A DNA stretch of 64,000 nt from Candidatus Latescibacterota bacterium (lineage in GTDB: Bacteria > Latescibacterota > UBA2968 > GCA-2709665). The position numbers and the translations under genes are program-made. Where the stretch lies: positions 2,400,001 to 2,464,000 of the forward strand of contig OZ242180.1 of the NCBI GenBank assembly GCA_965205485.1. Direction: 5' to 3'. The notes under the pieces were generated by a model. That model worked only from the letters and a program-made list of their open reading frames with translations. It ran no database searches and was not told where the DNA came from. Within the stretch, counting starts at the first letter, position 1, and each line of letters opens with the position of its first letter. This document shows, one piece after another, positions 1 through 64,000 of this stretch.

Positions 1-1
1 G

Positions 2-535
2 CAGGTGGCCGGTCTCTCGTGGACGAGGCTGCAGGGCGCGGACCTGGTCGGGACCCGGCTCGACGCCGCGAGCCTTTCCAGGGCGAACCTGCAGGGCGCG
101 GATCTTGCCCGTTCGATGCTGCGCGGCGCGGCGCTGGGCCGCGCGCATCTGCAAAGCGCATTTATTGTGGGCGCAAATCTGCAGGGTGCGGACCTCGCCG
201 ATGCGCAGTTCCAGGGTGTAAGAAGCCACGTGGACTACCCGGATTCCTTCACGGAGCGCATGAAGGCGTCCATCGGCGAAGAGACGGATCTGAGCGGGGC
301 GATCTTCGGCGGCGGATTGACACTGGAGGAGGTGGAATCCATTCTGGAGGGGATGCACCACGAAACGGCAAACGACCTGCGGGAAAAGTTGACGCCCCAC
401 GTCGGCAAGCCGACGTCCTACGAACTGCCGGAACACAGCGGCGCGGTCATCGGGGCCTACACGGACGAAGACGCCGAGAAATGGATCGCCGAATACCGGG
501 AAGCGAGGGGAGAGGAGGCGGAGGACGAAGGCTGA
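2..535 (+). CDS. Pentapeptide-repeat protein, 5'-truncated by the window edge
   Basis: Repeated A(D/N/H)L-x-x pentapeptides (ADLVG, ASLSR, ANLQG, ADLAR, AHLQS); frame is open to the window start. Confidence 0.85.
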   Translation, partial: QVAGLSWTRLQGADLVGTRLDAASLSRANLQGADLARSMLRGAALGRAHLQSAFIVGANLQGADLADAQFQGVRSHVDYPDSFTERMKASIGEETDLSGAIFGGGLTLEEVESILEGMHHETANDLREKLTPHVGKPTSYELPEHSGAVIGAYTDEDAEKWIAEYREARGEEAEDEG

Positions 536-794
536 TACTGACACCAGATGGGATCTCGTCGCACGGGTCGAGGGCATACTGCCATCGTTGCGCCTTCATT
601 GCATTTGCAGGTGCGACCGGCCTTTCTCCCCCTTTCCTTCAGGAGAGTGGGCCGGGAGGAGAGGTCTTCGGGGGTGTGGAGGGGTAGGTCTTGATTTCGC
701 CTCTCGTTGCTGGTTTTCGCTGACAGCTGACCACTGATTGCTGAGAGCCTTAACTAAGAGTGAGCTCCACTTTTACCAAAGAAACGGGTATCCT

Positions 795-1955
795 GTGAAA
801 AAGAGCTACAGTTTCGGTATTGCCGTCCTTTTTGTCTTCGTCATGGTGGCGCAAAACAGCTTCGCACAAGGAAACAACCCCGTCAGTTTGGTCGAAGGCC
901 GCGTCATTCTGCGAGGACACACCTCGGGGGTTTCGTCCTTGTCGTTTTCGCCTGACGGGCTAACGCTTGCCAGTGGGAGCAATGACGCGACGATCCGATT
1001 GTGGGACGTGGTTGCCCTTCGAGAAAAGACCAGACTTACGGGCCACCCGGGGCTTGTCAATTCCGTGGTGTTTTCGCCGGACGGGAAGACGCTGGCCAGC
1101 AGCAACGAAGACGTTCGATTGTGGGATGTGGCCAGCGGTCAGGAGAAGGCGCCGTTGGAGGGCCATATGAGGGCTTTTTTCGCCCTGACGTTTTCGCCGG
1201 ACGGAAGCACGCTCGCCGCGTGCCTTGGAGACATTCATTGGTGGGACGTGGCCAGCCGTCGGGAGAAGCCCAGGCTGCGAGGTCATTCGCCCAGTGCCTT
1301 TACCGTGACGTTCTCACCTGATGGGCGAACGCTTGCCAGCGGAGGCAACGACACTACGGTTCGATTGTGGGACGCGGACACGGGTCGACAGATAGCCACG
1401 TTTTGGGATAATGCGGGTTCGGTTGGTACCGTGCTGTTTTCGCCCGACGGGAGGACTCTCGCCAGCGGCAGTGGAGACGATTCGATTCGATTGCGGGATA
1501 TTGCCACCGGACGGAAGAAGGCAACAATACAAGGTCCTGACGGCTCGGTTTCGTCATTCACATTCTCACCGGATGGGAGTACTATCGCCAGCGGAGGGGG
1601 AGACCATACGGTTCGATTGTGGGATCTGGCCAGCGGTAAGGAGAAGGCCACACTCCGGGGGCATACGGGTTCGGTTGGTTGTGTCTTGTTCTCGCCGGAC
1701 GGGAGGATTCTCGCCAGCGCGAGCAGGGACGGTACGATTGTCTTGTGGAATGTGTCCCCGCATATCACCCCTCAGCCCGCCGATCCGGACTTCGATGGCA
1801 ATGGGGCCGTTGACTTCGCCGATTTCTTGAAATTCGCCGCGCATTTCGGGCTGAGTTTTGGCGATGTTGGATATTACACGGGTTATGATATCGACGGCGA
1901 CGGCGCGATTGCATTCGATGATTTTCTAATTTTCGCAAAAGCGTTCGGCAGGTAG
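795..1955 (+). CDS. Secreted WD40-repeat protein with C-terminal twin EF-hand/dockerin-like domain
   Basis: About 7 GH...FSPDG.TLASG..D.T.RLWD repeats; signal peptide from GTG 795 (KKSYSFGIAVLFVFVMVAQNSFA); tail DFDGNGAVDFADF...DIDGDGAIAFDDF. Confidence 0.9.
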   Translation: MKKSYSFGIAVLFVFVMVAQNSFAQGNNPVSLVEGRVILRGHTSGVSSLSFSPDGLTLASGSNDATIRLWDVVALREKTRLTGHPGLVNSVVFSPDGKTLASSNEDVRLWDVASGQEKAPLEGHMRAFFALTFSPDGSTLAACLGDIHWWDVASRREKPRLRGHSPSAFTVTFSPDGRTLASGGNDTTVRLWDADTGRQIATFWDNAGSVGTVLFSPDGRTLASGSGDDSIRLRDIATGRKKATIQGPDGSVSSFTFSPDGSTIASGGGDHTVRLWDLASGKEKATLRGHTGSVGCVLFSPDGRILASASRDGTIVLWNVSPHITPQPADPDFDGNGAVDFADFLKFAAHFGLSFGDVGYYTGYDIDGDGAIAFDDFLIFAKAFGR

Positions 1956-2040
1956 GCGGGCGTGCCGGGCAGAAGAGGGGCCGGGGAGACAGATCCCCGG
2001 ATCGAGGGTATCCTGCCCTCGCTGCGTCTTCATCGCATTT

Positions 2041-2066
2041 GTAGGGGCGACCGGCCGGTCGCCCCT
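2041..2066. repeat. GTAG-type REP-like palindrome
   Basis: GTAGGGGCGACCGGCCGGTCGCCCCT; intergenic; related copies at 5595, 7937 and 61799. Confidence 0.8.
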
Positions 2067-2185
2067 CTGTTGGCGCATGTTCTGTTCGACGCCGGTTGTG
2101 TCACGTGAGCCTGCATGGATTCGTCGCCGGCCGATTAGGACGATCGGCACCATTGTGACATGAAATTCCCAACCTGGAGTTCTCA

Positions 2186-3643
2186 ATGGGCATCCTGCGA
2201 GGGCATATTGTTGACGGCGCGACCGGCGAGCGGATCGACGCCAAGGTCCACGTGCTGACCTCCGACGGCCGTTTTGCGCATCCCCCCGAGGCCGTGCTCA
2301 AGCGGGGCCCCGGCACGCCGTTCTTCTTCTGCGACGGTTCCTTTGAGGTCCGGGGGGGCCGCGGGCGCACTGACGTCCTGGTGGAAAGAGGGACGGAATA
2401 CGAGCCCCGGCGAACGGTTGTCGACCTGCCCGAACACGGCTCGAAAGACGTCGAGATCGTCCTCAGCCGATGGTATTTCCCGCAGGAGAACAACTGGTAC
2501 CCTGGCAACACTCACATCCACTACGATGAAAGAGAATCGCGGCCGGACGACCGGCTGGCCATCGACTGCAGCGTCGAAGGCTACAACGTGACCGTGGTCA
2601 GCGTCCTGGACAGAAGGCAACTCCCCTACGCCAGCAACAAATATCCGATCGGCGTGATGAACGAATTCACCAGCGCGCATCACGTCCTGGACATCGGCGA
2701 AGAGAACCGCCACTACGGCGAGAACTCGCCCTGGGGTTTCGGGTACGGACACGTAATGTTTCTCAACATCCGCAACCTGGTCCAGCCCGTGAGCCGCGGC
2801 CACATCCTCACCGCCCAGTTCGACCCGGACTATCCGCCGCTCTGCTTCTGCTGCGACGAAGCGCGCGACCAGGGCGGTATCGTCATCTGGTGCCACAACG
2901 GCCGGGGCATGGAGGCGCCGGTCGCGGCGGTGCTCGGGAAGCTTGATGCGTTCAACCTGTTCGATCCCTTCTGGATGGACCCCGAATACGACCTCTGGTA
3001 CAAGCTCCTCAACTGCGGCATCCGCCTGCCCGCGTCCACCGGCACGGACTGGTTCGTCTGCTCCAACAACCGCGTGTACGTCAACACCAGCGACGCGTTT
3101 TCCTACGAGAACTGGATCGCCGGTATGAAGGCGGGCAACACCTTCATCACCAACGGCCCCGCCGTCGATCTGACCGTCAACGATCACCCGATGGGATCCA
3201 CGGTCCGGCTGCCCTCCGGAGGCGCGCTCGATATCGAGTCCAGCTTCAGTTCCTTCTATCCGGTCCATCGCGTGGAAATCGTAATGAACGGCCGCGTCAT
3301 CCACGCGGAGCACGATGACGAAGGTAAACGCGCGGGAGCCGTCCGCCATCGCGTGGACGTCGACAGGGACGGGTGGATCGCCGCGCGGCTCTGGGGCGAC
3401 GGGCGCGACAGCTTCGACCAGTCCATCTACGCCCATAGCAGCCCGGTCTATTTCTCGTGCGGCCGTCCCCCCGCCGAACGAGAGGAGTCCACGCAGTATT
3501 TCCTGAACGGAATCGACGACTCCCTGAAATGGATCGATACCTGGGGACGGTACAACACAGACCGGCAGCGTGAAGACGTCCGGGAGCTCTTCCGACAGGG
3601 GCGCGAGGGGTTCGCGGGGCTGGTGTCAGGTGGGTCCGGATGA
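2186..3643 (+). CDS. CehA/McbA-family (PHP-like) metallohydrolase
   Basis: WYPGNTHIHY metal-binding motif, GEENRH, WCHNG, ASTGTD and FITNGP motifs; N-terminal carboxypeptidase-regulatory-like segment. Confidence 0.75.
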   Translation: MGILRGHIVDGATGERIDAKVHVLTSDGRFAHPPEAVLKRGPGTPFFFCDGSFEVRGGRGRTDVLVERGTEYEPRRTVVDLPEHGSKDVEIVLSRWYFPQENNWYPGNTHIHYDERESRPDDRLAIDCSVEGYNVTVVSVLDRRQLPYASNKYPIGVMNEFTSAHHVLDIGEENRHYGENSPWGFGYGHVMFLNIRNLVQPVSRGHILTAQFDPDYPPLCFCCDEARDQGGIVIWCHNGRGMEAPVAAVLGKLDAFNLFDPFWMDPEYDLWYKLLNCGIRLPASTGTDWFVCSNNRVYVNTSDAFSYENWIAGMKAGNTFITNGPAVDLTVNDHPMGSTVRLPSGGALDIESSFSSFYPVHRVEIVMNGRVIHAEHDDEGKRAGAVRHRVDVDRDGWIAARLWGDGRDSFDQSIYAHSSPVYFSCGRPPAEREESTQYFLNGIDDSLKWIDTWGRYNTDRQREDVRELFRQGREGFAGLVSGGSG

Positions 3644-4356
3644 CCGAAATGGACTCGACGCTCTTGATCGTTTTTCTGGTTCCATCGGTTATCGCGTTGT
3701 GGCGATACGAAAACAGGTCCGTTTCACCGGAAAAGCGTTACCGGACGTTCTGGCCAAGGTTCCTGGCGGGTTTTGTTGACGGCCTGGTGCTTTGGCCCTT
3801 GTACGTGCTTCTAATTTTCATCCTTCGACTTGATGCACCAATCTGGTTGCACGTAACTGTTTATCTGGTATACAATGTGATTCTCTTTGTTTACACGATA
3901 TTCCTGCATGGCAAGTATGGGCAAACCGTTGGTAAAATGGTCACACGAGTCCAGATCGTTGACGCCAGGACCTGCGGCAGCATCTCGTTCAGACATGCCT
4001 TCCTCAGGGATAGCCTCCCAATCCTGTTCATGGTTCCCTGTATCGCTATCGACGCCCATGAACTGGCGCTTTCAAAGATGAAGAATGAACCGTGGCCGTC
4101 CGGCGAAGCCTCAACCGGTAGCTCGTGGGCTTTTCTGGTTCTGGTTGTCTGGTGGTTGGCCGAGGTCATCACGATGCTCACCAACACCAGACGTCGAGCA
4201 ATCCACGACTTTGTTGCCGGTACCGTCGTCGTCCGGACGAATCTGGGAGCACCCGTTGTTCAACCGACACGCGAACCGATTGAAGATACGACTCCTGAAA
4301 TGACGCCTGAACCGAAGCCTCGCGTAAAGAGAAGGTTCAGCTCGGTATTTCGTTAG
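3640..4356 (+). CDS. RDD-family membrane protein
   Basis: FWPRFLAGFVD, GQTVGK and RRAIHDFVAGTVVV motifs; ATGA overlap with the upstream gene. Confidence 0.9.
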   Translation: MTEMDSTLLIVFLVPSVIALWRYENRSVSPEKRYRTFWPRFLAGFVDGLVLWPLYVLLIFILRLDAPIWLHVTVYLVYNVILFVYTIFLHGKYGQTVGKMVTRVQIVDARTCGSISFRHAFLRDSLPILFMVPCIAIDAHELALSKMKNEPWPSGEASTGSSWAFLVLVVWWLAEVITMLTNTRRRAIHDFVAGTVVVRTNLGAPVVQPTREPIEDTTPEMTPEPKPRVKRRFSSVFR

Positions 4357-4372
4357 GCGAATCGCTCGAATC

Positions 4373-5530
4373 GTGAAATCGAACCCGAAAACGGAGCGCG
4401 CCTCGCTGTTTTCCGACAGAATTTGGGTTGCGCTCGCTTTTTTACTGTTCACGCCCGCCCCCGTGGTCCACGCCGGGGAGTGGAAGGCCGCCCGCTCGGA
4501 CTATCCGTGGTCCTTCCCGCAGGACCACTGGGCCCGTGACGGGTACAAGACGGAGTGGTGGTATTTTACGGGGCATCTGACGTCGGAGGACGGGCGCCGC
4601 TTCGGGTACCAGTTCACCTTCTTCAGGGTCGGCATGTTGCCGCAGCGCCCCTCGCTGGCCTCGGAATGGGCGGCCGGCAACGTGATCATGGGCCACGCGG
4701 CCATCGGCGATCTCGAGTCGCAACGCCATCACTTCAGTGAGGTGATCTACCGGATCACGCCCCTGCTCGGCGGGTTTGGCGAGTACCCGGACACGCTGAT
4801 CGCGTGGAGCCGGGCGCCCGCGGGTACCGACGCGCTCTGGACGCTGCGCTGGAACGGCTCGGGTTTCGATTTCACGATGACCGACAGCCGGCAGCGCATG
4901 GGATTCTCGCTTTCGACCCGGCCCGAAAAGGAGATGATCTACCAGGGGCCGAACGGATTCAGCAGAAAAGGCAACGCCGAGGCCGCGGCCAGCCAGTATT
5001 ACAGCTTTACCCGGCTTGCAACAACGGGCGAGATCAGGCTGGGCGGCGAGCGGCTTTCGGTAACGGGTCGGACCTGGATGGACAAGGAGTTCGGGTCGAA
5101 CCAGTTGGAAACCCATCAGGTGGGGTGGGACTGGTTCAGCCTGCAGCTCGACGACGGCCGCGAGGTGATGCTGTACGTGCTGCGGGACACCACGGGCGCC
5201 GCGGACCATGCCCGCGGTACAATCGTCTCGGCGTCGGGGCAGGCCACGTATCTGGCGCCCGAAGCGTTTTCCATTCGAGCGACCGGGACCTGGGAAAGTC
5301 CGGAGACGGATGCCGTGTATCCATCGCGTTGGGAGATCGCGCTGCCCGGCGAGGACCTGCGGATGTCGATCCGGCCCGTGATGGCGGACCAGGAGAATCG
5401 AAGCGCGTTGATCAAATCGATGTTCTATTGGGAGGGCGCGGTGGATATTACCGGCCCTGACAGGAAGCGGATTGGGCAGGGATACGTTGAACTCGTGGGG
5501 TACGGGACGGGAAGCCGGCCGCGGTTGTAG
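4373..5530 (+). CDS. Lipocalin-like AttH/CrtC (carotenoid 1,2-hydratase-like) protein
   Basis: FPQDH, EWWYFTG, YYSFTRL, WMDKEF, GWDWFSLQL, YWEGAV and GYVELVGY motifs; signal peptide. Confidence 0.85.
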   Translation: MKSNPKTERASLFSDRIWVALAFLLFTPAPVVHAGEWKAARSDYPWSFPQDHWARDGYKTEWWYFTGHLTSEDGRRFGYQFTFFRVGMLPQRPSLASEWAAGNVIMGHAAIGDLESQRHHFSEVIYRITPLLGGFGEYPDTLIAWSRAPAGTDALWTLRWNGSGFDFTMTDSRQRMGFSLSTRPEKEMIYQGPNGFSRKGNAEAAASQYYSFTRLATTGEIRLGGERLSVTGRTWMDKEFGSNQLETHQVGWDWFSLQLDDGREVMLYVLRDTTGAADHARGTIVSASGQATYLAPEAFSIRATGTWESPETDAVYPSRWEIALPGEDLRMSIRPVMADQENRSALIKSMFYWEGAVDITGPDRKRIGQGYVELVGYGTGSRPRL

Positions 5531-5594
5531 CGATCCGCGCCTGTCGGCGAGAGATGACATTAATCCGATGTACAGGCTGAGATACCATTCATGC

Positions 5595-5620
5595 GTAGGG
5601 GCGATCCTTGTGGTCGCCCT
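5595..5620. repeat. GTAG-type REP-like palindrome
   Basis: GTAGGGGCGATCCTTGTGGTCGCCCT; 25/26 identical to the copy at 7937. Confidence 0.8.
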
Positions 5621-5747
5621 TTTTCGTTGTGTCTTACGTCGCGGGCAACCGGAGTGCATCCTGAAGGGTGTAAGTGCGGAGGATCGGCCAAAAGTAACCC
5701 TTGCAATTGTCCATTTGGAGGATAATTCGATTGAATCGTACCTCGCG

Positions 5748-7805
5748 ATGAAAAGGCGATTACACATTTGCAGCGTCGTTGCGACGTTGCTGACGTCCGT
5801 ATCATTGGGTGCCGACGATCAGCACCCGACCCGGGTCGCTCGAGCCGTCAGGGTGAAAACCGCACCGGTAATCGATGGCGAGCTTTCCGATCCCGTATGG
5901 CAACAAGCGCGGATTGCGACCGGCTTCTTTCGTGTAAAGGAGGGAAGTATTCAACCGTCGCGTCTGAAAACTGAAGTCAGGATATTGTACGACGAAGAGG
6001 CGCTCTATATAGGCATATATTGTGAAGAACCGGATATGGGGAATCTGCGGGAAACGATGACCCGACGCGATTCCCGTATATGGCATAATGACTGCGTGGA
6101 AGTGATGCTGGATACCTATCGAGACCGGCGCAATTGTTACGTTTTCGCGACAAACACACTTGGCACGCAGATGGACGAACGGATAAGCAATGAGAGTGTC
6201 TTCGACCTGAGTTGGGATGCCGTTTGGGAATCGAAGGTAAGGAAACACCGCAACGGATGGACCGCCGAATTCTCGATCCCGTTTCGAGCGCTCCGGTTTG
6301 ATCCGCATAATCCGACGTGGGGAGTCAACTTCTGGAGGACGCATCCGATAAACGGTCAATCCTATTCCTGGGCGCCTTCCGCATTTTTCGGCCGTGTGTC
6401 CGAGTTCGGCGACCTGACCGGATTGAATCTTGGAAAGATCCGTTTCGAACCGAAAGTCGGCGTTCTTCCCTACGCCACTTATCGTGCGATAGACGACCGT
6501 CAGGATGATTTCGACGGGGGCCTGGACTTTATTGTACCGGTCTCGACGCACCTTACCTCGAATGTGACGTTCAACCCCGACTTTTCTCAGTTGGAAAGTG
6601 ACCCCACCCGAATCAATATAGTTAGCGACCGGGAGCTGTCACTGCCGGAACGAAGGCCATTTTTCCGGGAGGGCGCCGAACTATTCAAGTTGCCCCTGAA
6701 CCTGTACTATACCCGCCGCGTTCAGGAAATCGATATAGGGACGAAAGTAGCCGGCAGATTTCGCGCAGCGAATTTCTCCGTGATCAACACGTACGGAAAG
6801 TTGATAGACCGATACGATGGGGATAGCAAAAAGCAGGCGAATCTCCTGGCCGGTCGTGTCAACTACGACATTGGCAATCGTACGGTCGTCGGGTTCATGG
6901 GCGTTCAGAAACACCAGGAAGACAGAGACGTGATGCTTCTGTCTCTCAACGGTCGATTCGGATTTGGTCGAGACCTGACTGCAACGTCCCAATTTGCCGT
7001 CAATTCCATTGGCGGTCAAACACGTAGCGCGTACCACCAGGCACTGACGTGGGTCCATGAGGGTTGGATGGCTCAAATTGGGATTGAAGAAATCCAGGAC
7101 GGCTTTCGTCCCAATGAGATCGGACTTGAAGATGACGCATTCCATCGCAAGCGTGCCCGGGCAAGATACAGTTACGGACTGCCGGAGACCCGTCTCGTGC
7201 GGTCACTGACGGCCGAAATGTACCACGCATACCAAACCGATGCAGACAAGCTGTTGAAGGAACGGCGCCACGAGTTCAGGTTCAATGTCGAAATCGGCCG
7301 GACTGACTTCGCGACGTTCGGTGGATTCGGAGCCCTTCGCGAAGTCGGTGAACTCTTCGACACCCGGTTTCTTGGCTCAGAGATGAATTATACGGCACAG
7401 CGGTGGCACCTGAGCACATTTGGTCGAATCGGGCTTCGTCGAGGCGAAATCAGCCGATATTCGAGTTTCTCCGCAGGTCTCAACCTCTTGGAAAAGACGA
7501 CTTTGGATGTCACGCTTGGCTATCTTTCATGGGATGCGATTCGCAACACGTTTGTATTCCGGCTAAGCGGCAACTACCAACTGACTCGAAGGGTCGGCTG
7601 GCGCATTTATGTTGAACGGGTTGATGAACGGTTACGGGATGAAACGTTCCTCAGTTTCAATGCCATCTTCGATTACGAATTCACGCCGGAAAGCCATATA
7701 TACTTTGTATTCGTGGATGGCAGGCAGGGAAACCGGGCAGTGTTCGCGAAAATTGCGTATCTCTTCGAATCCGGTGTTCCAGGTTTCGGCAAGGCGATTG
7801 AATGA
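5748..7805 (+). CDS. CBM9-like/DUF5916 domain protein, likely outer-membrane
   Basis: APVIDGELSDPVW, WTAEFSIPF.ALRF, WGVNF, NPDFSQLESD and LPERRPFF.EG motifs; signal peptide from ATG 5748 (the longer ORF start runs through a REP element). Confidence 0.8.
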   Translation: MKRRLHICSVVATLLTSVSLGADDQHPTRVARAVRVKTAPVIDGELSDPVWQQARIATGFFRVKEGSIQPSRLKTEVRILYDEEALYIGIYCEEPDMGNLRETMTRRDSRIWHNDCVEVMLDTYRDRRNCYVFATNTLGTQMDERISNESVFDLSWDAVWESKVRKHRNGWTAEFSIPFRALRFDPHNPTWGVNFWRTHPINGQSYSWAPSAFFGRVSEFGDLTGLNLGKIRFEPKVGVLPYATYRAIDDRQDDFDGGLDFIVPVSTHLTSNVTFNPDFSQLESDPTRINIVSDRELSLPERRPFFREGAELFKLPLNLYYTRRVQEIDIGTKVAGRFRAANFSVINTYGKLIDRYDGDSKKQANLLAGRVNYDIGNRTVVGFMGVQKHQEDRDVMLLSLNGRFGFGRDLTATSQFAVNSIGGQTRSAYHQALTWVHEGWMAQIGIEEIQDGFRPNEIGLEDDAFHRKRARARYSYGLPETRLVRSLTAEMYHAYQTDADKLLKERRHEFRFNVEIGRTDFATFGGFGALREVGELFDTRFLGSEMNYTAQRWHLSTFGRIGLRRGEISRYSSFSAGLNLLEKTTLDVTLGYLSWDAIRNTFVFRLSGNYQLTRRVGWRIYVERVDERLRDETFLSFNAIFDYEFTPESHIYFVFVDGRQGNRAVFAKIAYLFESGVPGFGKAIE

Positions 7806-7936
7806 CCTCGACGTCAACCGGTCGACACGTGACCGGGGAAGAGTAAACGTCAGACGGGTTTTTCTGAGACTGACTGTTGAATCTACTGAATCGGCAGTCC
7901 GGCTTTGCAGACCCATCCCGACTATTTGTGTCTTCT

Positions 7937-7962
7937 GTAGGGGCGACCCTTGTGGTCGCCCT
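7937..7962. repeat. GTAG-type REP-like palindrome
   Basis: GTAGGGGCGACCCTTGTGGTCGCCCT. Confidence 0.8.
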
Positions 7963-8087
7963 GTTTTTTGCGCATAAGTACAAAAAGACGTTGATCGGCA
8001 TATTCATGAGGGCTATCTTGTCAGCGGCGTTGTGGACCGCAGGAACGTCAGTTGCCGCCCGGATCATTTCCCTTTTATGAGGTGCGT

Positions 8088-9224
8088 ATGGACAGCGAGA
8101 GTGGACGCCGGATCTACGAAGACCTGGGCGTGAACCCCGTGATCAACGGTATGGGAAGCCAGACAGTGCTGGGCGGTTCGCGTCTCTCTCCCGGCGTACT
8201 CCGGGCGATGCAGGATGCGAACCGGTACTTTGTGGATATGAAGGAGTTGTTGAAGGGGTCGGGCGAAGTGATTGCGGGGATATTGAGGGCGGAGGCGGCG
8301 CTGGTCACGCCCGGATGCGCGTCCGTGCTGGCGCTGGGATCGGCGGCGTGCATGACGGGAAACGACCGCGGCAGGATGGAGAGGCTGCCCGACACGACGG
8401 GGATGTGCGACGAGTTTCTGATTCAGTCCGGGCAGCGGTACAAATACGAACGCTGCGTGACGGTTTACGGCGGAAAGCTGGTGGAGGTTGGTGACGGGGA
8501 CGGTACGACGGAGAGCCAGCTGCGGGCCGCGATGACCGATCGCACGGCAGGCCTGCTCTACGTCGCCCCTGGCGGGGGGCCGGGCGTGGTCCCGCTGGAA
8601 GACGCCATAGCCATCGCGAGAGACCGCGGCGTCGCGGTAATCGTGGATGCGGCCTCGCAGGTATTCCCGCTGGACGTCATGTGCCGGTACCCCCGTATGG
8701 GCGCGGACGTGGTGGGATACGGCGCGAAATATTTCGGCGCGTGCAACTCAACGGGGATCATGTGCGGACGGAGAGACCTGGTGGACGCGGCTTTCGTTCA
8801 GGGTTTCATCGGATTCGAGACCGAGGAACGGCGCACCGTGGGTCGTCCCCTGAAGGTGGACCGCCAGGAGGTGATCGCCGTGACTGCCGCGTTGAAGGAA
8901 TGGTTTGAAATGGACCACGACGCGCGTTTCGACGATCACCGGCGCAAGGCCGACAAACTGTTCCGCTCATTGAAGGGCGTTCCGCAAATCCAGGTGGAAC
9001 ACGTGACGGAAAAACGCGGGCTCGGCAGCGGGCTGCTGGTCCGGTTCGACGAGAACGTAATTGGAAAATCCCTTTCGCAGGTCCTGGCCGAACTTAAGGA
9101 GGCCCGGCCGAGTATCGTGCTTGGGAATTCTGCGGATGCGCTCCACGTGTCGGTTCCGACCCTGACGGACGAGGACTTGAAAGTCGTCGGCGAGCGATTG
9201 CGTGAAGTCCTGGGCGCATCGTGA
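8088..9224 (+). CDS. SelA/DgaE-like PLP-dependent enzyme
   Basis: LGVNPVING.G..T.LGGS, VIVDAA, GYGAKYFG (putative PLP lysine), GRPLKVDRQE; GAGG RBS before ATG 8088. Confidence 0.8.
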   Translation: MDSESGRRIYEDLGVNPVINGMGSQTVLGGSRLSPGVLRAMQDANRYFVDMKELLKGSGEVIAGILRAEAALVTPGCASVLALGSAACMTGNDRGRMERLPDTTGMCDEFLIQSGQRYKYERCVTVYGGKLVEVGDGDGTTESQLRAAMTDRTAGLLYVAPGGGPGVVPLEDAIAIARDRGVAVIVDAASQVFPLDVMCRYPRMGADVVGYGAKYFGACNSTGIMCGRRDLVDAAFVQGFIGFETEERRTVGRPLKVDRQEVIAVTAALKEWFEMDHDARFDDHRRKADKLFRSLKGVPQIQVEHVTEKRGLGSGLLVRFDENVIGKSLSQVLAELKEARPSIVLGNSADALHVSVPTLTDEDLKVVGERLREVLGAS

Positions 9225-9269
9225 GAGAATACAGGCTTGCCTGCACGGAATGTGGTTGAAAACGTAGCG

Positions 9270-10007
9270 ATGGATTCCTGTACCCGGCTTACCGTAATTG
9301 TCCCTGCTTTCAATGAGGAGGCATATCTCGCCGCGACTCTGGACTCGATCCGCGCCGCGGCGGAACTGTTGACCGCGAAATCAATCGCGTGCGTAGTGAC
9401 GATCGTCGTGGACAACAACAGCGTGGATGGAACCGCCGGTATTGCGCGCGCCCGCGAGGCGACGGTTGTTTTCGAGCCGATGCAGGGCATCTCCCGCGCG
9501 CGCAATACGGGAGCGCGTCACGCCGCCGGGGACGTGTTGGTCTTTATCGACGCGGACGTCATCGTTCCTCACGATCTGCTCAAGACGATTCACGAGGAAA
9601 TGGGCGATCCGAAGTGTATCGGAGGCGGCGTGGACGTAGACTATCGACCTCGACGCCTCGCCGTACGGCTCTATCTTGGCGCCTGGCGGCTCTTTGGTCG
9701 TGTTACGGGAATGGTTCAAGGGGCCGCGCAATTCTGTAGCAGGAGCACTTTCGAGCAGACAGGCGGCTACGACGAGAGCGTCTGGATGGGCGAGGACGTC
9801 GACTTTTACTGGAAGCTGAACAGGCTGGCAAAATCAACGGGCCGGTCGGTCAGGTTTATCCGGGAACCGCGGGTACAACCTTCCAGCCGGCGCTTCGACA
9901 GGTGGCCGGTCTGGAAGATCATTGTCTGGACGAACCCGCTCTTCATCACGTTGTTCCGCCGATGGAAACGAGTCTGGACCGGATGGTACGCCGATCCCGT
10001 GCGGTAG
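9270..10007 (+). CDS. Glycosyltransferase family 2
   Basis: VIVPAFNEE, VVDNNS.DGT, ARNTGA, FIDAD and GED motifs. Confidence 0.9.
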   Translation: MDSCTRLTVIVPAFNEEAYLAATLDSIRAAAELLTAKSIACVVTIVVDNNSVDGTAGIARAREATVVFEPMQGISRARNTGARHAAGDVLVFIDADVIVPHDLLKTIHEEMGDPKCIGGGVDVDYRPRRLAVRLYLGAWRLFGRVTGMVQGAAQFCSRSTFEQTGGYDESVWMGEDVDFYWKLNRLAKSTGRSVRFIREPRVQPSSRRFDRWPVWKIIVWTNPLFITLFRRWKRVWTGWYADPVR

Positions 10008-10106
10008 CGCGTCGGTACGCTTTGTTTTCGCGCATGACCGGCGTCGCCGCGGTGACCGTGCCGGACTATCGGCGATCGACTTGAGGACGAAGTTTCAACT
10101 TCGGGG

Positions 10107-10874
10107 ATGAATTTGATCTCAGCCGGAGAGCAGTTCAATCGCCAGGCGGCCAGATACGCCGTGAGCGAAGCGCACTCATCGGGAGAGAGTCTGCGCATCC
10201 TCACGGGCTGGGCGGCCCTCGAACGCTACGCCATCGGTCTGGATATCGCAACGGGTCCCGGCTTCACGGCATTCGCGGTTGCCGGTTTCTGCGACACGAT
10301 CGTGGCATCGGACATCGCGCCGAGGATGCTGGACCAGGCCCGAAAAATCGCTGAAGAGCGGGGCATTGCGAACGTACGCTTTGAGATTGTCGATGCCTGC
10401 GATATTTCATATCCTGACGCATCGATCGACCTGGTCACCTGCAGGACGGCGCCTCACCATTTTCAGGAAATCGGCAGGTTTCTCTCAGAAGTCGACCGCG
10501 TGTTGAGACCGGGGGGCGTCTTCCTTCTGTGCGACACGACGACGTCGGAAGACCCGGATGTCGCGGCGTGGCATCATCGCGTGGAAGTGGAACGGGATCC
10601 AACGCATGTGTCGGCGCCTACGCCGAAGGAGTGGCGCAGGGACCTGAGCGGCACCGGATTCGAAATGACCCATACGGCGGACACGCGGGTGGACATGACG
10701 CTTCGGGAGTGGGTTGATCGATCAGGGACGCCGGCGGAGGCAGTGGAGGAATTGTATCGGGACTTCGCCGCCGCGCCGCGGGAAGTCAGAAACGCGTTCG
10801 GGATAAGCCGTTCAGGTGACGATGATTTCGAGTTCTATTGGCCGGTTTTCTGTTGTCGGTCCTTGAAGTCTTAA
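10107..10874 (+). CDS. Class I SAM-dependent methyltransferase
   Basis: LDIATGPG motif I, DLVTCR.APHHF, RVLRPGG. Confidence 0.9.
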   Translation: MNLISAGEQFNRQAARYAVSEAHSSGESLRILTGWAALERYAIGLDIATGPGFTAFAVAGFCDTIVASDIAPRMLDQARKIAEERGIANVRFEIVDACDISYPDASIDLVTCRTAPHHFQEIGRFLSEVDRVLRPGGVFLLCDTTTSEDPDVAAWHHRVEVERDPTHVSAPTPKEWRRDLSGTGFEMTHTADTRVDMTLREWVDRSGTPAEAVEELYRDFAAAPREVRNAFGISRSGDDDFEFYWPVFCCRSLKS

Positions 10875-10943
10875 TACCCGCGAAATCGCGAAACCCATGG
10901 GTCAACAAATCAATAATGTCGTCAACTCCGGGAGGGATCGATT

Positions 10944-11357
10944 ATGCCGTCGGCAACCGCTTGGACGTGCAAGCTGATTCGCTCGCAGGACGTCTTCACC
11001 GGCAAGCAGGCGTTTACCTACCGTAAGGGCGTAACCGCCGAAAACACCGGGTCCCGGGGTCTCAGCATGCACCTGCTGGCCATCCCTCCGGGCGAACGCG
11101 CCAAAGCGCACCTGCACGAAGACCACGAGAGCGCCGTCTACGTCATCAGTGGCAAGTCGGGAATGTGGTACGGCGAGAATCTGGAGGAGCACGTGCGCGT
11201 CGACAGCGGCGATTTCGTCTACATCCCGCCCGGTATGCCCCACCTCCCGTACAACGCCAGCGACACCGAACCCTGCATCGCCGTCATCGCCCGCACCGAC
11301 CCCAACGAACAGGAGAGTGTTCGGCTCCTGCCGGAGTTGGATGGGATTCACCCGTGA
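10944..11357 (+). CDS. Cupin-domain protein
   Basis: AHLHEDHESAVYV.SG and GDFVYIPPGMPH cupin motifs. Confidence 0.9.
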   Translation: MPSATAWTCKLIRSQDVFTGKQAFTYRKGVTAENTGSRGLSMHLLAIPPGERAKAHLHEDHESAVYVISGKSGMWYGENLEEHVRVDSGDFVYIPPGMPHLPYNASDTEPCIAVIARTDPNEQESVRLLPELDGIHP

Positions 11358-11419
11358 GAATGCACTGTGCCGTATCTTCCGGCGTCGGACCAGCTTCCGA
11401 TTCAGTGGTGAATCGGCAA

Positions 11420-12025
11420 TTACTGCAAATGACGCCGGACATATCCAATGCCATCGGCGAATTTCGTCAGCAGCAGGCAATCACGTGAACTCAGTTCAGT
11501 TTCGATATGCGGATTGGCGAAATCCCTGGAATTCCTGGTTATGAAACAGCATCGCTCCCGGGATTCTGCATTCAGATGGTCAAGAACGGAAGCATAAACA
11601 ATCGAATCTTGCGGGGAAAGGTTGAGCTTTTCTTGAAGACTTATCGCGGCGCTTATGACGTTTAATCCTACCGGTATCACTTCAACGGTCTGCAAAATTC
11701 CTTCCAGCGTTTCGTCCAGCCTGCGCTTTTCCTCTTCTCCGCTACGGATCAATATGCTGTTGAGTTCGTGGAAACGTTCGGATGCCGCTTCGTATGGACT
11801 TGAACGCGAGAGTTCTCGAATGGCCGTCGTGACGTCCTCGTGGATCTGTCGTCTTCGCTTCGTGCGGCGCACCCACGTTTCATAAGGCTCCCCAATGCTG
11901 AAGGCAGGCAAAACCAGGCTAATCTTACCAACTTCAGCGAGGCGCAAAAGTGCCGAGCACTCGTCATGCTCGGCCTGGAGAAAAGCAAGTTCAAGAACGA
12001 AATTTGACTCCAGATACACAATCAT
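11420..12025 (-). CDS. PIN-domain protein (DUF4935-like)
   Basis: N-terminal IVYLESNFV, LSPQDSIVYASV and FITRNSRDF acidic motifs typical of PIN folds. Confidence 0.75.
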   Translation of the reverse strand: MIVYLESNFVLELAFLQAEHDECSALLRLAEVGKISLVLPAFSIGEPYETWVRRTKRRRQIHEDVTTAIRELSRSSPYEAASERFHELNSILIRSGEEEKRRLDETLEGILQTVEVIPVGLNVISAAISLQEKLNLSPQDSIVYASVLDHLNAESRERCCFITRNSRDFANPHIETELSSRDCLLLTKFADGIGYVRRHLQ

Positions 12026-12474
12026 GTTGTTTCTTCGAGTTCTATCGAACCGTTTGAGATAGCTTCCGACAACCCCGAGTCAAAGAGCCACTGGGAATTT
12101 CCGTCTACCGAGCCATTACGCGAGTCAATATCAAGCAGATCTCCCAGCCAGGAAATCGTTATCAATTCGAGACCGTACCGGCTTAGAACATCAAGGGATA
12201 GGTCTGATTTGAGATATGGTGCGAAAATTTCATTAGCATCAATCTTGTAGTCAGGTTTTGCCAGATTATCTGCCGTAGATGCCGCCGTCCAAAGATAAAG
12301 GTAGTCGGGGAGGACAAGGAGGAAGTATGGAACCGGCGGCAAGAATGCATGGGCCAGCAGATTTCGCCGCATAAGTGTGGCCCACTCCGCAGAAGAGACA
12401 GGCGCCTTCTTGATTTCCACGACGAGTTGCAGGCTTCCATCCGCGCCGGACACCGCTATATCGACATTTTTCAT
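12022..12474 (-). CDS. Hypothetical protein with PD-(D/E)XK-like motif, coupled to the PIN gene
   Basis: VDIAV...LVVEIKK; stop codon overlaps the PIN start (ATGA). Confidence 0.55.
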   Translation of the reverse strand: MKNVDIAVSGADGSLQLVVEIKKAPVSSAEWATLMRRNLLAHAFLPPVPYFLLVLPDYLYLWTAASTADNLAKPDYKIDANEIFAPYLKSDLSLDVLSRYGLELITISWLGDLLDIDSRNGSVDGNSQWLFDSGLSEAISNGSIELEETT

Positions 12475-12577
12475 TTTCAGGTCCTTGACTCAATGACTGG
12501 CGTTATATCCTTGCAGCATGCACCAATGAATTCTTGAATCAGCGACGCCAGTTCGTCGGTCTATCGCTTACGGCTTG

Positions 12578-12606
12578 ATAATACCCACGCTCTCCGCCCG
12601 TGTCAA
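12578..12606 (-). promoter_or_regulatory. Sigma70-type promoter for the 12474/12025 gene pair
   Basis: Minus strand TTGACA-17 nt-TATTAT. Confidence 0.7.
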
Positions 12607-12813
12607 GGGATTGCCGCGAGAAAAACAGCCTCATGCTGCCTCGCGAGCCATCCCCGCATTCTCGACGATTCGGACTACTACTCAACCTCGCTCGATCATC
12701 CTTCGGTCGGCAGACTTCCGCACCTGCAACTCACTACGTTTCTTGAACAGCTGACAAGATGGTAAAACAGGAGCGGGAATTGTAGGTGGTGACGGAGGCA
12801 GGGATCCGATACC

Positions 12814-14862
12814 CTATCGAAGCGGTTGTTTCACTCGATTGAAGTCAACCTTGTACCGATCGAGGGCCTTGAGCGCCTTGTTCCGGGGATGGGGATATAC
12901 GTCGCGTGACTTTCTGAAGGACATGACGGCGGCGTTTGTCCGGCCCTGATTCTGAAGCAGCCTTCCCTTCTGATAGTACAGCTCGGCAAGCGTCTTCTTC
13001 TTCAACGCTTCATGCCTGAGCATCTCCGCCCTGGTCAACCACTTTCCCACCTGCTCCCAGTTCGAGCTGTTTCCGTTGTCCAGTACGACCGAGGCCATAC
13101 CCAGAAGGCTCGCGTAACTGCCGTGTGCGAGCCTGAACGGTTCCTGCAATTGCTCGAACACCGGGTCCCCGGTAAAATATGCCAATCCCAGATAGCGCCC
13201 GTAGTGGAACAGCATTTCGTTCCGGCGGACCCGCTCCCAGCGGTCGGTGGGTTTCCGGTTGATGAGCTGTACGAAGAATTCTTCGCCGCGAGGATGGCGC
13301 TTCAGCTTGATCGTCCCCGGTTTCCCGCCCCTTGCAGCTTCCATCAGGAAGCCGTAGACGCGTAACTCACGGTTGGGATAGATATCGACGTCCAGGGGCA
13401 AGAAGATCGCCCGTTCGTTCGAATCGATAAACCGTTCGAGTACCGCATCCCTCTTCTTTGTCGACATGAACGGGTTGAACAGGCGTTCGCCGTATACGAG
13501 ACCCTGCAGATTGTACAATGTGACATCCGGACGGCGGTTTTCGACGTATCGATAATAGCCGATCGGCCCGGTTGTATCTCCGAAGACGAACAGGACAGCG
13601 TCTTCCGGCAAGAGGTCCAGCTGCATTTCAGCATGCCGCTCGGCGAAGTCGTTTTCGGCCCTGTCGTTTGGCTTCCAGTGGGATTGGACTGACCACCAGA
13701 CCAGGCAGACCCCGGCGAGCACAGCAGCAGAGATTCCTACCTTCGGACCGTACGGCGTTTTGTCTGTGAATTTTCCCTTCAGCCAGTGGCAGACACACTG
13801 TAGTCCGATGCCCAGCCACAACGCCAGAAGACCGTAACACAATATCGAATACGGCCGGAAGACCGCGACCTGGAAATAGTCAAAATCGAAGCGCAGCAGG
13901 ACGATCAGCACAATGCTGTTTGTAAGGAAAACCAGCAATCCCGATACCGCAATATCGGTTTGGCGCTTGCGAAACAGGAGCATCAGGCCGAGCACCGACA
14001 GCGCGAATCCCGGTAACGTCAATTGCCAAAGGAATTCGTTTCCGAGCCACTGCATGAACCTGAACCGGTCATTCCATCCGGCGCTTGGGCTGATGTCGAC
14101 TTCGACATACCCCTGCCGGCTGAAGTAGAACCAGAACGCCTTCAGGGAATCGATCGAACCGTAGAAATTGATCAGAACGTCCTGGTGAGACCGCCAGACC
14201 ATCCAGGCATAGGGCAATACCGCGCAGCATGCGAGAACGGCGAGGAGCAGCGGAAGCTTCCTGTAGAGATTCCGCCGAACGGTAAAGGCCAGCACCGCGA
14301 GTCCGGGTGCTGACAGCACCGTGAGCGGCACGTGATTGGCCAGGCTAAATCCGTAAGCCGCGGCGGCGGCAATCCAGATGCCGGTGCGGTGAGGGTGACG
14401 GACGCCGTACAGCATCAGCGCGTAGATGCCAAAGAAAAACAGCGCATTGAGCGTGTAGACCTCGGTGACGACGGCCTGAGACCAGAAATGCTCTGAGGCG
14501 GCAAACAGCACGGAGGCTGTCAGGGCGGGAATGGGCGAGGCGCCGATCAGACGGATGCAAATGTAGACGCAGCCGCACGCGAGGGCGCCCAGCGTCGCGC
14601 TGGACAGATGGCCGAGGACGGCGACGCTGCCGAAGGGAAACTGCGTGAAGAGGTAGACGATCAGCGTAAAGAGAGGATATCCCGGCGGATGGGCGACACC
14701 CAGGTGCGCGCCGGCCATCAGGAACAACCCGTCGTCTTCCAACACGACGGTGCGAGGCATCGTCAGAACGTACAGAACCAGCGGCGCCAGGATAGAGGCA
14801 ACCAGAGCCGTGCCATCGCGAAACGGCTCGATCGATCCGCGCCTGGAGTGCGCGCGCATCAT
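12814..14862 (-). CDS. DUF2723 (TMEM260-like, GT-C fold) membrane glycosyltransferase with C-terminal TPR-like helices
   Basis: EDDGLF...GVAHPPGYPLF, FWSQAV.TEVYTL and LANH motifs; multiple TM helices. Confidence 0.8.
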   Translation of the reverse strand: MMRAHSRRGSIEPFRDGTALVASILAPLVLYVLTMPRTVVLEDDGLFLMAGAHLGVAHPPGYPLFTLIVYLFTQFPFGSVAVLGHLSSATLGALACGCVYICIRLIGASPIPALTASVLFAASEHFWSQAVVTEVYTLNALFFFGIYALMLYGVRHPHRTGIWIAAAAAYGFSLANHVPLTVLSAPGLAVLAFTVRRNLYRKLPLLLAVLACCAVLPYAWMVWRSHQDVLINFYGSIDSLKAFWFYFSRQGYVEVDISPSAGWNDRFRFMQWLGNEFLWQLTLPGFALSVLGLMLLFRKRQTDIAVSGLLVFLTNSIVLIVLLRFDFDYFQVAVFRPYSILCYGLLALWLGIGLQCVCHWLKGKFTDKTPYGPKVGISAAVLAGVCLVWWSVQSHWKPNDRAENDFAERHAEMQLDLLPEDAVLFVFGDTTGPIGYYRYVENRRPDVTLYNLQGLVYGERLFNPFMSTKKRDAVLERFIDSNERAIFLPLDVDIYPNRELRVYGFLMEAARGGKPGTIKLKRHPRGEEFFVQLINRKPTDRWERVRRNEMLFHYGRYLGLAYFTGDPVFEQLQEPFRLAHGSYASLLGMASVVLDNGNSSNWEQVGKWLTRAEMLRHEALKKKTLAELYYQKGRLLQNQGRTNAAVMSFRKSRDVYPHPRNKALKALDRYKVDFNRVKQPLR

Positions 14863-15422
14863 CCGGTACCGTCCTGCACGTTATCCCCAGCCTCGGGAGG
14901 GGCCTCGCGAAATGTCCAGAGAGAATTGACGGAATAGTTCAGCACACCGGCGGGGGCGATCGCACACCCCTGCAGGATTACCAGCGGCACATCCGCGAAC
15001 TGTACGGAAAGCAGGACGAACGTGCCGTAACTCAACATTAGCGACACGAGCGATACAAGATGATATTTCAACCCCCGAATCCGGCGCTTTCCTGGCAGCG
15101 AGCGACTCCCGAAGGTCCAGTAGTTGTTGAGCAGAAAATTGGAGACGATGGACAGCTCGATCGCAATCGGCGACGCCAGCAGCGCGTGTACGCCGAGATT
15201 GAGCATCAATTGAAACGAACCGAGATTCACAACCACGCCGCCAAGGCCCGTGAGCGCGAATTTTCCGAATGTCGGAGAAAGTAATTTTCCGAATAGACGC
15301 ATGGAATTCGATGGGATGCGGGTGGTGAACAGATACGGTACGGAACGCGCCTGAGAACCCTGGCGTTCGAAGAGATTCAACAAGCGTGCGTACCACGGCG
15401 TACGCAGCGATGGTGTCTCCAA
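14859..15422 (-). CDS. GtrA-family membrane protein
   Basis: KFALTG..G.VVN, SNFLLNNYWTF and NYSVNSLWTF motifs; true start may be downstream (ATG about 15302). Confidence 0.85.
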   Translation of the reverse strand: METPSLRTPWYARLLNLFERQGSQARSVPYLFTTRIPSNSMRLFGKLLSPTFGKFALTGLGGVVVNLGSFQLMLNLGVHALLASPIAIELSIVSNFLLNNYWTFGSRSLPGKRRIRGLKYHLVSLVSLMLSYGTFVLLSVQFADVPLVILQGCAIAPAGVLNYSVNSLWTFREAPPEAGDNVQDGTG

Positions 15423-15576
15423 GTTTAACGATATCCGCTCTCCTCGGCAACAGTTACGGGATGTCGAATGTGGCGGGTCGTACCCCGCTTAGTTTTTCGT
15501 TGACTTCACAGACATCAGACAACTGACCGTCGAACGCGCGCCGAATTCATACATCCGACCGCTTCTGTCGAGACAC

Positions 15577-15608
15577 ACACCGGTGGCTCTTGCCAACGGT
15601 GTTTTTTT
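15577..15608 (+). terminator. Rho-independent terminator-like hairpin
   Basis: ACACCGGTGGC-TCTT-GCCAACGGTGT (one mismatch) followed by a T run. Confidence 0.55.
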
Positions 15609-15784
15609 ATGTGGTGACGCTACTTCTCAGGTTCGGAGCGGTGCAAGATGCAACATGGTTTCATCCGGGTGACGCAGAATGGAACACATCGTTCAGCAAC
15701 CGGACGTCGACAAACGGGCTGCAGGGAGGCTGGCGATTTTTTCTCTTTTGCACTCCAGACAGTTAGGTCCCGGGGTATTGTGAG

Positions 15785-15800
15785 TGGCACAATCCTTGCG
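15785..15800 (+). promoter_or_regulatory. Sigma54 (-24/-12) promoter upstream of the peptide precursor genes
   Basis: TGGCACAATCCTTGCG: GG-N10-GC spacing with TGGCAC and TTGC boxes. Confidence 0.7.
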
Positions 15801-15829
15801 AGTCCAATTCGTCGAAGGAGGCGCGATAC

Positions 15830-15931
15830 GTGCACGAGACGCGTGGCTCGATGTCTCCAATGATTCGCATCAAGAGCAGCGCCAAAGGGGGTGTGTCGAG
15901 ACCGCGAAATGACACGCATAACCCTTTGTAA
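15830..15931 (+). CDS. Possible 33-aa small ORF (MHETRGSMSPMIRIKSSAKGGVSRPRNDTHNPL)
   Basis: AAGGAGG 8 nt before GTG, directly after the sigma54 site; below the ORF-track size cutoff. Confidence 0.35.
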   Translation: MHETRGSMSPMIRIKSSAKGGVSRPRNDTHNPL

Positions 15932-16027
15932 ATCAAGACATTTTGGCGGCGCACATCAGCATACGGTTTATCAGGAAACGGCATCGTTTGGTTGTCGCCG
16001 GGATGTCTACGAAAGGAGGTGATTGAC

Positions 16028-16231
16028 ATGAAGAGACGCATTGCATCACGCCTTGTAGACACGTCCGGAATTCCGTCTCGGTTGCCCATCCGGACGGAGG
16101 ACCTGACTGACGGGCAGACGGCTCGCATCTCCGGTGGAGCCATACGCTGGCGGGCGATACTGAAAGATGTGTTCGGCATCGATCTGGGCACGAATTTGCC
16201 GGAAACAGGCGCGGCTGGTCCATTGCTGTAG
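16028..16231 (+). CDS. Double-glycine-leader peptide precursor 1 (67 aa)
   Basis: RBS GAAAGGAGGTGA; 37-aa leader ending EDLTDGQTARISGG; core AIRWRAILKDVFGIDLGTNLPETGAAGPLL. Confidence 0.8.
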   Translation: MKRRIASRLVDTSGIPSRLPIRTEDLTDGQTARISGGAIRWRAILKDVFGIDLGTNLPETGAAGPLL

Positions 16232-16315
16232 TATTCGAGTTGCATACCAACCAGGTATGTTGCCTGGAAAATCAAACAGGATGTCATACGGACACAATAG
16301 AAAGGAATTGACGAA

Positions 16316-16504
16316 ATGACGGACCAGATCCTTGCCACGTCAGCTCAGGCATCTGTGGCCTGCGCTCAACTCCCAGAACAAGAAATCGGCCTGGCACGTC
16401 GTGAGATGGTGAATACATCGGGGGGTCTTCTACCACCAATTCCGCTTCCTTTAGCCCGTCTGATTGCCGAGATCATCAAGGATTACCTTGACGACGGGGA
16501 TTGA
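16316..16504 (+). CDS. Double-glycine-leader peptide precursor 2 (62 aa)
   Basis: RBS AGAAAGGA; 37-aa leader ending IGLARREMVNTSGG; core LLPPIPLPLARLIAEIIKDYLDDGD. Confidence 0.75.
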   Translation: MTDQILATSAQASVACAQLPEQEIGLARREMVNTSGGLLPPIPLPLARLIAEIIKDYLDDGD

Positions 16505-16953
16505 AGTGGGGGCCAACAGGACGAAGTCTCTCCCATTCGCCGGCCTCCGCTGTTGTGAATTCGAACTGAATCTTCAACGACCTCGTTTTTCCAATCTGAT
16601 CTTCTCCAATAGCGAAGACGAAGCCGCAAGGGTCGTCAGCGATCTGAAAACTCAACGAGTTGTGGCGATTCTGGGGAGATCCGAAAACGGCTACTTTCTG
16701 CGCATCGTTGAAGCGGCCAGAAAAAACGTGCATTAATGGCAGAGCGGATTAGTTTTAGGTTTGGGGTGAGTTCTGTGGCCTGCCATCAACCTATCGGAGG
16801 TCTCGGTGCCTCCGGCGCGGTCGGAGATCGCGTAAACGGTTTAGCCGAAATTTTCAGATCCATAGCCGTCTCGTGTTGCCAGCGTTTCGGCGAAGCTACA
16901 AACACAACGGACGTTAACTTCGGGATAATCGACTGACTCTACAGGAGGTAATC

Positions 16954-17238
16954 ATGACTCATGCATTGGCGAATCCGATGGCGACTGATGGCGGTCTTAT
17001 GGTCGTAGACTGCAATCCGCTTCAGCGGCAGGAAGAAACGCTTAACAGCGGGCAAATGGGAGACACACAGGGCGGAATCTTGATTGGACCGGCCCTTTAC
17101 TTGATTGCAAAAGCCGCTGCACCCTATGTGGCGGGTGCTGTTACTGCAATCGTCGTTGGAGTGGTTCTCGCTGAGATTGCGCCGAACAACGGGTGCAATA
17201 GCTGTACGTGCAACACAAGGCCACCTGGACGCCGTTAG
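16954..17238 (+). CDS. Double-glycine-leader peptide precursor 3 (94 aa)
   Basis: RBS ACAGGAGGT; 41-aa leader ending ETLNSGQMGDTQGG; hydrophobic 53-aa core with a CNSCTC tail. Confidence 0.8.
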   Translation: MTHALANPMATDGGLMVVDCNPLQRQEETLNSGQMGDTQGGILIGPALYLIAKAAAPYVAGAVTAIVVGVVLAEIAPNNGCNSCTCNTRPPGRR

Positions 17239-17247
17239 GTTTCGTGC

Positions 17248-17282
17248 GTGGGATAGGAGCGATTTGTTCGCTCCTATCCCAC
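17248..17282. other. Perfect 15-bp hairpin after precursor 3
   Basis: GTGGGATAGGAGCGA-TTTGT-TCGCTCCTATCCCAC; no U-tract. Confidence 0.75.
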
Positions 17283-17315
17283 AAAGACCAATAGACACAA
17301 CACTGGAGGTCCCGG

Positions 17316-18128
17316 ATGAAGGACATCATCCACACACGATCGCGGAGGGGTTGGGTCTTCGCGGCCATATCGTACACGCTGTTTTCCGTTGTGCCTGCTC
17401 TGCTGATTCTCAGATACGTCATTCAAATCGATCTTGCGATCCTGACAGCGGTCCTGGCCAGTCAGGCAGTGTCGTTTATAATCTTCCGAAAAAAGCTCTA
17501 TGAAACTGCAGCGGTAATGATGAGCGCGGTCCGCGGATTACTTGAGTCGAGTCCCGGCGCTATTGAACCAGGCCAGGATTCTAACGTCACCGAAGTGATT
17601 CTTGAAAAACAAGAGATGTACAGTTTATACTTTTTGATGTTCTGGATTTCGGGAATGTCTGTCATCGGGGTAGATGCTTTGCTTCCGTGGGCAATAGAAC
17701 TGCGATTTCCTCTTGTTGATCTATGGAAATTGATTGGAGGATTAATCGCCTTGTATGTGATTCACGAAGCGCTTCACGGTCTCGCCGCGATGGCGTGGGG
17801 AAAAATTCCATTTAGTTCGCTGCACTTTGGAATCAACGTGCGATTAATGGCCTTTTACTGCCACGCTGACAAACCGATGACACTGAGCGCATACCGGGCA
17901 TTCGCGCTACTGCCGTTAATCGTAACAACACCTGCCGCGGTTTTAGTTCTGTCGTTTGATCCGGCGATCTGGTCGGTCTTGATACTATGTTCCACGTTTG
18001 CCGGGGGCGCGGGAGATGTGATGGTTTTTTTCAAGGCTCGCAGGTATGACAATGACAGTTGGATTCAGGATCATTTGTCAGAAGTGGGTTTCACAATGTT
18101 TCCCGCAGGGGAGACACCCGCACGCTAA
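17316..18128 (+). CDS. DUF3267-like putative zincin membrane metallopeptidase
   Basis: IHEALHG (HEXXH), AFYCH, LLPL, GAGD and IQDH motifs; several TM helices; GGAGG RBS. Confidence 0.8.
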   Translation: MKDIIHTRSRRGWVFAAISYTLFSVVPALLILRYVIQIDLAILTAVLASQAVSFIIFRKKLYETAAVMMSAVRGLLESSPGAIEPGQDSNVTEVILEKQEMYSLYFLMFWISGMSVIGVDALLPWAIELRFPLVDLWKLIGGLIALYVIHEALHGLAAMAWGKIPFSSLHFGINVRLMAFYCHADKPMTLSAYRAFALLPLIVTTPAAVLVLSFDPAIWSVLILCSTFAGGAGDVMVFFKARRYDNDSWIQDHLSEVGFTMFPAGETPAR

Positions 18129-18249
18129 GCGACCGTAAACGGAACCGCTACAAGGGTATCCGGCAGGCGCATTACAAGAACATGGATGACTTCCACGACG
18201 TTCGGTTAAGGTAGTTCCACCTAACATCCCGCCGGCATCTACAATCGAT

Positions 18250-18851
18250 ATGGATTCACAAGAGATCACCAACAGGGATTCCCACGAGGTCCTCACGATC
18301 CGGACAGGCGCGCTTGCGATGTTCCTGCTTTCGCTTGTGATGTTTTTTGTCGCGGTAAACGTGGCCCGTGTGGTGCACTCGGGCTTGTCCGGATGGAATA
18401 TTGACCTCCAGCCGGACAGTTTCAATCTGTGGGTGTTTCTGGGAAGTCTCGTCTTGCTGGTGGTTGTCCACGAAGCGTTGCATGCCCTGGCCGCATTGCT
18501 GTGGGAAAGGCGCATTTAAGTTCGATTCGTTTCGGGTACAATTTGAAATGGCTCATCGCCTACTGTCATTGCTCGAGCCTGATGAGGAAGCGCGCCTTTC
18601 GCAGATTCCTGCTGTTGCCCCTCGCGGTCACAGTGCCGTTTGCCGGTCTTTTCCTTCTGTTGTACCCGTTTTTGTGGACACTCCTGCTCTTCAGTTTGAG
18701 TTTTTCTGCATGTGCGGGGGATGTGTTGATTGATTTCAAGGTCCAGAATTTGCCCGCCGACCTGTGGGTTCAGGATCACCCTTCGGAAATCGGATGCTAT
18801 GTCTGGCCTGAAGGGCAATCTCCGCCAGGTGGTGGAGTGTATCGGGGGTAG
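18250..18851 (+). pseudogene. Second DUF3267-like peptidase, split by a 1-nt frameshift near 18503-18505
   Basis: VHEALHA in the 18250 frame ends at TAA 18517; AYCH, LLPL, CAGD and VQDH continue in the -1 frame; one extra G restores W-G-K as in the paralogue. Confidence 0.75.
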
Positions 18852-19045
18852 CGTTCACTGCGCTAGGACTGTGGTGGTTTGCCCGGGTTTCACAGACCGC
18901 GCAACGTGTTTCCGATGGCCAGGATCCGCTTGCGGATGCCGAGACCGATGCAGTTTAGGGCCTGATCGGTTGCTCTTGGCCGTGATCATAGTCGAATCGG
19001 ACAGGGGTTACTCAAGCCTGGCGTTTGGTCGATAATACGCAATGG

Positions 19046-19086
19046 AATACTAAATATAATATGTTTCAATACTAATTATAGTATGT
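19046..19086. promoter_or_regulatory. Tandem palindromic operator-like repeats upstream of the exporter operon
   Basis: AATACTAAATATAATATGT and AATACTAATTATAGTATGT: 17/19 identical, 22-bp period. Confidence 0.6.
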
Positions 19087-19276
19087 ATCGGCAAGTATTC
19101 GCGGACTTCGGGCGTGGCAAGCTAGAATTGAGCGGCTTGTTAAGGATTGCCCTTCGAGGCCGGAAAATCCCGGATCTCCGGCAGGAAGAACCCCTGGTAA
19201 CCGGCGAATCGCCCTCGGTCGGAAATCGATCTACATCCGGAAACGCCAATAATCCTTCCATTTCGGGAAAGGAACT

Positions 19277-22200
19277 ATGGACGTCTTTACCCACTTTTCT
19301 CAGGCGTCGAATCAAACGGAATCCGTACGGTTTCGCTTCGGAGAGATTGTAATTGTACAAGGGGCGCCTGGCGATGCGTTCTACATGCTAAAATCGGGCC
19401 GGCTGCGAGTAATCAAACGGAATACGGACGGCCAACCTGAAACCGTGGGATTTCTTTATGCCGGCGACCACTTTGGCGAGGGCGCGCTGTTGACGGGGCA
19501 GGGACATCGGGCGGTGGTGCGAGCCGCGGAGGATTCCGTGGTGCTGAAGGTGTCGCGGGATGAATTCCTCGATGTATTGAAGAAGGAGCCGGAGCTGGAG
19601 GCCTATCTGCAGGACCAGGTTGCGAATATCGCGTACCGGGACTTCACGAGGTATCTGAAGGGGTCCGTTTCCGGGGATGGCATGCGGGAGCTGTTCCAAC
19701 GTCTGAAGCGAGAGGAGGTCGCAGCGGGCGCGTCGTTCACGCAATCCGGTCACACGAGCGAGCGTTTCTGCGTGGTGGGCAGCGGCGGGTTGGACGTGAT
19801 GCTTGAGGACGGAAGCACGCACTCGCTCGACGCCGGGGATTTTTTCGAAGAGACGGATTCTACTGTCGGCGGCTCACGGACGATCCGCAGCCGGGTGAAT
19901 AGCGTTATCTACGTCTTGGAAAAGCCTGACCTGGAAAGCCTGAGTCAATCAATCCTTGCATTAACGCCCTTGAGAGAGATGGCACGGCGATTGTACAAGG
20001 AACCGGCACCGGACAGGTCGATGTCCCGCGAGATTCAATCGGGCGGAATTCACGTCCACACGGAAACGGCGGCGGTGAACAACGCCGTTGCGGCGAACGG
20101 CGGGCCATACGATGTCCCGAATTCCAGGACATCTGACGAGCAGCGCAGAACATCGACGGCGTTTCGTTTTCCGTTTCTGAAACAACACGATCAGTCCGAC
20201 TGCGGGGCGGCGTGTCTGGGGATGATCTGCAAGTATTTCAGGATGCCGATCGGGTTGAACCGGCTGCGGGACATGTGCAACGTGTCGCGGGACGGCACGT
20301 CGATGGCGGCATTGGCAGAAGCGGCGGAGACGCTTGGATTTGTCACGCGGGGCGTGCGCACCGGCTACGAAGCGTTGATGCGAACGGAATTGCCGGCCAT
20401 TCTGCACTGGGAAGGCAACCATTTCGTTGTCCTGTATGAGATCAACAAGAAGGGTGTGAAAATCGCGGATCCGGGCGTGGGTATTCGCAGATTGGCCCGG
20501 AGGGAGTTCGAGAAGAGCTGGACCAACATGGCGTTGCTCCTTGAATACACGGATCAAGTGGCGGAGAATGAACCCTCCAGATCTTCCTTCAAGCGTTTTT
20601 TCCCGTTGATCAAGCCCTATACGGCCATTCTGGTCGAGGTCCTGCTGGCGTCCCTGGTACTCAGCCTGTTGGGCCTTGCCTCGCCGGTTTTTACGCAAAC
20701 TATAGTCGACCAGGTGCTGGTGCATCACGACGAGGACCTTCTGAACCTGATGCTCGCGGGTATGGTCGTCGTGGCGCTCTTCCAGATGGGGACATCGACG
20801 CTGCGCGCGTATCTGATCGGATATATCAGCGCCAGGTTGAGCCTCACGATGTTGTCGCGGTTCTACCGCCATCTGCTGGGCCTGTCCATGCGGTTCTTTG
20901 CGTTGCGCCGCACCGGCGATCTGACCACGCGATTCAAGGAAAACGCGACGATCCAGCGGCTCTTCACCGACACGACCATTTCGGCGATCCTCGATTTTAT
21001 CATGTTGTTCGTCTATCTTGGGCTGATGTTCTACTACAATTGGGAGTTGACGCTCGTGATGTTGATTTTCGTGCCGCTCTCGGTAGGGCTCACGCTGATC
21101 TATACCCCGATCCTGAAGTCCTTCAGCCAGCGGGCATTTCTCGCTCGCGCCGAACAGTCCTCCGTACTGATCGATTCGCTGCACGGAATCGACGTTGTGA
21201 AAGCCGAAGCGGTCGAACGGGTAACGAGATGGCAGTGGGAGGGCAAATTTACAAGGGAAATCCAGATCGGATTCCGACGATTGAAAATGGAGATGCTGTT
21301 CGGCGCAGGCGGTAGTATGATCAATCTCCTGAGTTCCACGGTGATTCTGTGGTATGGCGCCTCTCTGGTTATCGACGGTGAGTTGTCAGTCGGTCAATTG
21401 ATGGCTTTCAATGCCCTTATCGGCAACGTGATGGGACCCATAATGGGATTGATCGGCGTGTGGCCCGAGGTTCAGGAAGCCCGGGTCGCCCTGGACAGGC
21501 TGAATGACGTCTATGACTCTAAGATGGAAAGTGCGCGCCAGCGCGGACACGGCCTGAGACTGAAGCAGGTTGAAGGCCGTCTGATTTTCGAAAACGTGTT
21601 CTTCAGGTACGGCGTTGGAACCGATGAACCCTACGTCTTGAACAACATCGACCTGGAACTGAAGCCTGGACGAAAGGTCGCCATCGTCGGCCGCAGCGGC
21701 GCCGGAAAAACCACGCTCGTCAAGCTCGTGCCCCGCCTGTTCGATCCCACGGAAGGGCGCGTGCTGCTGGACGGGATGGATATGCGCGATTTCGACCCTC
21801 ACTGGCTGCGCCGCCAGGTGGGCATGGTTATGCAGGACTCTTTTCTATTCAGCGGAACCATTGCGGAGAACATCGCGGTCGGAGAACCGGACGCGAATAT
21901 GGACCGCCTCCTGGAAGTCGCGAAATTGGCATGCGTTCACGACTTCGTAAACGAGATGCCCCTGGGATACGAGACGAAGGTGGGCGAACAGGGAATCGGA
22001 TTGTCCGGCGGCCAGCGGCAACGTGTTGCGATCGCGCGCGCGCTGTACCGCGATCCGGGAATACTGATCTTCGACGAAGCGACAAATGCGCTGGATACGG
22101 ACTCGGAGGCTGCGATCCAGACCAATCTGGCGCTGTTCCTGGAAAATCGCACGTCCCTGGTCATCGCCCATCGCCTGAGCACGGTGAGGGATGCGGACAC

Positions 22201-22312
22201 GATTCTCGTAATGGAAAAGGGCCACATTCTCGACACCGGCACGCACGAAGAACTGATGCTTCGACGGGGTCTTTACTATCACATGTGCAGCCAGCAGTTG
22301 CAGCTGACCTGA
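19277..22312 (+). CDS. Peptidase-containing ABC transporter (2x cNMP-binding, C39 peptidase, ABC TMD, NBD)
   Basis: QGAPGDAFY...GDHFGE cNMP domain plus a second degenerate one; QHDQSDCGAAC, HWEGNHFVV and IADP (C39 catalytic residues); GRSGAGKT, LSGGQRQR, FDEAT, IAHRL. Confidence 0.95.
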   Translation: MDVFTHFSQASNQTESVRFRFGEIVIVQGAPGDAFYMLKSGRLRVIKRNTDGQPETVGFLYAGDHFGEGALLTGQGHRAVVRAAEDSVVLKVSRDEFLDVLKKEPELEAYLQDQVANIAYRDFTRYLKGSVSGDGMRELFQRLKREEVAAGASFTQSGHTSERFCVVGSGGLDVMLEDGSTHSLDAGDFFEETDSTVGGSRTIRSRVNSVIYVLEKPDLESLSQSILALTPLREMARRLYKEPAPDRSMSREIQSGGIHVHTETAAVNNAVAANGGPYDVPNSRTSDEQRRTSTAFRFPFLKQHDQSDCGAACLGMICKYFRMPIGLNRLRDMCNVSRDGTSMAALAEAAETLGFVTRGVRTGYEALMRTELPAILHWEGNHFVVLYEINKKGVKIADPGVGIRRLARREFEKSWTNMALLLEYTDQVAENEPSRSSFKRFFPLIKPYTAILVEVLLASLVLSLLGLASPVFTQTIVDQVLVHHDEDLLNLMLAGMVVVALFQMGTSTLRAYLIGYISARLSLTMLSRFYRHLLGLSMRFFALRRTGDLTTRFKENATIQRLFTDTTISAILDFIMLFVYLGLMFYYNWELTLVMLIFVPLSVGLTLIYTPILKSFSQRAFLARAEQSSVLIDSLHGIDVVKAEAVERVTRWQWEGKFTREIQIGFRRLKMEMLFGAGGSMINLLSSTVILWYGASLVIDGELSVGQLMAFNALIGNVMGPIMGLIGVWPEVQEARVALDRLNDVYDSKMESARQRGHGLRLKQVEGRLIFENVFFRYGVGTDEPYVLNNIDLELKPGRKVAIVGRSGAGKTTLVKLVPRLFDPTEGRVLLDGMDMRDFDPHWLRRQVGMVMQDSFLFSGTIAENIAVGEPDANMDRLLEVAKLACVHDFVNEMPLGYETKVGEQGIGLSGGQRQRVAIARALYRDPGILIFDEATNALDTDSEAAIQTNLALFLENRTSLVIAHRLSTVRDADTILVMEKGHILDTGTHEELMLRRGLYYHMCSQQLQLT

Positions 22313-22339
22313 ACTTTCGGCTGACGAGGAGCCGGTCGG

Positions 22340-23743
22340 ATGGCGGAACCGCGACAATTGGCGTCTTCGGGAGCGTCGTCGCCGATGCATCTGCCCGCGC
22401 GGGAGCAGGTTTCGGAGGAGATGCAGGCGTTTTTCGGGTCGCTGAGGCCGTTCTGGGGGCGGGCGCTGCTCTACGTCGTTCTTCTGTTTGTCGGGATCGC
22501 GGTGTTCTGGGCATGGCGGGGCAAGGTGGACGTTGTGGCTTCGGCGCCGTTTCAACTGGTGCCGATGGGGAAGGTGAAGACGTTGCAGGCGCGCCGCGGC
22601 GGCGAGATCGAGCACATCGGCGTCAGCGAGGGCGATCGCATCGAAGAGGGGCAGTTGCTGTTCAAGCTGAAGTCTTGGGAAACCTGGGGAGACCTTCGAG
22701 AGCTGGAACAGGCGGAAATGGCGTATCAACAGGCCGGATACGACTTCAAACAGGTATTGCCCCGGAGATCGGAATTGAACCTGGAGACGATCGCGTCGCT
22801 CGAAAAGCGACTGGCCGTTCTGCAGCGGTTCATGGCGGCGCATCAGAACGCCCTCAGGGACTACCACGACGACGCGGGTGATGCCGAAGGATCCGGAAGT
22901 GACAATTCCGAGGCGGAACTGCAGGCACAGATCGGCTTCAGGCAGGCGGAAATCGATCACTTGAAGCAGGACTATCTTCAGCAGAAGGCATTGTTCCAGA
23001 GGAAACTGATCAGCCGGGTGGATATCAATCAGGCGCGTGTACGGTACCTGAGCGCACTCGCAGCGCTTCCGGGACGCATGTCGGAAATATACAGGAACGA
23101 AACGGCCGTCCAGGACCTCAAACGTCAGATTCTGGAGGCGCGAATCGAGCACGGCCGCGAGGCGTCAAAGATGAAACACGCGTACGAAACCGCGCGATTG
23201 AGACTGGAGCAGGCGCGCAAACGCGTCGACCGCCGGCTGGAAGCGGAGTCGGACCTCATATTGGCGCCGGAATCCGGCATTGTAACGCGGGTGGAGGTGA
23301 ATGCGCTCGGACAGGTTATCAGCAAAGGGCAGGCGCTGGTTTCAGTAGCGCCGGCGTCCGCTCCGATCGTCGCCGAGCTTACGGTATTGAACAGGGACGT
23401 GGGCATGCTGAAACCGGGTCAGATCGTGAAGCTGAAATACGACGCCTTCGCATTCCAGGATTTCGGAATCAAACGCGGGTGGCTCAAACAGATCTCGCCG
23501 GATGCCGTCATCGATGAGATTGTCGGACCGGTTTTCAGGGGTGTCGTTGAATTGGAAGAAACCACCGTGGACGTAAAGGGACAGGAGAAACCGCTCCGGT
23601 TCGGCATGAAGGGCACCGCGGAGATCATGACGGACCGCCAATCCGTCCTGCTGATGCTTCTGAGTCCTCTGCGAAGGCTTTACGAGTCAGCATCGTACGA
23701 CGCCGTAAAGTCGGCGGCAGCTCAGCCGGAGGATTCGTTATGA
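22340..23743 (+). CDS. HlyD-family membrane fusion protein
   Basis: Single TM helix, GGEIEHIGVSEGDRI lipoyl half-motif, coiled coil, APESGIV, KYDAFAFQDFG, LRFGM. Confidence 0.92.
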   Translation: MAEPRQLASSGASSPMHLPAREQVSEEMQAFFGSLRPFWGRALLYVVLLFVGIAVFWAWRGKVDVVASAPFQLVPMGKVKTLQARRGGEIEHIGVSEGDRIEEGQLLFKLKSWETWGDLRELEQAEMAYQQAGYDFKQVLPRRSELNLETIASLEKRLAVLQRFMAAHQNALRDYHDDAGDAEGSGSDNSEAELQAQIGFRQAEIDHLKQDYLQQKALFQRKLISRVDINQARVRYLSALAALPGRMSEIYRNETAVQDLKRQILEARIEHGREASKMKHAYETARLRLEQARKRVDRRLEAESDLILAPESGIVTRVEVNALGQVISKGQALVSVAPASAPIVAELTVLNRDVGMLKPGQIVKLKYDAFAFQDFGIKRGWLKQISPDAVIDEIVGPVFRGVVELEETTVDVKGQEKPLRFGMKGTAEIMTDRQSVLLMLLSPLRRLYESASYDAVKSAAAQPEDSL

Positions 23744-24555
23744 CTCCTCGCGCGGAAGATGGGAACCCGATTCCTTCCCGGGAAATCACGCTCGTCCAGG
23801 TCAATGGCGCCGGTGTGTCGCTGAGTCAGGTCGTCCGTCAACTGGGGGTCGTCGACAAACTCGATTTCTTCGGTGAATTCGCGCGCAGAGAACTCGTGCG
23901 CCAGCTTGCGGTCCGGGAAGGCATCCGTTCAAAACCGGAAGACATCCAGCGCGACGTGGACGACTGGCGCTATCGACATCGCCTGGAACGTGTTGAAGAC
24001 ACGGAAGCGTGGCTCCGGTCCCGAGGCATTACCCTCGGCGACGTCGCAGAAGACGCTCAGGCGAAACGGTTGGAGCGTGCGTTGTCCGACAAGGTCGTGG
24101 ACAGAAGGATCCAACCGTACTTCGCTCAGCACAAGCTGGATTTCGACGAGGCGGAAGTCAGCTGGATTTTTCACCGTAATAGAGGCGTGATAGAAGAAAT
24201 CGGGCTTCAGGCCATAGAAGAAGGCGCTGATTTTTGCAGAATGGCCCGCGAGTACTCACAAGATGAACGCACGCGTCCGTCCGGCGGGTTTGTCGGGCGC
24301 GTTCGACGCGGACAGTTGCCGAAGGGTATTGCGGCGCGCCTCTTCGCCGCCGAACCTGGTGAAGTTTTCGGACCCGAAAAGGCATCGGGCGGCTTCGCGT
24401 TGTATATGCTGCAGCGGAACTTTCCGGCAGTCCTTGATGATAGCGTTTCAAATGAGATTCGCGATACGCTATTCAGTCAGTGGCTGCAGAGTGAGTTTCA
24501 GCGGGCGGAAATACACTACCCGATCTGGGAAACCGCGAAGGCGGTCCAGGAGTAG
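23740..24555 (+). CDS. PpiC/parvulin-type peptidyl-prolyl isomerase-like protein
   Basis: DFCRMAREYSQD.RTRPSGGFVG rotamase motif; ATGA overlap with hlyD. Confidence 0.8.
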   Translation: MTPRAEDGNPIPSREITLVQVNGAGVSLSQVVRQLGVVDKLDFFGEFARRELVRQLAVREGIRSKPEDIQRDVDDWRYRHRLERVEDTEAWLRSRGITLGDVAEDAQAKRLERALSDKVVDRRIQPYFAQHKLDFDEAEVSWIFHRNRGVIEEIGLQAIEEGADFCRMAREYSQDERTRPSGGFVGRVRRGQLPKGIAARLFAAEPGEVFGPEKASGGFALYMLQRNFPAVLDDSVSNEIRDTLFSQWLQSEFQRAEIHYPIWETAKAVQE

Positions 24556-24741
24556 GCGGGAGACGTGGCACGGTGACGGGTCCCTTCGCCGATGGCGACC
24601 GTTCAGTCGTTGAGGCGCGAACATCATATCCCCATGTCGTTTCGTTGCATCAGGCCGTTGATTCAGTATTTCGACGTGGGCTGCGTAAGCATCTACGCCG
24701 ATTTCAGATCGACCCGTTTCTGCAGAAATGCAAATTAGCCC

Positions 24742-24770
24742 TTGTCATTCACAAGAGCGGAAACTATATT
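24742..24770 (+). promoter_or_regulatory. Sigma70-type promoter in front of a structured non-coding region
   Basis: TTGTCA-17 nt-TATATT. Confidence 0.6.
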
Positions 24771-24775
24771 CCGGT

Positions 24776-25000
24776 TGTCACCACTCGGGCAGTGCCCGTA
24801 TGTCGGGTAGCCTACCGAATACAATAGCCGACATTCAGGGGCAAGGGTAGCTCCCTTGTCCCCGGCGAATACGTAGGACCTTCCCGCATCCTAAAAGCTG
24901 CGTGAGTGGTGACACTGCCCGGCACCCTTTAATCGGGGTGCCGCTAAGATGCTCATCACTGAACGGCGGGGGATGAAGCGGGATTTTTTTATGCCCTTCG
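24776..25000 (+). ncRNA. Candidate structured ncRNA, family not recognised
   Basis: 11-bp closing stem 24776-86/24904-14, three internal hairpins, possible pseudoknot, further hairpin 24920-43 and T7 tract; no credible ORF. Confidence 0.45.
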
Positions 25001-25332
25001 CTGTTGGTCCTCCTCAACATCCATCGCGTGTCAACGTCTTCCGTTGCAGTGCCAAGCCGCTGACTTTGTCGTAAGACGCCTACAACATTGGGTCGGCGCC
25101 AGGCGTTGCAGAATGCGCCATACGATGCAAAATGCATCACATGTTAACGCGCGCGTTCCAGCTACGCAAAAAAAGCACGCAGACACGGGTTTCATCTCAC
25201 GTCCGCGCCGGCGTACCGGTATTTTCCTTGAAGCGTCGAGACGCAAATCGCTACACGTCCGCTTCTCTTCAAAGCGCCTCACCATTTTAGCCAAATGCTT
25301 TATATACTTTAAGTTATTCGCTTATTCAAATC

Positions 25333-25348
25333 TGGCTCGCATTTTGCA
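25333..25348 (+). promoter_or_regulatory. Sigma54 (-24/-12) promoter upstream of the CPBP genes
   Basis: TGGCTCGCATTTTGCA: GG-N10-GC, one mismatch to TGGCACG-N4-TTGCW; AT-rich tract upstream. Confidence 0.6.
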
Positions 25349-25506
25349 TATCGACCTGGATTGTTCGACACCCAAACAGGACACCGAATGCGACCGCGGC
25401 AAGAGGACTGCCGGAGTTGCGGGCTCGATGAAATCCGCCGCTCGCGCCGGAATGCGGGGTCGTTGGATCCACTTTCGTCCGGTCGCATCAATAGGGGAGG
25501 GAATAA

Positions 25507-26361
25507 ATGGCGTATCCGAATCTGAAGCAGTCCGTCTGGCTGATGGTCTTGCTTGTGGTGGCAACGAGCGCGCTGGGGATGATGCTTCATTTCCTCGGCG
25601 CCGCGTCGGACAATGAAACACGAATCTTCGAATACCTGGGATGGATTCTAAACCTTCCCGTTTTCGCTCTACTCGTGTTATATGCGCAGCGTCGATCCGG
25701 TCGGCCCTGGTCGGACGTCCTGCTCTTAAGGACAGTACCGTGGAAAATGTACCTCCCACTTACTGTCTCGATCCTGGGATTCGGCATTGTCATATCCGAC
25801 CTTGCAACCTTCGTGCAATATCTGATTCCAATTCCCAAAGTATACCTCGAGATATTCCTTGATCTAATGGGGAGCAAAACACCTCTTGGTCTCGCGTTTT
25901 ATGTTCTCGCGATTCACGCGCCGCTTACCGAGGAAGTTCTCTGCAGAGGCGTTATTCTTGGCGGGCTGTTAGCCAACGGTACCCGCCGGCGTGCTATTTT
26001 TTGGTCTGCAGTGCTGTTCGCCGCGATGCATATGAATCCATGGCAGTTTCCAGGATCCTTGATACTGGGTCTTGTATTCGCGTGGTGGGTCGTACAGACA
26101 GGTTCTTTGCTGCCTGCGTTATTCGGTCACGCTCTGAACAATTTTCTGTCGTTGATTTCGGTGCGTATGGAGATATTCCGTCCTATCGAGGATTGGGGTG
26201 TTGTGGAGTTTCTGCCATGGTGGCTGCTTGTGTGCGGTATTGTACTGGCTGCGGTCGGTCTGCGGTGGTTCAATCAAATGGCAAAACGCGAAGGGACGCC
26301 GCTGGCTCCACCGGCTGAACCGGAGCCGGTCGTAACGGCGGTGGCCGAGAAATCAGTCTGA
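25507..26361 (+). CDS. CPBP (Abi/CAAX type II) intramembrane metalloprotease, copy 1
   Basis: EEVLCRG, FAAMH and HALNN motifs; GGAGG RBS. Confidence 0.92.
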   Translation: MAYPNLKQSVWLMVLLVVATSALGMMLHFLGAASDNETRIFEYLGWILNLPVFALLVLYAQRRSGRPWSDVLLLRTVPWKMYLPLTVSILGFGIVISDLATFVQYLIPIPKVYLEIFLDLMGSKTPLGLAFYVLAIHAPLTEEVLCRGVILGGLLANGTRRRAIFWSAVLFAAMHMNPWQFPGSLILGLVFAWWVVQTGSLLPALFGHALNNFLSLISVRMEIFRPIEDWGVVEFLPWWLLVCGIVLAAVGLRWFNQMAKREGTPLAPPAEPEPVVTAVAEKSV

Positions 26362-26445
26362 CGGCGCAACACGCGGGGCGACACTCGACTTGGGTCCGGA
26401 TTGTTCGACTTGCCGGCATCTCCTCACCCAAACAGGAGGGAATAC

Positions 26446-27300
26446 ATGGCGTATCCGAATCTGAAGCAGTCGGTCTGGCTGCTGATCTTGTTTTTCCTGA
26501 TAAGCGCGGCACTGGGTGTACCGGTTGCCATCCTGGGTTTCATCCTGGACCAGACTTTGCACGGGAGTCCGTACGTAATCTGGCTATTAACGCTCATCAG
26601 TTTCGTTCTGGTGGCTGCTTACTCGAAGCGCCGAACAGATCGGACCTGGCGAAATATCCTGCAATTCAGGCCCGTATCCTGGCAACTGTCCCTGCCGCTC
26701 GGGGTGTCAATCATCGGCCTGGCAATCGTCGGTTCAGACCTGGGAAACCTCATGCGACATCTGATACCGGCACCTGAAATAATCGTCAACGCATTGAAGG
26801 AGCTGGCGGACAAGGAAAGTCCCTTTGGGCTGTCTTTTTATGTCATGGTGGTTCAGGCTCCCCTGACTGAGGAAATCCTCTTCAGAGGCATCATTCTCGG
26901 CGGCCTGCTGACCCACCGAACGCGGAACCGGGCGATCGTCTGGTCCGCGGTCATGTTTGCGCTGTTTCATGCGAACCCGTGGCAATTCCCGATCGCCCTG
27001 ATATTGGGGATCGTATTCGCGTGGTGGGTTGTTCAAACCGGGTCCCTGGTACCGGCGATTGCAGGGCATGCGCTGAACAATTTTCTGGCATTGACGGTTG
27101 CGCATCTGGAATTATTCGGACCGATTGATAGTCCCGATACGGTGGTGTACTATCCGTGGTGGTTGCTTGCCGGCGGTATCGTCCTGGCTGCGGTCGGCTT
27201 GCGGTGGTTCAATCAGATGGCAAAACGCGAAAGTTCATCGCTCGAAAACCGCGTTCAACCGGAGCAGGCCGATGCGCCTGATAACCGGGAACCGGTCTGA
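26446..27300 (+). CDS. CPBP (Abi/CAAX type II) intramembrane metalloprotease, copy 2
   Basis: EEILFRG, FALFH and HALNN motifs; same N-terminus MAYPNLKQSVWL as copy 1; AGGAGG RBS before ATG 26446. Confidence 0.92.
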   Translation: MAYPNLKQSVWLLILFFLISAALGVPVAILGFILDQTLHGSPYVIWLLTLISFVLVAAYSKRRTDRTWRNILQFRPVSWQLSLPLGVSIIGLAIVGSDLGNLMRHLIPAPEIIVNALKELADKESPFGLSFYVMVVQAPLTEEILFRGIILGGLLTHRTRNRAIVWSAVMFALFHANPWQFPIALILGIVFAWWVVQTGSLVPAIAGHALNNFLALTVAHLELFGPIDSPDTVVYYPWWLLAGGIVLAAVGLRWFNQMAKRESSSLENRVQPEQADAPDNREPV

Positions 27301-27638
27301 TGGCGAGATTCGAAAGGATGTTTCCGCCAAGGCCATCGTATACGATCCTGTTCCGTAGAAGAGATGAGGTCTGAAGAGCCATGCCCGCCATCCATCAATC
27401 TTCCCGCGTCGCTGCCGGCGTCCGTCGGCATCCCCGCATCGCCATTCCGAAGTCGACGAATGTGTTGCAGGATGCAACGGCAAATGGGTATCATGGAGGG
27501 AGTCGTGACGTAGGTTCACGGATGTTGTGGAAACGGGATTCTTCGTGCCCGGAAGGTCGGGCCCGATCCCAAAAAACGCTCGCCGGACGCGGAATCAGTT
27601 CCTCCATACGGCTTCATCGCGGCCGTCCGCGCCGGCGA

Positions 27639-28850
27639 ATGAGTGAATCGGCAATGGTTCCTCGAAAAAGACTCGATATCGGCTGGCGCGATCTCCTCTT
27701 CGGTATGCGCCGATGCCTCTCCGGCGACCGGCGCGAGGAAGGCCATGCCGTTTGCCGGGAGAGTACCGGAGACACCGACGAGGCCATTTTCTTTCTTTCG
27801 CTTCGCAGCGGCTTCGATGCCTGTCTCCGGGAAGCCCGGTTTCCTCGCGGTTCGCACATCCTGGTGTCCGCCATCACCATTCCCGATATACTCGAAATCA
27901 TCCGGAGTCACGGACTCGTGCCCATTCCGGTCGATCTGGATCCACTGACCCTTGAGCCCGATCCGGACAGTCTCAACAGCGGGCTGACGTCCAGAACCGT
28001 CGCGCTCCTGGCGACTCACCTGTTCGGCGCCCGAATCCCAATGGACCCGCTTGTTCGTTTCGCCAGAATGCACGGTCTCTTGCTGTTTGAAGATTGCGCA
28101 CAGGCGCATTGGGGTGACGGCTTCACAGGTCATCCTGACAGCGACGTACGCATGTTCAGTTTCGGACCGATCAAGTACCATACCGCGTTGGGCGGTGGCC
28201 TTCTCTTTGTGGGCGACCCTGATCTTCGTGGCAGAATCAGACGGCTGCATAGCAGTTATCCTGTGCAGAGCAAAGGCTGGTTCTTCCTGCGCCTGGCAAA
28301 ATACGGCGTTGTTCTCCTGCTCAACCGGCCGGGGCCGTATACCCTGCTATGCGCCGCGTGCCGCCTGTTGGGCAGGTCGCACGATGCCGTGGGATACCGC
28401 GCCACACGCGGTTTCAGAGGACTGGAACTGCTCAGGAAAATCCGTCGCCAGCCCTGTGGCGCCCTCCTGGATCTGCTGTCACGGCGTCTGCGTTCCAATG
28501 CCCTCAGGCCCATGGGTTGCCGCCCGGAAGCCCTGGCATTTCATCGCAGCGTTCCGGATCTCTGCTACCCGGGCCGAAGCGCGGATCACTCCTATTGGCT
28601 CTTCGTCGTCAGGGTCGGCAACGCGGCGGACCTGTGCCGGCGCCTCTGGAGCGCAGGCATTGACGCACATTTGTGGCCACCGTCCCTATGCGTGGTCAAG
28701 CCCGATCGTGATCTGCCAGGCCACGAGCCAACGTGCGCAATAGCGCTCGGGCCGCAACTCCTGTTCCTTCCCGTATACCCACTGGTGGGGCGGGTCCGCC
28801 TCGCCCACCTGAGCCGCATCGTGCGTCAACGGGCGCGGTCGCACGGATAA
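27639..28850 (+). CDS. DegT/DnrJ/EryC1/StrS-family PLP aminotransferase
   Basis: ATHLFG, FEDCAQA, FSFGPIK...GGG; start re-placed at ATG 27639 (or 27654). Confidence 0.82.
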   Translation: MSESAMVPRKRLDIGWRDLLFGMRRCLSGDRREEGHAVCRESTGDTDEAIFFLSLRSGFDACLREARFPRGSHILVSAITIPDILEIIRSHGLVPIPVDLDPLTLEPDPDSLNSGLTSRTVALLATHLFGARIPMDPLVRFARMHGLLLFEDCAQAHWGDGFTGHPDSDVRMFSFGPIKYHTALGGGLLFVGDPDLRGRIRRLHSSYPVQSKGWFFLRLAKYGVVLLLNRPGPYTLLCAACRLLGRSHDAVGYRATRGFRGLELLRKIRRQPCGALLDLLSRRLRSNALRPMGCRPEALAFHRSVPDLCYPGRSADHSYWLFVVRVGNAADLCRRLWSAGIDAHLWPPSLCVVKPDRDLPGHEPTCAIALGPQLLFLPVYPLVGRVRLAHLSRIVRQRARSHG

Positions 28851-29064
28851 CGCGCCCGCCCGCCTTCTTCCTCCTGCCTGCCGTGAATCCTGCTCTGAAT
28901 CCTGATACAGGCGCCTGGATCTCCGTCCGAGACATCGCGAATCGTCGTCGGAAACTGGTTTTTCTGCCAGGGTCCGGATGTTATATTCGGTCGGATCGGT
29001 CAATGCTGCCCGCCCGGTCCAACCGCTCCGGAATCCCACACGAAAACCCAACGGAGGCAATCCC

Positions 29065-30924
29065 ATGTCTGGTACCAATACCGAAGCGATGGGTAACGGT
29101 TTTTTTCACCACGGCGTCGCCACGCCCGTCAGCAACCATCGCGGTACAGCTGTTGCCGTGGACGGCGAGGGCCGCAACGTGGTCCTGATCTGGCTTTACG
29201 ACCACCGGGGCGGATATGCGCTGCTGATGATCGATGCCGAAACCGGTAAGGCCGACGAATTCCCCATGCCCTTTCCGCCGGGCGGAGACTGTCCCTTTGC
29301 CGCCATCCTGTCCAGCCGTAACAGGTATTACACGCACTTCAACAGCCACTTTGTCGAATTCGACCCGGAGAAGCGCGCATTCACGTTCTTCCACAAGACC
29401 GTGCCGCAGATGGCCATGAGCATGACCGAGGACGACGGCGGCCGCATCTGGTCTGGAACCTATCCGAACAGCGCGGTGGCATCCTACAACCCCGGTACCG
29501 GCGAGTTCCGTGACTACGGTAACCTATACGACCAGAACTGGCGTCAGTATCCCCGGGCGATCGCCGCTGACGATACCGGCTGGATCTATTTCGGCGTCGG
29601 CAGCACGGCCAGTCAGATTATCTCGCTGGACCCGGAAAGCGGAAGGGCGGAGCCGCTCCTGGCGGAAGACGAACGGACGCATGCCCATGCACTTGTCTAT
29701 CGTGACCTGAACGGGAGAGTATACGGGCACACCAGCGGCGGATCGGAGGACGGTTGGATGGAATTGTACCGCGGCAGGCGGATGGACGTCGGCAGGATTG
29801 AGAACAGAAGTGAGAAACCGGTCATTGCCGGCAGTCAGGGGCTGTTCCACACGGATTTTCCCGACGGCAAACGCATGGTCTCCTGCAGCCTCGTGGAACG
29901 AACTCTGGCCGTTGAGGACCCCGGAACCGGCGAGATCCGCGAAGTGTCCTTCGACTACTCCAGCGAAGGCGCCCACATCATGGGCGTGGCCACGGCTCCG
30001 GACAATACCATCTGCGGCGGCACCGCGTTCCCCATGCACTTTTTCAGCTTCAACCCGGAAACCGGCAGCTGGATCAACCGACCGGCGCTGGGTCAATGGA
30101 ATACCGTCGCCAGAGAAGGCGACATGTTCTTCATCGGCGCCTATACCCACGGCCTGCTGGAGGCGTGGGACCCTGCCCGGCCATGGGTCCGCACCGAGCG
30201 CGACAAGGCCGGCTGCAACCCGGAACTGCTATACGAATGCCACGAGGTCATCAACCGCCCTCACATGCTGCTCGCCCATCCGGACGGAAGAACCGTAATA
30301 CTCGCCGGTACACCGGGGTACGGGCTTACCGGCGGCGGCCTGCTGTTCTGGAACAGGCAGACCCGCGAGCATACGCTGCTGGAACATACCGACATCCTGC
30401 CAAACCAGTCCACCATGAGCCTGGTTCCCCTGCCCGATGGCAGGCTCCTGGGCGGCACGACGACCAGCGCAGGCACGGGCGGGGAACAGAAGGCCGACGA
30501 AGCGGAACTCTATATTATAAACATGGAAACGAGGCGGCTCGATTGGCACGCGGTCGTCTTCCCCGGCGTGCAGGGTTATACCGATATGTGCTCGGGGCCG
30601 AACGGTGTGGTGTACGGCATCGCCGACCGCAGGCGCTTTTTCGTCTTCGATCCCGGCGACGGAAGGGTGGTCCACCAGCGGGAACTCGAGCCCGAATTCG
30701 GGCCCACGACGTCTCAACAGGGCCCGAGGGTTTTTGTTACCGCGCCGGACGGCGCCATTTTCATCCTCTTCACGAAGGGTATCGCTATCGTCGAACCCGA
30801 TACCCACGAAATACGGATGCTGGCTGAGTCGCCCGTGCCCGTAGGGCCGGGTGGCGACATCCTGGACGGTCGAATCTACTTCGGAAGCGGGTCCCACCTC
30901 TACAGCTATCAGGTATCGGAATAA
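29065..30924 (+). CDS. Hypothetical beta-propeller-like protein
   Basis: Repeated blade-like motifs (DGGRIWSGTYP, DTGWIYFG, PDGRLLGGT, DGRIYFG); GGAGG RBS before ATG 29065. Confidence 0.65.
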   Translation: MSGTNTEAMGNGFFHHGVATPVSNHRGTAVAVDGEGRNVVLIWLYDHRGGYALLMIDAETGKADEFPMPFPPGGDCPFAAILSSRNRYYTHFNSHFVEFDPEKRAFTFFHKTVPQMAMSMTEDDGGRIWSGTYPNSAVASYNPGTGEFRDYGNLYDQNWRQYPRAIAADDTGWIYFGVGSTASQIISLDPESGRAEPLLAEDERTHAHALVYRDLNGRVYGHTSGGSEDGWMELYRGRRMDVGRIENRSEKPVIAGSQGLFHTDFPDGKRMVSCSLVERTLAVEDPGTGEIREVSFDYSSEGAHIMGVATAPDNTICGGTAFPMHFFSFNPETGSWINRPALGQWNTVAREGDMFFIGAYTHGLLEAWDPARPWVRTERDKAGCNPELLYECHEVINRPHMLLAHPDGRTVILAGTPGYGLTGGGLLFWNRQTREHTLLEHTDILPNQSTMSLVPLPDGRLLGGTTTSAGTGGEQKADEAELYIINMETRRLDWHAVVFPGVQGYTDMCSGPNGVVYGIADRRRFFVFDPGDGRVVHQRELEPEFGPTTSQQGPRVFVTAPDGAIFILFTKGIAIVEPDTHEIRMLAESPVPVGPGGDILDGRIYFGSGSHLYSYQVSE

Positions 30925-32207
30925 GGCGGGTTCGGCCCGTTGTCCAGAAAGTCAGGAATCACCTCGTTTTCCGTGATCTGGTCCAGTGTCTGTCGTTTCC
31001 TGATCCGGTGCAGCGTGCCATCCGGGGCCTGCAGCACCTCGGCGGCCTCCGGAAAGGAGTTGTAGTTCTTCGATGCCATGCCGGAACAGTACGCGCCGGA
31101 TCCGCCCACCGCCAGCAGATCGCCCATCCTCGCCTCGGCGAGAAGCCGGGGTTTCAATCCTTCCGGATCTCCCGGCGCAGGGGTCAACACGTCTCCGCTC
31201 TCACAGCAATGGCCGGCAATCAGATATTCCCTCAGTGGCCGCGTCTCCGGCTGCGCGGGCACGGTCACAATCGGGTGCTGTGCGCCATAGAGGCTGATGC
31301 GCAATAGCTCGGTCATTCCCGCGTCTGCCTTCAGGAACTCGTACCCGTTCCTGCCGGTATCCACGCAATCGATGACCGAACAGATCAGCGCGCCAGCGTT
31401 GGCCACCAGAAAGGTGCCCGGCTCGACCTCCAGCCGCAGCTTGCGCCCATGTTCGGTTCCAAAGGCCCGGAACGCTTCGGTTACATGCATTCCGATCCGA
31501 TTCAGGTCGGTAGATGCCTCCCCTGCCATACGCCCTACCTTAAACCCGCCCCCGAGGCTCAGCACCTCCACCTCCGGCAGTAGTGCAGCGATCCGCAGAG
31601 AAATCATCGCGCAGTGCTCCCAGACCTCGGGATCGCTGCCCGAACCGATGTGGGTATGCATACTCGAAATCTTCAGATTGCAGGCTCCGGCAATGGCGAG
31701 TACCTGGTCCAGATACTCGTGCCAGATCCCGAAACTTGCGGATGGGCCACCCACGTTGGTCTTTTTGCTGTGCCCCGATCCCAGACCGGGGTTGATTCGT
31801 ACCGTTACGGAATGGCCCGGAAACAGGTCGCCGAAGTGCCTCAGTTGCTGCAGCGAACAGGCATTGAATATGACGCCCTGTCTCACCAGGAACTCCAGAT
31901 TCGGGGGCGTACGCTGTGCGGTGAGCTGGATCTGGTCCGGAGAAACGCCGGCCCGGATGGCGCGCTCCACTTCGTATCCGCTGCTGGCATCGATGTGCAG
32001 GCCCGCCCGGTTCAGGATTCTGACGACCGCCGCCGTTGGCAAGGCCTTCATCGCGTATCGGGCGGTCAATCCGTACGCATTTGGGAAATCCAGGACCTCC
32101 CTTGCACGAGCCTCGAGCGTTTCCTGGTCATAGACGAAAACAGGCGTGCCAAACCGGCGCCGGATCTCCCGGATGTTGTCTTCGGTCAGGAACGCAAGCT
32201 GTTCCAT
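30909..32207 (-). CDS. lysA: Diaminopimelate decarboxylase
   Basis: FGTPVFVYD, YAMKA (PLP lysine), HTHIGSG, LGGGF, EPGTFLV, CESGD, GAYC...NYNS. Confidence 0.92.
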   Translation of the reverse strand: MEQLAFLTEDNIREIRRRFGTPVFVYDQETLEARAREVLDFPNAYGLTARYAMKALPTAAVVRILNRAGLHIDASSGYEVERAIRAGVSPDQIQLTAQRTPPNLEFLVRQGVIFNACSLQQLRHFGDLFPGHSVTVRINPGLGSGHSKKTNVGGPSASFGIWHEYLDQVLAIAGACNLKISSMHTHIGSGSDPEVWEHCAMISLRIAALLPEVEVLSLGGGFKVGRMAGEASTDLNRIGMHVTEAFRAFGTEHGRKLRLEVEPGTFLVANAGALICSVIDCVDTGRNGYEFLKADAGMTELLRISLYGAQHPIVTVPAQPETRPLREYLIAGHCCESGDVLTPAPGDPEGLKPRLLAEARMGDLLAVGGSGAYCSGMASKNYNSFPEAAEVLQAPDGTLHRIRKRQTLDQITENEVIPDFLDNGPNPPYSDT

Positions 32208-32390
32208 GGTCCCTCCGTGTGGTTCATGAATTCAGATTTCGGCTTGACTCATTTTCCGAAAAACGGAATATTCATTACGCAATCGACAACCGGCAGCGCC
32301 GTCCGTTTCCTGTACAAAGGAAAAGCCGTGCGCCAGAAACACCGCAGCGCACGGCCCGAATTGTCGCAGCCCGCCGTCCGGCTTCAACAC

Positions 32391-32476
32391 TGGTGCGGAA
32401 GGGGGGACTCGAACCCCCACGGGCAATGCCCACCAGATCCTAAATCTGACGTGTCTGCCAATTCCACCACTTCCGC
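32391..32476 (-). tRNA. tRNA-Leu (anticodon TAG)
   Basis: Reverse complement GCGGAAGTGGTGGAATTGGCAGACACGTCAGATTTAGGATCTGGTGGGCATTGCCCGTGGGGGTTCGAGTCCCCCCTTCCGCACCA; long variable arm, encoded CCA. Confidence 0.97.
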
Positions 32477-32771
32477 AATAATGGTCATGAATTAAGGGTC
32501 CACGAGCCCCTGACATGCGAGTCAGATCCAACTCGCGCGCCGTTGCAGGAATAACACCTGAAATAACGCGAATAATACGGAAAAGTCAACTGCAAATGTC
32601 TCCTGCGGAAGCCTTGAGTATGCCCGCAAGGCGCGGTACGAGTCGTGATCGCGAGGCCAGTCCCTCACGGCGCAAAACCGTGCGGGCGACGGTCCTTCCT
32701 CTGATTGACAGGTGTTATTCACGCCAGAAATCCTCCCGGGAATTCGTGGGAACGGACGGCAAAAACGGAAT

Positions 32772-35144
32772 ATGAGCTCGATACATCCAGAGCCGGCACT
32801 TGGTATCCGGAAGGCGTACCACCGGGTTTCCGGCACCCTCTTTTTCCTGTTGCTTTTCCTGGTCAACACGGCCCATGCGCAAATGGAGCCGGAGCCGCTT
32901 ACCGTCCAACGCGACGCGTCGGCGCAGGACTCCCTGCTCTATGAATACGCGGCCGACCGGGTCGAGGATGATGTCGCGGCAGGACGGGTTGTCTTCACGG
33001 GTAACGTCGTCCTCAAGTATCAGGACGTAGAGCTGCGCGCCGGGCGAATCGTCCTCCATAGAAAGGCGAAACGGCTGGAAGCCGAGGGGCTGCCGGATTC
33101 CACGGGACGGAAGACCATTGGCGTGCCCGAGTTTGTCCGAGGGGCGGAGCGATTCACAGGCTCGTCAATGGTTTACAACCTGGAAACCGGGCGCGGGCGC
33201 GTGAAGGGTGGCCGGGCGCGTCACGGCAGGCGTTATTACAAGGGCGAGCAGATCCTCCTGGACCGGCAGCAGGAACTTCACGCCCTTGCGATATCCATGT
33301 CCTCGTGCGACAGGGACCACACCCATTACGACTTCGTGTGCCGTGCGCTGAAGGTGGTTCAGGACGACAAGGCCATCGCCCGCTCCGTTACGTTTCGCGT
33401 GGGTCCCGTACCGGTGATGTGGCTCCCGTTCTACGTGTTTCCGCTCACGCAGGGCAGGCGCTCCGGCATTCTGACGCCGCGGATCGGCAGCAACAGCCGC
33501 GACGGCATAAACATAAGCAACATCGGTTATTACTGGGCGCCCAGCGACTACTGGGATGCCACGTTGAAGACGGCCATTCGGGAACGCAACGGTTTTCTCA
33601 TTGACGCAGGGTTCGACTACGCGGTGCGAAGAAGACTCAGCGGATATGTGAATCTGTCCTTTGAACGCGGGCGACAGCCTTCGGGCGATTCACGCCGCGA
33701 CTGGCGTTTGAACTTTCACCACCAGCACCGGCTGAACCCGACGCTCAACATGAGGGCCAGGGGGGACTTTACGAACAGCTCCAACTTCGACCTTCACAAT
33801 TCCAGCAACCTCTATCGGTACCTGAACCGGCAACTCCGGTCGTCTTTTTCCATGGACAAGCGCTGGACGGAAGCCAGGCGAAGCATGGATGTCAATCTCA
33901 ATTACTACCGGGACCTCGACAAGAACCAGAACCGGTTTCAGGGTTTCCCCCGTCTCTCGTTCCGTCAGGGCAGGCGTCGCATTTTCGGTCAGCCTGAATC
34001 AACCCGGGACGCCCTCTGGTACCACGCTTTCTATTACGACGCTTCCGCGGGTCTCACGAATGCCTTCACGCGCAACGAGGACGGGGACGACAACACGCAC
34101 AATCTGTCGCTCAACGCCAGGCTGGGGGCCAGCAGCCAGCACAAGCCCTTCGGGTGGCTGGATCTCACGCAACGGTTCAACATCAGTCAGAACTCCTCGC
34201 GCCCGAACGCGAACACGCGGACGCGCCGTGAGTCTTACAACGCCAGCCTGGCCGCCGGCACCGCGCTCTATGGTATCTTCAAGCCGCAGATCGGACGGCT
34301 GAGAGGGTTCCGCCACCGGTTTCAGCCCCAGATCGACCTCAGGTATTACCAGACCGCCAGGGTCGATGGCGCAACCCTGGGCTTTCACGGCCGCCGGGAC
34401 TGGAATGATCCCAGGCGCACCCTTAACCTGCGGCTCAATAACACGCTCGAAATCAAGACCGAAATGGACGGCAAAGAACGCCGGTCCACACTCGCAACGG
34501 CCAGTTTCTCAACGGGATACGATTTCGACGCCAATCCATTGCGTCGATGGCGCGATCTGCGGACCTCAGCGTCGATAAAGCCCGCACGCCGGATCGACGT
34601 TCGACTCAACATGGGCCACACGTTCTACGACGCATCGGGACGTCTGAACCTGTATCACCCGCGCCTGCGCAGCCTCAGCGTCAACACCAGTCTTCGCTTC
34701 AGCGGACGATCCGATCGGAGGTCGGACCCGATCCGAGACGACAGATCCATGCTTCCGGGCTCGGGGACAGGATTTAACTTCGAAGACGACATCTACCGTG
34801 ACTTCGGAGACGCCACCCAGCCGTGGCATTTCAACGTGGGACACTATTTCAGCTATCGGGAGTCTTTCTCCGTGGGCTTCGGATCATCGAAGCGCTCGTG
34901 GGTAAAAGCGGACCTGGCGTTGAATCCCACGCGCGCCTGGCGCTTCAACTATTCCGTCAACTTCGATGTGATAAACACCCGGCTGATTTCCCAGACGCTT
35001 TACGTTTACAGGGACCTGCACTGCTGGCAGGCCACGTTCAGCTGGTATCCCACGGGATTCAACAAGGGCTTTCACTTCAAACTCCATATCAAGGAATTCC
35101 CGCAGATAAAGGTTGAACATCGCAGGGGAGGTTACGGGCTATGA
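32772..35144 (+). CDS. lptD: LPS-assembly protein LptD-like
   Basis: OstA-like N-terminal domain, VPVMWLPF...RRSGIL.P, GYYWAPSDYWD, C-terminal RDLHCW. Confidence 0.88.
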   Translation: MSSIHPEPALGIRKAYHRVSGTLFFLLLFLVNTAHAQMEPEPLTVQRDASAQDSLLYEYAADRVEDDVAAGRVVFTGNVVLKYQDVELRAGRIVLHRKAKRLEAEGLPDSTGRKTIGVPEFVRGAERFTGSSMVYNLETGRGRVKGGRARHGRRYYKGEQILLDRQQELHALAISMSSCDRDHTHYDFVCRALKVVQDDKAIARSVTFRVGPVPVMWLPFYVFPLTQGRRSGILTPRIGSNSRDGINISNIGYYWAPSDYWDATLKTAIRERNGFLIDAGFDYAVRRRLSGYVNLSFERGRQPSGDSRRDWRLNFHHQHRLNPTLNMRARGDFTNSSNFDLHNSSNLYRYLNRQLRSSFSMDKRWTEARRSMDVNLNYYRDLDKNQNRFQGFPRLSFRQGRRRIFGQPESTRDALWYHAFYYDASAGLTNAFTRNEDGDDNTHNLSLNARLGASSQHKPFGWLDLTQRFNISQNSSRPNANTRTRRESYNASLAAGTALYGIFKPQIGRLRGFRHRFQPQIDLRYYQTARVDGATLGFHGRRDWNDPRRTLNLRLNNTLEIKTEMDGKERRSTLATASFSTGYDFDANPLRRWRDLRTSASIKPARRIDVRLNMGHTFYDASGRLNLYHPRLRSLSVNTSLRFSGRSDRRSDPIRDDRSMLPGSGTGFNFEDDIYRDFGDATQPWHFNVGHYFSYRESFSVGFGSSKRSWVKADLALNPTRAWRFNYSVNFDVINTRLISQTLYVYRDLHCWQATFSWYPTGFNKGFHFKLHIKEFPQIKVEHRRGGYGL

Positions 35145-35358
35145 GCACTGCCGTGAAAAAACGGTGTCCTGTCTCTCAGTTCCGGCGTCCGGTCCCCGGT
35201 TTCGCGGCCCGTTGTTTCGCTTGCCTCGCCCTGGTGAATCGGCTAAATTAGGATTGGCATGTTGTGATGCGCCTCATGCCGGATATCTCCGCCGCAACCC
35301 AATGTATCGTGGCTGCGCGCCCCTTTTTGGTGGCGTTCATTGACTTTCAGGAACCAGG

Positions 35359-35796
35359 GTGCGTGCGCTTGTACAACGGGTCAGCCGTTCCGCGGTTTTC
35401 ATCAACGGGGAGCTCACCGCTGAAATCGGCCGGGGGATGTTGATACTTCTGGGCGTCGGACGGGAGGACACACCCGAAAACATCCAGTACGTGGCCGGCA
35501 AATGCATCCACCTGCGGATATTTGAAGACGAACAGGGCAGGATGAACCGTTCCCTCGCAGAAATCGGGGGGCAGGTTCTGGTCGTCTCGCAATTCACGCT
35601 CTATGGCGATACCCGGAAGGGCCGCCGTCCCGGCTATTCGGGCGCCGCTCCACCAGAGATGGCCGAGGCGTACTATAGCGAATTCGTGGATGCGCTGCGA
35701 AGCCAGGGTGTGTCGGTGCGGACCGGGCAGTTCGGCGCCAATATGCAGGTTGAAATTCACAACGACGGCCCCGTTACCCTGATGGTTGAGTCGTAG
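35359..35796 (+). CDS. dtd: D-aminoacyl-tRNA deacylase
   Basis: MRALVQRV, SQFTL and NDGPVT motifs. Confidence 0.97.
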   Translation: MRALVQRVSRSAVFINGELTAEIGRGMLILLGVGREDTPENIQYVAGKCIHLRIFEDEQGRMNRSLAEIGGQVLVVSQFTLYGDTRKGRRPGYSGAAPPEMAEAYYSEFVDALRSQGVSVRTGQFGANMQVEIHNDGPVTLMVES

Positions 35797-35841
35797 GGAT
35801 TTTCGCCGCCGCGCAGTCGTATCAGGCAACACCTTCCCGCC

Positions 35842-36447
35842 ATGAAAAAACTCATCCTGGCCTCCGCATCACCGAGGCGGTCCGACCTGTTGCGCCTGCT
35901 CGGCCTGTCCTTCGACGTGGTGCCGAGCCATGTTTCGGAAACCCTGGACAGATCGATTCCACCCGCGGACTACGTGCAGGAAATCTCCGGCCGAAAGGCG
36001 CGGGCGGTTGCCGCGAGGTTCAACGGGGAGATCGTAATTGGCGCGGATACCGTGGTCGTGGCGGACGGCGACATTCTGGAAAAGCCGGCGGGTGAAGACG
36101 AGGCAGTCCGCATGCTGAGCAGACTTTCGGGAAAGACGCACCGCGTGTATACCGGCCTGACGTTGATCGACTCCGGAACCGGGCGCTCTCTTCGGGACGT
36201 GGCGGTGACGGATGTCGCCATGAGACCGCTCACGCCGGAGGAAATTCACCTGTACGTGCAGTCAGGCGAACCTATGGACAAGGCGGGCGCATATGCGGTT
36301 CAGGGCAGGGCAGCCGCGTTCGTCCATTCGATCTCCGGATGTTTCTACAATGTTGTCGGGTTGCCGATTTCACTTTTCTGCTCACTCCTCGAACGCCTGG
36401 CGGGTCAGTCGTCGTTGATGGTTGCCGCCGGGCATTGCAAAGACTGA
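35842..36447 (+). CDS. maf: Maf-family nucleoside triphosphate pyrophosphatase
   Basis: LILASASPRR, GADTVV, DKAGAY and NVVGLP motifs. Confidence 0.95.
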   Translation: MKKLILASASPRRSDLLRLLGLSFDVVPSHVSETLDRSIPPADYVQEISGRKARAVAARFNGEIVIGADTVVVADGDILEKPAGEDEAVRMLSRLSGKTHRVYTGLTLIDSGTGRSLRDVAVTDVAMRPLTPEEIHLYVQSGEPMDKAGAYAVQGRAAAFVHSISGCFYNVVGLPISLFCSLLERLAGQSSLMVAAGHCKD

Positions 36448-36461
36448 TTCCGGAGCCTTGA

Positions 36462-37364
36462 ATGCAGGAATTCGCATCAGAGTTACGGGCACAACGCGAA
36501 TCCAGCGGTATGTCCCTCGAAGAATTATTCGAACGGACGCGGATCAACCCCGATTATCTCCGCGCGATCGAGTCCGGCAATTACGACGTCCTTCCTGAAA
36601 TCTACGTTCGCCTGTTTATCAAGAAATACGCGCAGGAAGTAGGCCTGGATGTGGAGGAAACGCTGGCCAAATACGAAAAAAACAGACCGGTCACGGTGAC
36701 CGCTCAACGCGTTGCGAGCAGGGCGCGGGAACGCTCGCTGCCTGTGGGCCGCATCCTGGGAATTCTAAGCGTACTGGCACTTATTGCCGTAATCTCAGGC
36801 GTGTACCTTCGGCGTGACTCGACGTCTGTGACGTCCGCATCGACGGGGGCGCCGGTGTCAGAAAACGCAGCTCCATCGGCAGATTCCGGTCCGGAGCCTT
36901 CCGCAACGCCGGATCCCGCGGATCCTCCTGCTGAACCCGAAAGCCCCCCGGAGCCAGCGGTTGCCGACTCCCCGCGTTCTGCGCCCCGCGAACCGGATAT
37001 CGCCGTGAACCGGGAGCCGGGCGAGCGGGTGGTGTCGGCCTATTCGCTTCCGCAGCAGTACTCGGGCATCTGGGAAGACGAGATCGTGCTGCGCATTGAT
37101 GCGCTCATGGACACCCGCGTTCTGGTATTCAGCGACGGTGATTCCACCTTTGATAACCGCCTGCTTTCCGGCACACAGCGGAAGTGGACCGCTCTCAATG
37201 GGTTCCGAGTGGAAATTGAAGATCCCTCCGCAGTCTCCCTATTCCTGCAGGACAAGCCTGTTTCCCTCTCTGCAGAAACCGGACTGAAGCGCCGGCTCTT
37301 CATTTCCCGACACAATGTCTGGGTTGAAGAGATCGAATCCGTGTTGCCGCCACCCGTGCGTTGA
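36462..37364 (+). CDS. rodZ: RodZ-like HTH-TM-DUF4115 protein
   Basis: N-terminal HTH (LRAIESG.YD.LP..YVR.F...YA), one TM helix, Pro-rich linker. Confidence 0.75.
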   Translation: MQEFASELRAQRESSGMSLEELFERTRINPDYLRAIESGNYDVLPEIYVRLFIKKYAQEVGLDVEETLAKYEKNRPVTVTAQRVASRARERSLPVGRILGILSVLALIAVISGVYLRRDSTSVTSASTGAPVSENAAPSADSGPEPSATPDPADPPAEPESPPEPAVADSPRSAPREPDIAVNREPGERVVSAYSLPQQYSGIWEDEIVLRIDALMDTRVLVFSDGDSTFDNRLLSGTQRKWTALNGFRVEIEDPSAVSLFLQDKPVSLSAETGLKRRLFISRHNVWVEEIESVLPPPVR

Positions 37365-37370
37365 TCCGCA

Positions 37371-39797
37371 ATGGATTTCAACTACGCGCAAATTGTCCCC
37401 CTCGCCACGCCAATCGACCGGGAAATGACCTATCGGGTTCCCGATGACCTCAAGCGCCGGATTCACATTGGAAGCAGGGCGCTCGTTCCGCTGGGGCCCA
37501 GGTGGACGACCGGCATCGTCGTCGATTTTCAGGACGGGACCGACCTGGAAGACGTCAAGTCGATAGGCATCCTGCTGGACGCCTATCCAGTCGTCTCTCA
37601 GAACCTCCTCGATCTGTGCCGATGGATGGCAGCCTACTATGTCTGCACGCTGTCCGAAGTGCTTACGGCCGCGCTTCCCGCCGGAATTCATACGCACAGT
37701 GGACAGCGAATTGTCGTTACCTCGTCCAATGGCGCAGATCCCGGACCGATAACCCCCTTTCAGCGACAGGTCCTCGACCACCTGAAATCTCGCGGCCCGT
37801 CCAGGCTCAGCCAACTGCAGCGCCGCCTGCGCGGCAACGGTGTGCGCGGTGCCGTATACGGACTGATTCGAAGGGGTCTGCTGACAACCCGTCAGACAAT
37901 TGAAGACCCCCGCGTCAAGCCCATGCAGGAGCGCATGGTTAAACTGGTGCCCGATGCCCGGTGGTTCGAAGTGGAGTGGTCCGCACTGGAGCGCCGGGCG
38001 CCCCGGCAGGCGGAATGTCTCAGGCGCATCCGGGCAGGCGGCGGCGTCATGCCTGCCGCGGCGCTGACCCGCGCGGGAATCGGATCCCACATCCTCAAGG
38101 CGCTTGCGGACCGACGACTGGTTCGAATCTACCACCGGGAGGTGCGCAGGGACCCGTACGCTGAAGTCGAGTCCACGGCCCCTGAGCGGCTCACGCTCAC
38201 CGACCATCAGCGGCGCGCTTTGGAGCAAATCCGGGATTCGCTCAACCCTCCCAGGTACAATTCCTTTCTCCTGCACGGGGTTACCGGAAGCGGTAAAACG
38301 CTGGTCTACATCCGGGCTGTCGACCGCGTTTTGAAGTACGGACTTGGCGCGTTGATTCTGGTGCCCGAGATTTCGCTCACGCCTCAAACGGTACGCCGCT
38401 TCAGATCCCATTTCGGCAACCGGGTTGCCGTCATTCACAGCGCACTGTCGGAAAGCGAGCGCTACGATGCCTGGCGTGACGTCCGCGAGGGCCGGCGGAC
38501 CATTGTCATCGGCGCTCGTTCGGCGGTGTTTGCGCCGGTATCGAACCTGGGCCTCATCGTTGTGGACGAAGAACACGACAGCGCATACAAACAGGCGGAT
38601 CCGGCGCCCCGGTACAACGCGCGCGACGTCGCGGTAATGCGCGCGAACATGGAGAATATCCCCATAGTACTGGGCTCGGCCACGCCCGCGCTCGAGTCCT
38701 ATCACAACGTCGACACGGAAAAATTCCGTCTGCTCCCGCTGCCGGAACGGATAGATTCCCGCCCGCTGCCCGAAGTCACCCTGGTGGATATGAGGAAGGA
38801 AAGCGGCCTTTTTTCTAGGGTCTTGCGGGAAAAGCTAAAGGACCGTCTTGAGAAGAAAGAGCGGGTCATCCTGCTGCAGAACCGCAGAGGTTACGCGCCC
38901 TACGTGCAGTGCATGGATTGTGGCGACAGTTTACAATGCCCGAACTGCCGGGTCACGCTCACGTACCACGCCCAGGGCAGTCGAATGGTGTGTCACTACT
39001 GCGCATACGATACCCCGGCGCCGTCCGCATGCCGCGCCTGTGAGGGAACTCATCTCAAGCTGCTCGGAGTGGGCACGCAACGCGTGGAAGAAGCCCTCAA
39101 CGAACAATTTTCCGGGATGCGCCTGCTCCGCATGGACGTCGATACGACCCGCCGGAAAGGGGCGCACGACCGAATCCTCGAATCCTTCAGGAAGGGGCGG
39201 GCGGACGTCCTGCTGGGCACGCAGATGGTGGCCAAGGGCCTGGATTTTCCCGGGGTCACCCTCGTTGGGGTCATTTCTGCCGATACCGGCATCCATCTAC
39301 CCGATTTCAGGGCAGGAGAACGCACGTTCCAGTTGCTTACGCAGGTGAGCGGCCGGGCCGGACGCGGGCATACTCCCGGCGAGGTCGTCGTACAGACATA
39401 CTTGCCGGAAGGCGAAGCCGTGCAGTGCGCGCGGAACCACGATTTCAAGCGATTTGCCGAACTTGAACTCGAGGGACGACGGAGCGTACTGTATCCTCCG
39501 TACGGCCGTATGGCCCTGCTGCTTTTTAAAGGAAGACATGAGCATGATGTTGCCCGTACCGCGGGGTTGTGCGCCGAGGCACTGCGTGCAATGGCGCTGC
39601 CGCACGTTGACGTCATGGGACCGGCGCAGGCGCCGCTTGCGCGTATCCGAAGGAACTTCCGGTGGCAGGTCGTGCTTAAAACACCTTCATCCAGACACCT
39701 GAACGCCCTCGCCCGCCGCGCCATGCGCGAATACGGTCGCAGGCGCCGCGCCGCCGTGACGCTGGACGTGGACATCGACCCGGTATCCTTGCTGTAG
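37371..39797 (+). CDS. priA: Primosomal protein N'
   Basis: GVTGSGKT, VDEEH, NRRGY, four CxxC pairs, GTQMVAKG, QVSGRAGR, DIDP. Confidence 0.97.
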   Translation: MDFNYAQIVPLATPIDREMTYRVPDDLKRRIHIGSRALVPLGPRWTTGIVVDFQDGTDLEDVKSIGILLDAYPVVSQNLLDLCRWMAAYYVCTLSEVLTAALPAGIHTHSGQRIVVTSSNGADPGPITPFQRQVLDHLKSRGPSRLSQLQRRLRGNGVRGAVYGLIRRGLLTTRQTIEDPRVKPMQERMVKLVPDARWFEVEWSALERRAPRQAECLRRIRAGGGVMPAAALTRAGIGSHILKALADRRLVRIYHREVRRDPYAEVESTAPERLTLTDHQRRALEQIRDSLNPPRYNSFLLHGVTGSGKTLVYIRAVDRVLKYGLGALILVPEISLTPQTVRRFRSHFGNRVAVIHSALSESERYDAWRDVREGRRTIVIGARSAVFAPVSNLGLIVVDEEHDSAYKQADPAPRYNARDVAVMRANMENIPIVLGSATPALESYHNVDTEKFRLLPLPERIDSRPLPEVTLVDMRKESGLFSRVLREKLKDRLEKKERVILLQNRRGYAPYVQCMDCGDSLQCPNCRVTLTYHAQGSRMVCHYCAYDTPAPSACRACEGTHLKLLGVGTQRVEEALNEQFSGMRLLRMDVDTTRRKGAHDRILESFRKGRADVLLGTQMVAKGLDFPGVTLVGVISADTGIHLPDFRAGERTFQLLTQVSGRAGRGHTPGEVVVQTYLPEGEAVQCARNHDFKRFAELELEGRRSVLYPPYGRMALLLFKGRHEHDVARTAGLCAEALRAMALPHVDVMGPAQAPLARIRRNFRWQVVLKTPSSRHLNALARRAMREYGRRRRAAVTLDVDIDPVSLL

Positions 39798-39892
39798 ACG
39801 ACCCAGCCAACCGACGCCGCGCGACGTTGGCGGGGCCCGGAGTTGCGGCCGTCCTGCTCTTATCTCACTAGAGGGATGACCGCGTATCACCC

Positions 39893-41404
39893 ATGCGCTT
39901 CCGACACGTCAAATCGCTCGCAAGACACACTGCCGTTTACGGAGTGGGCGACCTGCTCGGAAAGGCGACCGGCATCCTTCTCGTGCCGGTTTACGCTCGC
40001 CTGCTCTCGCCATCAGAAAACGGCGACATGGCGCTCGCGTACGCATTCGTCAGTTTCAGCGTCCTCCTGTATGCCCTGGGTCTGAACCACGCGCTCGTCC
40101 GCCACCTCTCTGTCGAGCGCGGCGCCGGCGACATACGCCTCAAGTTCAGCACGGCATACTGGACGCTTCTGGCTTCAGGCATCGTGCTGACTTTCCTGGT
40201 TTGGAATTCTGCGGCTCGCCTGGCCATCGTTTTTCTCGATTCCACGTCCTACGCCGATATCTTTCGGATTGTCTCGGTCATACTCCTGCTGGATACGCTG
40301 TCCGAGCCCTTCTTCACTTTGTGCAGGGTGCGGCAGAGGTCCGGAACCTACGCGTCGGTACGGTTCGTTCAACACACGCTGCAGCTTGGCCTCACCGTTT
40401 ACCTGATCGCCTGGGAAGGGAACGGAGTACGCGCGATTTTCTGGAGCAACCTGGTCAGCTCCGCATTTGCCTTTTTGGCGCTTTGCCCGATCGGGTTTCG
40501 CGTCCTCCGGCCCGTGTATTCGACGTCGACCCTGCGGGAACTTCTGCGTTTTGGTCTGCCCTTTGTCCCCTCTGCCGCTGCACTGCTTCTGATTAACCTT
40601 TCCGACCGGTTGCTGCTGAAGTTCTTCCTTGGAAAGGACCCCGTAGGGATCCTGCAAATCCTCTTCCGGTTCTGCCTCCCCATGCAGATGCTTACGCGTG
40701 TCTTTCGCTCCGCGTGGGCGCCGGGCGTCCTGGCCATTCCGGACAGAGCCGAGGCCCGCACCGTTGTGGCCCGGATGACCACCTACTATGCGGCGGGAGC
40801 AACCCTGCTGCTTCTGGTGCTATCCACCTTCGCACGTGATCTCATTCTGTTGGGCTGCGGGAGCAGGGCCGCGGAATACCTGCCGGCACAGGGGGTCATT
40901 CCCATCGTAACCCTTGCTTTCCTGTTATCCGGCCTGTACATTATATTGACGGCAGGCGTGTACGCGGAGGGCCGTTCACGGATGCTGCCGCTTGTCGTGG
41001 GCGTGGGTGCGGGCGTCAACGTGGGATTCAACCTTTTGCTCATCCCGCATATGGGGGTGTTTGGCGCCGCGTGGAGTACGCTGGCCGCGTACGGGGTCAT
41101 GGTGGTCTTTCTGTATTTCCACACGCGGCGATTCTACCCGGTCGCCTACGAGTACGCCAGGCTTGCGAAGATCGGGGTCGCCGGCGGTATCGTTTTAATT
41201 GGCGTATCCGGATTTGCGCCCGATGCCAGTCCGTCCGGCATTGTCACCCGCTGCATTCTGTTGCTGGCCTATCCGTTCATTCTGTGGGGATGGAACTTCC
41301 TTGAATCCGGAGAGTGGCAGGAGATCCGGCAACTCTTCCGGCTGCCGAAACAGGCGGGTGTAAAGGCCGGGGAATCATCGGGGGGCAGGCCTGATGTTCC
41401 CTGA
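39893..41404 (+). CDS. Wzx/MOP-family oligosaccharide flippase
   Basis: 12 or more TM helices; LRFGLP, SDRLLL and NLLLIP.MG..GAA motifs. Confidence 0.88.
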   Translation: MRFRHVKSLARHTAVYGVGDLLGKATGILLVPVYARLLSPSENGDMALAYAFVSFSVLLYALGLNHALVRHLSVERGAGDIRLKFSTAYWTLLASGIVLTFLVWNSAARLAIVFLDSTSYADIFRIVSVILLLDTLSEPFFTLCRVRQRSGTYASVRFVQHTLQLGLTVYLIAWEGNGVRAIFWSNLVSSAFAFLALCPIGFRVLRPVYSTSTLRELLRFGLPFVPSAAALLLINLSDRLLLKFFLGKDPVGILQILFRFCLPMQMLTRVFRSAWAPGVLAIPDRAEARTVVARMTTYYAAGATLLLLVLSTFARDLILLGCGSRAAEYLPAQGVIPIVTLAFLLSGLYIILTAGVYAEGRSRMLPLVVGVGAGVNVGFNLLLIPHMGVFGAAWSTLAAYGVMVVFLYFHTRRFYPVAYEYARLAKIGVAGGIVLIGVSGFAPDASPSGIVTRCILLLAYPFILWGWNFLESGEWQEIRQLFRLPKQAGVKAGESSGGRPDVP

Positions 41405-41439
41405 TTTCAACGCTGCGACAGAAGGAATTCAGCAAATAT

Positions 41440-41787
41440 ATGAAAATGCCGTTCAGGGCTCGACAGGCCGCAGGGAAAGTTCGCCGCTTGTTTCTGGTTC
41501 ACTTCCGAAAGTCCTATGTTGCCGAGCAGGCAACGCTGCTTGCAGGCGAATGTAACCGGTGTGGCAACTGCTGCGAAATCCTGTTCAAATGCCCCTTCCT
41601 TGTCAAACAGGACGATGGATTCTCGGTCTGCAGCATCTACGAGAACCGGCCGCTCCAGTGCAATGCGTTTCCGATCGACGAGAGATGCCTTGCCGATGTG
41701 AATTTCGATTGCACGTTCAGTTTCGAAAAACAGCCCGCGTCCGTACCGGACCCGTCTAACCCGTTGCTACGGATCGAATCCGATTGA
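41440..41787 (+). CDS. YkgJ-like (CxxCxxCC) cysteine-cluster protein
   Basis: CNRCGNCC, CPFL, CSIYENRP.QC..FP. Confidence 0.8.
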   Translation: MKMPFRARQAAGKVRRLFLVHFRKSYVAEQATLLAGECNRCGNCCEILFKCPFLVKQDDGFSVCSIYENRPLQCNAFPIDERCLADVNFDCTFSFEKQPASVPDPSNPLLRIESD

Positions 41788-41846
41788 CCGGAATCCCGGA
41801 ACTTCCTCTTTCGTGTCCCGTCTCACCGCGTTGCTTGCGCTGCTTG

Positions 41847-41865
41847 CGTTGAGCTTGTCGAAACG
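41847..41865. repeat. TGAGCTTGTCGAA-family short palindromic repeat
   Basis: CGTTGAGCTTGTCGAAACG embedded in degenerate partial copies (about 41828-41878); related to 56357-56398. Confidence 0.6.
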
Positions 41866-41928
41866 GCTTGTCGACGTGCCCTGGCCCGGCCCGAGTATCG
41901 CTGAAACGGGACGCAGTACTCAGGAAAG

Positions 41929-42648
41929 ATGGACGCTAACGAATGGCACAAAGGCGCTGCCGGTCGATCCGCCCGGCGGGGCGTCATCTGCGCACTGTTC
42001 TGCCTTCTGACAGTTGGCGCCGCCCGCTGTCCCGCACAACTGCCGGATCCTCCCGCGTCATTCACAATGGCGAGGCTTAAATTCGGCGGCGGCGGGGACT
42101 GGTACAATGGGCCCACCGAGATTCCCAACCTTCTGGCCTTTATCCGCAGTCGAACGAGGATCCATACGGCCGAACGGGAAGCCCGGGTCGAAATCATGGA
42201 CGAGGACCTGTTCGCGTATCCCGTTCTTTACCTCACCGGTCACGGAAATATCCTGTTCACCGAAGATGAAGTCATGCGCCTTCGCACGTACCTTGAACGC
42301 GGAGGCTTCCTCTTTGCCAACGACGACTACGGACTCGACAAAGCGTTTCGTCGTGAAATCAAACGGACCTTCCCCGATAAAGAGCTGGTTGAATTGCCGC
42401 CTTCATTCGGCATCTTTCAATCCCCCTTCCCGTTTCCGGACGGCCTGCCCAAGATTCACGAACACGACGGAAAACGACCCCAGGCCTTTGGCATCTTTCA
42501 CGAGGGAAGGCTTGTCGTGTTTTACAACTACGAGTGCGACCTCGGGGACGGTTGGAACGATCCCGCGGTACACAACGACCCGCCGGAAATGCGGGATGCC
42601 GCGTTGAAGATGGGAACAAACGTCGTCGTCTGGGCGCTCACGCACTGA
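41929..42648 (+). CDS. DUF4159-domain protein
   Basis: GGGDWY, YLTGHG, GGFLFANDDYG, LPKIHEHDG and DLGDGW motifs. Confidence 0.85.
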   Translation: MDANEWHKGAAGRSARRGVICALFCLLTVGAARCPAQLPDPPASFTMARLKFGGGGDWYNGPTEIPNLLAFIRSRTRIHTAEREARVEIMDEDLFAYPVLYLTGHGNILFTEDEVMRLRTYLERGGFLFANDDYGLDKAFRREIKRTFPDKELVELPPSFGIFQSPFPFPDGLPKIHEHDGKRPQAFGIFHEGRLVVFYNYECDLGDGWNDPAVHNDPPEMRDAALKMGTNVVVWALTH

Positions 42649-42686
42649 CCGCGACGATCGGGCCTTAGCCCGCGTTTCCCTCAATT

Positions 42687-45600
42687 ATGTCCGGAATATC
42701 TGCAAACGACGCATACCGGAACCTGTCAGGCAGGCTGACCGCGCTTCGGAAGAGGCAGGTCGCCGCCCGTAGCCTGTACGGCGCGGGCCTGACGCTGTGC
42801 TGTGCGCTTTCCTGTTTTTTCGTTCTACTGCTTCTGGAATCCGCCCTGTATCTCTCGCCGGCGGTCAAGGTGGCTTTGGAAGTGGCCGCCGCACTTGCCG
42901 CGGCCTGTCTTGCGGTGGTGTACTGTTTTCGCCCATTCTTCGTTTTGCCTTCACCGGAAGACGTCGCATTGCAGGTCGAACACGCATTCGGCGGCCTTCA
43001 GCAACGCCTGATCAGCGCCTTGCAGCTCCGGTGTCCGGATGAACACGCCAACTATTCGTCACCAATGGTCGATGCCGCCGTGATTCAGGCGGATGAGGTC
43101 CTCGCAAAGCTGAATCTGGATCCTCTGGTTCCCCGTTCCAGACCCCTGCGGGCAGCAGCCCTATGTGGCGTGCTGGGCCTGGTCATTCTCGTGGCTTTCG
43201 CGATTCTTCCGGGACCGCTTACAGCGGCTGCCGGCCGGCTTGCCACGCCGACAACGGCCTACGTCCGTCCGCCGGAGACGTTTATTTCCCTCCATCCGGG
43301 GAGCGCTGAAATCATCGCGGGGGAGCCCCTCGCAATAACGGCCACCTTGTCCGGTCTCGTACCCCCGCGCGCTCACATCCTGTTGCGGGAAGACGACGAA
43401 TGGACATCCCTTGAGCTTTCGGTGCGCAACGGACGGATCGCACACGGAATTCCCGCCGTGACACGATCGTTCCAGTACAGTCTACGCGCGAACGATGCGG
43501 TAACTCCTGTCTATGAGGTCACCGCCAAACCCCGGCCGATGGTCGTCCGGATTCGTCAAGACAACCGTTATCCGGCCTACACCGGGCTCGGGGAAGTCCG
43601 CGACGTCGAAGGCGGCGACATTGTTGCCATCGCAGGAACTTCGACCGCGCTTCGCGTCGAGTCCAGCCTTCCGTTGAGCTCGGCTGAAATCGTCTTCGAC
43701 GACAGCAGTGCTTCAATGGCGCAAGTCGAGGGACGCATCGCTTCAGTCAATCTGACCGTCACACAGAACCGGCGCTATACAATCGCTTTGCGTGATATGC
43801 ACGATATCGCCAGCTTGAATCCTGTAGAGTACCGCGTCGTGGCGCTTCAGGACCATCCTCCCGAAATTCGCCTGCTTCGACCGGGAAGAGACACTGAACT
43901 GGGGGAAGACATGCGGGTTCCCCTGTTCATGGAGGCCCGGGACGATTACGGCGTTTCAAGGATCGAAATCCGTTACCGACTCAACGACGGCGAGGCGGAA
44001 GAAGCGCTTCCAATTCCCCTGGACAACCCGGGCGCTGGAGAACTCACCCAGACCCATGTGTGGGACCTCTCCGGCCTGGACCTGCTGCCGGGGGATCGGG
44101 TCGTCTTCAGGCTGCGTGCGTATGACGGCAACACGGTATCCGGTCTGGGCATAACGGAAACGCCGGCGTTCACCATCCGCTTTCCGTCACTGCTGGAAAT
44201 CCACCGTCAGGCCCGACAGGCTCACGAGGAGGGCCTGGAACGGATGACTGCCATCAGGGAAGAGGGGGAGTCGGTACGCGAACGCCTTGAAGAGATCGCA
44301 CAACGGCTGTTGAAGGAACGACAGATGCAGTGGCAACACGGCAAGGAGCTGGAAACCGCGATCGATGACCAGGCCACAGCCTCGGAAAAGCTCGAGGAAG
44401 TCAGCGGGAAACTCGAAGAAACGCTCGGCAGGTTGCAACAGAGCGGTCTTCTGGGGGACGAAACCCTCCAGAAGCTGAACCAGATTCAGGAATTGCTCTC
44501 CGAAATCGAGTCGCCGCGTTTGAAGGAGGCTATGGAGGAACTCCGTGACGCAATGCAGCGCGTCGATTCCAAAGCCGTGGAGGAGGCCCTGAAGGCGTTT
44601 CGCGGCGAACAGGAAGGGTTTCAAGAGTCACTGGAGCGGACCATCGCCCTGCTGCGGCAGCTGCGCACGGAGCAAACCATTGAAGCGCTGGCGCAAACCC
44701 TGGAAGCACTGTCCCGTGAGCAGCGTCGTGTGGTTGGCAACATCGGCGATCAGCCCGATCCCGCGTCCCTGGCAGTACAACAGGACGCGATCGCACGGCG
44801 TACCGGTTCATTTGAGGATGAACTTGCGGAGACTGCCGGAAAAATGGGTGATTTCCCCGAAGCGGCGGATGAACTTGGACGCCTTGCGGACCGGTTTGAA
44901 GCGCAGCGCATCCCCGGGCGCATGCGGGCCGTCAGCCGCCATCTGTGCGGCAATGCAGCAGGGCTGGCACGAACGCACGGCGCACGGATAACCGGAGACC
45001 TCGAAAGGTTCGCGAAGGAGCTCCAGGCGGCCAGGCAGGCCTTCGTCAACCGTCAGAAAGAAGCAATGATACGACGCCTCAACCAGATGACGCACAACCT
45101 GCTGGGACTTTCAGCCGCGCAGGAACAAACCGCGCGCAAGGCCGGGGAAATCTCCCGGGAAAGCGATCCGGCGCCGTTGGCGATCGAGCAGGCCCGTATA
45201 CTGGCTGGCGCGACGCGCGTGGCGAACCACTTGATGGAAGCCGCTCACAAGACCTACTTTGTGACGCCTGAAACCGGCGCCGCGCTGGGTCGCGCGCTCA
45301 ACAAGGTCCGGGAGACGGCAGGTCATATCCAGGCCGTCGCCGGTTCCCGGGCTGCCGACACGGGCAAGGACGCGATGGGCGCATTGAACGAAGTGGTGAT
45401 GGCGCTCCGGAGGGCGGTCAGGGACATCTCCGCCGCCGGTTCGTCCGTGGGTCTGGAAGAAATGCTCCAGCGCCTGCAGGAGCTGGCCGACCAGCAGTCC
45501 GGCCTGAACGAAACGAGTGAATCCGCGCTTAACTCGTCGCAGCAGTCGCTGGGGGAGCAGGGTCTGCAAGCAAGCCTCGCGCAGATGGCGGCCCGACAGA

Positions 45601-46022
45601 GAGCCATCCAGCAGGCGGTGCGGGAAATTCGCAGGCAGATGGGCAGCCGCCGGCATGCGCTGCTCGGCGATCTGGACCATATCGCTTCAGAAATGGAGGC
45701 CGTGATTCAGGAGATGAAGAACCGCCGCGCAGACAGCCGTACGCTTGAACGTCAGCGCAGAATTCTCTCACGCCTGCTCGACGCGCAGCGGTCGATTCGC
45801 GAACGCGGCCGAAGCAGCGAACGACGCGCCCGGCGAGGTTCGGACCTGGCGTACCGGGGTCCGGGCTCGTTGCCGCCGAATCTGGGCGAAGCCGATAATC
45901 CGCTTCGAATTCGACTCCGGGACGCGCTCGATGCGGGTTTCGCCACGGAGTATCGCAGACTCATCCGCAGCTACTTCGAGACCTTGATGCAGGACGCGTT
46001 GAAACGCGAAGATTCCCGATGA
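42687..46022 (+). CDS. DUF4175-like membrane-anchored coiled-coil protein
   Basis: N-terminal TM helices, YPAYT, ARDDYG, long Q/E-rich coiled coil, RLLDAQRS.RER, Y..LI..YF. Confidence 0.75.
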   Translation: MSGISANDAYRNLSGRLTALRKRQVAARSLYGAGLTLCCALSCFFVLLLLESALYLSPAVKVALEVAAALAAACLAVVYCFRPFFVLPSPEDVALQVEHAFGGLQQRLISALQLRCPDEHANYSSPMVDAAVIQADEVLAKLNLDPLVPRSRPLRAAALCGVLGLVILVAFAILPGPLTAAAGRLATPTTAYVRPPETFISLHPGSAEIIAGEPLAITATLSGLVPPRAHILLREDDEWTSLELSVRNGRIAHGIPAVTRSFQYSLRANDAVTPVYEVTAKPRPMVVRIRQDNRYPAYTGLGEVRDVEGGDIVAIAGTSTALRVESSLPLSSAEIVFDDSSASMAQVEGRIASVNLTVTQNRRYTIALRDMHDIASLNPVEYRVVALQDHPPEIRLLRPGRDTELGEDMRVPLFMEARDDYGVSRIEIRYRLNDGEAEEALPIPLDNPGAGELTQTHVWDLSGLDLLPGDRVVFRLRAYDGNTVSGLGITETPAFTIRFPSLLEIHRQARQAHEEGLERMTAIREEGESVRERLEEIAQRLLKERQMQWQHGKELETAIDDQATASEKLEEVSGKLEETLGRLQQSGLLGDETLQKLNQIQELLSEIESPRLKEAMEELRDAMQRVDSKAVEEALKAFRGEQEGFQESLERTIALLRQLRTEQTIEALAQTLEALSREQRRVVGNIGDQPDPASLAVQQDAIARRTGSFEDELAETAGKMGDFPEAADELGRLADRFEAQRIPGRMRAVSRHLCGNAAGLARTHGARITGDLERFAKELQAARQAFVNRQKEAMIRRLNQMTHNLLGLSAAQEQTARKAGEISRESDPAPLAIEQARILAGATRVANHLMEAAHKTYFVTPETGAALGRALNKVRETAGHIQAVAGSRAADTGKDAMGALNEVVMALRRAVRDISAAGSSVGLEEMLQRLQELADQQSGLNETSESALNSSQQSLGEQGLQASLAQMAARQRAIQQAVREIRRQMGSRRHALLGDLDHIASEMEAVIQEMKNRRADSRTLERQRRILSRLLDAQRSIRERGRSSERRARRGSDLAYRGPGSLPPNLGEADNPLRIRLRDALDAGFATEYRRLIRSYFETLMQDALKREDSR

Positions 46023-47845
46023 AGAGTTGGCTCCCTTTAAATGCCGCCCTCGTAATTTTGACCCTTCTCCTGCTCGCTCCGGTGGATCTGCCCGCCGCCA
46101 CTGCCCGGGAAACCCTCCGCCAGGCAGGTGCGAAGGAAGCCTCCGGCGACTTGAGAGAAGCGCTGCGACTTTACCGGAAGCTCCTGAAAAGGTATCCGTA
46201 CCGTGCTGACATACTCCTTCGCATAGAATCCATCCTCTACCGCACGGGGCGCCGCGGTGAAGCGGTTCGCCTTCTGGAGTCTCACCTTCAAGAAAGGCCG
46301 CGGGACTCGACGGTCCGTTTCCGGCTGGCGGACATTCAGTCCGAAACGGGCAACCTTGACGGAGCGATTGCGCATTGGAACCACATCGTCGCCGATGCCG
46401 CCGACACGGGAACGATCGAGCGTGTCGCGCGCAACTTTCTGAGGCACAACCTTCCATTGCGGGCACTGTCCGTTTGCCGGCGGGGACGCGACATCTTGAA
46501 AAACCCGCATCTGTTCGCCGGACAAATGGCTGAAATCGCGGAACGGCTCGCGCGATATCCTGATGCCGTGGCCGAGTACATGGTCTTTGTACGCCAACAG
46601 CCGCAATTGCTCGGGCATGTCGAGGCGCGATTCAGGCATTTCGCGCGGGAGGGCGACCAGCAGGACCGAATTCTCGCTGCGCTCAGCCATGAGGCCCGGG
46701 AGCATCCGGGCGACGAGATTGCCCTGCGGCTGTTCACGGAGTACGCACTGACGGCGGGTTTTGAGGAACGGGCGCTGCGAGTCTTTGCGTCATTTGCACA
46801 CGTCGGTCCGCTCCACGTGACGCACCTGTTACGCGTCGCCGGACACGCCTTCGAGGCCGGCCGTTTCGAGACGGCGGCCGGCGCCTATGAGATACTTCTT
46901 TCCGGCACCGATTCAATAGCCCGCCAACCGGAGGCGCTGCTGGGTCTGGGGAGGGCGAGCGAAGGCCTGTCGCATGTCGACACGGCTGTGTCCCTTTACC
47001 GGCGCCTGATTGACAGATTTCCACGAACCCTCTATGCGCATGAGGCCGGTTTTCGGCTGGGTCTGCTCTTGCGTCGGGTCTATCGGGATACCGCGGCCGC
47101 GCTGGACGCATTCCGCTCGGTCGCCGGCGAGAAGAGGCGTACTTCCTGGCGCTCCCGCGCCCTCTTTGAGATCGCGGATATACTGGTCGTCGCGGACCGG
47201 CTCGCGGAAGCCCGATCGGTCTATGCCCGCGTTGCGCGTGAACAGCGGGAGGATGAAGACGCCGCCCGGGCTCGTTTCGGTATTGCCGAGTGTCATTTTC
47301 TTTCCGGCGAAATCGACGCCGCCCGCGCCGCCATCGACAGCCTGCTGTCGGGTTCTTCAAACCGATTCGCGTTCAACGATGCGCTGGGGCTCTCGGTCCT
47401 GCTCGAGCAGGCGGACGAGGACGACGAAGGGGTTCTGCAATCCTTTGCATCGGCTTCGAGGCTCGTTCGCCGGCAGCAACCGGACGCAGCCCTTGCCGCG
47501 TTCCGTACGTTTGCGGCAACCCATCCGGGGTCGCGGCTTCTGGATCGGGCGCTGGCGAGCCAGATCGCGCTTCTGGACACGCTTGGCAGGTACAACGAAG
47601 CCATTCTGATGTCCCGGCGCCTTCTCGCAAGCGTCCCCTGGAGCCCGCTGTGCCCGGGGGCGATGATGACCATGGGCGGGATCTACAGCCGGAGGCTCGG
47701 ACAATACGAGGATGCTTTGAATACATACGAATCCGTCCTGTCGGCATATCCGCACAGCCTTGAGGCCGCGGAGGCCCGGGAACAGGTGCGGGCGCTTCGA
47801 GAAAAGATCAAAACTCTCGACACCACACGCAAGGAGCCGGGATAG
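46019..47845 (+). CDS. Secreted tetratricopeptide-repeat protein
   Basis: Signal peptide; repeated TPR-like helices with YP/FP turns. Confidence 0.8.
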   Translation: MKSWLPLNAALVILTLLLLAPVDLPAATARETLRQAGAKEASGDLREALRLYRKLLKRYPYRADILLRIESILYRTGRRGEAVRLLESHLQERPRDSTVRFRLADIQSETGNLDGAIAHWNHIVADAADTGTIERVARNFLRHNLPLRALSVCRRGRDILKNPHLFAGQMAEIAERLARYPDAVAEYMVFVRQQPQLLGHVEARFRHFAREGDQQDRILAALSHEAREHPGDEIALRLFTEYALTAGFEERALRVFASFAHVGPLHVTHLLRVAGHAFEAGRFETAAGAYEILLSGTDSIARQPEALLGLGRASEGLSHVDTAVSLYRRLIDRFPRTLYAHEAGFRLGLLLRRVYRDTAAALDAFRSVAGEKRRTSWRSRALFEIADILVVADRLAEARSVYARVAREQREDEDAARARFGIAECHFLSGEIDAARAAIDSLLSGSSNRFAFNDALGLSVLLEQADEDDEGVLQSFASASRLVRRQQPDAALAAFRTFAATHPGSRLLDRALASQIALLDTLGRYNEAILMSRRLLASVPWSPLCPGAMMTMGGIYSRRLGQYEDALNTYESVLSAYPHSLEAAEAREQVRALREKIKTLDTTRKEPG

Positions 47846-49204
47846 GTGAGGATCCAGGTCCGTCTCGTCCGGGGTATATCCGTTGCGTTTGCGCGCAGCG
47901 TGATGGATTTCAACGCCGCTCCTTGCACGACATACACTCCGCTTTTCAGGGTACTGGTTCTGGCTCTGTGCCTGTTCGGAGCCCCTTCGAACGCGGCCGC
48001 GGACAAGCTGCTTGTCCCGATGGATCTCGTGCAGGCGAATCATCTCAAGGCCTATGGGCTCGCCTACTGGGCGCTCCAGCATAACATCGAGGTGGAGTGG
48101 CTGCTCAACTACAGGGGCGGCGCCTTTATGATGGACTACGTGGAATCGGCGGCCGGGGAGGGACGTCTGCGCGACGTCGATTTCGAACGCGTCAATGGGG
48201 CCGAAGCCGTTCGAATCTATGCGGAGATCGAGCAGGGCAACATGAACTCTGTTCGACTTGAAAAGGCGCCGAAGATCGCAGTTTATACGCCGCCTAACAA
48301 ACAACCCTGGGACGACGCCGTCACGCTGGCCCTGTCTTACGCCGAGATTCCCTACGACATTCTGTGGGACGAGGAAGTGCTGGCGGGGAAGCTCTCCGAG
48401 TACGACTGGCTGCATCTTCACCACGAAGATTTCACCGGTCAGTACGGAAAATTCTACCGCAGCCACGGCCGTGAACTCTGGTACCGACGCCAGCAGGCCC
48501 AGTATGAAAGCCTTGCCAACCGCCTCGGTTTCAGAAAGGTGTCCGTGGAAAAAGGCGCCGTTGCCAGGGCCATACTGGAATACATTTCCAATGGCGGTTT
48601 CGTGTTTGCCATGTGTTCCGCCACGGACACCTTCGACATTGCCCTGGCCGCGACGGGCGTAGACATTGTGGATACGGTGTACGACGGGGACCCGCCCGAC
48701 CCTGACGCGCAGGGGAGATTGGATTATTCAAGGACGATCGCGTTCGAGGACTTTTCCCTGGTCACGGATCCCATGGAATATGAACACGCGGACATCGACG
48801 TCTCGCCAGCCACCGGGGCGCAGTTCCGCGGACCCGACGCAGACGCATTCACGCTGTTTGAATTCTCGGCAAAATTCGATCCGGTGCCTGCCATGCTCAC
48901 CCAGAACCACGTGCCCGTTGTCCGGGGGTTTCTGGGCCAGACCACGGCGTTTCGCCGGAGCCGAATCAAGAAGTCCGTCACCATTATGGGCGAGGTCAGC
49001 GGTACGGACCAGGTCAAATACATCCACGGAAACGTCGGCCGGGGCACCTTTACCTTTTACGCCGGACACGACCCGGAAGACTATCGCCACTTCGTGGGAG
49101 ATCCGCCCACGGAACTGGCGTTGCGCCGAAACTCCCCCGGTTATCGCCTCATTCTGAATAACATCCTGTTCCCGGCAGCCAGGAAACAGAAACGCAAGAC
49201 CTGA
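47846..49204 (+). CDS. Conserved secreted protein of the family often labelled asparagine synthetase B; function uncertain
   Basis: NHLKAYG, WLLNYRGG, PWDDAV, HLHHEDFTGQYGKF and GHDPEDY motifs; start uncertain. Confidence 0.7.
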   Translation: MRIQVRLVRGISVAFARSVMDFNAAPCTTYTPLFRVLVLALCLFGAPSNAAADKLLVPMDLVQANHLKAYGLAYWALQHNIEVEWLLNYRGGAFMMDYVESAAGEGRLRDVDFERVNGAEAVRIYAEIEQGNMNSVRLEKAPKIAVYTPPNKQPWDDAVTLALSYAEIPYDILWDEEVLAGKLSEYDWLHLHHEDFTGQYGKFYRSHGRELWYRRQQAQYESLANRLGFRKVSVEKGAVARAILEYISNGGFVFAMCSATDTFDIALAATGVDIVDTVYDGDPPDPDAQGRLDYSRTIAFEDFSLVTDPMEYEHADIDVSPATGAQFRGPDADAFTLFEFSAKFDPVPAMLTQNHVPVVRGFLGQTTAFRRSRIKKSVTIMGEVSGTDQVKYIHGNVGRGTFTFYAGHDPEDYRHFVGDPPTELALRRNSPGYRLILNNILFPAARKQKRKT

Positions 49205-49272
49205 ACGCGACCCCGACATCCGGGGGCATCGACAGAAACGGTCACGACCACCCAGCGAAAGATCGCCCAACC

Positions 49273-50268
49273 ATGCCCGAACAACCCACAGACGACCTCG
49301 AGGCCGTCGAAAGACTGAAAACCGCCCACGCCCGTATCAGGGGCGAAATCGGAAAGATCATCGTGGGTCAGAACGAGATCGTTGACCAGTTGCTCATCGC
49401 ACTCCTTTGCGGCGGGCACTGCCTGCTCGTCGGGGTTCCCGGGCTTGCAAAAACGCTTCTCATCAGCACGCTTGCCAGGGCGCTCAACCTCAGCTTCAGC
49501 CGTATTCAATTCACGCCGGATCTGATGCCCTCCGATATCACAGGTACTGAAGTACTCGAAGAAGACCAGCGTACGGGCCACAAGAACTTCCGTTTCGTAA
49601 AGGGTCCGCTCTTTGCGAACATCATTCTGGCGGACGAGGTCAACCGTACCCCGCCGAAGACCCAGGCCGCCCTGCTGCAGGCCATGCAGGAGCACGAAGT
49701 GACCGCGGGCGGCGACACGTTTCACCTCGAAGAGCCCTTTTTCGTGCTGGCCACGCAGAACCCGATCGAACAGGAGGGCACGTATCCGCTGCCTGAAGCT
49801 CAGCTCGACCGGTTCATTTTCAACCTGTGGATCGACTATCCTTCGGAAGAAGAAGAGAAACAGATCGTTCGTACTACAACCAGCGCTTACGCGGCGGAAG
49901 TCGAACCGGTATTCGACGCGCGTGAAATCGTCGAACTGCAGCAGCTTATCCGCAAGGTCCCGGTTGCCGACTATGTGATCGACTATGCCGTCGGCCTCGC
50001 CCGCAGGACCCGGCCCGGAGTCGATGGTGCGCCGGATTTCGTCTCACGCATGGTCAACTGGGGCGCGGGTCCCCGCGCCTCTCAATTCCTCGTTCTGGGC
50101 GCCAAGGCGCGCGCCATCCTCGAGGGACGGTACGCCGCCGCAGTTGAAGACGTCAAGTTTGTCGGCGTTCCCGTGCTTCGCCATCGCATCGTCACCAGTT
50201 TCAATGCCGAGGCGGAAGGGGTCACGCCGCTCGAACTCGTGCAACGCCTTCTTGAAGTCCCGGCCTGA
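49273..50268 (+). CDS. MoxR-family AAA+ ATPase
   Basis: GVPGLAKT, RIQFTPDLMPSD, ADEVNR, TQNPIEQEGTYPLPEAQLDRF. Confidence 0.95.
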   Translation: MPEQPTDDLEAVERLKTAHARIRGEIGKIIVGQNEIVDQLLIALLCGGHCLLVGVPGLAKTLLISTLARALNLSFSRIQFTPDLMPSDITGTEVLEEDQRTGHKNFRFVKGPLFANIILADEVNRTPPKTQAALLQAMQEHEVTAGGDTFHLEEPFFVLATQNPIEQEGTYPLPEAQLDRFIFNLWIDYPSEEEEKQIVRTTTSAYAAEVEPVFDAREIVELQQLIRKVPVADYVIDYAVGLARRTRPGVDGAPDFVSRMVNWGAGPRASQFLVLGAKARAILEGRYAAAVEDVKFVGVPVLRHRIVTSFNAEAEGVTPLELVQRLLEVPA

Positions 50269-50288
50269 ACTCCCGATTCGCAGCGCCC

Positions 50289-51185
50289 ATGCCCGATTTC
50301 CGCACGTATCTCCAGCCCGAAGTTGTCGCCCGCCTGTCCGGCCTCGATCTGGTCGCCCGGCTTGTGGTCGAAGGTTTCATTACGGGTCTGCACCAGAGTC
50401 CGTACCACGGATTCTCGGTTGAATTTTCCGAATATCGCCAGTACATACCGGGCGACCCGCCGCGCAACGTGGACTGGAAGGTCTACGGCAAGACCGACAG
50501 GCTCTACGTAAAGCAGTACGAAGAAGAAACGAACCTCAAGGCCTATATCCTGCTGGACGCCAGCGCGTCGATGGCCTACGGCTCGAATTCCGTCACCAAG
50601 TTCCAGTACGCTTCCTATACCGCTGCCGCGCTGTCGTACCTGATGTTGCGCCAGCGTGACGCCGTCGGCCTGGTATCCTTCGACCGTGGCATCCGATCCT
50701 ACCTGCCGCCCAGATCCGCAGGGAACCATCTTCATGCCCTTCTCGAAACGCTGCGGAATACCGGCCCGGAGGGCGAAGACACCGACCTGGCGGCAACCTT
50801 CCACAGCCTTGCCGAGCGTATCGTGCGCCGCGGCCTCATCGTGGTTCTGTCCGATCTGATGGACGAACCCCGTTCCCTGATTTCCGGGCTGAAACACTTC
50901 CGCCACCGCAAGCACGAAGTCATCGTCTTCCACATCCTCGACCCGAGGGAGCGGGACCTCGAATTCGGTCGCGAAACCCGATTCGTGGACCTCGAAACCG
51001 GCGCCGCCGTGACCACCGAACCATGGCATGTCGCGTCCGATTATAGTGACCATATGCAAGACCTCACCCGCCGATTCAGTCGCGAATGTCGTGAAAGTCT
51101 CATCGACTACGTCCTGCTGGACACTGCGAAGCCGTTCGATACCGTGCTGTTCAACTACCTGGCCAAGCGCAAACGCCTGATGTGA
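50289..51185 (+). CDS. DUF58 (vWA-like) protein
   Basis: G.SVEFSEYR.Y.PGD, DWKVYG, YEEETN, LDASASM. Confidence 0.92.
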   Translation: MPDFRTYLQPEVVARLSGLDLVARLVVEGFITGLHQSPYHGFSVEFSEYRQYIPGDPPRNVDWKVYGKTDRLYVKQYEEETNLKAYILLDASASMAYGSNSVTKFQYASYTAAALSYLMLRQRDAVGLVSFDRGIRSYLPPRSAGNHLHALLETLRNTGPEGEDTDLAATFHSLAERIVRRGLIVVLSDLMDEPRSLISGLKHFRHRKHEVIVFHILDPRERDLEFGRETRFVDLETGAAVTTEPWHVASDYSDHMQDLTRRFSRECRESLIDYVLLDTAKPFDTVLFNYLAKRKRLM

Positions 51186-51232
51186 TGAAATACATCCACC
51201 TGTCTGCATAATCTATCACTCTAGAGGATCCC

Positions 51233-52273
51233 ATGGAATGCGTGCGGGTTGGCATCGTCGGCGCGGGCAAGATGGGGCGAACGCATATCGACGCCCTCAA
51301 GGACGTGACTCTGGGAGAAGCCGTTGCGGTGAACGACCCCGCCGATCTGCCCGAGGTCGGCCCCGGCCTCGCCGGCGAGTACGGTTTGGATTATGAGGAA
51401 AGTCTGGAATCTCTTGTTTCGAGAGACGATATCCACGCGGTTATCGTAACGACGCCCCACGCCCTTCACGCCGATCACGCCATTGCAGCGCTCGAAGCGG
51501 GCAAACATGTCCTCGTGGAGAAACCACTGGAAGTCACGCTGGAAAAGTGTGACGCCATCATCCGGACCGCGGAACGCGCGGGCTGCAAACTCATGGTCGC
51601 GCAGAGCCACCGGTACTGGGAGGGCGGCGCCATATCCAAGCGTCTGCTGGACGACGGCGCGATCGGCCGGCTGCTCATGTGCAGGGATACGCTCGCCACG
51701 CCCGGCTACCGCAAGCCCGATCCACGCCGGGCATGGTTCACGGACCTGGATCTCTACGGGCCGGGCGGTCTCATCGGTTGGGGCGTACACAACATCGACA
51801 GGCTGCGCTGGTGGTTCGAAAGCGAGGCGGAATATGTCTTCGCGCGGTCCTATTCCCTGCGCACCGAGGTTCCCGGAGACGTCACGTCCAACATGCTGAT
51901 GATTGGCTTTCGGAATGGCGGCAGCGCCCACCTCATCTACTCGGAAGCGCTTCCGCCACCCGGCTGGAAGGGTTTCAGTTGCGCCGCCGAACTCGTCGGA
52001 GAAAAGGGCTTGATGGAGGTCGATCCGTACAACAAAGTCAAGGTTGCCCGCGATGGCGCGTCGGAATGGGAGACGGTGTACGACCACGCAGCGGTGGATG
52101 ATCCCCGGCAGAAGGCGTTTGCCGACGAGGTGAGGGACTTTATCGACTGCATCGTTAACGACACGCCGCCTCCGGTGACGGGAGAAGACGGACGGGCGGC
52201 GGTGGAGATCGCCCTGGCGGCTTACAGATCGTCCCGGTTGGGTGAAGCAATCAGGCTGCCGCTCAGAGATTGA
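51233..52273 (+). CDS. Gfo/Idh/MocA oxidoreductase
   Basis: GIVGAGKMG, HVLVEKP, GVHNID. Confidence 0.92.
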   Translation: MECVRVGIVGAGKMGRTHIDALKDVTLGEAVAVNDPADLPEVGPGLAGEYGLDYEESLESLVSRDDIHAVIVTTPHALHADHAIAALEAGKHVLVEKPLEVTLEKCDAIIRTAERAGCKLMVAQSHRYWEGGAISKRLLDDGAIGRLLMCRDTLATPGYRKPDPRRAWFTDLDLYGPGGLIGWGVHNIDRLRWWFESEAEYVFARSYSLRTEVPGDVTSNMLMIGFRNGGSAHLIYSEALPPPGWKGFSCAAELVGEKGLMEVDPYNKVKVARDGASEWETVYDHAAVDDPRQKAFADEVRDFIDCIVNDTPPPVTGEDGRAAVEIALAAYRSSRLGEAIRLPLRD

Positions 52274-52371
52274 CAACGATTTCAAGCTGTAATGATACCA
52301 GCTGGCAGGGCGCCTGCGCGACACATCGGGAATGGAGCGATAGCGTGGGGAATCGGATAGTTGGCATTGAA

Positions 52372-53085
52372 ATGACCCCGCTGGACTACGGCCGTTCATT
52401 CCTTATCGGGAAGGGTTCGGCCAACGAAGTGCGCTTCTGGATCGAGTCGCGCACCCGCATCCTGGACGAAAGCGCGGGGACCAGCGAGGCGTTCTATCAG
52501 ACCGCTTCCTGCAAGAGCGAGAATACCTTTCACCGGAAGGACCTGTTCAAGCAGGACAACTACGACTTCCTGCCGATTTTCAACGCGAATTACGGTCTTA
52601 TCTTCCGGCGTCCGGTTTGCCTGAACGACCGTTATCGGGAAACGCGGCCGTATGAAGTGATGTTCGGCGGTTATGATCTCCATCTCGTGGAGGGCTCGAG
52701 CGTTCGCGAATTGCCTTCAAATGTGTCCATCCGGGAGGAAACCTACCGATTCGCGCCGCTTGTCTCGCAGACCGAAATCCGTAATGACGATACCGGACTC
52801 AGCGCCCTGATCGAATGTCCGGTGAAGACCATGAACACCCGCCGCGGGGACGATCGCTACCAGGTCGATACCGGTCCGATCGCCTTTCCGGATCTCTCGA
52901 AACGGCCCGAAAGGCTTGTCGACTGCCTGTCGCTCGCCTTCGTGGCGTTCAATACACCGCACTTTGCCGACTTCGTGATCGAAGCGCCCACCGTCGTCGA
53001 TCCCGCAAATCCCGATCTGAAAGTCCACCACTACTCGAAGATCGTCAGCCTCCCGTCACGCAACCGGGTGTTCGCGGTGGAGTAG
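52372..53085 (+). CDS. Hypothetical protein
   Basis: Long ORF with host-like codon usage from ATG 52372; family not recognised; start uncertain. Confidence 0.65.
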   Translation: MTPLDYGRSFLIGKGSANEVRFWIESRTRILDESAGTSEAFYQTASCKSENTFHRKDLFKQDNYDFLPIFNANYGLIFRRPVCLNDRYRETRPYEVMFGGYDLHLVEGSSVRELPSNVSIREETYRFAPLVSQTEIRNDDTGLSALIECPVKTMNTRRGDDRYQVDTGPIAFPDLSKRPERLVDCLSLAFVAFNTPHFADFVIEAPTVVDPANPDLKVHHYSKIVSLPSRNRVFAVE

Positions 53086-53136
53086 GGCACCCCGGCAGAC
53101 GTCCACATTCTGAAAGATCTCCACTATGGAGGAAGA

Positions 53137-53763
53137 ATGAGCATACGCAGGTCGATCTTCGGCCCGTCAAAGGACGAAATCTGGAGGCAGATTGCGTCAG
53201 ATATTGAGGGTGAATTTGTCGATGGGGGCTTTTGGGGAGAGAATGCCGTTACGTACCGCCACGGTGAGTGGCGGATCATCCTCGATACCCGCACGGAGAC
53301 AACCTATTCGGGAACGATGATGATGACAGTGCAGTACACCCGGATGCGGGCGCCGTTTGTCAACAAGGATGGCCTCTACTTCGATGTTTCACTCGAAGGA
53401 TTCTTGAGTTCGATCGGTAGACTCTTCGGTATGCAGGACATCGTAATCGGCGATCGGTTTTTTGACGACCGGTTCCTGATCAAGGGCAACAACCCGGAAA
53501 AGATCAAGCTGCTGCTGGCCGATGAAAGGATACGGGAGTTGATCCGGAAACAGCCGAAGGTACATCTCCGGATTAAAGTCGACGAAGGCATGTTCGGGAC
53601 TGACTTTCCTGACGGTGTCGATCAGTTGTATTTTGAGTGCGCCGGCGTTATCAAGGAGACCGAAGCATTGAAGGATCTCTTCGAGTTGTTCTGCAGGATT
53701 CTGGAGCGCCTGGTCCAGATCGACTCGGCGTACGAGGACGATCCCAACATCAGGTTGAAGTAG
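53137..53763 (+). CDS. Conserved hypothetical protein (DUF3137-like)
   Basis: GGAGG RBS; YTRMRAPF and MQDI.IGD..FD..F.IKG motifs. Confidence 0.6.
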   Translation: MSIRRSIFGPSKDEIWRQIASDIEGEFVDGGFWGENAVTYRHGEWRIILDTRTETTYSGTMMMTVQYTRMRAPFVNKDGLYFDVSLEGFLSSIGRLFGMQDIVIGDRFFDDRFLIKGNNPEKIKLLLADERIRELIRKQPKVHLRIKVDEGMFGTDFPDGVDQLYFECAGVIKETEALKDLFELFCRILERLVQIDSAYEDDPNIRLK

Positions 53764-53845
53764 ACACTACCTCCAGATCTCGAAGTACGGCAACCCGTCG
53801 CTGAAACTCACACATCTTTGCAGCACGAAACCATAAGGAGACACC

Positions 53846-56248
53846 ATGCGCCCCGAGATTCTGACTGACCGTCGCCGGTCGTCCGTGCCGGCGAGGGAAA
53901 CCCCGTTGAGCAGGCGATACAAGCGCATCCTGGAGAACTGGGTGCCGGTAGGCCTCAGCTATTTCGACGACTGGCCGGAGCGGCCCAACTGCGGGCATTT
54001 CTTCGGCGGGGCGCACTGGTACGGCAGCGATACGGTCGGGCCGGCGTTCGTGTTTGCCGTGCTCGCCAATTCCCCCGAATACGATGCGAAACGCACCGGA
54101 TGCTCCAAAAATGAGCTTCGGGAGATCGCGCTGAAGGGGATCCGCTACCTCTGCTACACGCACGATACGGGTCCGGCGGACTGCATCCGCCCCGAAAAGA
54201 GCCTCGGCAATCCGAGGACCTGGGGCACGAAATGGGGGGAGCGCGGCCGGGGATTCTTCCCAGAGAGCCAGTGCGGGACGAATCTTTCCGACGTCGGTCT
54301 TACCGCCCTCCTGCTGGAAGATATGGTGGACGACGAGACGTGGACCATGATCGCCCGCATGCACGAGGACTATGCCGAGCGGTTCGGGGCCATGGACCCG
54401 AAGAGTGGCGTCTACACCAACACGCAGATGGAAGAGAACGGCTGGACGTCGTGCGGTCTGGCGTCGGTCGAGTGTTTCCTGAGCAACTCGCCCCACGTCG
54501 ATTCCTGGGCCGAAACAGCCCGCCGCTGGATGTTCTCCACAGCCACAACCCAGCAGGACACGAAAAACCTCGCGCCGTTTTCGGACGGTCGGACCGTTCG
54601 GGAGCTCACCGGTCAGACGTTCACCGCGCTGCCGGACTATATGGCCGAAAACCACGGCATGGTGCATCCCAGCTACACCGGCAGTTCCGTTGTGTTCACC
54701 GGGCGGCTGGGCATCATCTACGGGACGTTCGGCACGGAGATACCGGACCATGCCCTGTTCAACCGGAGGGAGATTTACGCCGAGCTCAAACGAACGACGG
54801 ACCGGACCGGTTCGATGCATCCCGTGCAGGGCATGGACTGGCCGTATCTTCCGCCCGATCCAGGCACCCTTACCCATGCAACAGGCGCCGTGTTCCTGAA
54901 CGATCCGGAGGCGGCGTACTTCGAGCGCCAGGGGCTCGAGACCCTCGAACAACGCGCCGAAAGCGCCGGAGGGCGAATGCATGATCGGCAGATCGCCGAG
55001 ATCGTCCACGGGCCCCAGGACCCGCTGATCATTCGAGAACACAACATCGACAATCCCGCCCACACCTATTTTTTCCACAGGATCTTCGGCGACGGGCCGG
55101 ATCCCGCACCCTCGTCGCGCGTTGAACGCAACCTCAGGGGCGTCAAGGTCTATCCCCATTCCGGATTCGTCTTCCAGAGACACCGCACAGGTCAGACCGC
55201 GCTTTCATGGCGTAACGATATCATGGCGCTGCCGTTGAACAAGGACGGCATCTATACCGTCGCGCCGGCGTCGGGTTCGTTTCTGGCCAGCATCGATGTT
55301 CAGGACCGGCCCGACAGCCACGACATGGTCTCGGTTCGCGTGGACGAACATCAGGAAGGCTTTGCGGCCGCGATGATCCTGGACCGAGCACAGCGTTCGG
55401 TTCGACAGGAAGTGCTCTTCGCCGGCCTGCCCTCGGGAATCTCCCTCTCCTGCGAACGGCTCACGGCCAACGAGGAAATTACCGTTCAGCGTGTCGACCA
55501 GGGCTTTCTGCGCATCGTCAATGAGGACTTCAAAGCCTTGAAGGGAAATTGCAACGGATATCGTACCGTCCACACGCCGGACGGTTCCGATCGCTTCAGG
55601 AGCTACGTCACCAGGGACCCGGACAGCGACGTCGTCAAGAACTACGATCATCCGGCATGGCTCAACATAGACAGCCGCCTGGGCATCGTCTACACGGGTT
55701 CAGGGAGGACCGTCTACCACAACCGCCACGTTTACCAGGTCTGGCGCGCCGTGGCGGACGACCTCACCCTCAGCCGGGTGGACGAATCGTTCGACGTAAC
55801 CGCCGGCAAGGCTATATCCGGACTCACGGCGCTCGTCGCCCCGGATTACAGCCATCGAAAAACATCGGGTATAGACTTTGTGATCATGGAATCGGGACGG
55901 TCCGCCATCGGCCTCCTCGCGGACAATCACCTTGCCCTGGCGAATTTTGGCGAAAAAGCCGGCATATTGACTTTCAGGGCGAGACGTTCAGACCTCAGCG
56001 AGATTCCCGTTTTCGAGGGCGTTACTCGACTCGACGAGGACAGTATCGCTTTCGAGCGAAACCTCGGGGCGGGCGAAGCCCGGCTGCAGGAGCCGATCTT
56101 GAATGTCGAGTCGGACGGCGCGCTGGTGATCAACGCCGCGGATTCCGGGGCAGTGTGGGCGAGGAATACGGGCGCCGCGCCGGCCCGGGTCACGCACGAA
56201 GGCACGGAAACGCGGATCCGGCCGGGGGAAATCGCCGTCCTGGAGTAG
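53846..56248 (+). CDS. Large hypothetical protein, possibly lyase-like (helical N-half, beta-rich C-half)
   Basis: AAGGAG RBS; 800 aa; NTQMEEN.W and ENHG.VHPSY motifs. Confidence 0.6.
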   Translation: MRPEILTDRRRSSVPARETPLSRRYKRILENWVPVGLSYFDDWPERPNCGHFFGGAHWYGSDTVGPAFVFAVLANSPEYDAKRTGCSKNELREIALKGIRYLCYTHDTGPADCIRPEKSLGNPRTWGTKWGERGRGFFPESQCGTNLSDVGLTALLLEDMVDDETWTMIARMHEDYAERFGAMDPKSGVYTNTQMEENGWTSCGLASVECFLSNSPHVDSWAETARRWMFSTATTQQDTKNLAPFSDGRTVRELTGQTFTALPDYMAENHGMVHPSYTGSSVVFTGRLGIIYGTFGTEIPDHALFNRREIYAELKRTTDRTGSMHPVQGMDWPYLPPDPGTLTHATGAVFLNDPEAAYFERQGLETLEQRAESAGGRMHDRQIAEIVHGPQDPLIIREHNIDNPAHTYFFHRIFGDGPDPAPSSRVERNLRGVKVYPHSGFVFQRHRTGQTALSWRNDIMALPLNKDGIYTVAPASGSFLASIDVQDRPDSHDMVSVRVDEHQEGFAAAMILDRAQRSVRQEVLFAGLPSGISLSCERLTANEEITVQRVDQGFLRIVNEDFKALKGNCNGYRTVHTPDGSDRFRSYVTRDPDSDVVKNYDHPAWLNIDSRLGIVYTGSGRTVYHNRHVYQVWRAVADDLTLSRVDESFDVTAGKAISGLTALVAPDYSHRKTSGIDFVIMESGRSAIGLLADNHLALANFGEKAGILTFRARRSDLSEIPVFEGVTRLDEDSIAFERNLGAGEARLQEPILNVESDGALVINAADSGAVWARNTGAAPARVTHEGTETRIRPGEIAVLE

Positions 56249-56286
56249 AGCGGCGCGGCATTAACGTCAAATTACACCGCAATAGG

Positions 56287-56321
56287 AAAAGAGGGCCGAG
56301 GCTTATGCTTTCGCCCTCTTT
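56287..56321. terminator. Probable bidirectional terminator between convergent genes
   Basis: AAAAGAGGGC...GCCCTCTTT imperfect hairpin. Confidence 0.5.
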
Positions 56322-56356
56322 AGTATGCGTGGTCCTGGCACGTGGACCGAGCCGCT

Positions 56357-56398
56357 CCCTGAGCTTGCGGTCCCTGAGCCTGTCGAAGGGTCGAAGGG
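56357..56398. repeat. Nested CCCTGAGC(T/C)TGTCGAAGGG short repeat
   Basis: CCCTGAGCTTG[CGGTCCCTGAGCCTGTCGAAGGG]TCGAAGGG. Confidence 0.75.
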
Positions 56399-56427
56399 GT
56401 CGGCGAGAGGCGTACAAGAATGTCAAA

Positions 56428-58467
56428 TTACCACCTCACCCTGAAACGTGTTTCGGCCAACGCCTTCCGACCGGCGTGCAGGTCCTCCACCACAACTCGA
56501 AACGCCCTCGGCCCCGCGGATGCGCCGTCCATATCAACGCGCAGGTCGCGCGGTTCCCAATCCCGACCGCCCCGGTACGTGTATGACACGGCAGTCGTCC
56601 AGTCGGCCGGAGAGCCGTCACCTCCACGCTCCTGCAGTGAATGCATCTGATAGCTGACGCGGTAGTGCGTGGCGCCAAATTCGTCACGCGATAGATTGTA
56701 GATTTCAAAATAGAACCAAGCCTGCGCGTCCGTGCGGCACACCTGCAGCGGATTCGGGAGTACCGCGAATTGCTCCCGTCCGTACGGCACGTCCTCACGC
56801 TTTCGAATGCGCCGCGCCATCAACAGGTCGCTGATCTCCAGCGTGTCCGGCCCGAAAGACCTTACTCGCAGCTGCTCCCGTACCGTGCCTATCCGCTTCG
56901 TCGTCCGGTCTTCGACTTCACCGGCAAGAAAATACATACCCGGGTCAAGGACCATGCGTTCCCCGGCCAGCAGAAAGGCCTCTTCCGTGGATTCGTAGGC
57001 GACCCTCGGCAACCGATCTACGCTTTGGACTTTGTGCCGGACGGTGTCCCACTTGGAATCGAAGACGAAGAGCGCCTGTCTGACGTCGACTGCGGCGGTT
57101 CCGCGGTCGACGGATCGCGTACGTCGCACATTTTCTTCCGGAAGCGCGTAATACACCTCGATGCGCGTATTGCCGTCGTCATGCCGGAACTGCGCAGTCT
57201 GGCAAGGGGCATCATACTGTAGCGGATGCTGATATAAATCCGGTACCGCGTCCACCAGTTGTTCGAGAACCAGGCGTTTGTTTCCCCGGGTGGCCCATCT
57301 GAATCGCCAGGAGTCCCAGGTTAGTGTATTGAGGAATACGACCGTAAACGGACCATAATCCCATATTTCCTTTCTTCCTCTGGCAGGGTCTTTCATGAAC
57401 CGGACGCGCGGGTCTCCGTATCGGATGTAAATCTGCCCTCTGTCGGTCTGCCAACCTTCCCGCCCGAGTGTGGGATCGGAGAACCGCAGGTTCGCGTACG
57501 CCACGCGCCGGCACTGTTCCAGCAGGCGTTCGTTAACCGATGTCAAATAGATCGGGTCCTTTCCCAGCCAGAACATGCGGATTTCCTCGTCGCTGGGCGG
57601 GGGGGCACCCCTTTTTGTTTCCGCATCGTCCCTGATCAGGAAAATCGACTGCATGAACCTGCGCGACGATTCGGTCATCCGGTTCAGGCCGTCCAGATAA
57701 GCACGATAGGCCCTTTCCAGGTCGCCCTTCATCTGATGGCCGAGGCCCGCGAAGAAGTGGGCATTCCAATTCTCGGGACATCGCTGTCGATAGGCCTCGA
57801 AGAGCTCGATCAGGGGTCCGGGCTTATCGGCCGCGTAATAGGACAGCCCCAGGTACTGGTGAGAAGGCCAGTGGACCGGGTCCACGCTGATGGCTCGTGA
57901 AAGATACCCGATTCCAGTGTCGATACCGAGGTCCGGATATTCGACGTGTGTCCGCGTTTTCCTGGCTCTGAGGGAATATCTGCCCAGCGTTGCTTTGGTA
58001 TCGTCATCGGGCATTTCCGTAAAATAGGTATACTCCCATGCCCAGACCGCGAATCGCCCCGCCCAGAAGAGGCCGTCGACATGGTTCGGATCCAGTTCCA
58101 GCACCTGGAGCGCTTTTCTGTAGGAGTCCGGACGCTGCAACGTCCGCCATAACAGCTCGGCATGGGTTGCCCGATAGTCCGGGTTTTCCCGCTCCCGAAT
58201 CACGGCGCGCAGCAACCAGTGGCCGGCCGTCTGGCGAGAAACCGGCGTACCCTGCGCCATGTAAAAACGCGCCAGGACGTGCATTGTACGGCCGGACCGG
58301 TCGTGCCTGAGCGCACGCTTCATCAGGGCTTCGCGACGGTCAAGGTCTAGCAGCGTATCCGCCGCGGCGGCCAACAACGAGTCCACCCTGGCGGGATCGG
58401 ACCGTCCGGCATCGACGCCGGCGGTTCCTAACGCGAACAGGCAAATCATTGTCGCCAGCCGAACCAT
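56428..58467 (-). CDS. GWxTD-domain protein with N-terminal TPR repeats
   Basis: RRVAYAN.RF, GWQTDRGQIYIRYG.P; signal peptide. Confidence 0.9.
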   Translation of the reverse strand: MVRLATMICLFALGTAGVDAGRSDPARVDSLLAAAADTLLDLDRREALMKRALRHDRSGRTMHVLARFYMAQGTPVSRQTAGHWLLRAVIRERENPDYRATHAELLWRTLQRPDSYRKALQVLELDPNHVDGLFWAGRFAVWAWEYTYFTEMPDDDTKATLGRYSLRARKTRTHVEYPDLGIDTGIGYLSRAISVDPVHWPSHQYLGLSYYAADKPGPLIELFEAYRQRCPENWNAHFFAGLGHQMKGDLERAYRAYLDGLNRMTESSRRFMQSIFLIRDDAETKRGAPPPSDEEIRMFWLGKDPIYLTSVNERLLEQCRRVAYANLRFSDPTLGREGWQTDRGQIYIRYGDPRVRFMKDPARGRKEIWDYGPFTVVFLNTLTWDSWRFRWATRGNKRLVLEQLVDAVPDLYQHPLQYDAPCQTAQFRHDDGNTRIEVYYALPEENVRRTRSVDRGTAAVDVRQALFVFDSKWDTVRHKVQSVDRLPRVAYESTEEAFLLAGERMVLDPGMYFLAGEVEDRTTKRIGTVREQLRVRSFGPDTLEISDLLMARRIRKREDVPYGREQFAVLPNPLQVCRTDAQAWFYFEIYNLSRDEFGATHYRVSYQMHSLQERGGDGSPADWTTAVSYTYRGGRDWEPRDLRVDMDGASAGPRAFRVVVEDLHAGRKALAETRFRVRW

Positions 58468-58698
58468 TCAAAGTTCTCCCTGCTCCCCGTCGGGAGCACT
58501 TCCAGGCTGGTTGCATTTTGCGATGACGGGACGAAAACCGTGATAGACGAAGGATGATGTAGCAGGTCGCAACGCCCGTAGACCACCCTTTCTCTTTCGT
58601 AAGACACATTCCAAAGGGTTCGGGTTCAACTAATCTGACCGCGCTCTGGCGCCCTCTCAAAGAATAACGAGCCGTGAGGACTGGCCACAACGGCTAAA

Positions 58699-58729
58699 CA
58701 AACAAGGGTCCTGAGCGGACCCTTGTTTG
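58699..58729. terminator. Terminator-like 13-bp hairpin
   Basis: CAAACAAGGGTCC-TGAGC-GGACCCTTGTTTG, downstream of the minus-strand operon. Confidence 0.65.
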
Positions 58730-58887
58730 GGAATGGCGAGTTATGTATTCGCTTACTGCGACAGGAACCGATTCGGTACCGGTGTAGCAGGCGTTCCGGT
58801 TACGGGTGAACGGCAAAAGGAGAGACGTGAGATGATCCCGTTTTCCATCCAACTCGGTGCGTCACTATTGCATCTGTTTCACGCAGG

Positions 58888-59406
58888 TCAAAACTGGATC
58901 TGCCTTCCTGCAAGATTGCTCAACAACAATTGAAATTCATCCATGCGTTGGTTGCCTCGGAAAATAAGCAAATTCACGCCTTCGATCCCCTCCGTCGTGG
59001 GGAAGTCGATCTGGTCGAGAAAGGCGAGAAACGCCTCGTGGAAGGTGGCCAGACCCTGCTCGTACCAATCGTGAATCCGGCGTAATTCGCTGTCGTCCGG
59101 CCGTATGGCACGCACCTGAACCTGGAGCGTCTCCAGGCGGGCGATCAGATTGGACATGAACTGTCGTGTCCAGTACCGCGAAACCACGCCGCCCGACCAA
59201 CCCTGGGTGATGGACCCGAATTCGGCATTCATCACGTTCACCGTCTGGTAGGTACGAAAAGCGTCTACGAGATACGCGTTAAAATCCGCGGCGTTAACCG
59301 ACACCATCGCACCCGTGGGGTATGGTGTCGGTTCGACCACCCCTACGGGATCCGAAGAACCACATCCCATACAGAAGACCAGGAGTATGCCCAGATGACG
59401 CTTCAT
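58888..59406 (-). CDS. Hypothetical lipoprotein
   Basis: MKRHLGILLVFCMGC signal peptide and lipobox; helical body. Confidence 0.6.
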   Translation of the reverse strand: MKRHLGILLVFCMGCGSSDPVGVVEPTPYPTGAMVSVNAADFNAYLVDAFRTYQTVNVMNAEFGSITQGWSGGVVSRYWTRQFMSNLIARLETLQVQVRAIRPDDSELRRIHDWYEQGLATFHEAFLAFLDQIDFPTTEGIEGVNLLIFRGNQRMDEFQLLLSNLAGRQIQF

Positions 59407-59448
59407 TTCTGCTATCCTCACAGCCAGCCGAATGCAACGCCGCAGTAG

Positions 59449-60390
59449 TCAATTCTGCGAAATGACGGACGGACTGCGACCGCCGTTAAGCGGCTTCTCG
59501 TACACTGCGCGCCGCAAAACCACCTCAAACCCAAGGCGGCGGTAGAGTCGAACGGCCGATTCCAGCGTTTCGCTGGTATTCAGGGTGGCTTCCCTGTACC
59601 CCAACGCTTTCAACTTGTGCAACGCACGCACGTTCAACAACCAACCCAGACCCTTCTTCCGGTGCTCAGGCACAACCGCAACCCAGTGAATCAGGCCGAC
59701 TTCCCTGCCCCGATACGTTGCCGTCCAGGCTGTTGTCGTGCCCACCGGCTCTTCGCCAAAAACCGCAAACAGAACTCGCTTCGGATCAAAGTGCGGCGAG
59801 TGCAGATATTCCTTTTCGAAGTCCGTGGCCGTCCAGGCCCGTCCGCCTGCGTTCTCGCTCATGAACGCCGCATTCTTGATACGGACGAATGCCGTGCCAT
59901 CGCCGGTTTCGTAGGTCCTGATCCGGTAACCCGCCGGCACATCAGCGTCGGGAAGGTCCTTGAGTTCCCGCCACATTCTCAGGCTCGCGCCGAACACGGG
60001 TTTCCATCCTGCTTGTTTCAGGAGTCCGGTTGCGGCCGCATTGACGCTGTCGACAGCCGAGCCGGTCCGCAATGCCTGAAAGCCGTTTTCGCGGGCAACC
60101 CCTTCCGCTTCCAACAGCAGGCGTCGACCCAACCCCGCACGCCGGCGGTCGGGATGAACCCCTATGAAACTCAGCTTCGCGACCCGCTCTCCGTCCGAAA
60201 ACGACATTGCGCAGACACCCGCGAGCGTCGGTCCGTCGAACGCCAGCACAGTCCCGTCGTTTCTCAGATTTTCGAGGACCTCCCTGGTCGGCGGCGTTAC
60301 ATCTCCTCCCCCCTCGCCGCATCGCGCCACCAGGTCCGCGAGATCCTGAATTGAAACGGACCCGTCCATCAACAGAAACGATGCGTTCAC
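59449..60390 (-). CDS. Tandem-domain GNAT N-acetyltransferase
   Basis: Two motif A segments (VHPDRRRAGLG, VVPEHRKKGLG) and A.RLY.RLGF. Confidence 0.9.
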   Translation of the reverse strand: MNASFLLMDGSVSIQDLADLVARCGEGGGDVTPPTREVLENLRNDGTVLAFDGPTLAGVCAMSFSDGERVAKLSFIGVHPDRRRAGLGRRLLLEAEGVARENGFQALRTGSAVDSVNAAATGLLKQAGWKPVFGASLRMWRELKDLPDADVPAGYRIRTYETGDGTAFVRIKNAAFMSENAGGRAWTATDFEKEYLHSPHFDPKRVLFAVFGEEPVGTTTAWTATYRGREVGLIHWVAVVPEHRKKGLGWLLNVRALHKLKALGYREATLNTSETLESAVRLYRRLGFEVVLRRAVYEKPLNGGRSPSVISQN

Positions 60391-61175
60391 GAGAGTTTTC
60401 CTTCCACATGATCCAGAAAAGCGGGATTTCCCGACGTCACGCCCCCGTCGGCCACCACAACCGAACCGGTTACGAACGACGCTTCGTCAGAGGCCAGAAA
60501 GAGCGCGACGTTCGCGATTTCTTCAGGTCTGCCCACGCGCTTGAGCGGATAAACCTCGGCGATACGTTCGAATATCTCCGGGTCCTTCTCAAGGACGTGC
60601 TGCCACCCCTCCGTGATGACGGTGCCGGGGCAGATTGCATTTACGCGCACGCCCCTGGGTCCGTGATCCACCGCTGTGGTTTTGGTGAGCGAGATGACGC
60701 CTGCCTTCGCCGCGCTGTACGCGCTCTCCCCAAACGACATGATTGCGTTGACGGACGATATATTCACAATGGATCCGCCGCCACGATCGATCAACCTCGG
60801 AAGCGCCGCACGGCTGCATAGGTACGTGCTCTTCAGGCAACCTTCGATATTCCGGTCCCATAAATCCGGATCGATATCCAGGACTTTGGTACCGTGGCAA
60901 TAATAGGCGTTGTTGACCAGTATATCAAGACCACCATATGACTTCAGGGCCACATCCAGCGCACGATTGACGTCCGCTTCATCAGTCGCGTTACCCACCA
61001 CGAGCGCGGCTTCGCCACCCGACTGTTCGATCGCCCCGATCACGGCCTCTCCACGGTCCCGATCGAGTTCCAATATTACAATCTTCGCGCCTTCTGATGC
61101 GAACCGCGCCGCCACGGCCTTGCCGATGCCCGCGCCGCCGCCCGTGATCCAGGCGACTTTTCCCTCTAACCGCAT
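60387..61175 (-). CDS. SDR-family oxidoreductase
   Basis: TGGGAGIG, LVNNA, YSAAK, NAICPG; AAGGAG RBS before ATG 61175. Confidence 0.95.
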   Translation of the reverse strand: MRLEGKVAWITGGGAGIGKAVAARFASEGAKIVILELDRDRGEAVIGAIEQSGGEAALVVGNATDEADVNRALDVALKSYGGLDILVNNAYYCHGTKVLDIDPDLWDRNIEGCLKSTYLCSRAALPRLIDRGGGSIVNISSVNAIMSFGESAYSAAKAGVISLTKTTAVDHGPRGVRVNAICPGTVITEGWQHVLEKDPEIFERIAEVYPLKRVGRPEEIANVALFLASDEASFVTGSVVVADGGVTSGNPAFLDHVEGKLS

Positions 61176-61340
61176 CGAATTCTCCTTTGCGTCATCCGGT
61201 CGACAATGCCATTGAGCCATCAGCTACGTCGCCAAATAATAACATCTTACAGACTTGTACCAATATACGGGAGTCGACAGTTCCTGTCAACGTGGAACGC
61301 GGGAAACAGACACGTGGTATTGGCGCCGACGGCGACGGGA

Positions 61341-61718
61341 TCACGCGCGTCGAATCCTGGGCGCGATTTCCAAAGAGCAGGTCTTGCGTCTTCCCGCGCG
61401 AACGTCGAGGACCTCGGCCAGTGCCGTTGACGCTTCGCGAACGAGGCACTCGGTATCGACTCCCCGGTGGCCGGGACTGTACGGCTTCAGTTTTCGGATG
61501 CCCCGGGTCAACAGGTGTTCGGCGCCCGCATAATTCTCGCACGTCAGGTGATAGAATCCGACCGCCACCTGAATCATGCCCTGAAAAAAGGGTCTTTCGG
61601 ATCCCCGCACATCCATCCAGACGTCCTCCCACGTGTCGTGAGACGCATAGAAGTCGCCGGCATTGAATTCGCGAATGCCCCGTTCGAACCTCTCGGTTAT
61701 ATCGGATATTGGATCCAC
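61341..61718 (-). CDS. DUF309-domain protein
   Basis: FN.G.FY.SHD.WE..W and QGMIQ.AVG.YH motifs. Confidence 0.88.
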   Translation of the reverse strand: MDPISDITERFERGIREFNAGDFYASHDTWEDVWMDVRGSERPFFQGMIQVAVGFYHLTCENYAGAEHLLTRGIRKLKPYSPGHRGVDTECLVREASTALAEVLDVRAGRRKTCSLEIAPRIRRA

Positions 61719-61798
61719 AATATCTCGCTTGTGTTCAGACGAAAATTCGAATCCTGGTTCGATGCCGGCAAGCGCTGTGTCCCGCTGGTCCCATCACA

Positions 61799-61827
61799 GT
61801 AGGGGCAGGTTTGAAACCTGCCCCTAC
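61799..61827. repeat. GTAG-type REP-like palindrome
   Basis: GTAGGGGCAGGTTTGAAACCTGCCCCTAC, perfect arms. Confidence 0.8.
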
Positions 61828-61997
61828 GTTCCCATTACCACCGATGCCGTACGACAATGGGTTACTGCATGTCGCGTTTCGCCCGCTACATCGTGAAGAT
61901 CCTTACACGCGCCGGGCTGCACGACCATAGGTATCGGCTCCTTAAAGTCGTCGCAAGCCTTTATTTAATGCGCATTACAACAGCTTGACGATGTTAA

Positions 61998-62019
61998 GGG
62001 CAGACAGGAATGTCTGCCC
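61998..62019. repeat. REP-like palindrome
   Basis: GGGCAGACA-GGAA-TGTCTGCCC; coordinates +/-1 because this printed line appears one base short. Confidence 0.55.
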
Positions 62020-62115
62020 CACCTTCTCGCGGGATTTCTTAGCGGCTCTATCGTTAAGGTGAAAAAAATGGCGGGCTCCGAACCATATAGAGCCCGCTTG
62101 CGACGAGTTTCAAAG

Positions 62116-62643
62116 CTAATTTCCCGATTCCAGTCCCATGTAGACTCCCCTCCTTCTGACGTACCCGTCCGTATTCTTCCTGAAATTCGCGATCTCCTCC
62201 TCCGTCAGTTCCCGCCTTACCCTGGCCGGCACGCCCGCGGCCAGCGTTCGGGGCGGGATCTCCATACCCTCGAGAACCAGCGCATTCGCCGCGACGAGCG
62301 ATTCCTCGCCGACCCGTGCCTGATTCAACACCGTTGCGCCCATTCCTATGGTGGCCCCACGATCTACCAGACAGCCGTGCAGAATCGCGTTGTGCCCGAC
62401 AGTCACGTACTCGCCCACGGTACAGGGACATCCCGGATCGGTATGCAGGACCGCACCGTCCTGGATATTGGACCTCCTGCCGACCCGGATCGGCTCCTCG
62501 TCACCGCGCAGCACCGCATTGAACCAGATACTCGCCTCTTCCGCGACACACACCCTTCCGACAAGTATCGCTCCGTCGGCCAGGAAGGCAGATTCATGAA
62601 CTTCCGGACGTGCGTCCAGATACGCCAGGCTTGTCAAATTCAC
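62116..62643 (-). CDS. Gamma-class carbonic anhydrase family (hexapeptide repeat) protein
   Basis: SIWFNAVLRGD, NIQDGAVLH, TVGHNAILHGC. Confidence 0.92.
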   Translation of the reverse strand: MNLTSLAYLDARPEVHESAFLADGAILVGRVCVAEEASIWFNAVLRGDEEPIRVGRRSNIQDGAVLHTDPGCPCTVGEYVTVGHNAILHGCLVDRGATIGMGATVLNQARVGEESLVAANALVLEGMEIPPRTLAAGVPARVRRELTEEEIANFRKNTDGYVRRRGVYMGLESGN

Positions 62644-62667
62644 ACCTCTCGTCTACCTGCCCGCAGG

Positions 62668-63723
62668 TCATCTGCCGCGGCGCCCACGCCTTTCACCGTC
62701 TTCACCGTCATCCGAGTCGCGATCCCGTCTGTCGCTTACGGGTCCCAGTACGAATTCACGTTTGCCGGGGCCGCCGCTGGAGCGGAACAGTCCCGTGAAA
62801 AACCCGATTGCTCCGGATATTGCGCCAAACAGAAGCGCTGTATCTTTGACCGGCGAGTTCGACTGCCAGCCGGCAAACGCACCCACTATGGCACCCGATA
62901 TGGCGCCTCCGACGCCCATCCGGACCGCAGTGCCGAGCTTTGTCGAACGTCTCCCGCGAAGGAACAGGACCCGATCGATATCATCGACCGGAACCCGCCT
63001 GGCGTCGAGACCGGTTTGTACCAGTATGGTCCCGTCGTCGTATTCCGGCAATAACTGTCCCTCGATCCGCTCACCGTCCTTCAGCACGACTCCTCCTCGA
63101 AGCCGGCGCGTAATTCCGGCCCGCGGACGCCGCTCTTCGAAGGAGATCTTCCGATCGGTATACCTGGGGTATTCTGCATCCTCCGGCAACCGGGATTCAA
63201 ACCCGATCTTGTATTTGCCCTTCCGGACCTCGTCGAAATGTTCGACATATTCCCGCAGCCGTCTGAGGGCATCCTCATCTCCGACCGGTACGGTCCTGTT
63301 GGCGATTTTCGGACCGGACCGGTACCGGATCCTTACCATTACGCGTTCTCCGCTCTTCAGAAAAGTGGCCGTCTGAATGCCGGGGATAGCCATATCGAGC
63401 AGACGCAGGGGGACCCTCTCGTTGTAGACGCTGCGTCCCTGGAACAGGGAGTAGCGGTTGCTCTCTTCCAGGTCGATCTCCGGTCCCACGAGCGGGCTCA
63501 GCACCACAAGGTTGCCCTCGATCTGCCGAACGTCCACGATGGCCCAGCCGGCATCCTCCAGGCCTTCGATTGTCCGGGTGGTTTTGGGACGATCTTCGCC
63601 ATCCCTTTCTGCCTTTTTCGCATCTTCAGCGCCCGATTCCGCCGCCCACGTCTGACCCGCGCCAACAAGGCTGGTCCACAGCACGCAGCTGGCGCATAAC
63701 AAAGCGATTGACTTTCGAAACAT
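62668..63723 (-). CDS. Hypothetical exported protein with C-terminal glycine-zipper helices
   Basis: Signal peptide MFRKSIALLCASCVLW; GVGGAISGAIVGAFAG. Confidence 0.6.
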   Translation of the reverse strand: MFRKSIALLCASCVLWTSLVGAGQTWAAESGAEDAKKAERDGEDRPKTTRTIEGLEDAGWAIVDVRQIEGNLVVLSPLVGPEIDLEESNRYSLFQGRSVYNERVPLRLLDMAIPGIQTATFLKSGERVMVRIRYRSGPKIANRTVPVGDEDALRRLREYVEHFDEVRKGKYKIGFESRLPEDAEYPRYTDRKISFEERRPRAGITRRLRGGVVLKDGERIEGQLLPEYDDGTILVQTGLDARRVPVDDIDRVLFLRGRRSTKLGTAVRMGVGGAISGAIVGAFAGWQSNSPVKDTALLFGAISGAIGFFTGLFRSSGGPGKREFVLGPVSDRRDRDSDDGEDGERRGRRGR

Positions 63724-63912
63724 AACCATCTCCCTGGATGTGGGGTGACTTCCCGGTACGACTTCAATGAAAGGCGGACCCTTCCAAAGGTCAAGCGCGG
63801 CAGACGATAACAAGAAAAAAACGGGTCGTCGACCCGCGCGCCTGCAGTCAGCCCGTGCGTTGCACTGCCACGTAAACGCCCGATCGGACGCAAAGTTCCG
63901 TCTCCCGGATTG

Positions 63913-64000
63913 TTACGCCGGTTCGTCCTTCAGATCCTCGATCTCGGCGGTGATGCCATCCATAATATAGGGTCGAAATTTCCTGAACATCGTCCGTCGC
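63913..64000 (-). CDS. 3' end of an unidentified CDS cut by the window edge
   Basis: Open frame ...RRTMFRKFRPYIMDGITAEIEDLKDEPA*. Confidence 0.5.
   Translation of the reverse strand, partial: RRTMFRKFRPYIMDGITAEIEDLKDEPA

Follow-up and report, generated by a model that had tools for sequence, protein, structure and literature searches.

The window, a 64,000-nucleotide stretch of a Candidatus Latescibacterota genome, contains a locus in which small double-glycine precursor genes are followed by intramembrane protease genes and a PCAT exporter. All of the listed parts lie on the + strand (the palindrome without assigned strand), where a preliminary description of the sequence had placed them.

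15785..15800, +: sigma54 (−24/−12) site for the precursor genes, perfect consensus TGGCAC-N5-TTGC
16028..16231, +: precursor P1 in slot A; of its 67 aa, 37 form the leader up to GG and 30 an amphipathic core of net charge 0
16316..16504, +: precursor P2 in slot B; of its 62 aa, 37 form the leader up to GG and 25 an acidic amphipathic core (net −3)
16954..17238, +: precursor P3 in the terminal slot, which varies most; of its 94 aa, 41 form the leader up to GG and 53 the core
17248..17282, +: perfect 15-bp hairpin 3' of the precursors, without U-tract
17316..18128, +: long DUF3267 protease of 270 aa with six TM segments (PF11667, E 1e-15)
18250..18851, +: short DUF3267 protease gene, a pseudogene frameshifted near 18502-18510 (two frames)
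19046..19089: two copies of an AT-rich palindrome (22-bp repeats), 22 nt apart, 5' of the exporter
19277..22312, +: PCAT exporter of 1011 aa, made up of two cNMP-binding domains, a C39 peptidase and the membrane and ATPase domains of ABC transporters
22340..23743, +: HlyD-family periplasmic adaptor, 467 aa
23740..24555, +: parvulin/SurA-PrsA-like protein, 271 aa, with no signal and no TM segment
24776..24990, +: structured non-coding RNA, with its core at 24776-24914 followed by a hairpin and a terminator-like, U-rich end
25333..25348, +: second, imperfect sigma54-like site, 5' of the CPBP pair
25507..26361, +: CPBP (Abi/Rce1-like) intramembrane protease 1, 284 aa (PF02517; EExxxR, FxxxH and HxxxN intact)
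26446..27300, +: CPBP intramembrane protease 2, 284 aa (PF02517; motifs intact; 55% identical to CPBP 1)

Export apparatus and regulatory sites

As first described, the exporter unites cNMP, C39 and ABC domains and is accompanied by HlyD. It has the defining architecture of PCATs, a C39 domain with catalytic Cys, His and Asp (and Gln) in one chain with ABC membrane and ATPase domains. The catalytic motif Gln-x3-[ST]DC is present in 54/55 exporters, and the exporter was found in 34 of the 41 genomes searched. By analogy with the PCAT family, the C39 domain would cut the precursors of its own locus after the double glycine before the cores are exported. PF00027 matches the exporter twice, and the first cassette has GE and Arg and deviates from the phosphate-binding cassette consensus. 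The best NCBIfam match is the HlyB model (TIGR01846), with 640 bits against a cut-off of 725; with the catalytic Cys present, identity as an HlyB/RTX exporter was rejected.

The parvulin PPIase active site consists of two conserved His, which are replaced by Trp and Ala in both the window protein and the consensus of 59 homologues. Rather than the PPIase originally proposed, this protein is therefore probably a non-catalytic cytoplasmic chaperone. It occurs in 41 of 168 genomes of the phylum, 40 of the 41 belonging to two families. No TolC gene lies in the locus; a genome search found eight TolC-family genes, all outside it. YcaO was not found in the genome, LanC gave no match in a search whose control was also silent, and the locus itself has no radical SAM or ATP-grasp gene. 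With double-glycine leaders, small cores and no modifying-enzyme genes in the cluster, the locus fits the unmodified (class II) bacteriocin type.

The first sigma54 site is one of just 16 perfect sites in 5.1 Mb and stands 242-246 nt 5' of the first precursor in 14/14 same-genus loci. The genome carries rpoN and 14 sigma54-activator matches, all outside the locus. The second reported site is present, though imperfect and kept in just 10/14 loci. The palindrome copies, reported as operator repeats, are real and kept in 13/14 loci, and constitute a candidate regulator operator; none of the best 60 genome sites lies near lexA or recA. The hairpin 3' of the precursors, which has similar counterparts in L021, L049 and L050, is a probable mRNA-stabilising or attenuating element.

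Precursors and their membrane partners

Each precursor ORF has a ribosome-binding site. The dN/dS ratio is 0.29-0.33 for leaders and 0.13 for cores within classes (slot A types), compared with 0.97 for a non-coding control, and P1-P3 are therefore real genes, as the preliminary description held. Its suggestion that annotators might miss such small ORFs did not hold, as all three are called in public collections; two relatives carry the public name 'hypothetical protein'. The leaders form a previously undescribed double-glycine family in Ca. Latescibacterota (37-41 residues, about 87 clusters at 50% identity), which ends in GG, GL or GA in 131 of 141 leaders and gave no NHLP, Nif11 or HetP match in family-model searches. 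It is present in 34/34 exporter-bearing genomes and absent from six of the seven exporter-less ones; in G000, its only three matches are in this locus. The cores are mostly net acidic (114/141). Slot A holds two alternative core types that alternate across the exporter tree, the P2 class comprises 15 cores, and the P3 core has one predicted TM helix and a basic, Cys-bearing tail (net +3). P1-P3 match no known bacteriocin family model; the best score among relatives came from glycine-zipper cores against Bacteriocin_IIc (E 2.6e-5; 24.5 bits, below the 27.1 cut-off).

The long DUF3267 protein has an N-terminal two-helix module followed by a site-2-like HExxH...D domain, in which H150, E151, H154 and D234 are invariant in 30 alignment rows. 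Its model (pLDDT 82.8) gave weak structural matches to SpoIVFB (Z 6.6, the top match), RseP (5.9) and mjS2P (5.4), and no significant match in Foldseek. The PF11667 match, HExxH with a distal Asp and the membrane fold agree with the DUF3267/site-2 protease clan. The N-terminus aligns with a stand-alone two-helix membrane family (hhalign 82%, E 1e-5), for which neither Pfam nor Atlas gave a significant match, and the protein appears to be a fusion of such a module to a site-2-like protease. Two DUF3267 peptidases and four membrane metalloprotease genes had been proposed, of which the long DUF3267 gene and both CPBP genes are intact and the short DUF3267 gene is frameshifted. The latter is intact in L022, L024 and L025. 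Read-derived contigs of three runs, two of them from one sample that is possibly the window's own source, cover the frameshift and lack the extra base in all cases; since the three show the same break, it is no assembly slip. CPBP genes occur in 2-5 copies per locus, alongside DUF3267 and two-helix genes.

Core classes do not track the exporter tree (four changes in slot A; seven in the terminal slot, against a shuffled mean of 7.4). The terminal precursor class predicts the next gene in 41/46 rows, compared with a mean of 18.2 and a maximum of 25 in 5000 shuffles within lineage groups, a count made with classes that were defined after the table was seen, on rows that include non-independent kin, and without the 18 rows that fell in no class. 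Within the genus, the prediction holds in 16/16. The next gene encodes a DUF3267 protease of the short or the long type, a CPBP protease or a two-helix membrane protein, or is missing, and for three core classes the partner type is the same in two families. The P3 class is followed by long DUF3267 in 4/4 loci and glycine-zipper cores by the two-helix protein alone in 8/8; the TM-bearing cores are those with DUF3267 next. One large class (12 rows) lies directly 5' of the exporter without a partner gene, and its peptides would therefore need no protector.

Partner genes are also found unpaired. Long DUF3267 is intact in seven loci without the P3 class, and orphan pairs have dN/dS of 0.28-0.37 in three close pairs and 0.70 in a fourth; judged from these sequences, purifying selection maintains partner genes that stand unpaired. 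Two-helix genes are also located far from any precursor, and two-helix/CPBP cassettes are dispersed. Between two species, dS is 0.35 for one long DUF3267 but 1.0 for the exporters, which points to gene exchange. One species (L102/L103) no longer has the exporter at this locus, although its precursors and partner genes remain. In other genera, a GT4 glycosyltransferase lies directly 5' of the precursor locus in 32/44, and the cargo is in some cases long, acidic and of low complexity. In this genus, no receptor kinase or regulator gene accompanies the core classes.

The predicted complex of long DUF3267, Zn and the P3 core scored 0.59, against 0.00 for the best of the controls, which were unrelated proteins rather than non-cognate members of the same family. 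The runs shared at least 65% of contacts and the partner pLDDT was at least 65; of 157 solved complexes, just 18 passed with a score of 0.60 or lower, the range in which both passing mismatches also fell, and the support is weak.

Known relatives and possible function

The preliminary description knew of such trios in cyanobacteria but did not recognise the overall architecture as described; in gene content, the exporter trio matches cyanobacterial groups I, II and VI (Wang et al. 2011, PMC3140520). The available part of that report gives these clusters a long-type C39 ABC transporter with an N-terminal CAP_ED, HlyD, a rotamase/SurA gene and several double-glycine precursors, a gene set also found here, and group II has M16 peptidases, as do some of the paralogous loci here. 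Our locus differs in phylum and in its unrelated leader family, and the same part of the report mentions neither class-partner coupling nor an array of DUF3267, CPBP or two-helix partners. The newness of the locus is its cargo region, the cNMP-C39 exporter/HlyD/rotamase trio being already known. The pneumococcal blp region likewise joins a conserved PCAT to a variable block of double-glycine precursors co-located with partner genes, and includes strains that lose export yet keep the rest ('cheaters'), comparable to L102/L103 (PMC3171984). Whereas blp uses a BlpC/BlpHR circuit, here the host is diderm, with HlyD, TolC in trans, sigma54 sites, cNMP domains, a parvulin-like gene, DUF3267 partners, mostly acidic cores and variation between species. 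Abi/CPBP self-immunity to bacteriocins in lactic acid bacteria (Kjos et al. 2010, as cited in PMC10059821) resembles the intact-motif CPBP genes found 3' of double-glycine precursors, except that here 2-5 copies stand beside DUF3267 and two-helix genes.

The locus appears to cut and export small peptides, with cores swapped between related species and each type with its own membrane partner, which most likely protects the producer in competition with close relatives. We give an even chance to the sequence-based reading that it is a polymorphic, unmodified class II bacteriocin/immunity locus like blp, with intramembrane proteases as immunity. Sigma54 and an activator encoded elsewhere would drive the precursor genes from the conserved site, C39 would cleave at the double-glycine motifs, and the cores would exit via PCAT-HlyD and a TolC encoded elsewhere, with the parvulin-like protein probably chaperoning cargo or exporter in the cytoplasm. 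P3 could insert into membranes of related cells, with P1 and P2 as possible partners or signals. The gene directly 3' of the terminal precursor would be the cognate protector, as its co-occurrence suggests; here, long DUF3267 would bind and cut the membrane-inserted peptide, and further DUF3267, CPBP and two-helix genes may form an array against neighbours' peptide types that is gained, swapped and lost.

We counted in favour of the bacteriocin reading the core classes off the exporter tree, within-class purifying selection, class-partner coupling, orphan partners, gene exchange, exporter-less L102/L103, the Bacteriocin_IIc resemblance and the complex score. Class II bacteriocins are mostly not acidic, and the predominance of acidic cores counts against it, as do the lack of bacteriocin-model matches for P1-P3, the large partner-less class, and adjacency, which plain linkage would equally produce. 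An orphan long DUF3267 could also act on slot A/B peptides, present in all these loci, and the sole characterised DUF3267 protein, a protease of Gram-positive TMcin synthesis, is a maturation enzyme and not an immunity protein (PMC13712780). It is possible, if on balance doubtful, that immunity in sponge-associated Latescibacterota is enzymatic and modular, each membrane-inserting class being neutralised by a cognate DUF3267 or CPBP protease (two unrelated clans) or by a two-helix recognition module, alone or protease-fused as a substrate selector. If true, DUF3267 gains a second role opposite to its TMcin role, and the two-helix/DUF3267 fusion represents specificity-module shuffling.

The initial reading of unmodified double-glycine peptide export is borne out by the complete C39 and the real precursors, with bacteriocin and signal both as candidate roles. 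Non-toxic peptides, acting as kin or density signals or at the surface or matrix, with proteases that turn over or relay signals, are rather unlikely. Their model would be PteB/EbfG1-4 of Synechococcus elongatus, in which several small double-glycine proteins leave the cell through a C39 transporter with an essential Cys and no modifying enzymes take part, and whose EbfG peptides promote biofilm formation; the available part of that report describes no polymorphic partner array (PMC4997328). Acidic cores, the neighbouring GT4 and the low-complexity cargo fit such a role, and signal-receptor pairs are polymorphic too, but no receptor or regulator gene follows the core classes in this genus, orphan arrays and dispersed cassettes are more typical of immunity, and glycine-zipper TM cores resemble class II bacteriocins. 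It is unlikely that DUF3267, with a fused or separate two-helix escort, and CPBP make a second, biosynthetic cut of TM cores within the membrane, as in the TMcin system of Staphylococcus aureus. There, the DUF3267 protease TmcP adjoins a TM-helix precursor, removes its leader and needs the two-helix escort TmcE, which is fused in six-helix DUF3267 proteins (PMC13712780). The two-helix family here also occurs alone and DUF3267-fused, DUF3267 follows the TM-bearing cores, and the complex score fits equally well. Against this, a dedicated C39 peptidase is already available for the leader, partner genes are kept without cognate precursors, glycine-zipper cores have the two-helix protein alone, and the fused module sits at the N-terminus here and at the C-terminus in TMcin proteins, the TmcE likeness being by description. 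TMcin lacks PCAT and double-glycine leaders and relies on TmcBC for export and on DsbA (PMC13712780), while our locus has a C39 exporter and DUF3267 genes that vary in number and can be orphan; with a PCAT and double-glycine leaders present and neither a TmcBC-like nor a DsbA-like gene in the locus, membership in that system was rejected. Finally, a large RTX-type or other distant substrate, with small ORFs and proteases as bystanders, is very improbable. The HlyB model match speaks for it, and the intact C39 residues, the leader distribution across genomes and the confinement of G000's leader matches to this locus speak against it. Non-conserved ORFs or an RTX substrate had been named in advance as fatal to the export reading; the ORFs are conserved and under purifying selection.

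Dozens of natural pairs of precursor and partner, swapped from species to species, are available in this lineage, and a cognate/non-cognate matrix can therefore test protease recognition of TM peptides and the immunity role. The leader family is a source of candidate antimicrobial or signalling peptides, and the locus gives a concrete mechanism by which symbiont species that live together could compete. Its peptides are also a genetically simple cargo with which to explain the cNMP domains and the rotamase gene found with exporters of this kind.

Structured RNA

The reported structured RNA is real (folding z −4.4, with compensatory changes), but is not a dedicated part of the locus: its family is dispersed, conserved at this spot and found 5' of unrelated genes in other genomes. 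Identity with sRNA-Xcc1 (Rfam RF02221) was rejected, as the RNA scores 27.6 bits (two homologues, 29.7 and 26.1) where the gathering score is 53. Judged by sequence, the RNA is distantly like sRNA-Xcc1: both have the motif AAUACAAUA..CCGA / GGCGAAUA in their interior and end in CACCCUUU, but the RNA here has longer insertions and an extra outer stem.

Composition and setting of the locus

The locus lies at G000:C1:2,415,785-2,427,300 of the window's own genome (G000), a single contig of 5.13 Mb. Every part named in the preliminary description was found there, all on the + strand:

15785..27300, +, the locus as a whole
+, three small precursor ORFs with RBS (P1, P2 and P3, in slot A, slot B and the terminal slot); leaders of 37, 37 and 41 residues, each ending in GG
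17316..18128, +, long DUF3267 gene (270 aa)
18250..18851, +, short DUF3267 gene, broken (about 200 aa)
+, exporter (1011 aa) with two cNMP domains, C39 at about residues 295-430, and ABC membrane and ATPase domains
+, HlyD gene
+, gene of the rotamase-domain protein
24776-24990, +, structured RNA
+, two CPBP protease genes

The locus is a genuine variant of the double-glycine peptide export systems, conserved and not previously described. Its exporter is ordinary, and the exporter, HlyD and rotamase trio is on record in cyanobacteria in the available text of PMC3140520. The rotamase protein carries no signal or transmembrane segment and aligns to PrsA/SurA; its assignment as a PPIase does not hold, because both parvulin histidines are replaced in it and in the consensus of 59 homologues, which makes a chaperone more likely than an isomerase. 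Its gene occurs in 41 of 168 genomes of the phylum, with 40 of the 41 in two families. All four membrane protease genes are present as described, but a frameshift near 18502-18510 breaks the second DUF3267 gene. An assembly error is ruled out by the reads, since three runs containing the stretch, two of them from one sample that may be the window's own source, cover the site at a depth of 20-30 and lack the extra base; this base is present in a relative from a fourth run, and the gene is unbroken in three related species. A programmed -1 frameshift was set aside because the GGGAAAG run is out of canonical phase for the upstream frame and the relatives are simply in frame.

In the window's genus the locus invariably sits between GtrA and DegT-family genes. 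Conservation of the flanking TMEM260-like, GtrA and DegT genes is limited to this genus, and we treat these flanks as an insertion site. In the window, the divergent TMEM260-like glycosyltransferase and GtrA genes occupy 12814-15422 on the - strand, with a PIN-domain gene pair to their left (11420-12474). About 15-22 kb before the window (G000:C1:2378101-2385017) lies a second, NHLP-type export cassette, comprising a HlyD-like gene, a C39 ABC gene and a second ABC gene, and followed by a 104-aa ORF that resembles an NHLP/proteusin-type precursor with a putative His-rich core at its end. Eleven related records are labelled Candidatus Latescibacterota (7), Gemmatimonadota (3) or uncultured bacterium (1), and a relative of the stretch is present in one run labelled "sponge metagenome". 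Sponge-associated Latescibacterota have been described, with unspecified "RiPP-like" antiSMASH clusters, in the available text of PMC12993501. The runs listed as containing the stretch include no RNA dataset that would report on expression.

Leader family and polymorphic cargo

Judged by their sequences, the precursors are true genes of one undescribed leader family, with dN/dS values of 0.29-0.33 for the leaders of the three slots and 0.13 for cores within a type, against 0.97 in a non-coding control. Of 41 genomes, 35 gave matches to a profile built from 67 leaders; all 34 that bear the exporter are among them, and 6 of the 7 exporter-less ones lack the family. P1-P3 are the sole matches in G000, and among 1.84 billion representative proteins the profile matched 99, of which 87 are member-like by a length and repeat filter. 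None of 33 scanned precursors passes the cut-off of a Pfam or NCBIfam bacteriocin model; the nearest match is a glycine-zipper core from another genus (24.5 versus 27.1 bits). An ORF at 16736-16936 was rejected as a fourth precursor, with no leader match and no counterpart in any of 40 related loci. Searches of the full-text literature, covering titles and abstract openings with subscription journals largely outside, found neither a DUF3267 gene joined to a PCAT nor a description of the leader family. What is new and testable here is the set of swappable cores, the class-specific intramembrane proteases and the common two-helix module.

Within the genus, the exporter block is constant and the cargo varies: loci contain 2-4 precursors, 0-3 DUF3267 genes, 1-5 CPBP genes and a variable number of genes for a two-helix membrane protein. 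Core types are scattered across the exporter tree, with four changes in slot A, all forced by well-supported branches, and seven in the terminal slot versus a shuffled mean of 7.4. Terminal core class and next gene are coupled. When the last precursor of each run and the next same-strand gene were scored (77 loci giving 64 rows, or 46 after 18 unclassified rows were left out, overlapping duplicates of one genome having been dropped beforehand), class predicted the neighbor in 41 of 46 rows, compared with a mean of 18.2 and a maximum of 25 in 5000 shuffles within lineage groups; for the genus alone the count was 16/16 (shuffle mean 8.4). After "ADG" cores comes a short DUF3267 gene (11/11 rows, three genera), after cores of the window's P3 type a long DUF3267 gene (4/4), after other Cys-tail or NTRV cores a CPBP gene (6/7, the seventh having a split CPBP), after WDW glycine-zipper cores a two-helix protein (7/8, the eighth having one missed by the gene caller) and after NPR cores a CPBP gene (2/4); acidic GSL cores directly precede the exporter (12/12, scored as 11 PCAT and 1 HlyD). 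Because the classes were defined after the table was seen, and because neighboring genes are linked and related rows are not independent, the count shows cassette integrity, not function.

In genome G014 (L102/L103), the orthologous locus retains four precursors and partner genes; an insertion of roughly 10 kb, with an AbiJ-domain gene among its contents, stands in place of PCAT and HlyD, and the rotamase gene is only partly left. In a genome of another family (L121), a distant cNMP-PCAT/HlyD/rotamase block follows an asparagine-synthase-like gene; the leader family is absent there, as is the C39 catalytic motif by the pattern used. At L049, L050 and L117, cores end in up to seven consecutive Cys with acidic flanks and are arranged as tandem precursor-precursor-CPBP modules.

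Partner proteins and the role of the cassettes

No Pfam or Atlas entry significantly matches the stand-alone two-helix family, whose members are about 90 aa long. The profile of this family matches N-terminal sequence in two long DUF3267 proteins from another genus (E 5e-12 and 1e-11) and gives no direct match to the window's own protein; compared profile to profile with the N-termini of long DUF3267 proteins, nine of them, all same-genus, it reached 82% (E 1e-5). On these two grounds, the module appears common to the stand-alone family and the long DUF3267 N-terminus, including that of the window. In the structure predicted for the window's protein (pLDDT 82.8), this hairpin precedes a domain whose best structural match is SpoIVFB (Z 6.6, rmsd 2.5 over 104 residues; weak by the tool's own note), followed by RseP (Z 5.9) and mjS2P (Z 5.4); a Foldseek search with the model returned nothing significant. 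A complex predicted for the long DUF3267 protein with zinc and the P3 core is weakly favored (0.59 versus 0.00 for the best control; runs shared at least 65% of contacts, and partner pLDDT was at least 65). In this score range, 0.60 or under, no more than 18 of 157 solved complexes passed, and both passing mismatches also fell there. The prediction does not tell immunity from maturation.

Whether the partner genes confer immunity in a bacteriocin-type locus is, in our estimate, an even call. CPBP proteins confer immunity in some bacteriocin loci, as summarised in the available text of PMC10059821. The pneumococcal blp locus, with variable precursor-immunity blocks and export-less cheaters in the accessible part of PMC3171984, offers a parallel, as one species here has lost the exporter at the locus and keeps precursors and partner genes. 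Maturation by the partner proteases, which we regard as unlikely, has its own precedent in TMcin, where the DUF3267 protease TmcP requires the two-helix TmcE (PMC13712780, available text), resembling the pairing of DUF3267 and two-helix module here; the likeness to TmcE is by description, and the module is C-terminal in some DUF3267 proteins of that paper, whereas it is N-terminal here. Immunity is favored over this by the fact that the exporter already brings a peptidase for the leader (54 of 55 exporters have the motif) and that long DUF3267 genes are still unbroken in 7 loci lacking the P3 class. Three close pairs of these orphans have dN/dS values of 0.28, 0.28 and 0.37, a fourth pair has 0.70, and one such gene has a dS of 0.35 between species whose exporters differ at a dS of 1.0; orphan proteins might, however, act on slot A or B peptides. 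Also in line with immunity, three genomes have two-helix genes, one adjoining a CPBP gene, at a long distance from any precursor; the window's broken gene, for its part, is of the short DUF3267 group, and the precursor class that normally accompanies this group is missing from the locus.

Other features fit immunity less well: 114 of 141 cores have a net negative charge, one large core class has no partner gene, and among precursor loci of other genera, 32 of 44 carry a GT4 gene immediately upstream. Non-toxic signal or matrix peptides would suit such cargo, and a cyanobacterial GG/C39 system promotes biofilm (PMC4997328, available text); set against the partner-gene evidence for immunity, we consider this reading unlikely, about as much so as maturation. 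That the exporter instead carries an RTX-type substrate, with the leader family present in all 34 exporter-bearing genomes, is highly improbable.

Regulation, structured RNA and related loci

Sixteen perfect-consensus sigma54 sites occur genome-wide, and the first site of the locus is among them, its distance kept in 14/14 same-genus loci; the second is imperfect and kept in 10/14. The genome encodes rpoN, 14 sigma54-activator matches and 8 TolC-family genes, all elsewhere. A search for YcaO found none; one for LanC was also negative, its control being silent too. An AT-rich palindrome lies upstream of the exporter in 13/14 loci (one to three copies each) and precedes about eight unrelated genes in the genome. 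Further high-scoring copies, some paired and before unrelated genes, lie at G000:C1:43441, 744897/744950, 1082408, 1766050 and 1785512/1785533, and the copies may form the small regulon of a candidate regulator. SOS control was discounted, with the lexA/recA vicinity not among the top 60 sites.

The structured RNA is real, as claimed, but is not a dedicated part of the locus, since it often stands before unrelated genes in other places. Its fold has a z of -4.4, 98% of alignment cells are paired, and two-sided changes at 16 of 31 pairs exceed all 500 shuffles and all slid controls, in a count over 29 of 30 loci (L079 left out) with the structure derived from the same alignment. It occurs in 27 of 41 genomes, and at the locus place in 13/14 same-genus loci and 0/26 other related loci; we regard it as resident there and not as a part that defines the locus. 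Searches for tRNA, tmRNA or a curated family found none, and a motif in common with sRNA-Xcc1 scored well under the gathering score. An identity as a C4-type antisense leader, a kind of RNA that belongs to antirepressor genes, was considered and rejected: the genes downstream of the homologues, judged by reading, look unrelated. The order-wide family (L075-L090 and the window copy) is present up to seven times in a genome; many copies have an AT-rich, promoter-like stretch ahead of them and unrelated lipoprotein or membrane genes behind. At L027, L028 and L029, the last 23-24 exporter codons are duplicated after the RNA, apparently a recombination trace at the exporter 3' end.

The GT4-bearing loci of other genera (L037-L058, L109-L129 and L146) usually also carry a GT4-GT28 fusion gene and include paralogous loci within one genome. 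Their peptides may be glycosylated; for the window's genome this was rejected, as the GT4 pair has only partial 24-34% matches in G000. Paralogous exporter loci with an M16 peptidase pair (L057, L059, L060, L118-L120, L131-L135 and L137) encode long, strongly acidic GG-leader proteins (150-210 aa) whose leader is a related one, and in other loci a TPR protein follows Gly/Ser-rich cargo.

Follow-up and report, generated by a model that had tools for sequence, protein, structure and literature searches.

Three small genes of a Candidatus Latescibacterota bacterium (GenBank assembly GCA_965205485.1, contig OZ242180.1) encode precursor peptides whose leaders belong, we are nearly certain, to a real and uncatalogued family of long double-glycine leaders, and these leaders are very probably substrates of the adjacent cNMP-C39-ABC exporter. 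Judged from the aligned sequences, the family is marked by C(-22), L(-19) and P(-18), by a length of 37-44 residues and by a variable residue at position -1. Leader-based mining overlooks these peptides. The family is found in 82 clusters and in 41 genomes, but of 78 precursors not one scores high enough for a leader or bacteriocin model. Coordinates without a locus label refer to the window, which is the whole stretch of 64,000 nucleotides that was analysed (positions 2,400,001 to 2,464,000 of the forward strand of the contig).

Precursor genes and their neighbourhood

The precursor array sits 2-3 kb upstream of the genes for the cNMP-C39-ABC exporter, an HlyD protein and a PpiC-like protein. 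The features of the cluster are:

16028..16231, + strand: precursor 1 (ORF1), 67 aa; leader of 37 aa (16028-16138) with a Gly-Gly end; Shine-Dalgarno (SD) sequence at 16013-16020
16316..16504, + strand: precursor 2 (ORF2), 62 aa; leader of 37 aa (16316-16426)
16954..17238, + strand: precursor 3 (ORF3), 94 aa; leader of 41 aa (16954-17076)
17248..17282, + strand: perfect 15-bp hairpin just 3' of the precursor array; -37.3 kcal/mol, z -5.96, 0/200 shuffles
17316..18128, + strand: DUF3267 intramembrane zinc peptidase, 270 aa; PF11667 with 58 bits against a cut-off of 27; HEALH and a distal Gly-Asp
18250..18851, + strand: second DUF3267 gene, frameshifted near 18500-18519, which puts the HExxH half and the Asp half into different frames
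19277..22312, + strand: C39-ABC exporter, 1011 aa; two cNMP-binding domains, C39 peptidase, membrane and ATPase domains
22340..23743, + strand: HlyD-family membrane fusion protein, 467 aa; PF13437; TIGR01843 with 201.6 bits against a cut-off of 208.65
23740..24555, + strand: PpiC/SurA-like protein, 271 aa; PF00639
25507..27300, + strand: two CPBP (Abi/CAAX) intramembrane proteases; PF02517; EExxxR, FxxxH and HxxxN motifs

The three small ORFs with Gly-Gly leaders, proposed earlier from the letters of the DNA, are real. In the translations the Gly-Gly ends fall at residues 37, 37 and 41, and all three 12-residue stretches quoted for positions -12 to -1 are exact. All three leaders have L(-12) and GG; ORF2 and ORF3 combine these with M(-7) and T(-4), ORF1 with T(-7) and I(-4). 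The strong ribosome-binding site claimed for each gene is present in ORF1 and ORF3, which match AAGGAGGT over 8 nt (spacer 7) and 7 nt (spacer 4), but the site of ORF2 is only moderate because its SD match is 5 nt long with a spacer of 9.

Precursor 1 has a neutral core of 30 aa (3.2 kDa, 3179 Da predicted), and orthologues of this precursor occur at L068 and at 13 of the 14 genus loci. The core of precursor 2 is acidic and has 25 aa (2.8 kDa, 2774 Da predicted); it reads as an amphipathic helix with a hydrophobic moment of 0.80, which was equalled by 8 of 2000 shuffles, while an amphipathic helix in cores 1 and 3 is not above the shuffles (564/2000 and 1686/2000). With 53 aa (5.3 kDa, 5321 Da predicted), the core of precursor 3 carries a membrane-helix-like stretch (19-residue hydropathy 2.14) and a Cys-rich basic tail with three C-terminal Cys. 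Protein-atlas matches all stay under the 0.9 mark and are leads only; for precursor 3 they point to class II bacteriocin clusters, at 0.87.

A fourth, decayed precursor at 16736-16936, where the spacer contains a 66-aa ORF, was not supported. This ORF has an ORF2-leader-like start, 'SVAC' at the same position and a 19-nt repeat common to ORF2. A DNA profile of 19 ORF2-like leaders gave no match at 16736-16936, and the 450-bp spacer matches none of 30 related loci. Promoter and terminator scans remained at chance level. The hairpin behind the array has no T-run and is absent from the terminator-scan listing; it is likely a transcript-stabilising or terminating element.

The C39 domain of the exporter (PF03412, 135.7 bits) has sequence matches to the structures of PCAT1, LahT and ComA, and its triad Cys309/His382/Asp398 is invariant in all 42 aligned homologues. 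The first cNMP domain keeps the nucleotide-pocket Gly-Glu and Arg, and the second one looks degenerate. The PpiC-like gene accompanies the exporter in 31/31 loci, and its product, a candidate chaperone of the precursors or of the exporter, stays below the TIGR04500 (MirC type) cut-off with 83.2 against 180 bits. MirC, a TIGR04500 relative, is described as an essential chaperone-like partner in a graspetide pathway (PMC13097080). At least one CPBP gene comes after the PpiC-like gene in the window and in 13 of 14 genus loci, and the two CPBP proteases are candidates for general immunity.

The DUF3267 gene directly behind the array (17316..18128) is likely the cognate immunity or processing partner of precursor 3. 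The second, frameshifted one is likely an orphan partner gene in decay. Near 18502 the contig of a relative is one base longer, and an assembly slip is unlikely because contigs of two samples cross the site without a gap.

Searches of the cluster with Pfam and NCBIfam domain models found no modifying enzyme. Eight TolC-type genes (16 domain matches) lie elsewhere in the genome, unlinked to the cluster. The only other C39 exporter of the genome belongs to a complete NHLM system (L003:12102-19018), and export through it was rejected, since this system lies outside the window, about 36 kb before the cluster, with an NHLP precursor of its own. On the minus strand, 12814-15422 encodes a GtrA-like flippase and a TMEM260-like glycosyltransferase, which are divergent beside the precursors in most genus loci; the pair is probably context because TMEM260 is missing or partial in several of them. 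An A+T-rich 22-nt tandem repeat at 19046-19089, 190 bp before the exporter start, is a possible regulator site.

A leader family defined by its upstream columns

The sequence-only reading had described a distinct leader subfamily for this exporter on the strength of the pattern between -12 and -1. The family itself is borne out, but what defines it lies further upstream. The canonical C39 recognition positions described for PCAT1, LahT and ComA are L(-12), E(-8), leucine or another hydrophobic residue at -7, and -4, and LahT150 fully processed a V-4T variant (PMC6959990, PMC6363468). As the -12, -8, -7 and -4 columns of the present leaders are these same positions, they do not define a subfamily.

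The conserved register is C(-22)xxL(-19)P(-18)x5L(-12)x3[EQ][MIT]xx[ITVA]xG[GL]. Among 102 homologous leaders, G(-2) and L(-19) are found in all 102, L(-12) in 96, P(-18) in 85, E/Q(-8) in 84, C(-22) in 74 and M(-7) in 68, and hydrophobic residues at -12 and -7 occur together with G(-2) in 83. The strict motif first proposed for -12 to -1 is kept in only 36 of the 102. Leader lengths are 37-44 aa, mostly 37 (n=59) or 41 (n=25) and otherwise 44, 42, 39 or 38. The residue at -1 is Gly in 82 leaders, Leu in 16, Ala in two, Thr in one and Gln in one. The sixteen leaders with Leu end in Asp-Gly-Leu in the canonical register (e.g. L014:6692, L015:6026, L019:6237, L021:7524, L029:5465), and at L014 the sole precursor within 8 kb of the exporter is of this type.

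When 1.84 billion representatives were searched, 92 hits were obtained, 10 of which were set aside as repeat proteins; the other 82 are full leader matches, all with L(-19), and the family spans 82 clusters at 50% identity. In these 82 representatives the -1 residue can also be Glu (6), Met (2) or Lys (1), three of these rows looking chimeric, and Gly-Gln ends occur too.

None of the 78 precursors reaches any NCBIfam cut-off (best TIGR03949, with 16 bits against 21.5) or, in Pfam and NCBIfam, the cut-off of a bacteriocin model. No Pfam leader model matched them, and one Gly/Ala-rich core alone passes DUF6861. As a positive control for the leader models, the NHLP precursor of the genome scores 64 against a cut-off of 50.9. 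Two Gly-Gly ORFs from a plain scan that the seed model had missed (L006:3588, L027:3989) show the family's C(-22), L(-19), L(-12) and M(-7) as well.

Eighty metagenome loci with more distant C39 exporters served as a control and contain 53 motif-matching Gly-Gly ORFs. L(-19) is present in 7 of the 33 control leaders of at least 22 aa, and two of these seven adjoin exporters that are 49-57% identical to that of the window. In three control loci (L099:8003-8200, L110:9463-9693, L160:903-1091) an I-x-I/R-x-D-L-like stretch stands at the place of L(-19), with Asp-Leu at -20/-19, so the L(-19) element may have wider kin. At the distant exporter loci L091, L095 and L158 the leaders are Lys-rich and 24-25 aa long.

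Distribution and link to the exporter

With a model built from the three leaders, 30 of 31 exporter loci yield precursors. These number 76, all with an SD, and all lie on the strand of the exporter and at most 8 kb upstream of it; the lone locus without a precursor starts inside the exporter. Nine further weak leader matches without a full-length match or SD were left out, and with added loci the set amounts to 102. In the genome itself the leader model matches these three precursors only (next E 0.14), and further precursors elsewhere in the genome were therefore rejected.

The family was found in 41 of 168 genomes of the phylum, all in two families of one Latescibacterota order, and in none of 115 genomes of other Latescibacterota families. 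Out of 61 genomes, 40 have both the leader and the exporter (taken as present at 50% identity or more), 19 have neither and two have one only. Both of these are drafts, G049 with an exporter fragment only and G036 with a leader only. What counts against the leaders being exporter substrates is the polar Thr at -7 of ORF1, a position that is important in LahT and PCAT1.

The closest exporters are 72-95% identical and come from MAGs labelled Latescibacterota or Gemmatimonadota. Related loci are present in sponge metagenomes as well, one of them on a 17.6-kb contig, and the host order consists of uncultured bacteria; Latescibacterota are described as well-known sponge symbionts (PMC9426513).

A paralogous exporter clade (53-56% identity, the starred branch of a quick exporter tree) has its own leader version in the same register. 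The profile of this version gave 14 matches in 8 of 53 genomes, 12 of them within about 12 kb of such an exporter, and no match in the genome of the window. At loci of this clade (L071, L078, L081, L082; e.g. L082:142-5444) the leaders are 38-42 aa long and the cores 110-155 aa, very acidic and up to four in tandem.

A few precursors have no listed exporter nearby (G014, G023, G022, G034). In the congener G014, the syntenic exporter beside four precursors matches in two short pieces only (L068/L069); 2.8 Mb away lies an exporter of 59% identity whose two divergent precursors have kept L(-19).

Chance expectation and selection

The likeness of the three ORFs might be a chance match among small Gly-Gly-containing frames. 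Of the small ORFs of the genome that have an SD of 5 nt or more, 3288 in all, 611 have Gly-Gly at a leader-like position, and the pattern of the sequence-only reading, in its GG form, matches 29 places in all six frames. With GG or GA allowed, this pattern occurs in only 5 of the 3288 ORFs, three of which are the precursors. Adding L(-19) and [PQS](-18) to the six-frame pattern leaves exactly the three precursors; both the pattern and this extension were derived from the three after seeing the data.

We also scored a profile of 75 homologous leaders with the three of the window held out. The precursors rank 1-3 of 53,607 small ORFs, with 52, 46 and 44 bits against 16.5 for the next best, though the test is not fully independent because a model seeded by the three had served to find these 75 homologues in the first place. 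With only the part upstream of -12 the scores are 28, 25 and 20 (next 13.9), and with only the last 12 residues they are 16.6, 12 and 12 (next 9.6), so the upstream part separates the three precursors better.

Pooled pairwise dN/dS is 0.30-0.36 for the leaders and 0.20-0.39 for the alignable cores, for which only pairs of 50% likeness or more were used; the genes are thus under purifying selection. For precursor 1 the values are 0.35 (leader) and 0.20 (core), for precursor 2 they are 0.30 and 0.39. The cores had been said to diverge while the leaders align; this is true between the three paralogues (leader identity 22-27%, core identity 8-20%) and not between orthologues, whose cores are conserved. 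Family-wide pairs with different core types average 30% identity in the leader and 15% in the core. With 102 homologues, dN/dS well below 1, a fixed position before the exporter, the distribution in the phylum and the held-out ranks, a chance match is refuted and its probability negligible.

Comparison with known systems

In its layout the cluster resembles those of class IIa microcins such as microcin V (CvaC, Cvi, CvaB, CvaA, TolC), as far as these are described in PMC10233263 and PMC12219008: a Gly-Gly precursor, a C39-ABC transporter with the triad, a membrane fusion protein, an unlinked TolC, an adjacent membrane protein, no modifying enzyme and several precursors per exporter. PMC10233263 gives the same five-part layout for class II microcins and describes the majority as neutral or anionic. 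The present leaders (37, 37 and 41 aa; 37-44 aa in the family) are longer than the 15-18 aa of class II microcins, and the cores, with 30, 25 and 53 aa (3.2, 2.8 and 5.3 kDa), do not fit the class II format of 60-90 aa and about 5-10 kDa; cores 1 and 2 in particular are far below the 60-90 aa of the ten class II microcins in PMC10233263. Two cNMP domains on the exporter, the PpiC-like gene and the DUF3267/CPBP protease partners are further differences, and the core-matched membrane protease of precursor 3 has 270 aa against a bound of 216 aa for verified microcin immunity proteins (PMC12219008).

The export trio is already known from cyanobacterial group I bacteriocin clusters, which according to PMC3140520 have a long-type C39 transporter with cNMP/CAP_ED, HlyD and a SurA-like rotamase, and the same type of cNMP-C39-ABC exporter is represented by HetC (PMC10986499). 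The present cluster belongs to another phylum, and by Pfam and NCBIfam its leaders are not NHLP, Nif11, HetP or DUF37. Its substrates are conserved, lie beside the exporter and pair with membrane proteases, whereas HetC has no known substrate.

With the substrates of LahT, PCAT1 and ComA (PMC6363468, PMC6959990, PMC10885120) the leaders share L(-12), E/Q(-8), a hydrophobic residue at -7, I/V/T(-4) and G(-2). They differ from the substrates described there by the invariant L(-19) with C(-22) and P(-18) and by Leu(-1) in 16 of 102. In length the family lies between short leaders (15-24 aa) and NHLP/Nif11 leaders (>70 aa). In Bacteroidetes, class I lanthipeptide leaders (LxLxKx5L, Gly-Gly; PMC7268733) likewise have an extra motif upstream of the recognition helix and an adjacent C39 exporter; their motif uses other residues and, as we read it, another spacing, and the lanthipeptide enzymes are absent from the present cluster.

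Characterised PCATs cut after GG, GA or GS, and those of thermoglycocin and orniglycocin, which cut after Gly-Lys, are a precedent for a bulky -1 residue (PMC12457901). In the Gly-Lys case the anchors shift to -9/-14, whereas the Gly-Leu leaders keep -7/-12. If they are cut, Gly-Leu leaders in the canonical register would widen the specificity of C39 peptidases.

We found no paper on the leader family or the cluster in the main texts of the open literature, though the supplements of PMC3140520, PMC9426513 and PMC11832590 may list such clusters as RiPP-like. Measured against this literature, the logic is class II microcin-like.

Core types and the following membrane gene

The 102 cores fall into 19 clusters. 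In 27 cases, all with leaders of 41-44 aa, the precursor is followed by a membrane ORF, and the core cluster agrees with the cluster of the next gene (adjusted Rand 0.56, reached in 0 of 10,000 permutations; n=27, with kin treated as independent, which overstates the agreement). Cores of the precursor 3 type are followed by one DUF3267 subtype in 4/4 cases, a second core type by another DUF3267 subtype in 8/8 (one of them in the sister family) and a third by a divergent CPBP in 2/2, one per family. A small membrane protein comes after the Trp-first Gly-Leu cores, by clustering in 4 of 5; the fifth, at L019, also has one. Three types of core/partner pair recur in both families, and in the quick exporter tree the nearest neighbours of the window carry three different pairs. 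Contigs of co-occurring strains agree with the window as far as the Gly-Gly (16139) or 17079-17090, beyond which a different core follows.

The match between core type and membrane gene suggests swappable toxin-immunity cassettes, and the pairing together with the switch at Gly-Gly is what an exchange of core-plus-partner cassettes would leave. The pairing as such fits either an immunity or a maturation role of the membrane gene. CPBP proteins are cited as bacteriocin self-immunity factors (PMC8692603). The only characterised DUF3267 protein we found, TmcP, is a maturation protease that removes a leader (PMC13712780).

Precursor 3 might accordingly be a TMcin-like membrane-inserted peptide that is matured by its cognate DUF3267 protein through leader removal or a second cut, and the pairing would then reflect enzyme-substrate matching. 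In the TMcin system (TmcA, TmcP) the precursor has one membrane helix, a C-terminal disulfide and a 45-aa leader that the DUF3267 protein takes off (PMC13712780); core 3, the only one of the three with this likeness, has a helix-like stretch and three C-terminal Cys beside DUF3267, and the 4/4 and 8/8 subtype matches also agree with such a role. But the C39 triad is intact and the leader retains the canonical C39 register; loci without DUF3267 have leaders of this family too, and two relatives of core 3 (L009, L011) are followed by CPBP instead. As described in PMC13712780, TMcins use TmcBC and TmcE rather than a C39 exporter and occur in Gram-positive hosts, and a plain ABC transporter with the TMcin escort protein was not seen on inspection of the ORFs of the cluster and their domain matches. 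We consider this maturation unlikely. If the immunity role is true, the core-matched DUF3267 genes give DUF3267 a second role beside TMcin maturation.

Proposed mechanism

On balance and with modest confidence, we favour antibacterial action over signalling and TMcin-like maturation: the unmodified cores, cut and secreted by the adjacent exporter, would act as microcin-like antibacterial peptides. From what is known of the family, the C39 domain of the exporter would cut the precursors after Gly-Gly (-1), and the cores would leave through HlyD and an unlinked TolC-type channel. Residues -12, -7 and -4 may sit in the C39 groove as their counterparts do in LahT and PCAT1, and the stretch -24 to -18 with L(-19) is likely a second recognition element for either the exporter or the PpiC-like protein. 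The first cNMP domain may gate export on a nucleotide signal. With adjacent, conserved substrates for a cNMP-bearing peptide exporter, both nucleotide gating and the role of the PpiC-like protein become testable. DUF3267 and CPBP proteases would protect the producer, and cores would be exchanged at the Gly-Gly junction together with the partner gene.

Several observations count against antibacterial action. Behind five membrane-helix-like cores there is no membrane gene, 12 of the 27 paired cores fall short of the helix-like threshold applied, and many cores of the sister family are strongly acidic with no membrane gene nearby. Moreover, no membrane gene directly follows any of the 59 precursors with 37-aa leaders, so cores 1 and 2 are without evident cognate immunity. 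The shortness of cores 1 and 2, the 270-aa size of the DUF3267 protein, the leader-removing role of its characterised relative TmcP and the lack of any precursor above a bacteriocin cut-off count against it too.

These short, conserved, neutral to acidic cores 1 and 2 would also suit secreted signals, pheromone-like or host-directed, which the nucleotide-sensing exporter would release under stress and which membrane proteases would trim or turn over. The exporter has two cNMP domains, several sister loci have an AraC-type response regulator upstream, and a similar domain of HetC, which has been proposed as a signalling-peptide exporter, binds ppGpp (PMC10986499). Against signalling, domain searches of the window's cluster found no sensor kinase or regulator there, and conflict cassettes account better for the core-specific membrane partners and for the exchange of cores at the cleavage site. 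We regard signalling as a possible but clearly less probable function than the antibacterial action favoured here.

Glycosyltransferases in sister lineages

In sister loci, a fusion of glycosyltransferase (GT) domains GT4 and GT28-C and a second GT4 gene travel with the precursors and the exporter, e.g. at L019:1394-5487. The GT-bearing loci are L019-L030, L032-L034, L072, L075-L077, L079, L084 and L085, and a UDP-GlcNAc 2-epimerase often comes after the PpiC-like gene in them. Their cores are more acidic, and 18 of 49 start with Cys as against 0 of 51 in the genus of the window. The gene content makes the sister lineages a candidate glycosylated form of the system and a candidate new glycopeptide pathway. 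Thermoglycocin and orniglycocin GTs are GccA relatives (PMC12457901), whereas those of the sister loci are GT4.

The window locus could then be an enzyme-less remnant of a glycosylated-peptide pathway, its extended leader being a GT recognition site that is inertial or read in trans. Besides the difference in Cys-first cores, this would agree with the GT4 pair directly before the precursors in 15 of 15 sister-family loci with upstream DNA and with one GT4 gene in 24 of 53 order genomes, all leader-bearing. Yet the sister GT4 gene, searched with one query, was found neither in the genome of the window nor in its 14 congeners, where purifying selection nevertheless acts on the upstream leader part (dN/dS 0.31-0.47). 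The paralogous exporter clade, which is GT-free, also keeps C(-22) and L(-19). A remnant of this kind is thus very improbable, and modification in trans by the sister-lineage GT4 was rejected on the same single-query search of the genome.

A broader and speculative proposal, to which we give a rather low probability, is that the locus belongs to an enzyme-free branch of an undescribed Latescibacterota peptide class. This class would combine a two-site leader, a nucleotide-gated exporter cutting Gly-Leu and Gly-Gly in one register, cores that swap with intramembrane-protease antidotes and, in the sisters, GT4-glycosylated Cys-first acidic cores; the L(-19)/C(-22) strand would be read by the PpiC-like protein or a cNMP domain.

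One of the GT-bearing loci (L072:5241-10416, in G022) contains three tandem repeats, each with a constant first precursor, a variable second precursor and a membrane gene, an arrangement like a cassette array.
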